DNA of 64,000 nucleotides, from contig NW_005434583.1 of NCBI RefSeq assembly GCF_000315625.1, positions 144,621 through 208,620 on the forward strand, written 5' to 3'. Under the pieces are notes generated by a model. It ran no database searches. It was not told where the DNA came from and saw only the letters and a program-made list of their open reading frames with translations. This DNA comes from Guillardia theta CCMP2712 (Eukaryota > Protista > Cryptophyta). Positions 1-64,000 of the stretch are shown here, piece after piece (position 1 is the stretch's first letter; every line of letters begins with the position of its first letter). Position numbers and translations under genes: made by a program.

Positions 1-3000
1 ATCGTCGACGTCAAGACGTACCTCAGGCTCGCTCCTGTCCCTCCGACGCCCTTCATACACCTCAGCTCCTCCTCGGACTCCCACTCCGTTGCCTCGCATG
101 ACGTTGACCCGATCCGCCCTAGCCCCGGCGTGTACACGTCCAGCCCCACGAAAGACCCGTTGATCAACACGGTGTAGGAGTCCGTGCCTGCATAGTTGCT
201 CTGGTTGCTCACGGACTGCACTGTTGGTACATCGTACGTGTACACGTCGGTCGTGCTCCCTACTATGCTCCCTGCCGTCACCGTCACCAGCTTGCTCCCT
301 CCCCCCCCGTATGGTACGATGCAAGATATCGACGTGGTCGATACCCACTCGCTCGACTCCATCCCGCTTCCCCCTACAGCCCCTGCGCCTGTGTACGCCA
401 CGCCGTCCTCGTAGTACCCTGCGATGGTGAAGCTCCGGTATTCAAGAGACTTTGCGATGTTTCTGGTGTTATTGAGCCCTATGTGGATGCTCATGTCGTA
501 CGAGGTCAGCTCCGTCGTCGACCCCCCGCGATCTCCGACCGTGACCGAGACTCCCTTGCTCTTGCCTATCCCTGCGCTCGCATAGCATACGATCGAGGTG
601 TCCGACTCCCACTCCGTCCCCTCGCTTGCCGTCCCGCCTATCCTCCCTGTCCCCGTCACGTCCTGTAGCCCCAGCCCGCTCCCCAGCACCCGTACCCTCA
701 CGCTCCCCGTCGTGGGAAGATTATGAATATCAGCCACGTTGACGGACGATACTGACGCAACCTCCGCTGATACCGCCTCCGTCATCGACCCGCTCAGCTG
801 CCCTGCTGTGATCACCACGCTCCTGCTCCCCGCCGTGACCCCTGCGGCCTGACATACGATCGAGGTGTCCGACTCCCACTCCGTCCCCTCGCTTGCCGTC
901 CCGCCTATCCTCCCTGTCCCCGTCACGTCCTGTAGCCCCAGCCCGCTCCCAGTCAGCGTCAGCATCACGGACCCTGTGCTCGCGAGGTTTGCTCGCTCGT
1001 CGCTCGCGTCCCGCATGATCATAGGAGCGTCGTGAGACATAGCCTCTGTCAGCGTCTGCGATACCAACATCGTCGACGTCAAGACGTACCTCAGGCTCGC
1101 TCCTGTCCCTCCGACGCCCTTCATACACCTCAGCTCCTCCTCGGACTCCCACTCCGTTGCCTCGCATGACGTTGACCCGATCCGCCCTAGCCCCGGCGTG
1201 TACACGTCCAGCCCCACGAAAGACCCGTTGATCAACACGGTGTAGGAGTCCGTGCCTGCATAGTTGCTCTGGTTGCTCACGGACTGCACTGTTGGTACAT
1301 CGTACGTGTACACGTCGGTCGTGCTCCCTACTATGCTCCCTGCCGTCACCGTCACCAGCTTGCTCCCTCCCCCCCCGTATGGTACGATGCAAGATATCGA
1401 CGTGGTCGATACCCACTCGCTCGACTCCATCCCGCTTCCCCCTACAGCCCCTGCGCCTGTGTACGCCACGCCGTCCTCGTAGTACCCTGCGATGGTGAAG
1501 CTCCGGTATTCAAGAGACTTTGCGATGTTTCTGGTGTTATTGAGCCCTATGTGGATGCTCATGTCGTACGAGGTCAGCTCCGTCGTCGACCCCCCGCGAT
1601 CTCCGACCGTGACCGAGACTCCCTTGCTCTTGCCTATCCCTGCGCTCGCATAGCATACGATCGAGGTGTCCGACTCCCACTCCGTCCCCTCGCTTGCCGT
1701 CCCGCCTATCCTCCCTGTCCCCGTCACGTCCTGTAGCCCCAGCCCGCTCCCCAGCACCCGTACCCTCACGCTCCCCGTCGTGGGCATGTTGGGAAAGTCC
1801 GCCACGTTGACGGACGATACTGACGCTACCTCCGCTGATACCGCCTCCGTCATCGACCCGCTCAGCTGCCCTGCTGTGATCACCACGCTCCTGCTCCCCG
1901 CCGTGACCCCTGCGGCCTGACATACGATCGAGGTGTCCGACTCCCACTCCGTCCCCTCGCTTGCCGTCCCGCCTATCCTCCCTGTCCCCGTCACGTCCTG
2001 TAGCCCCAGCCCGCTCCCCAGCACCCGTACCCTCACGCTCCCCGTCGTGGGCATGTTGGGAAAGTCCGCCACGTTGACGGACGATACTGACGCTACCTCC
2101 GCTGATACCGCCTCCGTCATCGACCCGCTCAGCTGCCCTGCTGTGATCACCACGCTCCTGCTCCCCGCCGTGACCCCTGCGGCCTGACATACGATCGAGG
2201 TGTCCGACTCCCACTCCGTCCCCTCGCTTGCCGTCCCGCCTATCCTCCCTGTCCCCGTCACGTCCTGTAGCCCCAGCCCGCTCCCCAGCACCCGTACCCT
2301 CACGCTCCCCGTCGTGGGAAGATTATGAATATCAGCCACGTTGACGGACGATACTGACGCTACCTCCGCTGATACCGCCTCCGTCATCGACCCGCTCAGC
2401 TGCCCTGCTGTGATCACCACGCTCCTGCTCCCCGCCGTGACCCCTGCGGCCTGACATACGATCGAGGTGTCCGACTCCCACTCCGTCCCCTCGCTTGCCG
2501 TCCCGCCTATCCTCCCTGTCCCCGTCACGTCCTGTAGCCCCAGCCCGCTCCCAGTCAGCGTCAGCATCACGGACCCTGTGCTCGCGAGGTTTGCTCGCTC
2601 GTCGCTCGCGTCCCGCATGATCATAGGAGCGTCGTGAGACATAGCCTCTGTCAGCGTCTGCGATACCAACATCGTCGACGTCAAGACGTACCTCAGGCTC
2701 GCTCCTGTCCCTCCGACGCCCTTCATACACCTCAGCTCCTCCTCGGACTCCCACTCCGTTGCCTCGCATGACGTTGACCCGATCCGCCCTAGCCCCGGCG
2801 TGTACACGTCCAGCCCCACGAAAGACCCGTTGATCAACACGGTGTAGGAGTCCGTGCCTGCATAGTTGCTCTGGTTGCTCACGGACTGCACTGTTGGTAC
2901 ATCGTACGTGTACACGTCGGTCGTGCTCCCTACTATGCTCCCTGCCGTCACCGTCACCAGCTTGCTCCCTCCCCCCCCGTATGGTACGATGCAAGATATC

Positions 3001-3925
3001 GACGTGGTCGATACCCACTCGCTCGACTCCATCCCGCTTCCCCCTACAGCCCCTGCGCCTGTGTACGCCACGCCGTCCTCGTAGTACCCTGCGATGGTGA
3101 AGCTCCGGTATTCAAGAGACTTTGCGATGTTTCTGGTGTTATTGAGCCCTATGTGGATGCTCATGTCGTACGAGGTCAGCTCCGTCGTCGACCCCCCGCG
3201 ATCTCCGACCGTGACCGAGACTCCCTTGCTCTTGCCTATCCCTGCGCTCGCATAGCATACGATCGAGGTGTCCGACTCCCACTCCGTCCCCTCGCTTGCC
3301 GTCCCGCCTATCCTCCCTGTCCCCGTCACGTCCTGTAGCCCCAGCCCGCTCCCCAGCACCCGTACCCTCACGCTCCCCGTCGTGGGAAGATTATGAATAT
3401 CAGCCACGTTGACGGACGATACTGACGCTACCTCCGCTGATACCGCCTCCGTCATCGACCCGCTCAGCTGCCCTGCTGTGATCACCACGCTCCTGCTCCC
3501 CGCCGTGACCCCTGCGGCCTGACATACGATCGAGGTGTCCGACTCCCACTCCGTCCCCTCGCTTGCCGTCCCGCCTATCCTCCCTGTCCCCGTCACGTCC
3601 TGTAGCCCCAGCCCGCTCCCCAGCACCCGTACCCTCACGCTCCCCGTCGTGGGCATGTTGGGAAAGTCCGCCACGTTGACGGACGATACTGACGCTACCT
3701 CCGCTGATACCGCCTCCGTCATCGACCCGCTCAGCTGCCCTGCTGTGATCACCACGCTCCTGCTCCCCGCCGTGACCCCTGCGGCCTGACATACGATCGA
3801 GGTGTCCGACTCCCACTCCGTCCCCTCGCTTGCCGTCCCGCCTATCCTCCCTGTCCCCGTCACGTCCTGTAGCCCCAGCCCGCTCCCCAGCACCCGTACC
3901 CTCACGCTCCCCGTCGTGGGCATGT
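1..3925 (-). repeat. Coding tandem array of ~15 near-identical 267-bp (89-aa) IPT/TIG-like units of four types, in higher-order blocks
   Basis: Identical blocks recur at offsets of 1068 (196->1264) and 1602 (1264->2866), both multiples of 267. Each unit has a G-x-x-x-x-E-x-x-x-W-x-S-x-x-x-[IL]-x-C core (e.g. RIGGTASEGTEWESDTSIVC). Confidence 0.95.
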
Positions 3926-6900
3926 TGAGAAAGTCCACAGTATTCACTGTTGAGATCATTGGTAAGTCCGCAGATATTGTCTCCGTGATGGTATACGTGA
4001 TGATGCTATTTGTGATCACAACGGATTTGCTTCCTAGCAGTATTGTTTGGGCCATACATTTTGCAGCACTATCCGATATCCAAGATGTACTTTCAGTTGC
4101 AGTGTAACTGAATCTTGTTGACAAAGTCTTGTGATCTCGAGCAAAGTTTATACCGATGACTGTCCATGTTCGAGACCCAGTGGATGCAAAGTTCATCGGC
4201 TTTGTGAAATTTTCCAGAGATATAGAAGGATGGTCTGTTGAAAAGAGCTCCGTCAAGGAGCCAGTGGTAATCATTGCAGTCATCACTATTTTCGAAGTCT
4301 GAAATGATCCTGACAACGTCTTGCAAGCAATGGAAGTTTCACTTTCCCAAACACTTGCTTCACAAGAAGACAGACCGACTCGTCCTTTCATTGTCACAGT
4401 GTTGGAACAGAAGAAAGAACCACTCACAGTCATGGTTCTTGCATGTAGTGCTGGGCTATTGTACAAGGTCCTGGTCTCGTTGGTTTGATTGGCAAACTGA
4501 TTCTGTGCAAACAATACGAAGTATGGAATGTAAGGAACGCAGTACTTGTCCGGGGCTGTGTTCGGGTCATCGTTGCACAGGCAGTGGAAATAGCATTTGC
4601 AGGCTGTCCTGTCCCAGACGCCCTTGGGAAACCGATTGCAGGGGTCCAACTTGAGCTTGACCTCGGTTGGGTTGCTGGTGATCTGTTTGGGTGAAAGCGC
4701 AGAAAAGAAGATCGAAGTGTTCGATGTCAGGATGACACTGACTGCGGCAGATTTGTCCATCTTCGTCTGTATGCGATTGCTAGAGCCATTCTGCGCTTCG
4801 ATCCAATAGAAGACCTCTGAATCTTCTCTAACAGTGTTGACTCGCAGCTCGATAACCTCACTGTTGGAGGCCTGGCACAACTCATCCACCTTGACATACT
4901 GCACGTACTTCAGCGCTACCTCAGAGTTCACATCACGTTGTATGTGTATGCTATTCGTGCTGAAATTGACCGCCAGCACTTGCATCGCTCGATTTCGGCC
5001 GATGCGAACGGGTGGATGTTGTACTTTGGCAGTGTCGGTGAACCCAACCTCTCGCACATCAGCGACGAAGATCTGAGCATCGCCAGGCAGATAGTCTCGA
5101 ATTAGAAGCGACCCTGGGAAGTCTTTCCTCCACAGTCGGGTTGGGCCCTCATCCACGTTGTCCCCGATCAAATTTCCAGACGAGCACAGTCCCTGATTCA
5201 CGGTTTCACAAGGAATCCTCATGACGGCCCCGCAGTAACTCGAGCTGTTGTCAAAGATGAATTCGAAGGGTTTAGGTACATAAGCAGGCTTTTCCTCTCG
5301 CAAGGTTTGCTCATAATATAAGACTATCGCATCAATCTCAGCGGGGTCTAACGCACGGGGCCACACGGCAATCTCTGCCACAGCCCAAGGGCTCGTGCGA
5401 TATTTGTTGATGAAGATTTCAGTGTTGACATTCCAATTCCTGTCGATCTTCGACTTGAACGAGAATCGCTGCCCCATACTGGATAACACGAAATATTTCT
5501 CACCAGTGTTCTGCCCACAGAATACATTCCAATTCGTGTGGTTAATCTCGAACCTTCCTTCTGCCTCCATGATGTTCTCGAAAGCTCCTGAATCTTTGTA
5601 GTGAATGTAGAGGATTCCAGTCTGATTCCCCGATACTGCTCTCCGCCTTGCAACGCAACAGATGGTTGAGTCAGAGGTCAGAAGGGGAGCAGGGAACCTC
5701 ACGCTTGTGTCTGCGTATCCTTCTACAGCAGCCATGGGGTAAACAGCGCCGTAACCTGACACGTTCTCAAGCACTGCAAGACCTGGGTAATGATCTCTGA
5801 TGTTGCCTTGTTCCTCTACGAAAGCATGGAGCCTGTTGCCAGAAGAATCTTGCCAAACTTGGGAGCTCTGGTCGAAGTCCCAGGCCTTGAATCTGCCATG
5901 AAGAGCTGAGACAACCTCTCGTTGGTATGTCACTGAGGGAGCTTCCGTCTTCCTGGGGACCTCAAACTTCTGTTGAGCCAAGAAACTGTCTTTCGAGCCC
6001 TCTGTGACTCTCTTGGCCAGTATAGTGAGCTGCTCTGGGATGTCCTCAACCTTGCGCGAGATCGATGCCCTCGAGTGATTGACTTGCAGATTGATGTCAA
6101 AGAATCCAGTCGGCAAAGCTCCATCGAACGAATTTCCAGCAACATCTGTCGATCGCAAGATGTCAAGTGTTTCACTCAGGAATTCCGTCATCTCAACGGA
6201 ATTGTCTAGCAATAGCTTGCGTTGGAAGAAGAGAGAGCCGGCAGGACAGAAAGTTGTGTTGAATGGAGGAAAGCAGACAATGGTGTAATAAACTTGGGAA
6301 AGACTGGAGGCATTCTGCAGCTTCAGGTATGCAAAGGTCGTGAATGAATCGTTCCTTGTTCCGACTAGAAGCGATTGAACCGACGTGGATGCGTTACCTT
6401 GGAAACGAGGAGGCGAAAATCGTCCAACATCGAGGCCGCAAGTAAAGGGAGGAGTGACTTGTGAGTAGACGAACGGCTTGACCGACACGAAGGGAAGTAT
6501 GACAATCTTAAGATCCACGAAGAACCTCGGCAGGTACGGCGTGTCCTTCAGGAAATACCTCAAGGTCAAATTGCCCGAGGAGTGGGAGATCCTGACCCCC
6601 TGGAAGTCTGCGTGCCCCTGTTGCATGTAGACCTCGAACGGCTGGACGTAGTTGTCGTCGAGCTGGTCCCCATCAGAGTTGTAAACTATGAGCTTCACTC
6701 GGAAGTTATCGCTGGTTGCAATCTGACTGATTACGGCTGCATCCTTGCCCAAGGCTGAAATCCGGACAGTAGGCGCAAGAACAACGTCACGTGAATCCAA
6801 TAGAGCAATAGCTACGTTCTGGCCCTCGTACGATACCTTCTGCTGATTCAGGAAGTCCTCCACAATCGAGCTGGAGACCGTAGGGCGAGCATATTCCGAG

Positions 6901-9900
6901 AGTTCCACTTGATATGGAAAGATCGTGAAAGTGGATGAAATCGCGGTCAAATTGTGGAACTGACATCCTGAAGGAAATGAGTCGATGGCGAAAGAGAATC
7001 GATAATAGAATTCTCTGCCGGCGAGGTGCAGGATTGTGAGGTTCTGGAAGACTGCTGTACCGTTGACAAACATAAGGTCAGTCTCGCCAACAAGGTTGTC
7101 GTAGACGTCCTGTGCTCTCATGAGCTCTAATTTCACTCGAAAGCCATCAGAGGTCTGTACAGCCTTGATCAGGTTCTGATCTTCGTCGAGGAGAGCGACG
7201 ACCATCCGGTCAAGGAGCTCTCCCTCGAAGATGATGCTTTTCACCGGCGATATCAGTTTGATGCTCTTCGGCTGGATGAAGAATGAACTCGAGGAGTTGA
7301 TGATGTCCGACACTGTGGACTGCAAGACTTGGAGGTCTGTCGTGCCGTTGACTCGCAGTTGGTATGTCAGAGCAAAGTGTGCACCAGCTGACGACAGAAG
7401 TTTGACAGAGCTCGGCACCATGGCCCCGTGATGGAGGAGGAAGGTAGTCGACCCTGCGATATGAGTGCTGCCGAGCTCCTCTCCTCCAGTTTTGACCATC
7501 ACATGCACGTAGATCGTGTCGTCCAAGTTTGACAGCTGCTGACGTCCGTTGTGCAGGGATGCGACCGGCAAGTGAAGATAATCCCCTGTGATGATGGGAC
7601 AGAGAAACGTCTCGGAAAGGTGGATAAATTGCGGCAAGACTGTTAACAAGCCTGTTTCGGCATGTAGATTATCTAGAGCAAATTCAAACTTGAACCTTGT
7701 CCCAACGACCGTCTTGATCCCAAATGAAAATCTGGTTGTTCCACCTACGACTACGAGCTCTGTTGAACCCACCAAGTATTCATATGTGTAGTCATCACTG
7801 TCGTAGAGCAATTTTGCAGTTATGACGAAAGAATCCTCAGACTTGAGGTCTGTCAGAACGTTGCCTTCAATATCCAAGACAGAGACGTTGATGGCGACAA
7901 CTTCATTGGGACCTTCTCCCGTGTACGAGTTGTAGATGTACGGAGAGTCTTGTTCGACCTTCAAAGCGTGTGGCAAGACAAGAAAGGGTTCAGACAGATT
8001 GCTCAGGACAACTTGTGACTGTTGCAGATCTACCATCTCGAAAAAGAATTGATGCAATCCCCCAGAGTTTGTGAAGGCGATTCCGTCGATACTGAATAGG
8101 TTCCCTTCGATCGCACGTTCAACTCGCTGAAGTGTGACATGGGAGACATGCAGACACCCGTCAAGGTATGAGATGTGCTCAAAATTCTTGCTCAAGGGAT
8201 TCAAGACCAGCACAGAAAATTCAAGATCAGCTTCCATGGGATGTGTTGAAATGAAGTCAACAATCACCGCCCTGGTGTTCAAGTCAAACCCGACGCAATA
8301 GGAGCCGTTCACTTGGCATAGACCGAAAGCATAGCGCAACCAACTCTGAGTCGCAGGCCAAGCTATCTCTATGCCCACAACATGCAGTTGAGACGCGATG
8401 CAACAAAGAGAAAGGCTGGAGCCGCCGATGACGTCAAAGTTGAATGCTGCTCGCACAGAGATTGCCATCTTCACTCCAGGTTGCGAAGAATTGGACTGCA
8501 CATCTGCAAGCACAAACCCTGGCTCAAGCACCTTCAGCGGTGCGGCATCTCCTGCCTTGGATCCTTTCCTTTGTGGGACACGCGAATCATCAGGGCTCAT
8601 GTCCACAGCTGCGATGATGAGGACACCACTGGGTGAGAAGCATGCGATCGAGACGAGCCTCCCAGCTTGAGCCGTCCAAGGGTTGACGAAGGAAATGACG
8701 AAGATGACAGGCTCTCCCGCCAAGATGTCAACGCGTGTCGTCAGATTCACTTGCCCTCCAACACCGAACGAGAGCCCAGAGAAATGAGCGTCATTCGAAT
8801 CCAAGGAGAAGGACTGAGGGCCAGTCAGATTCGTGAGAACGATCGTAGAGGCGCTGGGTATCAGAACATTGCTGGTAATAGTGACATTGATGGAGTTGGC
8901 AACTCCAGGATAGGGATCCGCCTGCCCTATGTTCTTCACGAAAAATTGAGGCGCCGAGACTGAGAACGGATAGATGTTGCTTGGAGTACCATCGACTGCA
9001 GTGCATGTCGAAACTTTTGTCTGCGCGATCTGATAAAATCCCTCTAATCCGCAGGAAGAGTTGTATGAGACGCTCACATAGATGTCCAAAGAAGGAATAC
9101 TTGTTTCTGATTCCGGATTCTGTACAAGAAAGGTAACTTGGGAAAACGCTCCAGCTGCTTGAACGCTCTTCACAGGGAGAGAAATTCTGCTCGTGTCTTC
9201 AGACAAAGTCAGTCCATCCTGTGGATACACTATGAAGGAAGACGTTGGAGAGTAACTCGGAGAGGCCTTGTCGCTTACCAATGATATCGTACCATCGAAA
9301 CTCAATGTTATCAGATCTCCGGAGTGCAGGTCGACGTTCGCGCTGAATCGTAAAGTGATGGAGTTGTTCTGACCAGGGAACGAGGAACTCTGCTGAATCT
9401 CCTTCACCGAGAACTTTGGATCCTCGATCGCAAGACCGCTAGACAGGACTGGATTCAAGTGTTAGCAGATGGAAGCATCATACAGGAGATCTTACCTTCT
9501 CTGACCGCACTACAAGAATCTCGGACTATCTGATATGCGGACACACCTATGGGCAAAGGGCTTCTGACGTCTATCGCAAACAATGCTATGCTGACATTCA
9601 TGTTTCCTGTGCTGGGGTTGGTCAAGTTGAGGGAGACTTCAACTGACTGCCCAGCATGCAACGAGTAGTTGACCGAAAGTTCAACTGTGCTGCCGTTGGT
9701 ATCAACTGATGACACTCCGATGGATTCCTGCAAGAAGCATCCAACGGCCGGATTGCTACAATCCACGTCCATGCAAGCATAGGAGGGATGATTCGATGAC
9801 CCGCTCGGACTGCAGAGTTCGGCATAACCACTGCTTGAAGTGTTCAACAAACAGTTGAATCGCAACGTTGCAAGCTGTGAGAAATTGACGGCTGACGGAG

Positions 9901-12900
9901 CAGAGATGCGGAGGATGAAACCAGTCACCAGGTCATAATTGCTTGACACTGAAGTCCTTAGAGTGTTGTTGGCGCAGGGAAATAGATTGTCGTACACGTA
10001 GCTGACTGCAATCAAAGGCCCGTCAGACGCGACAAGCTGGTTATAAGTCATCCCATACATCGACTCGTTCAGCTGCAACAGGACCGCCTCGCTCTCTCGG
10101 GCAACACAAGGGTTTCTAACTGCAAACTCCAAGTGACAGGCTCCAGGCAGAACCTGGTCATTGCCCGTAACAATGAACAGGTTTCCAGTGACGTTGTCCC
10201 AGTGATCAAGAGAAAGACTGCAGTTCGAGACAAAGGAATTATCCTCATACACAAATGTCGAGGTCAAACCCCGTACAATACACTGATTCACTCCACACTG
10301 AAATTCAGCATTGGAAAGAAATGAAATGCTGATAAGGTTGCGACTTGCAGGATCTCTTGAACTCTGAGCTACCTTCAATTCGGTTACCAGGTAGCTTGAT
10401 GTCTGAAAGGGCTGGGCACAGTTCCCCGACTCAAACTTAGATTTCGAAATAAAATGACTTCCAGAAGATGCAATTTGCACGGAAGATGTAGATATGAAGG
10501 AAGGATTCTGCAGAACGAAAGAAAATTCATACAGAATTCCAGAAGAAAGGGTCGAATTGAGTGGGATGCTTACAATCAAGGTACCCATGGCTCTATACCA
10601 CTTGGCAACAGTAAAAATGTCACGGTTCTGACTGTACAATGGAATCTCTGGGTATGAAGTCCCTGAAGCATACAAGCCTGTGATTGAGATCACACTACCG
10701 TCCTTTCCATAAAGATCAACGTTTGAGATTAAGCTAACGTGAATCCTGTTGCTTGCGCCGACATATGATGATGTCTGACAAATGATCTTAGTTGTGAAAG
10801 CGGCCCCAGTGACAGTTAAATCGAAGGTAGGGCTCACTCTGACAACGGGCAAATGTGAGCTTGATATTGTTGAATTGATCGTGATTCGTATGGCGGAAGA
10901 AAATTCTCTGCAGGTAGAACAAGCTGAACAATTTACTGTCGACCTGAATACTGAGAAGTTCATGGCAAAGGCATCGGCTTCGCTCAAGCCGTCAACCACG
11001 TTACCGAAAGAGTCAACTATAGAAACGAGCAGAGGGGGCAAGGTCTTCCCCAAGGAGACATTAGAGAGCAGTGACTGGCTCAAGAATAGAAGTTGTGAAG
11101 GTAAAACAGTGAAATTCCATGTCGAGGCAAAAACCAACCTTGAAAAAGGAAATTCTGCATGAAACTCTAGCCTGTAACCACGACCAGCCTTCTTTACTGG
11201 TCGTATGCCAGCGAAGCGAGCTGTTCCATTGACGACTGATTCTGTCGTGATTCCTGACAAAGCGGAGGCGTAAGGCATGTAAGCATTCTCAAGCGAAATG
11301 TAAAGGCCGACAGAATTGTTGATGGCAAAGGAAGGCCTAATACGGGTCAAACGGGCAGAGACTTGCACATCCTGAGCAACAGTGTCAATTTTCATGTCAT
11401 AGTCCCGGATCTTGACGTCCAAGATGTCCGGAAAATAGGTGGTAACATTCCATGGAACAAAAAGATTGTAAGGCAAAAGAATAAATTGATTTGAATTTAC
11501 AGTGAAAAGTACAACACTCTCGACATTCAGTTGGAATCGCAAGGTGTATGTGGATGGACACTTTGAGAGAGCTCCTAACTCAATGGAAACGTCTGTGAAA
11601 CGAGCATTTCTTTGTATAAGAGGAATTTGGACAGTCCCGGTTAAAGTGACTGTCGCGTCGGTTGCGCTGTCAATTTCAACTGAAACTGTAGGATTAGATA
11701 GAATATAGAGGTCGAGCGGAAGCTCAGGAATCTTCGGCTCAAGCGTAACTGTGAAGACCCCGAGTTGTTGACCGCAAAAATGGTTTGAGATATTAGATGC
11801 CACCAGAAAACCACCATTCTGCAAACTGAATTCGGGCGATGATACCCAGGCAATGCCACCCACATGCTCAAAGAATAATGTATATTTCTTGCCCATACCA
11901 ATCAAGGACAGCTTCTGAAACGCGAAAGCATTGAAAGCTTGAGAAAAATTTACGATTGTGGGTCCTTGGACGTATCCATGCCCTGTTATGTCATTCTGCA
12001 ACAAGCTCATCTTGATTTTGAATCTATCTTCTGGTATCACAATCAAGCTTTCACCTTTTGAATTGACAAATGTCAACAAAATAGTGTCAATGAATTCGTA
12101 AGAACTAGGAAACAGGGTTCTTGAATCAAAATTAAGCCTTGTTGGAACAACCGTGATATTTGACGTGTTTACGCAAAATCCTAGGTCTTGCATACAGATT
12201 TGCAAGAAAAAAGGTGACCCCGTGAGCAAATCGATGTACAAATCGTCGAATATTGCAAGTCCATCGTTGCCGAAGCCTTGAACTTTGGTACCCATCAGAC
12301 TTGAAGTAACTTCTGATTGATCTCGATTAAACATTTGAGCCGCAACGCTGTAACTTTGAAAACTTACATAATAGTTGTTGCACAAATTCCTATCAAAGAA
12401 GGAGACAGGAATTGATGGATAAATGACTTCTTCAAGATTGACAGAGACGGTTTGGAAAGAGAAACGATCGTCCAAGTAGAGGGCTTTTGGAACAACGTTG
12501 TAGAGCAAATATGCTTCATGGATGAAAATTGTTGAATTGAGGTCGCGGATGAGAAGTCTTACCACAGCTTGATATGTCCCAATAAGACATTTCAAAGTCA
12601 ATCCGGAGAAGGAAACAAAGGTAGTTAAGAAATTCTGCGTCAAATTCCCATGCAAGTGATCGCTGGTCACGTCAGCTCCAGCACGCAGATCTAACAGATG
12701 CACTATTGCAAAAAGTCCGTCTTGTGAATCAATCCCCTCCAAGAGAGTCTGATTTCCAACACGCTGTCTCGTCAAATTTGCCGTCATTAATCCATGCCGG
12801 TCCCAGTCCGCTACTAGCACGCTCGCATGTGCTTGAACCCCAGACGTGGAGAGAGAAAAACCTAAGAAAACACCGAATGGCGTTCCTGCAAATAGAGCTC

Positions 12901-13719
12901 GAAACCCCTGCTGCAATGAAGCCTTCACCTGGTACAGAAATCAGCCAGTCTCAAAGAATCATAGAGCTTTACCCGATTTTCACTCCAACTCAAAGTGATG
13001 TTCTGCCCCAATTGTCTTGACAATTCATCATTCAATGTCATGAGATCATAATGCCCGTCTTTAAGCTTGATCTGATATTCTGTGCCCAAATAGGAATACA
13101 CAAAAATATTGTTTCCAAGGTTTTCACTAATCAAAGTTGTGAAGTCTGTAGCTGCCACAGCTAGCGAAAATGTTGGAACAGGAGCATTTGCTTGCAGCAC
13201 GAAATCTGTGTTGGAGTCTGGCAGAACAATTTTTTGAGGCATTATTGTGAAATCATTGGAAACGAGTTCGATGGAACCTGAGCCGTCTAAGTTCACAAAG
13301 GTCGAAAATTTCAACCTATACCCCGTTCCTGCTTCAAAGGAATCGAGTTGTAATTGAGTATACCGTACAATGCCATCACCTTCGGTACTTTGTACAACAA
13401 TTTTTCCAGAGAGAGGAACTTCCCTTTCTCTCTTGTATAACTTTGCTTGCACGATATAAGAAACTCCTTCACAACATGCCATGCCATATCTATCCACAAG
13501 GCGTAGTTGAACCTGAGGTAGAGCATAACGACCCCTATTCAAGCTCATATGGCACCGACTGTCTTCAGCATGCAACTGGCCGAGAGTACAGTTTGATCCG
13601 AATAGAGATAATTGAAAGTCGCCCCCGGCACACGAGAAATGACAAGGAAACAGCAATAGAATAAATGCAAGAACCCAGCACACCCGGCAAGGGATCTTCA
13701 TTGCGACCACGTATGGCAT
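1..13719 (-). CDS. Giant secreted/surface protein (>4,500 aa, 3' end beyond window): signal peptide, Ig-like repeats, 'QSS.P...N.I' repeats, LamG/ConA-like domain, IPT/TIG-like tandem repeats
   Basis: Exons 13719-12973, 12928-9496 and 9448-<1, joined by GT-AG introns 12929-12972 (44 nt) and 9449-9495 (47 nt, ctaac branch). Splicing gives ...WSENR|VKASL... and ...AVRE|VLSSGLAIEDPKFSVKEIQQSSSFPGQNNSITL. The frame after intron 2 equals the frame of the W codon at 609-611, and the ORF track reports no stop-terminated ORF in that frame, so exon 3 appears open for 9.4 kb. Hydrophobic N-terminus (WVLAFILLLFPCHFSCA). Confidence 0.85.
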
Positions 13720-14994
13720 AGATCAAACAAGAATGCTGCAACGCATAATCGAAACCAAGTTGCAAAATCCAATGTACAACTGAAAAATACTCGAAGACGA
13801 CGACTAGCTTTCGTCGAAATGCTTCAAAAGAAGAATGGGGAGGGGTTCGGTTTCTATGTTCCCAAGACTGCAAGCCAATTCAAGAAAGGAGCAGGTTTGC
13901 TTGCTTGCTTCTACCTGCTGACGTGCTCATCGGCACGAGCTCCTGCATCTCCTTCCCGCTCTTATACCACCTGCACTTTCCTCCATCATCCTCCCCGCCC
14001 GCATGGCTCCTCACAGGGCGTGTCATACAGCACATCTGCCCACCCCTTGATCCGTACTACCCCTACCCCACTATTGAATACCCTACCCCCTCATCAAAGA
14101 TACCCCCTGGTGTTTCCAATGAATTTGTCCTCCTTTTCTCCCCTCAACATGACCACCCTCCCTCCCATGGACCCCCCGACTCTTCGCTCCTAAAGACATA
14201 TACACCCCTCCTCTGACTCCCACCCCGACCCCTCCACAGATCCGATCTGGGTCCGCCTCGCTGTCAAACTTTTTGACCGTCACCGTGGCACTCGGACACC
14301 CGTCCGATCATCATGATGATATCACTGCGTCATGCGGCCGGGCCGGACACTGGCGGCGCGGCGGGTTCACTGGCCGCGATTGGATGCCACCAGACGTGAG
14401 CACACCGATTGGCCTGAGTTTAAAAGTGCCGCGCTGGCATAACTCGCGGTGGTGCCACGGTGGGCATGCTGCACTGCGCGGCATGATCCGCCCGCCCCCC
14501 CCCCCGGTGAAGGCCGTCCGATCCCGCCGTGACTCACTGAGTTGGACCTGACGGAGGCTCAGTTGGCATGATGGGAGCAGGCCGCCACTTTAATTACTTA
14601 ATTACTCGCTCGCTGACCCGCCTCGCGATGGCAAACACGCGCATTAATGCGATCAATGGCCAGCGCCTCGTCTGTACTGGAGGGGGAGGGAGGGAGGGAG
14701 GGGGGGTGAGAGGCTGGAGCGGGAGGAATCAAGAAACTGCTATGTTGCATGATCCGTAGAGAAGAATCTCTTGGTCCGACCAGGAAATGTCTTTCCTTTC
14801 CATTCCCGCCTTCAGTGCAGCTTTGAAGCTAACGGCCCCAGCCCCCCCTTGCCTGCCGACCTTCCCTTACTCTCTTTCCATTCATTTCTCAAGCCTCTAT
14901 CTTGCTTCACCTCTCAGACTTGCTTGATTTCCAGCGTTGATGCTCATGGATGACGATTGCTCTAGCTAACGTGTATGTTTGCAGGGATAGGACA

Positions 14995-17900
14995 ATGGCG
15001 CAGGCGCAGGATCAGCTGGTACGAGTGGTCGAAAAGCCGCTGTCATTGGCCGAGCCATCCCAGCAAGACCAGCGGATCAACGAGACTTTGATGAACTACA
15101 TGGAAGCAGAGAACCTGCTCCCCTCAGAGAGCGAGTCTGCCAGAAGGGTCAGGACGCTAGCCAAGCTCAATGAGATGTGTCGGGATTTCGTGAAGCGAGT
15201 GTACGAGAAGAACAACTTGATGGAGCAATACTCAGAGGAAAACCCTCCATATCAACTTCGAACCTTCGGTAGTTACCGTCTTGATGTTCACTTGCCTGGT
15301 GCAGATATGGATACGGTGATGATCGTCACTCGACACATCCATCGCGATGACATGTTCAACGATCTCTACGTGGCCATGCAAGCTCGCAAAGACATCACGA
15401 ACCTGATCAAAGTCCAGGAAGCTCGTGTGCCTGTGATCAAGTTTCAGATGGATGAGTTCGAGTTCGATTTGGCGATGGCGAGGCTCAGCTATGCGACTAT
15501 ACCGGAGGACTTTGATGTTACCGACGACAAGCATCTCAAGAATGTCGATCAGCAGAGCGTCACTTCCCTCAATGGTGTGCGCGTGACGGACACAATCAGA
15601 AGCCTCGTCCCGACCATGAAGACCTTGAAGTATTGCATCCGAGCGCTCAAGTTGTGGGCCAAGAAGCGTGGAGTGTACAAGAACGTGTTGGGATTCCTTG
15701 GAGGTATCTCACTGGAGATCATGGCCGCAAGGATCGGACAGCTCTATCCCAAGGCTCTTCCAAGCAGGCTGCTGTACTTCTTCTTCTTCACCTACTCTCA
15801 ATGGAAGTGGCCGCAGCCCGTAGGCCTGACCGAGGTCATCGCCAACTCGCATGATCTGAATCTGCCAGTTTGGGGATTCGGAGCGACTGAAATGTCAGAC
15901 CGCCGGCATTTGATGCCTATCATCACCCCTTGCTATCCTGCACAGAATGCTACGGCAAATGTGTCCAAGTCGACCCTCAAGGTGATGCAGGAGGAGTTCA
16001 CCAGGGCCAAGGATATTTGCAAACAGATCCTGGAAGGCAATGCCGAGTGGAGCGATCTGTTTGAACCCCTTGACCCGTTTTCAAAGTATGCAAACTTTCT
16101 TCAGATCCAGGCATCTGCGCAGAGCAAGTCTGATTATGACATGTGGAAGGGCTTCTGTGAAGCCAACATTCGTGCCGTAGTGTCATACATGGAAAAGTGG
16201 CCCGATGCATATTTGGATCGAGCACATCCCATACAGAGGAACTTTGCAAAGCCGAGGCAGCAAGAGCAGGAGCAGTTTGAGCACTTCTGGTTTGTTGGGT
16301 TGAAGTTTGATCAAGAAAAATTGAAAGCAGATGGAAAGAAAGCACCTAACATATCCGGGCCTGTGAGAGAATTCAAGGGGAGGCTCAAAAACTGGGCGCG
16401 AAGGAAGAGTGAAATGGAGCTTCAAGTGCAGTCAGTGAAGAGAAAGGACCTCCCCGACTTTGTTCTCAATCCGAAGGATGAGGAGGAGGCGTTGAAGGAA
16501 GAAGGAATAGAGCAGCAACTTCAAGCCGGTCAGAGGACGAGCACCATCGAAGAAGATGAGAACATGACTCCCAAGAGCGACGAGACTTTAGCTGGAACCA
16601 AGAGGAGCCTGGAAGATGTGGAGAATACAGATTCAGCTGCTGAATCGAAGAAACTCCGAGGAAACGGAACGGAGACGACGGCTGAAGGAGAGAGCAGCGT
16701 TATCAAGGGTGAAGGCGACTCCAAGGGACTAGATGGCAGGGCCGTTCAGATCGCCGAGGCTGATCCTGCCAAGACTCCTCCCATGCCTGCAGCAGATGAT
16801 AGCGCAGGCGTGTCAGATGTCAAGCCTGCAGTTGTGCAACCGATGCAAGTGAAGACCGAAGTGAACGAAAAGATGGGAGCTGAAGAGCCTCTCAATCCCA
16901 ATAACAGCGACGAGCGCGAGTTGGGTTCTGGTCAAGAAGTGAAGGAGGCGGTGAACGTGGATGAGAGCTCTAATGCTTCAAGAAGCGTGACTGCTGAGCT
17001 CATGGCGTCACTTCGCCAACCAGAGGTCAGGACCGAGAACCTTGTCAACCGCGAGAAGATAAGGAAAGAGATGTTCTCCCTCGAGGTTGGAGAGGAGCTG
17101 AGGATCGAGGCGGACTCGAAGAAGGTATTTGTCACCCTTGACACAGGGCATGCAGAGATCTTCGGGTGGGAGCTGCCTTGCGGGGAGACCGTTGAGCTAG
17201 CTCGAACCAAGTTGGCTCTCTACACCTGGCATGGGTGTATGATCTCGGTGCGGGGGGAACCCAAGTGCTGCTATAAGGGAGACACCACGCCGATGAAGAC
17301 GTTTGCCAACCTTCACGCGTACCTGCAGCAGAGTCGCCGCGCAGCCCTCAACTCCAACACCAGCGGGCCGAGGATCATGGTGGTTGGCCCGCCCAACACC
17401 GGCAAGTCGTCGCTGGTCAAGTTACTCCTCAACTACGCTGTGAGGGAGGGAGAGAGGCCGATGATGGTGGACCTGGATGTCTCCAAGGTGACTCGTCTCT
17501 CTCGCTCTCCTGTGTCTGACGCCCTCTAGGCCCGCGCTCTTTTCCTCCCTGGTTCGCTAGGAGCCGTCGCCGTTACCTCTTTCATCTCACCAACGGACAG
17601 CAACTCCATGGCTCATCCCCTCGCCTACTACTACGGTTACAGAGATTGCACACGGTCAAGCGACCTCTTCAAGAGTCTAGTCGATGACCTTGCCACACAA
17701 ATCGCAGCGAGGCAGAACAGTGGCTTTGACGAGCAGGGCAAAGCTGCAGGGCTGGTCATTGACACGTTCTCATACCACGCGAGCAGCCAGCCGTCGTATG
17801 ACCTGCTGGTGGCGTGTGCCAAGTCGATGAAGGCCGACATCATCGTTGTGATGGACATGGACAAACTTTTCTGCGACCTCCAGCGAGACCTGGGAGGGTC

Positions 17901-18581
17901 GGATGAAGGAGGAGTTCAGATCATCAAGCTAGCCAAGTGAGCTGGAGCGGTCCCGTGATGCTGGTCTGACTCTTGCTAGGGGGGGTGGAGTCGTCGTTCC
18001 GGATCATTCCTTCCAGAAGCAGGCAGAGAAGGAGGTGATACAAGATTACTTCTACGGCAGAGAGCGGGAGCTCTGCCCACGTCCCATCGTATTCCCCTTC
18101 TCCAAAGTGAGCATGCACCCCTGCGCTTCCTCTCCCTCCTCCTCCCTCACTTCCCGTCAGTTGCAGTTTTTTCGCACTGCCGCTACCCCGCAAGTCCCGA
18201 AGGATGCTCTGCCGATAGGGATCACAGCGATCGAGAGCAAGATGGAGGTGCAGGTGGTAGAGCCTGACCTGAACTTGGAAAACAAGCTCCTGGCGGTGTG
18301 CGAGAAGTGGAGCGAAGGGATGTACCTGACTTGAGATGACAAGGTTGCTGGCCGAAACCCCTCAGACGACCAGGAGCTTGTTTGCGTTAACGTAGCAGGA
18401 TTTGTACATGTGCAGGTAGATCTTTCCTCGTTGCATTGGTTGCTTGTTTGTCGCTTGCATTGACTGTTTGTCTCGTCAGCGAGTGGATCTACAGGAGGAG
18501 AAGCTCACCATCCTGGCGCCCAACGGGCTGCCGATGCCCTCCTCGAAGCTGCTGGTGGGTGACATCGACTTCTTAGAGTGA
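14995..18581 (+). CDS. Poly(A) polymerase - Clp1 fusion protein
   Basis: PAP nucleotidyltransferase motifs FGSYRLDVHLPGADMDT, ARVPVIKF..FEFDL, SLNGVRVTD, IRALKLWAKKRGVYKNVLGFLGG and HLMPIITPCYPAQN, plus the RNA-binding domain. An acidic linker follows, then the Clp1 N-domain (ELRIE..GHAEIFGWEL..LYTWHGC), P-loop GPPNTGKSSL..LLNYAVR..PMMVDLDV, PGSLGAV, PLAYYYG, GLVIDT, KGGGVV, IQDYFYG and C-domain NVAGFVHV..VDLQEEKLTILAP..LLVGDIDFLE*. Introns at 17488-17529, 17937-17979 and 18107-18160, plus two more before 18480. An upstream acceptor at ~14984 suggests a 5' exon. Confidence 0.93.
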
Positions 18582-18706
18582 GCCCCTTGTAAATAAACAA
18601 GACTTTAAGAGAACCTCCTCTCCTTCCCTGCTACATCAGCGCAGCTCAGATCGATGTGTTTGATCGCACAGTTGTTGCTTGCGCGACGTGTAGCGCCTCA
18701 ACTCTC

Positions 18707-19825
18707 TTTGTGGAAGCGATTCGATCGTCTACATCCCCTGCTCTCCTTACCAGCCGCTCCATCTCTCTCTCTCTCTCTCTCTCTCTGCTTCCTCCACTTC
18801 GTCGCCCCTGCTCTCACCTCTCCATGCCTTGGCAAGCCTTTTTTGATTGTTCGTGCTGCGCATGCTCAAGTCGCTTGACTTCCAAGAGCGCATGGGCCTG
18901 GTCACCCGGACCATCGCACGCGCGTCGAGCGACCTCTGGCACTTCATGTTGTTATTCCTCCTGGTGCTATACGGCTACTCCGTGGTGGGACACATGCTGT
19001 TCGGTCATCAGTACGAGGCGAGTAGAAGAGTGAGGGCGTGTAGGAGGAGCTGACCTGCTATGGCATGACAGGGGATGAAGGACATGTCGACGACGTGCCT
19101 GACGCTGTTGATCTTCCTGCTCAGTCTCGACACGACTCAGTTCTACGCATCGGTGAGTGCGAGCAAGCTCAGCGGTCTAGGTAGAGGGCAAGCTGACTGG
19201 TGTGATGACAGATGTCGCACGCGGCTCCGGACGGAGCGTTTCACATCTTCCTGTGGTCTTATCTATTCATCGCGTTTTTCATCCTGCTCAACGTGTTCCT
19301 CGCCATCTTAGTGGACTCGTACGCCAAGGTCAAGGAAGAGACTGAGGGGACAACCGGGCTGGTGGAGGACTTGCTGGAGACTGTCTGGCATGGACTGAGG
19401 CAGGTGCTGAGAACGCAGCAGTTCGTGTCGAACCAGATGCTAGAGCAAGCTCTGATAAGAGAGCGAGAGACTCTGACGTCGAAAGAGAGCCAACGTCGCG
19501 CTCGATGCTGCGACCTGAGGGAAGTAGAGGAGAAGACAACGCATGTGATCGATGATCTCGAGGATCTAGCGGAGGAGAATGCGGTCGAGGTTTTGCCAGC
19601 TGACGGCCAGCTGATGTGAAGAGAGAAAGCGAGGAGAGCTGGAGGGTACGGATGAAGAAACAGGTGTACAGTAAGGCCTGTGTGAGCGGGGGCGACGAAA
19701 CAGAGGTGAGGGGCTTTTTGTGGAAGCGATTTGATCGTCTACATCCCCTGTTCTCCTTACTGGTCGCTCAATCCCTCACTTTCTATCTGCTTCCTCCCCT
19801 TCGTTGCCCGCGCTCCCTCTTCTCC
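18707..19825 (+). repeat. ~110-bp imperfect direct repeats (18707-~18820 and 19717-~19825) bracketing the inverted duplicate
   Basis: tttgtggaagcgattYgatcgtctacatcccctgYtctccttac...ctgcttcctccMcttcgtYgccc occurs at both positions. Confidence 0.85.
18849..19678 (+). pseudogene. Inverted partial duplicate of the 3' part of the polycystin-like gene (introns retained, ~960 bp internal deletion)
   Basis: 18849-~19524 is the near-identical reverse complement of ~21907-21233. ~19525-19678 matches ~20270-20113. There is no 5' gene portion. Confidence 0.9.
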
Positions 19826-20172
19826 CCTCGTCGTCATTCCCTTCCTTCTTGCCGGGAAGCTGACATTGCTCTGATCAATCTTCTCCTCCGCGTCTTGTGA
19901 TGGACCGATGAAGCTCGCGTCCATGAGAGCGTCTCGCTTAAGCACAAGGATACGCTCCTACAGCCCTTGGCTCCTCACTCAAACAACGAGACGCTGGCCC
20001 TCTCTCCGAGCACGTTTGACCCACCGAAGTGATGCAGGCAATCCGACTCAGAGGATGAGAGCGAACATGATCAAATCACTGCGAGCTCGTTTCCTCTATG
20101 CGAGGCCTTGACCGGCCTTACTGTACACCCATTTCTTCATCCGTACCCTCCAGCTCTCCTCTCTCGCTCTCT

Positions 20173-23100
20173 TCACATCAGCTGGCCGTCAGCTGGCAAA
20201 ACCTCGACCAAATTCTCCTCCGCTAGCTCCTCGAGATCATCGATCACATGCGTTGTCTCCTCCTCTTCTGCTTCCTGCCTTGTATGCTCTTTCTGCCACA
20301 CGCACATCCCGTCAGTCGCACGCCTCTCCTCCCCTCGCCTTTCCCTGACCTTTGCTTCTTCCTCCGTCAGCTTTTGCACCCTCAACACCAACCGAGTGTC
20401 TCGAAGCTTCTTGAAGAGCCTCTGGTTCTGTAGCGGCAGCGTCAGCTCCTGCGGCTCGCCTTCCGGGAGCTGCTGCAGGTCTACTTGTACAGACCCAACC
20501 AGATCGTCGCTCGTCACCTGAGCACAAGCATCCGTCAGACCTCTCTGCGACCTCCACCAGCCTCCCGACGGCACTCACATCATCCTTGTCCCACAAGGTG
20601 ACGCTCAGAACCTTGGTCTGACTCGTCATCCTCCACTCGAAGTCTTGCTTCCACACCGGGTTGACGTTCTTGTTGATCACCTCCGACGCAAACGTAGACA
20701 GCCCCGAGCACGCGTTGACGAACAACACGCAGTACGCGTCACAGCCCGAGAGCAGGTCCATCCGCGGCAGGTTCCTCGCTTCTACCAGCTGCACCCTCAG
20801 CACTCCCGCAGCCTTCGATGCTGGCGACGTGTAGACTACCTCCGCCTGCTCCGCGCTCTCGACGATGGCAGCCGGCACGAGCTCCTTGCCCATCCTCGTC
20901 ATGAGGTCTGACATGCGCTTTTGGCTGTTGAGAATCTTGAGCTGACTGATCTGCATTGCGATCTGTCGTCTCACGCCCTCCATGTCATGCAGCTCCATCA
21001 GCTCCTCCTTCCTCCTCTCCGCGATCTCCGATGGCTCCGTGCCATAGCGGCTCATCAGGTCGGCGGACGCGACTATCTCGTCTTCACACAGCGTGTAGTC
21101 CTCAGCATCGTCTCCGTCCTCGTCATGGTCTGGATGTACCTTGTCCGACCCCTTCGCTAAGGCTTGTCGAGCAAGAGCAGCAAGCTCGTAGGTATCAACA
21201 GACACGCCACCGGGAAGCAGAATCATCTTTTCTTCCCTCAGGTCGCGCTCGATGCTGCGACGTTGGCTCTCTTTCGACGTCAGAGTCTCTCGCTCTCTTA
21301 TCAGAGCTTGCTCTAGCATCTGGTTCGACACGAACTGCTGCGTTCTCAGCACCTGCCTCAGTCCATGCCAGACAGTCTCCAGCAAGTCCTCCACCAGCCC
21401 GGTCGTCCCCTCAGTCTCTTCCTTGACCTTGGCGTACGAGTCCACTAAGATGGCGAGGAACACGTTGAGCAGGATGAAAAACGCGATGAACAGATAAGAC
21501 CACAGGAAGATGTGAAACGCTCCGTCCGGAGCCGCGTGCGACATCTGTCATCACACCAGTCAGCTTGCCCTCTACCTAGACCGCTGGGCTTGCTCGCACT
21601 CACCGATGCGTAGAACTGAGTCGTGTCGAGACTGAGCAGGAAGATCAACAGCGTCAGGCACGTCGTCGACATGTCCTTCATCCCCTGTCATGCCATAGCA
21701 GGTCAGCTCCTCCCCCACGCCCTCACTCTTCTACTCGCCTCGTACTGATGACCGAACAGCATGTGTCCCACCACGGAGTAGCCGTATAGCACCAGGAGGA
21801 ATAACAACATGAAGTGCCAGAGGTCGCTCGACGCGCGTGCGATGGTCCGGGTGACCAGGCCCATGCGCTCTTGGAAGTCAAGCGACTTGAGCATGCGCAG
21901 CACGAACAGAACGACGCTGACTCCGGCGAAGAAAGAGAAGAGGCTCATCGACCCCGAGATGGTTCTTGCTTGCTCCAGCAGCATCAGCAAGTCCAGCTCA
22001 GCTTGGTTGTCGGTACGGAAATGCCTCGCCTGTGCGTTGCCTGACTTCACTAACGGAACTTGAAACGATTTCCCTGTCTGGACGGTTGTGACGCCTTTCC
22101 GTCGGGCAGCGGACCCGTAGTCGGGCCCGTAGAAGAGGACGGGGTAGTTGGCTTTCATCTCGAACCGCCGACAGTCCTGGTAGTGAAGCAGGCAGGTGAT
22201 CACTGTTCCCCACATGAAGGCGAAGTGAGTCCAGTCGATCCAGTTGAAGGGATGCGACAGGTACCCGCTCAGATTGTACTTGCGGATCTCACCCAGCAGC
22301 TCGCTGACTTCCATGTAGCTGTTGATCAGTAAAAAGACTATGACGAGTACGAAGAGGAAAATCTGCAACCCGGCTTTCGGCCCGGCAAAGAAGTCAACAG
22401 TAAAGGAGTTGACCTGGTAGTCCCATGGTATCCTGCCTGTCTGCTGCCAGTTGAAGATAAACTCATGCAGAGCAAAGATGTTCTTAGGCGCGTTGTAGGT
22501 GAGGAACTGCACTCGCACTTCTTCTGTCGTCCCGTCGATGTAGGAGCCGTCTTCCGCGAACTGAATCATGGTCTGCGCCAGCATCTGCGTGAGACGCTCG
22601 TCGAAGTAGAGCTTGAAGGTGTCTCCCTCTGACGGCATGATGTACTTGGGATCCTTGTAGGCTTGCTCGAAGCCTGTAACGTTGATCGAGGCCTCTGCCT
22701 CAGAGATGAAGCCATCCTTGTTCCGATCGAAGAAGTTGGTGTCGTACTTCTGCGGAAAGAAGCCGATCGGGAAGGACAGCTCCGTCACTCCACCGGAGCT
22801 GATCACGTGCCTCTCAGGCGGGGCGTAAAACTGTCTGGGCTCGAGCTTCGGGTTGTACATGCTGCTGAAGGTCATGAAGGAAGGATCGTAGCCGTACGGA
22901 GTGTCGTCAAGAGTCGTGGACGGACAGCTCACGATGCCTTTCACCGACTCCATGTAGAGTTGGACGTGCTTGTTCACGCTCTGAGCGCAGTCAGCAGGCT
23001 TCATCCTCTTCTGCGAGATCACGATGGCGCCGACGATCCTGTTGTAGGGAGTGATCTCGCGGTTCTTGGGCTCGAACGGCGGGACGATCTTGGGCGGACC

Positions 23101-26100
23101 CTCACTCGCATCCCGATACTCCCACACGCTGAAACGATAGTCGCTCGCGCACGTGGAGCTTGACGTCAGCTTCGCTGTGTCCGCGCACGCGGGGAACTGC
23201 CCCGAGGTCGGACACGTGATGGTCGGACACCTGAGATCGATCGCGTCGCTCGCGTCAACCTTGCAGAAGCTGCAGAGGTCACATGTCCCTAACCCTCCCG
23301 TGCTCGACGAGCCCTGCTGGGAGCAGAAAAGTCCTGTATCGCAATCATAATGCGACTCGCAGGCCTGACCTGTCACACGAGCTGTCAGCGACTGACAAGA
23401 CGGACGAGGCGTCGGGCCCCTCACCTCTCGTGCTCTTGGTGAAGATCGAGCTCGTGCTGATCGACATCTCTTGCGACGCCGTCAAGAGCGGACAAGCCCG
23501 CGTCAGCGCCTCCTGCATCTCCTTACGATGATCCAGCAGCACGTTGATGATGGTCGCCGCTTGGACGTTGGAGGTTGCCAAGACTTCGCCTGACACGTCT
23601 GCAGTCTCCGAGAGCCTAGAGACGTTGACGCTGATCTGCTGAGGGAGCACCTGAGAAGCGTTGAGCCTGCTCTCAACGATCTTCTGCCACTCGTCGAGCG
23701 CAGACAAGTTTCCACACAAGGGGACTACGACGGGGACTACGACAGGGACTGTTGGAGTGGTGGTGCCATCGGACTCCCTTGAAGGAGCTGAGGTGTTGGC
23801 TGAGGCTTCCGCAAGGGTGGAGCTGTTCGTAATGACGGAGGTAGAAGCGTTGTCGGCGGTTGTCGAGGTGATCGCGGGTATCGTCTGGATGTTGACGGGA
23901 AAGAACAAGCGGACACGAGGCGGGTCCAGGAAGTAGTTCCCGTAGTCAGCACTCGAGCTCGGCAGTGTCACATCAGGGTATTTTGCACACGCGATGACCT
24001 TGACTTGCAAGAACGTGCGAGAAGTCGCGCCCTTGCGGTACAGCACAAGCTTGGAGCCATTCTTGACGGTGTTGGGGCAAGAGGCCTCGTCTTCCCAGTT
24101 GGTGCAGTCGCAGGTGGGGGTGGGCCGTGCGTCTGTAGAGAGAGCATACCGCATGTAGGTGACCTGCGAGGTAGTGACCACCTCGACTTCAGCGAGAGAT
24201 AGTCCCACGAGACTGCTGTACAAGGGTCTCAATACGTTCTCCTTGTAAGCTCTGAGAACCGGGGGCCTGGGACTGGTAGGACAAATGGCTCCGGTCCCCC
24301 ACGTTGCACAGAAGCCTCGCTTGTTCACAGAGCTATCCGTAGTGAATCTGATCTTCATGAAGCCCGTTGGTGACGTCACTGGGTTGACTATCTGACTCAT
24401 TGTCCCACACATTGTTTTGAGCAACGTGGGCGTTGGGCTTGTGCAGCTTGCGGTCGTGCAAGAGTAAACTTTGACACTGTCATACCTGCATGTGCTACTG
24501 TACTCCACATCAAACATCTGAAACGTTAAAGACACGTCCGTTGCTGCTGGCGGGGCTATGATCCAGTAGCAGTCCGTCGAAGATGAATAAGACGAGTATC
24601 CTGATGTGACATAGCCAGAAGCGCTTGCAAACGTCCGACTAGTGGCAGGACAATTGGAGACAACTCTCAACGAAGCCTTGTCAGCTTTCTCCTGATGACT
24701 CTCCTTGCTGATGACTTGATAGAGCTCTTCCATCCTCTTCGGGTTTTCCTTCGCCGGCGACTCTTCACGAAGAGCGGAGGAACCAACGTCACGCTCTCCG
24801 CTCGTGACATGAGCATCATGCTGCATGACTCCCATCTTCCTCATTGGAATCGAGCCTCCTGCCTTCTTCTTTGCCTCCTCCCCTTCTTTTTTTCTGACCG
24901 TTCGAGATCTTCTCCGCGCTCTTGATGAAACATCGCAGCTGGATCCCGACTCAATGATCTTCGCCTTGTTCGCTGCCGCGTACGGACTCCCGCTCATGTT
25001 GGGAAGGATGCTGCAGTACCCGACCTGTACAACCCTTACAAGCACGCCAAACAGCGGCAAGCTTACCTCCACTATGGTCTCCAACACACCCGTCACCGAG
25101 TCCTTGAGCTCGATCTTGCCGCTCAGCCCGTACTTGGAGGTCATCAGGTAGCCGACATCTTTCATCCAGATCTTAGTCAGAACCCTCACCGTCACGCCAT
25201 GCCTCTTGCTACCTTCGGGGTTGAACTTGTCGCAGAAAGTACGCATAGCGTCTGTGGGGGATCGACACATGGTTTTCAAGGCGTTCTCATTAAAGACTGC
25301 GTTCTTGAAAATTTCTCTGTGGTTCCCATATTCCATGGCCGACTTCCTTTTTGAGAGAGTCGAGAAAGAGCTGCGAGCCAAGCTCAGCTCATCTACTCTC
25401 GTACAACCTTCACTTACCTTGATGTCACCCTGAACAATGACGTCACCGCTTGATTCTCCACCGCTTGCTCTAAAGACGAGACCTGGTATAGCACCAACGT
25501 AAGCTCTCCGTCGGGAGCCTCGAACGTCAGCTGGGTTGCGTTTGTGTCGGTCTCGAAAAGAAAGTCTCCCATCGTATCGCTGTAAATGTTGTAGAAATAT
25601 CGCACCCTTGACGGATCGCTGTCCAGCGCAGAGTCTTTGAGAGGGAAACCGAGCTCTGACGAGCTTTGCTGGATGATGTCTGCCAGTGTGATAGTGAGCG
25701 TGGTGACGTTCTTGTACTTGCCGCAGTCCTTGATGCATCCGAACCGCCCGAAGCCCGGATACTCGTCGGGTGTATCACAACTTCCATCTCCACATACAGG
25801 ATCGCTGAACACCACCTGAGCTATCCCCCGAAACCTGCCGATCACAGTCAACGTCGGCGATTATACTCATAGCACGATCCCTACCAGGAGTAGAAGTCTG
25901 CAGACGTGCCGAGAAAGCCCGTCGAGCCCAGTCCTGAGTTCATGTAGCCTCCGTTGCCAAGCTGAGGAAGATTACTGAGAACAAGGTCGACGACAGAGCT
26001 CTCGACGTAGTAGGAAGATGTGATGTCTCGCTGCATGAAGAGAAACGAGACGTACACGATGAAGAAGATGGACGTCCCAAACAGCCTCACATACGACGAG

Positions 26101-26354
26101 GAGCGTGACAGCTTCTCCCGCACTTTCTCTAGGAGGCCGTCGATCTGTATCTCTCGGCGAACCACAGGATCGGTTCTACTCCTCAGGCCGAAGAGCTTCT
26201 GTATCTCGGTATCTCGGAGGACTCCTTCTACCTCGTGGATATCGTCGACCAGGTTGTCGATCGGATCGCTTATCAGATACTCTATCTCCTCGTCGGTCTT
26301 CTTCACCTTCTTCTTCCGGTTCCTCAGTACCGCAGCGACAGCGGCTCCCTGCAT
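20173..26354 (-). CDS. PKD2-like: Polycystin-2 (TRPP/PKD2)-like cation channel with large extracellular loop (Cys-rich, CUB, EF-hand-like) and C-terminal coiled coil + C2 domain
   Basis: S1 LFGTSIFFIVYVSFLFMQR; CUB at ~24295-24650 (CYWIIAPP..LTFQMFDVE..CRYDSVKVY..MCG..IRFTTDSSVNKRGF); polycystin TOP motifs NRIVGAIVISQKR and YIDGTTEEVRVQFLTYN; YLSHPFNWIDW; LRMLKSLDFQERMGLVTRTI; GHMLFG; FFILLNVFLAILVDSYAKVK; C2 at ~20370-20800 (LRVQLVEARNLPRMD..CDAYC..NVNPVW..LWDKDD..DDLVG). Multi-exon, with some internal boundaries approximate. Confidence 0.9.
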
Positions 26355-26579
26355 GATGGAGGATCTATTGCCTTGGCAGTGCTCGGGCAGAGCTGGACCT
26401 GAGAGGATCTTACCAGTGAGACTAGCAGGCGGGGGGCGTGTGATCTACAGGCGTTCTTTCCTATGCTTCACTCGCTGCTGCTTCATCTTTAAAAGGGGGC
26501 GGGAGATTTTCTATTCCCCAAAACAACCGGGTAGGGTGGATAAACGTTTGCTTTCTAGGGGTCATTTCAACTGAGAAAT

Positions 26580-26616
26580 GGTGGGTGGGTGGGTGGGTGG
26601 GTGGGTGGGTGGGTGG
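26580..26616 (+). repeat. (GGGT)n microsatellite, potential G-quadruplex upstream of the PKD2-like start
   Basis: About 8-9 tandem GGGT units. Confidence 0.85.
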
Positions 26617-26997
26617 TCTTCCATGGAAGGGACCCACAAACAATGAACTCTAGTCAAGTACCCCACCCCCTTCTTTCACAAAGGGTAATCCTCTATAGCA
26701 CTTTCCCTGTTAGCATCGGCCAAACCCCACCCACCCTTGAATCGACTCGAGTACCCTCACCCCCTATTTCACATCGGTACCCTACCCATAGAAAAAAGTC
26801 AACACAACAACGGAACATTCCCCCACTTGCACGCCCCCCTTGGCATTTCGCCTTTTCTAGAATACTCTAGTCAAAGAATCAAAATTGAGAGACAAGTTCC
26901 CTTGGGGATTCCTACTTTTCAAATCATGAACCCGTGACCCCGTGACGTCCCATCCTCAAGTTGACACTGGAAAAAGTTGATACAGTTGTCTAGTAAA

Positions 26998-27055
26998 AGG
27001 GTCCTAGGGGGGCCCTAGGGGGGCCCTAGGGGGGCCAATGGGGGGCCCAAGGGGT
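26998..27055. repeat. Short tandem GC-rich quasi-palindromic repeat (ccctaggggggc)n
   Basis: cctaggggggccctaggggggccctaggggggccaatggggggcccaagggg. Confidence 0.8.
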
Positions 27056-28869
27056 CTCCTTACATTATTACTTACAACCGAAACCGAAATCATACTTGAA
27101 AACAAGGGACATACAAGGGATGTGAACCTCTAGCCATCAACTAGTAAGTTATGCCGCTCTGATGCAGAAGTACACCCTTGTGCTGACGATCTATACGTTC
27201 TTCAGATGGAAATTTCTGTTTGAAATCATGATCCCATCTCAATGGTCAGGGCGTACATATTATCAGAGATTACATGCCAAGGTGTGCCGGCCTGTTTAAA
27301 TTCTCTGAAGCATAGAATATTGTTCGGTGCAATCTTTCACATCTTAGGGTGCTTGAATATCTGGTTGATCTGCACCATTTCAGGTTGCACACCTCACTTG
27401 AAATTCTTTTCACATCTTCTCCTCTGCACTCGACATTCGTTGAAGAAAAGTCAGCATACGCATCGATAGAAATGCTGCTCTGTGACATACACTCTCGTCG
27501 ATATCGATAGTCTGGTAGTGGTTGTTTTTAGATCCTTCTATCCTGTTTCATTGGTGTAGCCTCCTCGTCTTCTCAAGTACAAACGAAATGAAGGCCTTGT
27601 GCACCCTCCTGGGATTTGAACTGAATATGACTACCACGTTTCTGAGAGTAGTAGCGAAGTATCTCGTCCCAGAAAATACTTGATGCCTCAAGTCCTCATG
27701 TTACATGATTTAGGCGATGGTATAAGAGTCTCGTCTAAACTGTTACGCAGTTTCCTTCTGGTCATGAAAGCCCATCTTCAACGTTGTGCTACCTCCAGAA
27801 AGCAATCGGAGGGGCTTGCTTCCTAGTTTAAAGTGTCTCCCTTGTGCTGGATCTACGACCATCTCACTCTCACAATCTTACTTCGCACAACAATCTCAGT
27901 CATGATCGTCGTGGTGTTAGTTGTCACAATCTTTGTTGGTCGTCATGGTTTTACTCCTCACAGGGGATCACTTGACTAGTACATCACATTTACTATGGGG
28001 TGCCTACCCCACCCTACCCTATCTTTCACCACATCATTTCTATAGTCCAAATGGGGTCTTAAAGGCAGGGGTAGGGGTACACGGACCCGTAGAACAGATA
28101 GGATAATCAATTGGCAGTTAAAGAAAGTGCGTTGAGAAATAGGGGGGTAGGTACTGTAGGGGGGTAGGGAGTAAAGGAGGTGGTGACTTGTCACCATAAC
28201 TCAGAAGGTAGCTGAAATTTCAAGTCATCATTAAAAGGAAACTTAGTAGAGAATACGGGCATGGGGTCTCTGAATAAGACATCAGTGCATTTGTGGTGGT
28301 AGGGTACCTGTTTGGAGGTGGTGTAATAGTATGAAGGGTGGTTTCGGACCCCTTAGGGCGGACAGCGATCTATGGGGGGGCAAGGGACAGGGAGGAATGT
28401 CAGAGAAAGAGGGTTTGAGATGTGAGAGAAAGTCAGACCTGAGGAGAACAACAAGATAGGGGACAGAGCGAAATGACAGCAGTTTGAGGCGGCTGTAGGT
28501 TGTTGAGGTAGGCAGCTGGAGTTGAAGGAATCAAGATGGGTAAATATCACCGTGTGCTCGTTCTTGTTTTAGCCCTGAAACATTGTTGAAGCTCACTTCA
28601 GAAAGCAAGAGCTAGCAGTCGCGAAAGTCGCGTTGAATCATTCCTCTACATTATTTTTGTTTCAGCTGACCAGACATGCAGAAGGGAGGGAAGCTGAAAT
28701 CATCAGAGTCCAAGTAGCACATGGAACATCCAGGTAGTTAGCATCCGACAAGCACATGACTCAAAACTCGGGACGGGCGGACGCTACCCATGAAATTTCT
28801 TCCAACTCGGAGAGCGAGGTTATTGTTTTCAGCCCTTGCGGCTGAAAGGTCCTGACGCGCACATGTCAG

Positions 28870-30411
28870 GAGTCGCTCGATCCTGATTCAGGAAGGTCTC
28901 CTGCGTTCTTGACGCCTGAGGAATCTCCTGCTACATCGGAGTACCAAACTCCTTCCAGCACCCGCCCGCCGTCAGCTCGCGTCCAGGGGTGGGAGGAGCA
29001 GGAGAGGACAGGGAGTGTAACAGAGACCTGCACGGCTCCGACTTTCTCGAAGACATCAGGGAAACTTGTCAACCATCTCACGATCAACATCAAGTGCGAT
29101 GAAGGTGACATCATCTACTACACGACAGACGGCAGCAAGCCCAGCTCGTCGAATGACAACGCCACTCTGTACAGAAACTCTCAGGGCTGTGTGATCAAGA
29201 AGGAAATGGCCGTGTCGGGGAAGATCACAGTGAGAGCGAAGGCTTGCAACAGGATGAAGAGGTCCTCAGAGGTGGTGGAGGCTGTCTTCCAAGTGCTCGA
29301 GCCCACCATGCTTGTTCAAGCTGCTGCTCAAGCCTCAGAACAGGCGAAGACTCTATTGAGCAAAGCAAGGAGGTGAGGGATCGCGGCATCTGAGCGGCCT
29401 GAGCTTATCTTGCTGCTTTAGGATGGCCTTTATCAACGACAGAGACTATCAGGCAGTTTGCGCCATCGCCCTCCAGATGGCCTACCGCCAACACCTGGCG
29501 CGGGTCTACTTCGAGCAGCGGAAGCGAGCGATCATTCAGATCCAAAGTTTCATGCGGCAGGTGCTCTCACCCGAATTTGCTCGCTCATCGTGACGTCCCT
29601 CCCCGCCCAGTTCATCTCCATCTGGGTAGTCCGTGAGATGTACGAGAAGCGCTTCCGAAGGGAGGCGGATAAGAACGTCGGATGCCTCGTGGTGAAGCTT
29701 CGGCTCAAGGTTACTCCAGCTGCTTGTCTGAACGTGTTGAGATTCTCAGCTCCGATGGTTTGACAGGGCGAAACCGTCGCATCTCTCAGCGAGTCCAAGA
29801 AGAGGATCATCTTCGAGAGCGCTGCCGATGCTGTCAAAATGTCATCGGACCTCTTCCTCCCCTGCTCTCTCACCTTCCTGCAGGCCGCGAGGGAGCTGGA
29901 TAGTGTGGAAGGTGGAGGAGTGCCTGTCTTCCAAGTACCTCAAACCACACTTCGAAGAGGACAAGCAGGTCATCGTCAAGCTCCTCGCCCTCCCTGCCAA
30001 AGAGCAGATCCCAACCATCGCGGTACTCCCGTCCTGCTCTTCCCCCACTCCTGGGCTCCTTATCCTGTCCTGATCCCCCGGGCACAGGCAAGGATCAAGG
30101 AGAGTATCGCGTGCGGGCAGCTGGAGAGGCTGATGGAAAGCAAGGGGCTCAGCTGCAAGACCTCGTACAGGGAAAGAGATCCCAACAAGAAGGTGAAGCA
30201 GAACACGCAGAACGGGTGGAAGAGGGTCGCCTCCAAGACTGGCGAATACTTCTTCTGGAACAAGGTCCGTCCCCACCCCCTTCCAAGCTCCTCTGACCTC
30301 CACATGGCGCAGTACTCGGGCGAACGGACATGGCGCGTGCCTGACGAGCTCGCGGGCGTCGATCTGGAAGAGGTTCCGATCGCCGAGAAGAAGGTCAAAG
30401 GGGGCAGCTGA
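28870..30411 (+). CDS. Hypothetical protein with Fn3-associated (chitobiase C-terminal-like) domain and C-terminal WW domain; start uncertain
   Basis: IYYTTDGSKPS...ITVRAKA (Fn3_assoc signature). GWKRVASKTGEYFFWNK|YSGERTWRVP is a WW domain split by an intron. Several short GT-AG introns. Confidence 0.7.
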
Positions 30412-30503
30412 AGGAAGAGGAGGAAGAGGAGGAGGAGGAGGAGGAGGAGGAGGAGGTGGAGATGGTGGTGGCAAGGAGTAGGTGGATCAATCAGTCGGGT
30501 ACT

Positions 30504-33500
30504 TCATTCCCTCTCGTCTGCTCGCTTTTTCTCTAGTATGAGGTGCTGGAAGTGACGGTGAATCCCGAGAAGAACATGAGCGTCGAGAGCCGCGTAGATA
30601 GTCTGCTCCAGGTCATCGGTAAAGGCGATAATGTAAGGCAACGCCGTTCCTCGTTCCTCGTGCCTCGTGCCTCTTGTCTCCTTTTCCTTCTCTCCCCTCT
30701 CCCCTCCTCTGTGATCCATGTCCTGCCTCCTTCTCTTCCATTCGCTTGCTCCCTCTTCACTCCTGCCTCCTCCCTCATCACCTGTGAGGACCGCAAGGGC
30801 CTGCGATCCCAGTTGGAGCATTGCTCGCTCTTGTCCAGTCGCTTCCCTGCTCCTCATTAGCTTCCCCAGCAGTAGAGGAGCAGGAAATGCCTCCTACCCC
30901 AGATCCTCCGGCACAACGAAGACAGGCTGAGAGTCAACGGAGTCCAGCTGAAGCCCGTCAGCCATGTCAGCAGAGAGAAGGAGTCAAACCCTGCGGCCTC
31001 TGCCTCCTCCTGCTCCCCCAAGCTGCGGGATGCGAGCTCCTGGCAGTCCTCTACGCACACCTGCGATGGACGCTCATTCTGCTGGCGAGTGAGGAGGAAG
31101 GAGTTGAGGAGGAAAGGAGGGCAAGGGGAAGGAGTGGAGGAGAAGAGCAGGTGAAAGAAAAGGATCAGGGCAACTGACAATTCACCTCCATCTCCCGCAG
31201 CGTCGGGAACGCGGCCTGCAGGTTCTCCACGTCCCCAGTGAACGCAAACCCCACCTGATCCCCAGCTCATCGTTGGCCCACGACAGGAGATGATCGGAGC
31301 TCTCACCCTTCTCAGCTGACACTCCCTCGAGAAAATCCATCCCAGCAGGTTCCCAAGAGAGGACCCGAACTCTAGATCCTCCTCAGCCTTCACGCAGTCC
31401 AGGAGATACACCGTGTCTTGGATTGCCAGCTGGACCAGGGAGCAGCTGTGAGGGGGTGGTGGTGGTCAGGTGGGAAGCAGGGGGGCAGGTCAGCTCACGG
31501 TCTCGGATATCTCCATTCAGTGTCAATGCCCAGTATTTCCCCAGCACCCATGGCCTCGAGGAACCGACGGCACTTTCCCAGCTCGTTCAGGGTGTCAACC
31601 CACACGATGTCAACTGACCCCGGCAGGCTCAGCGTCTCTTCGCTCTTCACCTCGCTGGTGGTCGAGCCTACGGCCCCATCATCCTGCTCAGATGGGAACA
31701 GGAAGGATGAGGTGAAGGTGAAGGAGGAGGAGGAGGAGGAGGAGGAGGAGGAGGAGGAGGAGGAGGAGGAGGAGGAGGAGGAGGAGGAGGAGGAGGAGGA
31801 GGAGTAAGGAAGAGGAGGTGGAGGAGGAGGAGGAGGAGGAGGAGGAGGAGGAGGAGGAAGGTGATGGAGGAGGTGTCAGGAGTTGGCGCTCACCTTGTGG
31901 CCTCTTCACCTGGTAGGTTTCTTCCATCACCCTGACCAGCTCCTCCTTCTCTCCAACGTACTCCCACGCGTCGCTCTTGAGCCCCTGCAGCCCCTTCAGC
32001 AGCGGTCCAGCTCGCGGCGGACGTCACCTTGGACATGAGGAGCTCGAGAGTCGCGCACTCAAGCAAGAAGTCAGACTTGACGTCCGTCAGCTCCCAGCGC
32101 TTGAGCAGGGCAACAGCCTTCCTCCAGCACCGCGCTCCCTTCACCTCCTCGTACACTGCCTGCCTGACCTCCTCCTTCGCATCTCCCAGCTGCCCCTCGA
32201 GCAGGTCAGGAAGTCACTCACTCACTCACTCCCACCTGCTCCACAAGCTGCCACATCCTCGACTCAACGATCGCGCGGATCAGACCCGCGCTCACCAGCA
32301 CCTCCTCGATACCCAGCTTGCGGGCAACTTTTACAGCCGCCTGTCAAGGAGGCCATCAACTAGAAGGAATTCTCTTCCTCTTCACGCTCCTCCTCCTCCC
32401 AACTTCAGCAAACTCCCCACCCTTTCCTCTCCATGTCCTTGGATCCCTCTGTCACCCTCCTCTGCCCTTCCCGCCCCCCCCCGTTCCTGATAGTTTTGCG
32501 TCCTGCGGAAGAAATCGAACAGATCCGACTTGTCCTCCTCCCTCAGCCAAACTTTCTCTCGGTCCTCGTCGAGTCTTGCCGGGCAGACTGAGATCGACAC
32601 AGCAACAGTGAAACCCTGCCACGAGGTGAGAGGAGGAGAGCTGGCAGGGGGAAGGGGGACGAGGGATGATAGGAGAGGAAGATGAGACAAGGAGGACGAC
32701 GAGGTGTCAAGGATGAAGAGGGGAGGAAGACAGGGAGGAGAGAAGGAAGAGGAGGAAGGGGAGGAGGAAGAGGAGGAAGAGACAAGGAGGAGGACTAAAC
32801 CAGGTCTACGTCAGGACATCGACACAGCTGGTTCAGGATGCTGGAACCTCCTCTCTCCTCCACTGCTCCTCTCAGCGACGTTTTCGCTGACTGCAGCAGC
32901 CTCTCCGTCTCGCTCTCGAGCTTCAAGTCCTCATGCACGTCTGGGTTCAGCGGTAAGGAACAGCCAGGGGGACGGAGCCGTTGCCGCACCTCCTTGGAAC
33001 AAGACTTTGAGCGAGAGGGGCAAGGCAGAGGAAGTGACCTTGTACTGCCTCCTGAGGTTCCGGGACGGCGGCTGTGCATGCGAGCTCAGGGTCAGCGAAC
33101 CAATGCAGATGCTTTCTCCTCTCACCTTGAAGCTCCGAGTCATCGCAATTAGCCCCCCGAGCACTGCACGGCCCCCATGCTCCCTCGCCGCCTCCACCAG
33201 CACATCCACCAGCTTCCCTGCGACCATGAAAGTGCTCTGCGGCCCGTTTGCCATACAAGTCCATGCCATGGCGAACAGAAGCTTCATGGCATCTGCCCCT
33301 CGCTGCTCCACCAGACAAATCACCAGGTTCGCCCCCTGCTCCCCTGCTCCCTCCTCTGCTCCCTCCTCAGTCATCCTGCTCCCGCTCTCCCCTCCTTCAC
33401 AGCCCTCCTCCACGTCCTCCTCCGACATCCCCGTGCTGAAGATGATCGTTCCCATCTCAGCCATCTTCTCCCGCCTCGCAGGACGAGACTTGATCTCATG

Positions 33501-34004
33501 CTGGAAATCAACCCACTCGCCCTCCTCCTTCGCCTCCGCCTCCTCCATCCTCTCCAGGATCGTCATCGAGACTCCCATCCTACTCGCTAGTCCCACGGGC
33601 GTCTCACCCTTCACAGTCTTCACTTTCATCTTCGCCGACCGGTCGAGCAGCAACGAAACGACTTCGTCTCGCTTCTTTCCGGCTGCAAAGTGCATAGCCG
33701 TCTGTCCTCGTATCGTCATGGCGTCGACGCGGGCGCGGTGCTCCAGGAGCAGTCGAACGACCTCCACGTTTCCTCGCCATGCCGCCATGTGCAGCGCAAC
33801 CTTCCCGTTGCTGTTTCCCAACCTCACGCACGTCTCCACGCTCTCCTCCCCCAGCTCCTCTCGAGCTGATCCTATCACTGCGCTCGTCGCCTCTGCCGTG
33901 TCAAACAGAGCCACTCGCCTCAGCTGCCTGCCAAACTTCTCCTGCTGCTTCTGCTTCGCACTGAGGCCCCAGTGCTGGCAGCCCTGCACATCCTCGCTAT
34001 CCAT
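30504..34004 (-). CDS. Ankyrin-repeat + Mut-7/EXD3-like DEDDy 3'-5' exonuclease
   Basis: N-terminal ankyrins (GKVALHMAAWRGNVEVVRLLL, GQTAMHFAAG, GETPVGLA). Downstream exons give ExoI ILGIDTEWR (~31510-31535), LVQLAIQDTVYLLD (~31400-31440), ExoII VGFAFTGDVENL (~31220-31255), LSLSSLCRRI, LDKSEQCSNWDRRPLRSSQ (~30783-30840) and ExoIII IYAALDAHVLL (~30570-30600). Exonuclease and ankyrins are each well supported, but their linkage in one transcript is inferred. Confidence 0.75.
31722..31860 (+). repeat. (GAG)n microsatellite (intronic)
   Basis: Long ggag/gag run. Confidence 0.9.
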
Positions 34005-34548
34005 CTTGCTCCTCTAAACCAGCGTGAGAGCCGGAGAAACGAAACACTTGGGCACAGCAGCCGTCTAAGACTTGGGCACAGGAGCTGTCTTAGCTTCGCT
34101 GAGGCCGCTCTGAGCAGCAATCATATGCACCCTCAGCCTCAAAATGTGTTGAAGCAAGCGTCAGACGAGAGACGATCGGAGATGCGATCGAACCCACCAA
34201 CGTACAAGCAGGACCGGAAAGCCTGGCACGACGGGCAGTTTGAAGGCAAGGAGGAGGACGAGGAGGTGAAGGGAGGGGAGGAGGAGGAGGAGGAGGAGGA
34301 AGAGGAGGAGGAGGAGGAGAACTATGTTTGTGTGTAGGGGATTCGCATCGGGATTCTGAGGGGGGTTTGTTTCTGGTGGGCCAAGTACGGGGATGAGGTT
34401 TCGAGAATTTAGATGAAACGGAGGGGGTGGGGGTACAGAAGGGTGGGGTGATTTGCACTGTTGAACATGTCATATTCAGAGGTAGGAGTGTTTACAATTG
34501 CAAAGTACAAGGGTAGGGTGGTTTGCGAAGGGGCGCGATGCATAGAGT

Positions 34549-36444
34549 ATGACTGTAGTGGAAGGAAGGACGGAAGGGAAGGGGAGGAGACAAGCGTGTC
34601 TCCTCCTCCTCCTCGCACCTGCTCTCCTAGCTCTAATTGTTCTGTCCCAATCCCGCTCTCTCCCCTCGCCTTCTCTGCTTGACTCGTCGGAAGACAAGAC
34701 TGCCGATGATGCTGCCCCCGAAGCAGCGTCGGTGAGCGACGACAGCCAGGAACATGGCGCGAAGAGGAGAACTATCGTCACAGTCATCAACCAGCCCGTT
34801 CCTCCTGTGGCTGCTGAGCTTCAACATGTCCAGGCAATCCTGAAGAAGCTCAAAACCAAGATCTCCTCCTTCCAGAAGAACGAAGAGGAGGTCGGTAAGG
34901 GGCTGAAGCAATCCATAGAGCGACAGAAGCTGCAGGTACAGGGTTATTGACCTCATGCTCTTGAGTTGAAGGAAGTGGCAGGTTCATGCTCTCAAGGACG
35001 ATTCTTATCGCGTCGACAAGCTTCGCCGATCCGTGTCCAAGTTTCTGAACTCACCTGGCCCCTTGGGCCAGAGGGGATCTCCGGGCAGGGAAGGAAGGTT
35101 TGGTTCTCCAGGGCCACCAGGCCCCATGGGCCCCATGGGCTTCCGCGGACAAGATGGTGAGCGAGTCTGCAAGTCATCGATGTCTGTGTGATCGCATGGG
35201 ATGGCCTGTCGGTCAACTGTCGCTCTCCCTCGGCGATTTTTGGTCAGCCTCTCACCGCTTGCTCCTCCAGGTCTGCCTGGAAGGTTTGGTCCCCGTGGTT
35301 CTCAAGGTAGCACTGGCATGAGCGGAGAGGTCGGCGTTCCTGGCGCGCAAGGGCCACCCGGACGGTAGTTGAGGATGCGACTGACACGTGTGAACTCTGA
35401 AAGTTGTCCGAAGGGATGGTGCGCCGGGTGTGCCGGGCATTTCTGGACGCAATGGAGAGACTGGGCTGCGAGGACGGAAGGTACATCGCTGCCTCCTGTC
35501 GCTCTGCTTCATCCCTGCTGACTGGCGAGGAGGGAGCAAGCGGGGACGAGGGACCCAGGGGGATGCAAGGAAGGTCGGTAACCGGCCCCATCGGCCCTCC
35601 AGGTAGACTCGCAACTGTTCGACCCAGCGCCCGGTCTCACTGAACGCTGCTCCTCCTCGCTGGCTGCAGGACCCATGGGCCCCATGGGGTACCAAGGCTT
35701 CCCCGGTGCTCCCGGACGTCACGGGATCGCTGGCAAGGAGGGCCATGTAGGCTTGCCAGGAGCTTCGGGAATCCCGGGCCCACGGGGGAACAACGGCGTT
35801 CCGGGCATTGCGGGTACTAGCTGACAATCTGTGCTGATTTGCCTCACGACATTCCAGGACGTCCCGGGCCCCCGGGTGCCCCAGGAGTGTCCGGACAAGA
35901 CGGGCAGGTGGGATCGCCGGGACCTCCTGGTCAGACGGGTCAGTACAAGCTTGCTGTGCTTGCACTCTTGCTCATGGCCCTGTCTCTTGTGCAGGAGTTG
36001 CTGGAGCTGTTGGGCCCCAGGTGAGATGGAGGAGGAAGTAACGGGCCATGTGAGGAGCTGATGATCATGCCAGGGCAATGTTGGGATCGCTGGTTCTACC
36101 GGAGTTCAGGGGACGTCAGGAGGTGCCGGCGCGAGCGGAACTCCAGGTCCCCCCCCCTCCCCCTTTCCGTCATCCAGTCTCATCGCTCCTCTTCACAGGC
36201 ACTCCTGGAACTGCAGGAGCCTTCGGTGTGGTGGGCACGTCCGGCGCTTCGGGTAAGTTCTGACCTCGCTGTGCCGGCGACGTGGCCCTGACAACCTTGG
36301 GCAGGAGCACAAGGGCCTCCGGGACCTGTCGGAACTATCGGGCACGACGGAGGTCACGGGGCTCAGGGAGCGCCAGGGATGGTGGGAGCTCGTGGACACT
36401 GGTCGGACTTCTGGCGAGCCAGGGCGCTGGTTCCTTACAAGTGA
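34549..36444 (+). CDS. Collagen-like (Gly-X-Y) protein with N-terminal transmembrane/signal anchor and coiled coil
   Basis: N-terminal [16 protein letters not shown] and coiled coil [23 protein letters not shown]. About a dozen small exons encode [106 protein letters not shown] and [10 protein letters not shown]...[16 protein letters not shown]. Confidence 0.85.
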
Positions 36445-36531
36445 TGAGGGGGTTTCTAAACTAGTTTTACGTGTAGAAAGGCATAGAAATACTGAAACAG
36501 GGGGGGAGAGGGAGCGGAGCTTGCCCCAGCC

Positions 36532-38021
36532 TCAAGTTTTGAGCAGATATGTGAGCTCAAGATCGCTGGTACTGTTCCAGCAGTCGCTCCACACGGTCTT
36601 GAGGGAGAGATCGTTCTTAAGCGGAGCCCCACGGCAGAGAATCTCGATCTGTAACCAGGGAGTTAGTGCGGTGCCTGATTAAGGTCAAGGAGAAGAGAGG
36701 GAGATGAAGAGAAGGAAAAGATGGGAACGAGAGGAACTTACATCTACTGCTGCAACCTCGTAGTTGTGATCTTGTTTCAGCTTGCTGCAGAGATAATTTT
36801 TGTACTGTTTGACTGTGGCCTCCACAGACGACCTGAAAGCAGGTTAGCGACTTAAAAGTTTGTGTGAGTTAGATAAGACCGCAAGTAGGGCTTCAGCAGC
36901 TTTGGCAAGGGCTTGGTGCTTTCCTCCTGTGGAAACAAGGATAGACACAACTTCTTGTTTCCTCCCTCAGAGTTCTTCTGCGTCTGCTGCATTTTCTTCT
37001 TCATGGCCACTTTGCTTGCCACTTTCCTCCTCTTGGCCTCTTTGAAAGACATTTTCAGCTTCACAGCATCAGCATGCACGAGGATATATGACCGGACTCA
37101 GCTGAAGTTTCTTCTCGTGCCTTGGTGCCTGCCTCTGCTTCTCTCTGAATGCTCTTCTCGCCCACTGCAGGCTAACTCAGACCTGACATGGAAACAAGGG
37201 AGCGCAATCCTTACCACTCTCCTCCTTCGCAAAATGAGGGAAAACTTTGTCTACAATGTTCTGCATGGCGCGATCGGTCCTGTCATGATCAAGGATCACG
37301 AGAAGGCGCCTCCTGCTATGAGTGAAAACTGTGCTGCTCTTCTTTCTCACCTCACTTTCTCATGAGGAGCTGGACCCAAGTCCTTCTCACAAGTCGGACA
37401 AGTGAGGTACTCAGAAAAATGCTGCATGATGCAAGGCTTGCAAACTGCATGACAATGTCAGGAAAGATCCTTAAAGTGATCAAAATGCTTACAGGTATGC
37501 AAGCACTCTGTCACTGTCATCGCATCTCTCAAGTACCCCATGCCTGTTTGAAAAGTCATCTTGCGACAAACCTCTGTCTTCAAAGCATACATAAGGAGCA
37601 TATCAGATGCTCGTTCATGATACGCGTTGGGAATACAACATCGCTGCCCTCCAGCACTGCTGTGCCTGTGGCAAATTTAACGCATTAATGGAGATGATTT
37701 TTGCACACTTAAAACTTTTCTATCTGATACGCCAATAGCCTCGTCCTGGCTGACATGGCTAAGTAAGCTACAATGTCCAAATTTTCTCTTGTCCAGTATC
37801 TCGGAAGGACTGTAATTGACAGGGTAACCTTTCCACAAGGCTTTTACCGCAAATTTGTCTTGTCCATGCCTGCTGCCTATCTCACCATGCCTCTGTCCTT
37901 TCATGCCCTGTCCTGTCCTCTCATCCTTCAGGCATCTTTCTCTTTTCTTCTCTTCTCTTCTCATCCTCTCCTTCCATTTCTCCTCCTTCCCGTCACCTGG
38001 ATCTGTCGGCTGGTCCGGCAT
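36532..38021 (-). CDS. PCGF-like: Polycomb group RING finger (PCGF/BMI1/DRIP-like) RING + RAWUL protein
   Basis: Spliced reading NEHLICSL|CMGYLRDAMTVTECLHT|FCKPCIMQHFSEYLTCPTC..VR|TDRAMQNIVDKVFP. C-terminal RAWUL: LPKLLKPYLR|SSVEATVKQYKNYLCSKL..|IEILCRGAPLKNDLSLKTVW..LELTYLLKT*. The 5' exons and start are approximate. Confidence 0.85.
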
Positions 38022-38164
38022 AGTTGAGTTCGTGGAGCGGGGTGATTTTAACCCACCCCTACCTATCTACACTTCTGAATCCAAACAAGGGGGTGGGATA
38101 TATCGATGAGGCGGACCCACGACTTGATTGTGATGGTCTGGATCCCACATTTTTTACTGCCAAT

Positions 38165-38179
38165 CCTCCTGCTCCTCCT

Positions 38180-38224
<45 letters not shown>

Positions 38225-38242
38225 GCTCCTGCTCCTGCTCCT

Positions 38243-38287
<45 letters not shown>

Positions 38288-38294
38288 GCTCCTG

Positions 38295-38331
<37 letters not shown>

Positions 38332-38376
38332 GCCTCAGCCTCCTCCTCCTCCTCCTCCTCCTCCTCCTCCTCCTGT
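38165..38376 (+). repeat. (CCTGCT)n/(CCT)n microsatellite
   Basis: Direct read of the tandem hexamer. Confidence 0.95.
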
Positions 38377-39906
38377 TCCTGTATGGATTCCTCAAGTACG
38401 AGTGATATGGCATCAAGTGTATACAAGTTGGGATGGCACAACTGTTTGGAGTTTAAGATACCCCACCACCAACAAAGATGCAAGTTTGACTTCTTTGTGA
38501 AATCAAAGTGTTGAAGCAAAAGTACTAGACATCCGCTTCATGCGTTGGCTGGAACCAATTTCTGAGCTTTCATTAAATGAATTCTTATCATGTAGTTATC
38601 TACAAACATTCCTACATCCATCCCCATCATTCCCAAGCCCCATTCGAATGACAAAATATCAAACTATACCAACGACGGCATCCCTTGTATGCGACGGTGA
38701 ACTTGAATGTGACAAAGATGCTCATTCTCATGAAGTATCCTTGATTGGGCTGTTCGTTCTGTGAGCCCGTTCCTCCATCTGAAAAATGACACGAAAAACA
38801 ACAGTGTTGTTACAATTCTGATCACTTGAATTCTCGAGAAGAGAGAACATCATAGAGCAACAATTCTCTCTAGAAAAAGAGCTGGAAGCAATTCACGCGG
38901 ACTCATGTGACATTGACTCTCGCGATCGACGAACTTCCCCGATTCAAAAGCAAATCAAAAAGAAAAGTAAAGCCGACAAAGAATGCTCATTCTTGTTGTT
39001 TTGTCTGCACTTCTCTTGGATTGAAGAGGGTGCATATCCATGATTTGATGGCATGGACGACAAGATCTGTGGCGCCTGCATTGACGAACGGCATCGCGTG
39101 CGAAGCGGGTCCTGGACGCAAAGCCATGGTATTCAGGGACAGAGACCCAATCGCTCTACCCCTACCCCTGGATGCACTAGGGGGGGTAGCGGTGAATTCG
39201 GCATTTACCCTGAAGCAGCTAGGGGTGGACGGAAGCATTTAGGGGGTGGTATAAATGAAGGGGTAGCAAAATCTTGAGAATGAATCGAGGTGGGTTCACT
39301 CTAATGTAGTCACAGGACTTTGCAGGGGTGGTTCAAAAAGTCATTGGGAATGTTGCTAGGGGTAGGTGTTAATCGTATCTAAAAGGATGACGTTTCACAA
39401 GTCTCCTAAGGGGGTAGGGGTTACTACCCTACCCCAGGGTTCAGCTCTTGTACCCTGTTGAAATAGTCGGTAGGCAAAACGTGACCGGTGGGACAGCGAA
39501 CTGTTTCGGCCTCAACTGTAATTCATCGTTTTTCGGCAGGGCAGATATTTCACCAAAATTTGACAAAATAACAACTAATTATTTTTGAAATTTAAAATCT
39601 AATATGATAAATTACAGTAATTATGTTCAAAGATTTAATAGTACGGGCCCAGTACAAAATCTGATTGTGCCAACTCCGTCTCTTTGACAACCCACCCCCC
39701 CTCCCCCTCGGAAAAAAAAAGAATATCTACCCCTGCGCCCTTCCCGTTATTGGTGGGGGGGCCGCCTCCTGGGCCCGCCTCATGTACCGCAAAAGTCCCG
39801 ATGGCTGTGCGGGGACGAGGGTAACAAGTGCCATGAGGGGGATGAGGTGGGTACGAGGGGGATGAGGTGGGTACTTGGGGGATGAGGGCTCACTGACTGG
39901 GAAGGA

Positions 39907-41370
<1,464 letters not shown>

Positions 41371-41549
41371 ACGAGTCCCTTGTATCATTATTATTCATAC
41401 CTTGAATCGTATTCCCTTATGTTACAGCATGTACAACAACCTGAGCGGTCCAATCAAGCCTCCCACAGCCGTAGCAGCCCAATGTTTCCCTTCATATCAT
41501 CATCGGACCGTTCAGGTGCCCTTTCATTCTGTTGGGCTTGTCAGGGGTG

Positions 41550-44530
41550 TCAAACTCGAACGGCAACTGAACCTCTCCTCGGTGGCGCGAAGAAGTTGCT
41601 CGAGATATGTAGTCTCGTCCTGCACCCAGTCACCCGGGAACCAGCCCCTCCTCCTGACATCTCTCCTCCTCCTCTTCCTCTGTCCCTTGCTGCCTCCTCC
41701 ATTCTTCCCACTTCACCCCCCACCCCAACTCCTCCTGTTCCTCTTCCCACAGTACCTCGATAGGTATCACTCCAGAGCAGTTGCTTGACCGCTCGTCGTC
41801 CCTATCGCGGTAGAAGTTGTCAGTTAGCAGCACGCAGCAGCAGCACGCAGGCATGTACCCTGTGATGGACGAAGGAGTTATGTCTTCTCCTGCCATGTTG
41901 TTCACTTCTCCTGCCATAATATTCAGGAGAATCCAAGAGAGTTGTCATGAGCACATACCGATGTCCAGTTTCCTCTCTGATAACAGGGAGATGCCAGGTA
42001 GGAGAGAGGAGAGGAGAGTAGAGAGGACGAGAGAACGTTAGATGAAACGATATCAACAAGTCGACGATCACCCGACGACTGCCTCAGCCACAACCGAACT
42101 TCCTGCTCACATCGTTACCTCCTCCTCTCCACCTTCATGCTGTCTACCTCTCGTCTCTTGGAGCAGTGGTCATCTTCTTCCTCGGACAGTGGGGAGCTAC
42201 TCCTCTCCGAGTTGCGACGCTCGAAGGAGTCTTGTTCTACACAGCAATGTGATGTCACGAGACCATCGGGGCAAGTGAGCGAGACGCGGAAACTTGAGAG
42301 TTGAAAGAAGCAGAGGAAAGGAGGCGATGAAGAGGAGGAGGTGGAGAGCGATAGGAGGTGGGAAAGGGAAGGACCTTTGCGTGCTCTTGCATTTTCCATC
42401 GCCTCTCTGATCGCAGCAATCCACATGTCTCGTTCCGTGGGACTCCCCTTGCTGTGCTTCGATCGACATCGGAAGGTATAGGCGCAGCGAGAAGCTTTCG
42501 GTTTCTGATGGCTCGAAATCTGCCAAGAGCTCAACGACGCAGCACAGATGCCTCTCGCCTCACCTTTGACCCGTTCGATCGTTCCGCCTTCCCATACTTC
42601 TCGTTGACGACTGCGGATGACCACCTGTGAGTCGACCATGGCACCACAACCCGCAGCCTCACCAACGTCGAACGACTCTTGTCCCCCTCCGTTCCGCGAT
42701 GGCTCAACCCCTTCGATGTGGAGGAGGTTGATGCATCTGCCAGCAGCTGTAAGGCTGCATGCAAGACCTTGTCCTCCATCGACGTACGTGTCGAACGAGA
42801 CGTGGGAGAACTTGGACCAGCACAGGTTGTTTGTCGTCAGCACCATCCTCCTCAAGCTCCAAGGGTTGACAAGGGATCCGAGGCCTGAGCCTGAGCCCTA
42901 GCAGTCAGCCGAGGTGTAGAGGGCACAGAGACGAGTCTGATACCGTCCTTCTTCTCGATCGGCCCTTCCTTCAACGTCATGACTTTCTTCCTCGCCGCAC
43001 TACTCGACGTCCTGTTGACCTGCAAGGTTGAGGTTGTTGAGAATCTGACTGCCCAACGGAAAGCGTTTTGCCACCTGCGACTTGTCGGAGGAGCGGAAGG
43101 AACCTGAACCATCATCTGCAATGATGTGAAAATGACAAAAAAGTTGCCATGACTTTCAGACCTGTAGTTCGCTCCCACTCTTGCGATTCCTTGCTGATCG
43201 AGACCCTCTGCAACAGGAATCAGTCCTTGCACGCTTTCCTTTCTCCTCCGCACATGCAACGGCCAAGATTCCTTCTCGCTCGCATCAAGGGAGACATTCA
43301 AAGCAGAAACTCTGTCTTCTGACTTTTCCAGTCCTCCCGTAACGTCCAGTGGAAAGAGATTTCTGCCATTTGCCCTTAGTCACGACAGTGAGATGTCAAA
43401 AAACTTACTGATTGGTGCGCCTCAAAGATTGAAGTTGATTCGAGGACTTCTTCTCATGCACTTGACCGTTGATTGAAGGGATTGATCCAGTCTTCTCTTT
43501 TGGAATGCCCTTGAACAAGTCGTCAACGTCATCGACGTGAACGAGAACACAATGAACCTGTGAGGAGCTAGTTGATGCTTCTCTCGACAAGGGATCACTT
43601 AGTTCATCTTGGGAAATCTCTCCTAGCACTTCAGGCCCATTAGAGTGTCCATTCAGCATCCCTCCACTCCTTTCATGCCCATTGAAGTCTCCTCGCCTCG
43701 ATACAAGCGATGAGTCTGACGCAGGGGTATGACCACTTCCATTGCCATGATTCTCCCTCAATCCAACGTGAAGCAACTGCGAGAATCTGATTTCTGATTC
43801 GTAAGAATTCGTCTGAGGTGTTGCAGAGTAATGGAGTTTGAGAGGTGATTTCTCGGGCGACAAGACAGACTCCTTTGCGTGGAGCTGCAACAGGTGTTGA
43901 GAACGGGACGTCATGTATCCGCCGTTCTCCTGCTGCTTCATACCATCTTGCCTTCTTGCGGATCCCGGAGAGCCATTCCATTCCCCCTGACGCGCACTGA
44001 GCTGCATCGATCGCTGTCGCTCAGCCTCCACATCCCAATTCCCAGGTCTACCTGGCGACGAGATTGACCCCTGAAAACTCTGCCTCGATGGATCAGTCCT
44101 TGCGATCCCTTCCGCTTCCATAGGTGGCTTCAAGGAGTACGATCGTCCGGTGTGGAGGGCTCCTGGAGAAGCAGGGAGACTGAGACTGGTCCATGGGGGT
44201 TGCGCAGATGAATGAGACCATGACACGTCCCGTGAGAACTTGTCAGTGACACTGCGAGGGGTTGATCCCATCGCACTGATTCGTTTCGCCGTGTCTTCTT
44301 GCAGCTGCAAAAATTTGGAGACCAGATCATCATTCTCTGCGAGATGTTCGTAAGGTCGTTCTGCTCAACAACAACGCACTCAGACGCTCACCTCTCGTTC
44401 TGGTCGAGGAAACGTGTGATCCATAGAGGTCATTGGGGCCTGCTAATGAAATCTCCTTGCTCCGATTCACCAAATCCTTTCCAAAGCTAAGCTTTGCAAA
44501 ATCGTGATCGTGATTCATCAAGTAGATCAT
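41550..44530 (-). CDS. Hypothetical protein with disordered N-terminal region and PH domain (ends uncertain)
   Basis: Consecutive minus-strand ORFs. PH motifs LKEGPIEKKDG..RRMVLTTNNLCW..CINLLHIEGVE..YTFRC..ERDMWIAAIREAMENAR. Confidence 0.6.
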
Positions 44531-46205
44531 CTAATGGTAACCCTGTGTAGCTGCTGTGTATCAAGCCGTTGCATAGGTCCTGGCACAACATGTCAAAACA
44601 TGCGTCTTGCACATCGCTGCTCAGACGTCATAATATCATCACTGGGTTGAGATCCATAGAGATCTATTGTGCTGATCAGAGTTGTGCTGTAAGAACTTGC
44701 GGTTACCAACTTCTATCTTCCGTCCTCAGGTCAGGACAGTGAAGTGCTATGAACAAGGAAAAAAGAGCGATCTGAATGAAGACAGAAGCTATCTTCTTCT
44801 AGCCTACATTCATCGATAAAGTCACACATCGTCCAAGTCAGTAACCTAATTCGCTCTTCTGCTATCCTCTGATCTACTTAGCAGCTCCTCATCATACCTT
44901 TCCCACTCTTTTCCCTGCAACTTGAACTTCCGTGAACAAAAACGCGTATCGCCGGAGGCTATGCTTGCTCCACTCTCCTGCTCCTCCTCCTCCTCTACAC
45001 GACAAGAATCTTGAGCTCCATCAAAGCTCATCTCCGCCCCTCATGTTCATCATGTCAGACGCGCAGAGGAGGAGGAGGAGGCGGCGGCGACGGTCCGCTG
45101 TTCATTTTCACGCCATGGCCAATTGTCAAAGATGCATAACGATGTAGGGTGGTGGTAGTGTAGTGAGACAGTGCAGGTGTCAGAAGGTGGGGTGAAACTC
45201 AGTAAAAATAGGGGGTGGGGTGATGGATTCCTATCAAACATGGGGGTGGTGAGGTAGGGGAAGTGAATCCGATTCAATGACCCGAGTATAACTGGGGGGT
45301 GGTGTAAATTCTAGGTAAGGAGGAGGGGTGGTAGTAAACAGGGGTGGTCGCAGCTGACGAGGGGGGGTGGTCGAAGGGTCAGCAGTACCCTTGAAGTTCA
45401 GCAAGAAGTTCAACGATGGGGTTCATAGTCGTTGGCGGTCAAAGCAGGGGTGGGGTACGGAACTGGGACCTCACTACCCGTGATTTCAACAGACAATTGA
45501 AGTCAAATAAGGGGGGTTGTACTTCACCTCCGGACCCCCCACCCCCTGTTGAAGTACAAATTTGGAACGAGGGTCGTGACAGAGAGGCGACAAAGTGACC
45601 CAGCGACTGGGCGGGCCCGGGGGCCCGGGGGCCCGGGGGCCCGGGGGCGGGCCCGGACCGGACGATCGCGGTTGCCGGGCGGTTGCTGGGCGGTTGTCAC
45701 GTTTTGACCTGCGAGCGTTAGAGCAACAGGATAGGCCTGAGTGTGAGGAGAGCGTGAGGGAGGGGAGGGAGGGGAGGGAGGAGAGGGAGGAGAGGGAGGA
45801 GAGGGAGGAGGGAGGAGGGAGGAAGGCGGAGGGAGGAGGAGAGGAAAGAATATAGGAAAAGTGGTTTGTGGGGGGGGAGAAGAGTTGAGGGGAGGTGCGA
45901 CGCAGAGGTTGGGGGCGAGGGTTGAGAGAGGGAGGGAGGGAGAGAGGACAATGGGAGAGAGAGCGGAATGGAGAAAAGAGAGAGGATGAGGAGAAAGGCG
46001 AGAGGATTAGGAAAGAGGGCAAAGTGTAAACACTTACAAGTGATGAGAGACAAGTCAAGAGTAAGGGGAAGCTGAAGACTGGTTATGGAAAATAGTGATC
46101 GATAGCTTGACTCACACCTGACTCACACCTGACTGCGCCAAAGCAGATTCTGAGCTGGAGGCGATGGGCAGACATTCGTTGAGTGTATGATTTGATTTCC
46201 ACACG

Positions 46206-49200
46206 ATGAATGTTGAAAGCTACACATACGAGCAAGGCAGTTTGCCCCTGAGGAAACAGTTGCCGTATGAGCAAGTGTTGGACCGGAGGGAGACGGTTGC
46301 CAGTATCACCGCAAGGATTGACAGGCTCATGAACGATGAAGGGGCGCAGGCGGAGGAGCGAGTGGTCCTGCCAGTCCTGCGATCGCAGAAGAGGCCTCCA
46401 GTGAGGGGGGTCAGGCGCTCTCAACCGGAGCGAGTGTCATACCGAGACACGATGACGGACTCGAGCGCGGTTTGCTCTTGCTGCCTCTGCGGCTGAGAAT
46501 GCTGACGTGCCTGTAGTATCCTAGCAGACAGGAGGAGGCTCCGAGGAGGTCGAGGGTGTTAGCAGACGACTCTATCCAGCAGAGGAGGAGGACGAGGCCT
46601 CGCAGCCCCTCTCGAGACAACGACCCCAAGGGTTACAGCAACTTTTACAACCCGCAGCCATGGCAAAACCCAGCCTCGGTAGTCCAGCAGGCACCCAGGG
46701 CCCCGAGGGTCCAACAGAGTCCAAGGGTGACGAGGGTGGCCAGGAGAGCCTGGGTTGACCCGCAGGAACAGAGGTACCAGGCCGAAGAGATCCGGAAGCT
46801 CGTGGAGGAGATTGCTGTATGTGACTTGTAGCGCTGTGAAAGAATGACTCGCTCTGGTTTCAGAATGCTTCCAAGACAATGAAGGCCAATGTTATGCAGA
46901 CTGTTGGAAACCTGGTCTGTTGCCCCATAGATTGCAAGGCACACTGACTTACTCTTGCAAGCAGCAGCAGCAGGATCAGAAGCAGCAGCAGCAGGATCAG
47001 CAAGTGGCGTTAGAGAGCAGTTTCCTCTCAAAGAGAACTGACAGCGAGACGTCCTTCCAGCGGGAGTCAAGCATCTTACAGGGCATGGACGACAAAGTGA
47101 GCCGGGCCCTCACGTACCTGCTCAAGGACTTGGAGTCGTCCTCCTTAGACGACGAGACGCTCCTGCAGGCAGTGACGATCAACAAGGCAGCTGTGACCCT
47201 ACAGAAGCACCTGAAGGCCATGCGAGCCTTCCATTTCTTCCGAGGATGGCGGATGTCACAGGCTGCTGTACCGCTCCCCCTCCCCATCTCTCATGCCGAC
47301 CCGCCTCCGCAGGAACCCAAAGACCTCGTCCGCCCACTAGAGCAAGCAAGGCGGGAGGCCGAGCAGCAGGAGCAGGCAAGGCGGGAGCAAGCAGGGCTTG
47401 TACTCCAAGGAAGTATCCGATGTCACCTTGCGAGGAAGCGACGGGCAGCAGCTGAGGCAGAGCGATCAGCAGCGAAGAAGGCGGCGGCAGAGGAGGAGCA
47501 GGCAAGGCGGGAGGCCGAGCAGCAGGAGCAGGCAAGGCGGGAGGCTGAGCAGCAGGAGCAGGCAAGGCGGGAGGCCGAGCAGCAGGAGCAGACAAGGCGG
47601 GAGCAAGCAGGGCTTGTACTCCAAGGAAGTATCCGATGTCACCTTGCGAGGAAGCGACGGGCAGCAGCTGAGGCAGAGCGATCAGCAGCGAAGAAGGCGG
47701 CGGCAGAGGAGGAGCAGGCAAGGCGGGAGGCCGAGCAGCAGGAGCAAGTTGCGGAGCAGCAGGAGCAAGTTGCGGAGCAGCAGGAGCAGACAAGGCGGGA
47801 GCAAGCAGGGCTTGTACTCCAAGGAAGTATCCGATGTCACCTTGCGAGGAAGCGACGGGCAGCAGCTGAGGCAGAGCGATCAGCAGCGAAGAAGGCGGCG
47901 GCAGAGGAGGAGCAGGCAAGGCGGGAGGCCGAGCAGCAGGAGCAAGTTGCGGAGCAGCAGGAGCAAGTTGCGGAGCAGCAGGAGCAAGTTGCGGAGCAGC
48001 AGGAGCAGACAAAGCGGGAGCAAGCAGGGCTTGTACTCCAAGGAAGTATCCGATGTCACCTTGCGAGGAAGCGACGGGCAGCAGCTGAGGCAGAGCAATC
48101 AGCAGCGAAGAAGGCGGCGGCAGAGGAGGAGCAGGCAAGGCGGGAGGCCGAGCAGCAGGAGCAGACAAGGCGGGAGCAAGCAGGGCTTGTACTCCAAGGA
48201 AGTATCCGATGTCACCTTGCGAGGAAGCGACGGGCAGCAGCTGAGGCAGAGCGATCAGCAGCGAAGAAGGCGGCGGCAGAGGAGGAGCAGGCAAGGCGGG
48301 AGGCTGAGGATGAAGGGGCCTGTGTTCTGCAGCGAGGGGTCAGGAGCCACCATGCTCGGAGAGATCTGAGAAGAAGGCGCGAAGTACTTAAGATGAAGGC
48401 ACAGGAGGAGTGGTACCGAGAGCGTTCAGGAGCGATTCTCCTCCTTGCCTGCTCGATGCGATGCAAGCTAGCGAGGAATGCGATCACGTCTGCCCGGGCA
48501 GCAGCAGCCGCTCGCTCCGCAGCGGCGTTGACGATTCAGTGCAGTACAAGGAGGAGGATTGGGAGGAAGAGGCTGCAGAGGAGGAGGCAGGAGAGGCTCT
48601 GCGATGCCCTCGGCGGCCGGTACGAGGCAGAGCTCCAGCAGCTGATCGAACAGGAGAGCTTCGAACTGATACCCCAGCTGCTCGACGGTGTCAAACCGGC
48701 GCTTGTGGCCGCAGGGCTCACTGATCCGGCTGACCAGCAGAGCGTCGTCAACAGGGTGTACAGGTCAGCACACAGCGTGCTGGAGGGGTCCGGGCTGGGC
48801 TCCAAGGACCCGTCCCTCCTCCTCCAGCTGACCTCCATCTTTGCCGAGCTGGCTGCCAAGCAGCAGTTCGAGAACCATGTGAGCCAGCCTGCTGGGGAGC
48901 AGCTGGGCTCTTCTTGAGAGCTGAGAAATCTTGGCAGGGGGAGCTGTTCAGCTTCAGCAGGAGGGACCAGCTGATCGAGAAGGCGAGGAACAAGGCGCTA
49001 GCGCAGAAGAAGGCGCGAGATGAGGCCTTCCAGCTACTTCAGGTATATTATCTCCCTCGCCTCCTCCTCTTCCTCCCTCCTGTCCTCGCCTCCTCCTCCT
49101 CCTCCTCCTCCTCCCTCCTGTCCTCTCCTCCTCCTCTTCCACCCTCCTGTCCTCTCCTCCTTGCCTTCGCCTTTCATCTCAAAGTTGCTCCTCTTCCTCT

Positions 49201-50895
49201 AACCCTCCCCCTCCTGTTCTTTACCATCCTCTTTCTTCCTAATCCTCGGATCATCTCTCCTTTCTTGTGCTTACCTCTTACCTCTTACCTCTTACCTCTC
49301 CCCCGCAGGAGCAGCACAACCTCTCCTTGCAGGCTGCTGAACAGAAATTTTCCGACCTCAAATTTCACCGGCAGCAGCTCGAGCTGCAGCTCGACGAAGA
49401 GATCAAGGCAGCTCAGGTCCGTTCAACTGCTGCTGCTGCTGCTGCTGCTGCTTCTCTTCCTCCTCCTCCCCTTCTTCTCTGACCCTCTCCCGCCAGTCAG
49501 CTCGAGCCAGCAAGCTGCTCCACCTGCAGGAGATCATCGCAGAGAACGCCAAGGTGAGGGTTGGCCCGACTTGTGCTCCCCGGTTGACCCCCAGCAACCC
49601 TCCAGCTGCAGGAGGAGGTGATCTTCAAGGCCGAGTTCCAGCGCAAGACGGCGAAGAGGCTGGCGGAGTCGTTGCTGGAGGAAGCGGCGATGTAGGTGGA
49701 AGCCAGCCTCCAGCTGCGGCTGACCAGCTCTTGCAGACAGCGAGCTCGAGCTGGGGAGGAGCTGGAGAGGGCGAGGGAGTTGCTGGCAGTAGCGAACGAG
49801 GAGGCGAATGAGCAGCTGGAGGAGGCGGAGAGGGAGTGCAGCGCCGTGACCCAGAGCTTGCATTCGTTGAAGGTTTCCCAGCAAGAGTCCAGCTGTTTGT
49901 CAGCTGATGTGAGGCGCAGGATGAGCTCCAGATGAAGATCTTGGAGTGCCAGCAGCGGCACAGGCACAAGAAGAAGGAGCTGGAGGAGCTACTGAACGAG
50001 AAGAGGCGAAGGCTCTGTGAGGTAGGGGTGGAGGGCAAAGAGGAGGAGGAAGAGGAAGAGGAGGGAGAGGGAGAGGAAGAGGAGGGAGAGGGAGAGGAGG
50101 ATGAGGAAGAGGAGGGGAGGAAGAGGGAGAGGAGGAGGAGGAGGAGGAGGTGGAGGAGGAGGGTTGGGAAAGGAGACGAGGGTTAGGAAAGAGGAAGAGG
50201 TAAGAAGGGATGGGAGACTGGAGTGCACAAGGACAAGGACAAGGGCGAGGAGCGGGAGGCAGGATTACGAAGTCTTGGATGAGTCGAGGTCCAGGACGAG
50301 GACGTGGAGAAAGGAGGGAGGAGGAAGGAAGCAGGACGAGGAGGACAAGGACGAGGAGTAAAAGGAGCAGGACGAGGAGGAAGACGAGTGGGGGAGGAGG
50401 ATGCCAATGGTGTGCGGCAGGTGGAGCAGAATCATCAGGAAGCGAAGGCGAAGGCCACGAGGATCCTGGCGACGGCGAGGCAGGAGGTGTTAGAGATCGA
50501 GTCGAAGGTGAAACCCCAGCTGGACTCCTGCTGATCGGCTCACCCGGTGGCAGGATGGGAAGGGGTCGCAAGTTTTCAGCTCAGAGCAGCACAAGAAGAT
50601 CGTCATGGACACGGCGCACGAGATTGCCGCGGAAGTTTGCGCCAAAGTTGAGCTGTGGGTCAGGTGGGGTCCACCTGGTCCGCTCTGACGAGCTGAGAGC
50701 AGGGAGGTGGTGCTGGTGCAGCGGGAGGTGGAGGCGCTGGTGGGGCGGATGGACGAGGCGAAGGAGGAGGAGGCGAAAGAGCTGGAAGAGCTCAGGGGGA
50801 GCAGAGCTGAGAGGCTGGAGCAGCTGGGGTTGGAGCAGGTGAGACAAGGCGGGGAGAGGGAGGAGGGAAGGGGGGGGGGAGGAGGAGGGAGAGGA

Positions 50896-50933
<38 letters not shown>

Positions 50934-52089
50934 AGAAAGAGGGGAGGGGGAGGGGGGGAGGAGCAGGAGGAGGGGAGAGGAGGAGGATTCTGATCACTCA
51001 CCGCAGAGAAGAGCTGAAAAAGCTCTCATGAAAGCGACGGAGCAGAGGAAACGGGCAAAGGTATGGAATATTGACTTCACTACCTGATCTCCCTCTATCC
51101 ACTCCTTCCTCCTCTGCGTCCATCCTTTCTTTCCCCTCCTCTTCTCCCCTCCATCCCCTCCTCCACTTCTCCCTCCACTTCTCCCTCCTCTTCTCCTCCT
51201 CTTTCCTGCCATCCTGACAGCTCGACGGCAGGTCGACCATCGGATACAGGAGGACAGCGCTATAGCCAAACGGATGAAGGTCGGACATTAGAGAGGGAGG
51301 AGGAAGAGGAGGAGGAGACGGCGAGGGCGGAAGGGGATGTGGAGGATCAAGAGGAGGAGACGGGGAGGAAGGGAGGGAAGTGGGGAAGAGGAGCAGTTGT
51401 GGGAGGAGGGGCAAGGAGAGTATCTCACAAGCTCATACTGGAGGACAGGAGGAAGAAGCGAGTCGACACCTGGAGGCAAAGGCCCAGGAAGTGATTGACA
51501 TGGCGATGTTGGAGGCAAAGAGCCTGGTGGAGGAGGTAAAGATGCCGTCTTTCCTCTTCTTCATTGTGTCTCCTCTTGTTCCTCTTCGTCCTCCACTTGT
51601 CCTTCTTTCTGCACGCCCCGATCCTGTCTCCTCTCCTCTTCGTCTGCTCTGCTCCCCTTCCCTCCTCTCTCCTTCTGCACTTCTCTCCGTTGTCTGTATC
51701 ATGTGCTCGGCTCGTGTCAGCTCCAATGTCAAATCCAGTACACTGGTGCTCCTCGAGACAACTTTGAGCGTGTGGTGTCTGACAAGAACGTGAGCCGGAC
51801 GTATGTGATCCTGCTTTNNNNNNNNNNNNNNNNNNNNNNNNNNNNNNNNNNNNNNNNNNNNNNNNNNNNNNNNNNNNNNNNNNNNNNNNNNNNNNNNNNN
51901 NNNNNNNNNNNNNNNNNCCTCCCTCCCTCCTCCCACTCCCTCCTCTCCTCTCCCCTCCTCCTCCCCTATCCTGGACATCTTTTATCCTCTGCCCCCCTTG
52001 ATTCCCTCCTCTCACTTGTCCCCAGGACCTTCAGCCACATTCAGCCCTCAACGCCGCGAGGATCGAGGCAGAGAAGTGGAGGAGGATAA
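46206..52089 (+). CDS. Large coiled-coil protein with tandem IQ-like calmodulin-binding motifs (multi-exon, spans an N-gap, ends approximate)
   Basis: Five copies of LQGSIRCHLARKRR plus LQKHLKAMRAF, LQRGVRSHHARR, LACSMRCKLARN and IQCSTRRRIGRK. Downstream exons are E/K/R-rich coiled coils. Confidence 0.65.
47342..48308 (+). repeat. Nested coding minisatellite: 5 IQ-containing units separated by variable numbers of 30-bp and 21-bp subunits
   Basis: gggcttgtactccaaggaagtatcc at ~47394, 47610, 47808, 48027 and 48183. Spacers encode ARREAEQQEQ and VAEQQEQ. Confidence 0.92.
51818..51917. other. Assembly gap (100 N)
   Basis: Run of n. Confidence 1.
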
Positions 52090-52421
52090 AGACTAACGGG
52101 GGGCGAGTCTACTGGCACAACAGGAGCACAGGAGAGACCAGGTGGGAGACTCCTTCCTCCCTACTCCCTCTCTCCGCCCGTGAGCTCGACGTTCTCGTTC
52201 CCGTCCGAGTTAAGAAGCAGCAGAGGAGGAGGGATGACGGGGATGGGGATTGAAGAAGACGACGGGTGTGTATGAGGAGGAGGAGGAGGAGGAGGAGGAA
52301 GAGGAGGAGGAGGGGATGTAGAGGTAAGGGAGCAGGAGAGGGAAGCTAAATGTCTCGAATATTATTTATTTGAAATCAATACGAGGAGAATTCATTCCTC
52401 CTCCTCCTCCTCCTCCTCCTC

Positions 52422-54190
52422 TCACTTTCCCTCTTTCTGCCCTGTGGACGAAGCAGCCGCAGCATCTTCCTGGGCCTGAGCACCATCAGCGTTGCCCCGT
52501 CCCTGCTCAGAGGAGGAAGAAGGCTGCTGCGGCTGCTGCCTCTCCTGCGACGAACCCGCTCCCTGTGCTGGCTGGACTCTGACGATCTCCACCATCCTCA
52601 TCAGGTACGACTTGACCTCCTCCAAGATCGCCGTCTCCATGTCTGCGTCTCGCACGCCCAGCCGCGACTCCTTCCTGCCCCCCACGCTGCTGCTAGCGGC
52701 CTCCTCTGCCTTCCCCTCCCCCCTCCGTCCCTCTGACCCGTTGGCGCCGCTTCCTTGCGGTTCCCCCTGCCCCCTCCATCCCGCGCTTGCCTCTCTCTGC
52801 GCCTCACTTGCCTTCTTCCTCGTGGAGCTTAGCAGGAGCACACGGCAGAGGTTGAAGAGCACGGGGTCGCTCAGGTGGTTCCGGAAAACGCTCCTCTCCG
52901 CCAGCTTCCCGTACTTGACCAGCGGCAGGCCGATGAGGGAGGAGGTCATCCCGGAGCCGTGCGGCTTCTGCGACATCCGAAGGCTCGCCATCACCTGCTG
53001 CAGCTGCGAGGAGATCGCTGAGCCCAGCCCGGCCTGGCTCAAGATCGCAGAAGGCAACGCAGCACCTCGGAGCTCGAGCCAGCGACGGGCGTCTGACTTC
53101 CCGTCCCCTCCTGGGGGCTCACGCCCTGCGTCGACGGGCCAGACCACTGAGTCGACGGGCCAGACCATACCGGGCGAGGAGAGTGAGTCATAACCTTCTT
53201 GAAGCCGATGGGGGAGGGGGAGCTGGAGTTCTCGTTAGTCCTGCAGGAAGGAGTCGTAGCCCCGTCCCCAACCCCCACGGACAGCATCGCCTTCCGCTCC
53301 ATGCTATCCTCCGTGTTCCTGCACTCGTGGCACTTGCACTGAGCCGAGCACAGGACTCCTGCCTGGAAGCACTCGCAGTACTTCTTCAGGCACCCACTCT
53401 TCTTGCAGTGACAACCCTTGGTGTGCCTCCCCTGCACCGGCGAGTCCTCGATGCCGGGAGGAGCGCTGGATGCGATCTTGGGTTGAAAGGCTAGAGGATT
53501 TCGCTCCAGCGTCGCGTCGATCGCCGACTTTCTCTGCTTCTCGTAGTTTTCGTTGTTCTGACACAGCTGGCAGTTGCAGGAGAGGTTGCAGTAGGACCCG
53601 GAGGCGAAGCATTCGCAGTAGAGCTTCAGGCACTTTGAGTTCTTGCAGTTGCATTGCTTCCTCTTGCTCGGAGTCGACGGCGCCTCTGACATCCATGCTG
53701 TCTGCGCTGCTCCTGCAAACCCCAGCAGAGTCCCAGCGGCAGACGAAGGGGAGAGTTGGCCAGAGTTGGCAGCCTCACCGTTGGTCTCCACGGGGTACGC
53801 CTGAGCCCACACTGTTCCCGAGCTCTCCCCCCCGAAGTCCAGCTGCCGCGCTCGCTTTCTTGAAGACTCCCTTTCACGACCTGCGGAAGAGCCATTCTCC
53901 GACTTGATCTCCTTGTCTTCGCCTCCTTTCTTGGACGACTTGTGGAGCTCCGAAGAGGCGACGCTGGTGAGTGCGGCGATGGCAGCTGCCTCTGCCTGTC
54001 TGGTCCGCGGGCTTGTGGTTACTGCTGATGAAGACGAGCTAGTAGTGTGCGCTGCTTCCGATGCAGCCTGATTTGTCTCGGAGTTGCTTCGCTTCCCTAA
54101 CTTAGTCTTGGCCTCCTCCTTCAGAGCAGCGTTCTTCTCTTGCACCGACATCGGTTCAGCTGCTGCTCCTAAACTTGCTAGGAGGTCCAT
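52422..54190 (-). CDS. LIN54-like: Tesmin/TSO1/LIN54-like CRC-domain (two CXC) DNA-binding protein
   Basis: [30 protein letters not shown], hinge [10 protein letters not shown], then [34 protein letters not shown]. Confidence 0.93.
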
Positions 54191-56034
54191 TCCATGTACA
54201 AGTTGAGGATCGCTGCACCAATCTCGCTCGATCGCTCGCTAGGCCAGGAAGAGATGGTCTGCAGCGCACTGATGAACGAGTCGATACAAAAAGCTGCAAG
54301 CTTACCTCGGGAGCAAAGAGGGACCCGATACAGTCTTTCTGACTTTCTTCCTGAAAAAGACAGTCAGGAGAGGAAAAATACTTGTGTATCCTTTCCCACA
54401 AGGACATACGTTCAAAGCTTAGAACCGATTAAGGGCCACATGATGTGTGGCGTATGGAAAAGCAAGAGAAGATAGGTTGTGAGGATGGAAGATAGACAAA
54501 ATTGATTGATTTTCCGAAGATAGGTTAAGCATGCCATGTACAAATACGTGAGAGAACAAAGAATGTTTCCAAATCAAACAAGCGGTACAAGTTGTTCCTT
54601 CAACAAAGAATAGAAGTGAGGCAGCTCAAAAGCGGAAAGACGAAGGTGAATGCGTTTCACGAGCCACATAATGCATGAAACAAACAGTGCAGTGAGCTTG
54701 AGGAACGATGAGAGTTCGGGTGCAAATGGACAACGGCGATGTCGCAAATTCATTTAGAACTCGCAATGCGCCAGGTACACGAGCGAAAGAATTCACGAAA
54801 TTCTGAGGAGAATGAAGATTTAAGCCCCAATGACAGGAACGAAGACACTTGTCGTCGCTCAAGGCAGAAGACATGCCGTCTGGGGTGGCGAGGGAGGCAA
54901 GGGAGGCAAGGCAAGCAACGGAGGCGAGCAAGGCAGGACACCTTGACAGTTGGGACCACGCAAAAGATGCAGGAGCAGATGATGGTGAAGGGCAACAAGA
55001 CAAGGGAGAGACCAAAGGAAGCACTGTGCCAGGAGGAGGAGGAGGCAAAGGAACAGCGCATGGCGATCACGAAGCGAAGCGCGAGGTAAGGAGATGGCAA
55101 AAGCCATGGCGCAGTGTGGCAGAGGAATTTGAAAGGGGTAGGGTAGGTTGATCAGGGGTGAAGAGAACTCCATGACCGGTGTATGATGCAATGTCATACC
55201 TAAGTACCCCTTATGAAACATAAACATTAGGGGTGTTAATTATTTGAAAGGGGTACTTCAACAAATGAGGTGGTCAGGGTGGTGAAACCTTGTACCCCTT
55301 AAGTGGGGTGGTGAATTCAATTTTTGAAGAGCGACGAGTAGGAGCAGAAAAGAAGGGGGTAGGGGTTGTTCATACCACCGGTGAATTAATATTCCAAAAC
55401 ATGGGAACAAAGAGGGTAGGGGGTGTATCTGAACACCCCTCATGGACGGTTATCCTGTACGACCCCACCTGGCTCATTCTCTGTTCTTGTGGCCAAGGAA
55501 AGGGGGTAGGGGTGATACCACGGGGAAAATAAGATTGCTCAAGAGGGTGGGGTATATCACCCCTACCCACATACTCAGCTGATTGATGGCTCATCAATAT
55601 GGTAGGGGTGACAGCACGACAAATCATTCGGGTGGAAATGGAATCAGGGGGTACTCTCATAAAAAGGGGGGTGATCGATGGGAAACTAGGGGGTGTTCAG
55701 GTGAAACGAAGTTTGCAAGTTTTCAGGGTGCGAAGTTTTCAATTTTGCGATTCCGACTCTCAAGTTATGGAGACGGAAGTTCGGAATCTGAGAGTCGGAA
55801 ACCGTATCACTGAAACTCCGGCAGCGGCGGCCCGGATCGGACAGTGGGCCCGGCCTGTCACGGTGACAGTGGTAGTGGCACCGTGGGGGCAAGCCCGGGC
55901 CGCCGCGGGCGGCCGCCGGGCGGCTGCGCGCCGCTTCCGAAGTTCCGTGACTCGCAGTGACGCGGCTGAGCTCCGGGCCCTGATCGGGCCGTTCGGACTC
56001 CGGCGGCGGGCTCCGACCTTCGTTCACTGGTTGT

Positions 56035-56904
56035 TCAATCGTCGTTATCATGCACATGGTCAAGCAGATTCTTGCGAATAGCCCAATCACAGAACTCATC
56101 GAACAAGATTTGCCCGCCGCCATTTGAATCAATCTACAAAGAATGCAAATGTAAGCGATTGGATAGTCAAGTGAAGTATGCTTCTGTGATGGTTGATACC
56201 AAGTGTCAAGTTCTGTATGGACTTACCTCATGAAATGTTTTCACCGGGTCCTGAATTTCCATCCCCCAAGAAATCAGCCTGAAATGTCGGGCATGAGCAA
56301 TGTTCTCATAGCTAACATTGATCTGTCACTCACTGTGGCGTCGCAGCCTTGAATTCGTTGAGATCGACTCTCCTATCTTGTCTGCCATGATCGCATAAGG
56401 GACACACACAGCCGCACAGCGCCCTCTTACCCTTGATCCATGCTGGCAAAAATCTGAAACAGCTCGAAGTACTGCTTCAGGTACACCAAGAGCATGCGGA
56501 ATTCGACACGCGAGACGTAATCGTCTTCACGACCTCCCTTGCCCTTCTTCAATCCCTTAGAAGCTTGAAATGCCCGCATGATGGCAGGCTTGCAGTTGTA
56601 AAGAGCGTCGAGCCCGAAAGACTGTCGTTTCAAACACGCAAGACTTCAGATCCGCGGCTCGGATTTCAAAGGAAGAATGGAAGGAGCGGATCAATTGAAG
56701 ACAGTCACCTCGCGGAGCCCTTTGTCAATCTCAGCAAGCGAGAGATAGCCGTTTCCATTGGGATCAAATTGCTTGAAGAGAGTACTCCTCTTACTTTTGT
56801 CCTCGTCAGACTGATGTTCAAAATGGTCAGTGATCCTAGTCTTTGGGGAATGATGGCACCTTGGATGTTGGAAGCCTTGAAGCGATTTCACCGAGACTCG
56901 ACAT
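56035..56904 (-). CDS. Flagellar calcium-binding protein (calflagin/FCaBP)-like EF-hand protein
   Basis: Spliced MSSLGEIASRLPTSK|SDEDKSKRSTLFKQFDPNGNGYLSLAEIDKGLRE|..KPAIMRAFQASK..DDYVSRVEFRMLLVYLKQYFELFQIFASMD|..DRRVDLNEFKAA|LISWGMEIQDPVKTFHE|IDSNGGGQILFDEFCDWAIRKNL..*. Confidence 0.88.
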
Positions 56905-58144
56905 TCCAAAGTTCAACTATAATCAAACACTCATCAGTCAAGGCAACTGGCCTCACAACGAAATCGCAGCGAAACATTCTTTTCCGTTCTAGATCAGTTC
57001 TAGACCTCTTCCAACAATACTGGGTCACTTTCCCTGTTATCGGAGTCAATAGCAATCTTGGTGACTAGATCTAACGTGTCGCCATTTCGCTTGTCTTGCC
57101 TTGCCTTGCCTTGCCTTGCCTTGCCTTGCCTCCCTCCCCCTTCTCCTCTGCTGGCGTGGAAGCAAATTTTATCTACTGTAGTCGGGGCATCAAACCCAGC
57201 TGCCCTACCCCATGTATCCCAAATGTACCCCTCATTTTATGGTTATATTACCCCTGCCTTTGATATTCCAACGCATACCTACGACCACCCCCCACCCACA
57301 TTTTGTATCAATCCACAGCTCGGAGTCGCCGGCTTTTAACCGGTCAGGCCGGGCCCGACTTACTGGAATCACTAGGTTCAGCGAGCTGCCCTCAGAACTC
57401 TGTGGATCTTTACTTTTGCACCCCTACCCCAATAATTCATATGATTTACTACCGGTACTTGACCTCCGTGCGGGTCCACCCCAGAGACTTAAACACCTCC
57501 CCTCCAAAAGGACTACCCTCCATTTTCCCTATGAAGCAGTCCAGAAAGTATGGTGGGGTAGATAAGTCTAAAAGGGGGGTACAGAATAGACCTGAAGGAT
57601 CCATGTGAGGGGTGGGGTACTACCCCCTCAAATAGGATGCAATTGTGCGTAACAGTGGGGGTACTTGTTGTGCAGTGGTAAAGTTTGGATTGGAATAAAT
57701 ATGTCGGGGAGCAGTGGAGGTAAAGCGCGGAGGTGGCGGGGTCATGGCAGAGTTCGGAACAGAGGAAGCAAGACGAAAGATGAGCGAAGAGCAGGAGCTG
57801 AGTAAGAGCAAGGATTTCATGGCATAGAGGACAGAGAGTAGGGGAAAGGGAGGAGTGACTCCAAGGGTTCCAAGGAATTCGAACAATGGCAGTAATTTCT
57901 ATGGAAATCTACATGCCCACCGGTAAGGCTCAGATGAAATTTGATGAGATTGTAGCCTCAGTAGTGCACGACGGAGGGCACAGGAGGAGCAGGAGCAGGG
58001 AGATGTGTAGCAAGTACCCCCGTTTCTCTTGCAAGTCATTCACATGAGTTCACAGTTACCATGCACCAACACCGCTGATCTTCGCTCCCTCAAAGGCCCC
58101 TGAGCAACTGGGGACGTCAACCAGCGATTGAATCCGCAACTTCG

Positions 58145-58227
58145 CTCGAGCCAGCATGCAGACATAGCGGGAGCGATATGAAATCTCGAGCCAGCATGCA
58201 GACATAGCGGGAGCGATATGAAATCTC
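58145..58227 (+). repeat. Perfect 40-bp tandem duplication
   Basis: ctcgagccagcatgcagacatagcgggagcgatatgaaat x2. Confidence 0.95.
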
Positions 58228-59663
58228 AGATTGAGGAGCAGGTAGAGCATGTCCTCAAGATCATATCCCGGCAGGCTCCCCGACCGAGCCAGGGGCCCAC
58301 GACAGTCCGAGGGAGAGTTGTGTCGCAACATGCAGGGAGCAAGGATGCTGGGACGCAGACGGAAGACGCAAACACATGGATACAAGTGAAAGATGGACAC
58401 ATCAATCTGTTCAACCACCATCCTCTGCCGGTTGTTCCGGCCAGAGTGAGCCATGCTGAGAATATGGAGAGCCTGTCGGAGGCCAAGGCGGACAGGATCG
58501 CTAGGGACGACGCGAGGCTGGCAGATGAGCTGCTGCAAGAGGCGAAGGAGCTGCGGCAAGCCGGGAAGGAGGAGGAGAGCAAGGAGATGGGGCTGGAGTC
58601 GAAAGATCTGTTGAAGAAGCTTCAGCTGATGGTCCGTAACGAGTAGGGGGAGGCCAGGAGGAGGAGGAGGAAGAGGAGGATGAGGAGGAGGAGGAGGAGG
58701 AGGAGGAGGAGGAGGAGGAAAACAGGAGGTGGGAGAGGGGAAGGGGGAAGGAGGAGGATGACATGTCCTTGCAGATCAAGAGGAAAGAGTTTGCAACGAG
58801 AGAGAAAGAGTTCTTTGACAAGAGAATCGAAAAGGTTGGAGCATCGGCCTTGGTTGTGATGTGAATGACTGGAGGCGTCAGATCGAGCATGAGCTGCCGA
58901 GCCTGAAGAGCAAGACAGTCCCTGAGGACAAGGCGATCAACCAACTTCGAATCACCTCCGATGAGGAGAGGAGGAGGATCTGCCGAGACCCCAAGTACTG
59001 GAAGACGAAGTTGTGCAGGAGTGAGTTGAAAGCCTTACGATGCTGAACCTCCCTCCTTGCCCTCCTGGTGTCTCCTTGCCCTCCTTGCCCTCCCCGTGTC
59101 TCCTTGCCCTCCTTGCCCTCCTCTTGTCTCCTTGCCCTCCTTGCCCTCCTCGTCTCTTCTCGTTGCCTGTCAGTTCACAACTGATCTTCTTGTGTCCTTG
59201 CAGCAATCTTTCAGATCGACCGTCACTCAGGTGCTGAACATGCTGGACGGCAACTGATCGCCCTGACTGCCTTCCAGCAAGCAACCACCTTGCTTCTCAC
59301 GTCGTTCGCAACATCTCCACTGCACCGGCAAACTCCACCTTGCCATCGCCTTCCTCCTCCACAGAATCCCATGCTCGCTCAGCCGCCTGCTGTGGTTCGA
59401 ACCATTCATTGGTCTCCTCCCTCGCGTACCAGACGGACAAGGTGAAGGTAACGGCAAACGAAGCAGCGGCAAATGGAGAAGGGGCAGGGGCAGGTGCAGG
59501 GGCAGGAGCACGAAGAGGAGCAGGAGCAGGAGCAGGAGCGGGAACAGGAGCAGGAGCAGGAGCAGGCATTCATTCGATTTTCACCAACGAGGTCATTATG
59601 TCTATCATCTGGACTTTCGTGCTTTTGGTTTGTGGAATCACAATGACCGTCCTATGGAGAAGG

Positions 59664-59705
<42 letters not shown>

Positions 59706-60007
59706 GCTTCTTATGCTTCTCTTCCTCCTCCTCCTGCTCCTCCTCCTCCTCATGCCCCTGCCCCTGCTTTTCCATCTCCCCTTCCCCTGCTCCTGCAACG
59801 CTCTCTCATCTCCTCTCCTCGTCCTCCTGCCCCTGCTCCTTCTCGATTTTCCTGCCCCTCTCACCGCACCCGCAGGTACAAGTCAAGCCAGCGGGGGAGG
59901 CAAGGTGAGCTTCTTTCCTGTCTTTGCTCTCGTGCTGACCTCCACCTCTCCCCCAGCTGAAGCGAGCAAGTACGGAGGATGCGAGTCCAGCAGCCCTCCA
60001 CCTAGTT
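58218..60007 (+). CDS. Hypothetical coiled-coil protein with C-terminal transmembrane helix (model uncertain)
   Basis: ORF 58218-58646 and downstream exons, including DPKYWKTKLCR and TM VIMSIIWTFVLLVCGITMTVLW. Confidence 0.4.
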
Positions 60008-60041
60008 GAGCATGTAAACGTGTCCACCCCCAGCTACCTCC

Positions 60042-64000
<3,959 letters not shown>

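Follow-up and report, generated by a model that had tools for sequence, protein, structure and literature searches.

The machinery that forms mRNA 3′ ends has a parts list conserved from yeast to humans, and in the studied systems we know of no case where its poly(A) polymerase (PAP) and Clp1 are not separate proteins. A locus in the cryptophyte Guillardia theta CCMP2712 raises the question of whether both factors can be parts of a single polypeptide, and what such a union would mean for 3′-end processing. This locus lies in a window of 64,000 nucleotides (the whole stretch analysed, positions 144,621 to 208,620 of contig NW_005434583.1), to which the positions below refer unless another contig is named. 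A preliminary description of the window had read there a complete PAP running without stop, intron or N-gap through an acidic linker into a complete Clp1, and had proposed either a lineage-specific processing architecture, possibly bypassing or supplementing Fip1 recruitment, or a specialised PAP paralog.

The uninterrupted reading stands up to position 17487. From the ATG at 14995 on the plus strand, 831 codons are open, with 17-42 stops in each of the other five frames, and the gene region is free of N bases. Beyond 17487 the reading had to be amended, the unspliced frame stopping at 17529 and the Clp1 half being interrupted by five GT..AG introns of 42, 43, 54, 48 and 64 nt, whose joints are seen in contigs from sequencing runs. 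The spliced coding sequence of 3336 nt, in six exons and with a single terminal stop ending at 18581, encodes 1111 residues (124.7 kDa); the three Clp1 domains announced are all present, though completed through these introns. A second in-frame ATG is found at 14950, 45 nt upstream, and 14995 is the likely start because the relatives begin there and a contig of the probable RNA run X1 starts at an acceptor-like site near 14984. Exon 1 or the proteins of relatives served as database queries, the spliced model being used for length, motifs and local alignment only. The gene is laid out as follows, each line ending with its support.

14995..17487 (+): exon 1, whole PAP, linker, Clp1 N-terminal domain, P-loop and Walker B (ORF, Pfam, contigs)
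15034..16485 (+): canonical PAP (nucleotidyltransferase, central and RNA-binding domains), aa 14-497 (Pfam; PDB match to bovine PAP, E 1e-106)
15304, 15310 and 15466 (+): codons of the catalytic aspartates D104, D106 and D158 (match to bovine PAP motifs)
16486..17070 (+): acidic low-complexity linker, about 200 aa, net charge -19 (sequence composition, alignment)
16600..16659 (+): bipartite NLS-like motif KR..KKLR, aa 536-555 (sequence motif)
16984..17016 (+): conserved 11-residue linker motif, aa 664-674, just ahead of Clp1 (alignment)
17080..17346 (+): Clp1 N-terminal beta-sandwich, with the adenine-binding Glu kept (aa 701, equivalent to human E22) (Pfam, alignment)
17386..17409 (+): intact Walker A/P-loop GxxxxGKS, aa 798-805 (alignment)
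17470..17487 (+): Walker B, with its catalytic Asp (aa 828) retained and Lys in place of the family Gln (alignment)
17530..17936 (+): exon 2, Clp1 kinase domain (run contigs, alignment)
17764-17775 (+), in exon 2: degenerate clasp, TFSY versus TxGW (alignment)
17980..18106 (+): exon 3, Clp1 lid region (run contigs, alignment)
18161..18295 (+): exon 4, Clp1 C-terminal domain (Pfam, run contigs)
18344..18415 (+): exon 5, Clp1 C-terminal domain (run contigs)
18480..18581 (+): exon 6, Clp1 end and stop codon (run contigs)
17488-17529, 17937-17979, 18107-18160, 18296-18343 and 18416-18479 (+): introns (joints in run contigs)

The surroundings of the gene show some features of their own. Directly downstream, the segment 18848-19681 is an inverted duplicate (94-99% identity) of two parts, 21232-21908 and 20111-20266, of a minus-strand, multi-exon channel gene at 20312-25738, which carries CUB, polycystin cation channel and C2 domains. 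Upstream, the minus strand at 9455-13719 holds long ORFs of low GC content (0.43-0.45), 1157 and 264 aa in length, for which Pfam gave no match. Positions 1-3936 are made up of almost identical tandem repeats, offset from one another by multiples of 267 bp, together with three minus-strand ORFs of about 228 aa. An imperfect tandem repeat is also found at 47340-48308, within long overlapping ORFs.

Both halves of the protein are readily recognised. The PAP domains follow each other in the expected order in exon 1, with PAP_NTPase at aa 14-205 (E 2e-53), PAP_central at 212-357 and PAP_RNA-bind extending to 497, all above the Pfam cut-offs. Since the FGS motif and the three catalytic aspartates are kept, this half is most likely an active polymerase, as far as intact motifs can predict it, and the complete canonical PAP of the first description is confirmed. 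On the other side, CLP1_N is detected at aa 696-784 (E 6e-24), followed by the opening 33 positions of CLP1_P at 798-830, the remainder being encoded past the first intron; together with the Clp1 C-terminal domain, this composition places the half in the Clp1 group and not with Nol9/Grc3. For the related fusion P0002, the nearest solved structure of the Clp1 half is human Clp1 (E 3e-58). An AlphaFold2 model of a related fusion, built on a 7-sequence alignment, reached a pLDDT of 38, and a search of the ESM Atlas gave no usable match.

The linker has the length, acidity and bipartite basic motif initially described. The corresponding segments of the relatives are 143-203 aa long, acidic, almost devoid of aromatic residues and open in one frame only, with an identity of about 26%, as compared with about 64% for PAP and 55% for Clp1. 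Two elements stand out in this poorly conserved background. All the fusion linkers examined carry a KR..KR-type basic motif, which may be a nuclear localisation signal. The 11-residue motif preceding Clp1 is common to all fusion lineages, Baffinella included, and probably forms a short amphipathic helix. A related contig (L014) is 98% identical to a fused relative until a GCG repeat in the linker, after which it diverges and stops; this could be either a misassembly or a truncated copy.

The joining of the two halves is shared with other cryptophytes. The search with exon 1 retrieved proteins (P0001, P0002, P0003 and P0005, in clusters of 5-41 members each) which bear both domain sets at 52-56% identity, the first three being full-length fusions. 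Three environmental lineages possess the fusion. Some of the environmental loci are intronless on genomic contigs and others contain introns. The Teleaulax amphioxeia transcript, whose sequence is in EukProt, has a complete 1102-aa ORF with every PAP and Clp1 Pfam domain, and the genome of Baffinella frigidus contains an intron-rich locus with exons ordered PAP, linker motif, Clp1. The 571-aa transcript of Geminigera cryophila breaks off in the linker and is uninformative on this point. An open frame accompanied by stops in the other frames recurs at five related loci. In a quick tree, the PAP halves of the fusions form one clade (SH-aLRT 100), whose other members are about 55% identical to the Guillardia sequence, and of all the proteins retrieved none outside this clade bears both domain sets. 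No fusion outside cryptophytes was found among the matches listed by a Clp1-side search for long proteins, a Clp1-only search and a profile search of 1.84 billion representatives, these searches being word-limited or giving the best 150 matches, with Goniomonas, Cryptomonas, Hemiselmis, Rhodomonas and katablepharids not identified by name. The best explanation is a single origin of the fusion, no later than the ancestor shared by the sampled cryptophytes (Geminigeraceae, Baffinella), in which it took the place of free Clp1.

An origin from the red-algal endosymbiont was also considered; it is unsupported because the red-algal best match, from Rhodosorus, fell outside the fusion clade in the quick tree. 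Two observations were made in passing on the environmental sequences. A PDZ-domain gene is head-to-head with the fusion in two lineages (L015, L022, L023). The protein P0121 (NCBI MGB1593178.1), labelled Clp1/GlmU and assigned to a ‘Promethearchaeia archaeon’ metagenome-assembled genome, is a linker plus Clp1 fragment that falls in the 90% cluster of P0001, and probably reflects eukaryotic contamination of an archaeal bin.

Which partners are available to such a protein can be seen from the gene content of the genome (87.1 Mb, 669 contigs searched). With two Pfam models, no second Clp1 locus was detected. The CLP1_P model gave no Nol9/Grc3 even at E 10, in an exon-wise search of a kind that could miss an intron-split or divergent gene. 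Pcf11 is encoded on contig C37, with its CID, zinc fingers and an RxWF..W motif, which we take to be of the type by which yeast and human Pcf11 bind Clp1. Fip1 is encoded on C139, where its core domain is preceded by an acidic stretch; a loss of Fip1 is thereby ruled out. Two stand-alone canonical PAPs, intron-containing, with intact catalytic triads and no Clp1, form a tandem pair on C28 at about 167500-173500 (L042); they are only about 27% identical to the fusion and sit on a very long branch of the quick tree. A PAP-only duplicate that is 70-77% identical to the fusion lies on C92 at about 41370-43000 (L004, L043), where its open frame ends in the linker. It is without the FGS motif and two of the three catalytic aspartates, and looks like a recent duplicate, either a pseudo-enzyme or a young pseudogene. 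Inside the fusion clade, the quick tree and the motif alignment showed no stand-alone PAP that is intact. RtcB is present at two loci, so that tRNA could be ligated without recourse to a Clp1 kinase.

This inventory bears directly on what had been proposed. The requested census thus returns a stand-alone PAP pair, Fip1 and Pcf11, and no detected stand-alone Clp1. A bypass of Fip1 finds no support in the gene content, and the retention of Fip1 argues against a full bypass; the fusion may nonetheless supplement Fip1 recruitment. The idea of a specialised PAP paralog is partly supported by the existence of a separate intact PAP pair, but the fusion is unlikely to be a side branch because it holds the sole Clp1 detected in the genome. 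The lineage-specific architecture based on a single PAP–Clp1 polypeptide fares best, being supported by contigs that bridge the linker, as detailed below, and by the conservation across cryptophytes. On balance, the locus probably encodes one nuclear protein of ~125 kDa, in which an active PAP would be tethered to a kinase-dead, ATP-binding Clp1 that ties the polymerase to Pcf11 and cleavage factor II (CF II).

A neutral origin of the link provides an alternative that we consider unlikely. In such a co-expression unit, the halves would work as usual, PAP through Fip1 and Clp1 through Pcf11, and the link would simply fix a 1:1 stoichiometry and a shared nuclear import, being kept since Clp1 had lost its own promoter and start. 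The retained Fip1 is in line with it, and the linker, poorly conserved and variable in length, resembles an ordinary PAP tail with its NLS; the truncated C92 duplicate also held an open frame for a time. Yet the 11-residue linker motif has been kept in all lineages, the fusion clade contains no intact PAP standing alone, and the C92 copy has lost catalytic residues. Moreover, both halves serve one complex, so that joining them covalently through 140-200 aa would keep PAP attached to CF II regardless of any selection for it.

Whether the protein is made in one piece depends first on the transcript. Spliced contigs bridge the linker in two probable RNA runs from different studies, which provides, at the contig level, the RNA evidence that had been called for. 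In X2, one contig of 3460 nt extends from upstream of the start codon to 18248. In X1, a contig runs from 16322, inside PAP, to 18583 and spans the whole linker. The RNA status of both runs is an automated guess with which the spliced joints agree, and contigs speak for joints and not for single molecules or transcript starts. The X1 depth is 6.9 over the PAP part and 15.2 from 16322 onward, a step that fits a 3′ bias but is also consistent with a shorter transcript. X19, the sole RNA run analysed as raw reads, has essentially no reads on the gene and is silent on transcript ends.

The depth step could thus be taken as a sign of two products, arising from an internal promoter in the linker or from proteolysis of the linker, with free PAP and free Clp1 doing the work. 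In-frame methionines at 17002 and 17071 could then start a free Clp1, and a long disordered linker would be accessible to proteases. We regard this possibility as quite improbable: no stop codon terminates PAP, the step falls in the PAP RNA-binding domain and outside the linker, a single X2 contig covers both halves, neither methionine is conserved across the fusions, and the translation shows no 2A-type NPGP motif.

The state of the kinase motifs defines what the Clp1 half may contribute. Four motifs have been defined for this family, Walker A GxxxxGK[ST], Walker B [DE]hhQ, clasp [TSL]xGW and lid arginine (PMC5900568). Only the first is intact here. The Walker-B Gln is replaced by Lys or Arg in all fusions, and the clasps of the relatives (CFPY, CFGY, TFPF) are degenerate, like the one in exon 2. 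Exon 3 has no arginine at the positions equivalent to human R288, R293 and R297; the three are likewise absent from four relatives, and a fifth lineage also lacks R288 and R293. In the same alignment, most unfused Clp1 proteins retain the lid arginines. With the Walker-B Gln, the clasp Gly-Trp and the lid arginines lost and the ATP-binding residues kept, these motifs make it most likely that the fused half is a pseudokinase scaffold of the yeast Clp1 type, still able to bind ATP. Yeast Clp1 is structural and has no kinase activity (PMC3245249). Human Clp1 mutants in R288/R293 are kinase-dead, yet bind Pcf11 and support cleavage, and ATP is an allosteric ligand acting through human Clp1 (PMC8887130; 10.1101/366336).

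A bifunctional RNA end-modifier, whose Clp1 half would still phosphorylate RNA 5′ ends (of the downstream cleavage product for Xrn2-type decay, or of tRNA exons) while PAP tails 3′ ends, appears accordingly very improbable. The P-loop Lys and Walker-B Asp are indeed kept in most lineages, and the fusion is the sole Clp1-family locus detected, with no Nol9/Grc3 found. Nevertheless, one lineage has replaced the P-loop Lys by Arg, a Grc3 mutant in the equivalent clasp Trp is almost inactive (PMC5900568), the human double lid mutant has no activity (PMC8887130), three of the motifs are degraded, and the two RtcB genes could ligate tRNA without any kinase. As for an assembly or annotation artefact joining neighbouring genes, metagenome gene callers do split or truncate the fusion gene at introns, but its probability is practically negligible given that the independent X12 assembly (unspliced, probably genomic DNA) tiles the region and matches the window across the single-copy linker, the one discrepancy being an extra base at 16386 in a contig of depth 3, that spliced contigs bridge the open linker, and that this linker recurs in species about 45% diverged. 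Neither a stop nor a misjoin in the linker was seen in these assemblies.

A mechanism can be proposed for the tethered PAP–Clp1 protein. The fusion would stay whole, its flexible acidic linker acting as a tether, and the Clp1 half would bind Pcf11 and thereby enter CF II, which would leash PAP 1:1 to the cleavage factor. Each CF II assembling at a poly(A) site would then bring its own PAP, held near the cut, which could support cleavage and subsequently elongate the 3′ end so formed. Cleavage depends on PAP, and in mammals it requires CF II as well (PMC8887130); the fusion thus unites two components that are needed in one and the same step. With yeast PAP, the physical tether as such outweighs the details of the contacts (PMC8559680). 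Fip1 would probably work in parallel, or serve the separate PAP; given Fip1 and the intact stand-alone pair, most mRNAs may be tailed by another PAP than the fused one. A bolder and tentative proposal is that cryptophytes have been rewired, their main PAP being a subunit of CF II that travels with Pcf11 on the Pol II tail, instead of being recruited by Fip1/CPSF after cleavage. The separate PAP would then act on other RNAs, and Clp1, having no lid, would behave like the human lid mutant, with which some cleavage occurs even when no ATP is added.

Two points are still unsettled in the field: why cleavage needs PAP, and what Clp1 does there if its kinase activity is dispensable. A natural fusion, long kept, of an intact PAP with a probably kinase-dead Clp1 suggests that the two lie near each other in the active complex and that Clp1 plays a structural role. 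It also offers a ready construct for reconstituted 3′-processing systems.

Both halves belong to known families, and, as far as could be found, their joining in one protein has gone unremarked, though the Teleaulax sequence is in EukProt. Keyword and phrase searches, covering part of the papers in PMC, returned no description of a PAP–Clp1 fusion, and the consulted parts of two Clp1 surveys (PMC6777427, PMC10598085) mention neither the fusion nor Guillardia, in agreement with the initial impression of novelty within this part of the literature. According to these surveys, complete cryptophyte genomes carry no gene of the Clp1 family, a result probably explained by the entries being nucleomorph genomes. 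A 2019 UniProt tally counts one cryptophyte Clp1-family protein, which is absent from the rows of 1026-1169 aa (PMC6777427). The record can now be corrected: a cryptophyte nuclear Clp1 exists, behind a PAP.

Several known systems can be compared with this assembly. The canonical nuclear PAPs (PAPOLA, yeast Pap1) share its three domains, three catalytic aspartates and low-complexity tail with an NLS-like motif, but the tail of the fusion runs on into a whole Clp1, and a long stem branch separates it in the tree. The large multi-domain Clp1 proteins of more than 1000 aa (PMC6777427, Saito et al. 2019) are of similar length and also fuse Clp1 to other domains; they come mostly from fungi, protostomes and trypanosomatids, and the rows of 1026-1169 aa carry neither a cryptophyte nor a PAP annotation. 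With the Clp1 of CF II/CF IA (human CLP1, C. elegans CLPF-1, yeast Clp1), the fused half has in common three domains, the P-loop, the adenine-binding Glu and a Pcf11 partner, whereas it sits behind PAP and has lost the clasp, the lid and the Walker-B Gln, a motif state closer to kinase-dead yeast Clp1 than to human Clp1. A further parallel is the tethering of PAP to CPSF/CPF by Fip1 (PMC8559680, PMC9512404), where a long disordered acidic tether holds PAP flexibly, as is predicted for the fusion. The tether of the cryptophyte protein would differ in being covalent and anchored on the CF II side, and not on CPSF30/Yth1.
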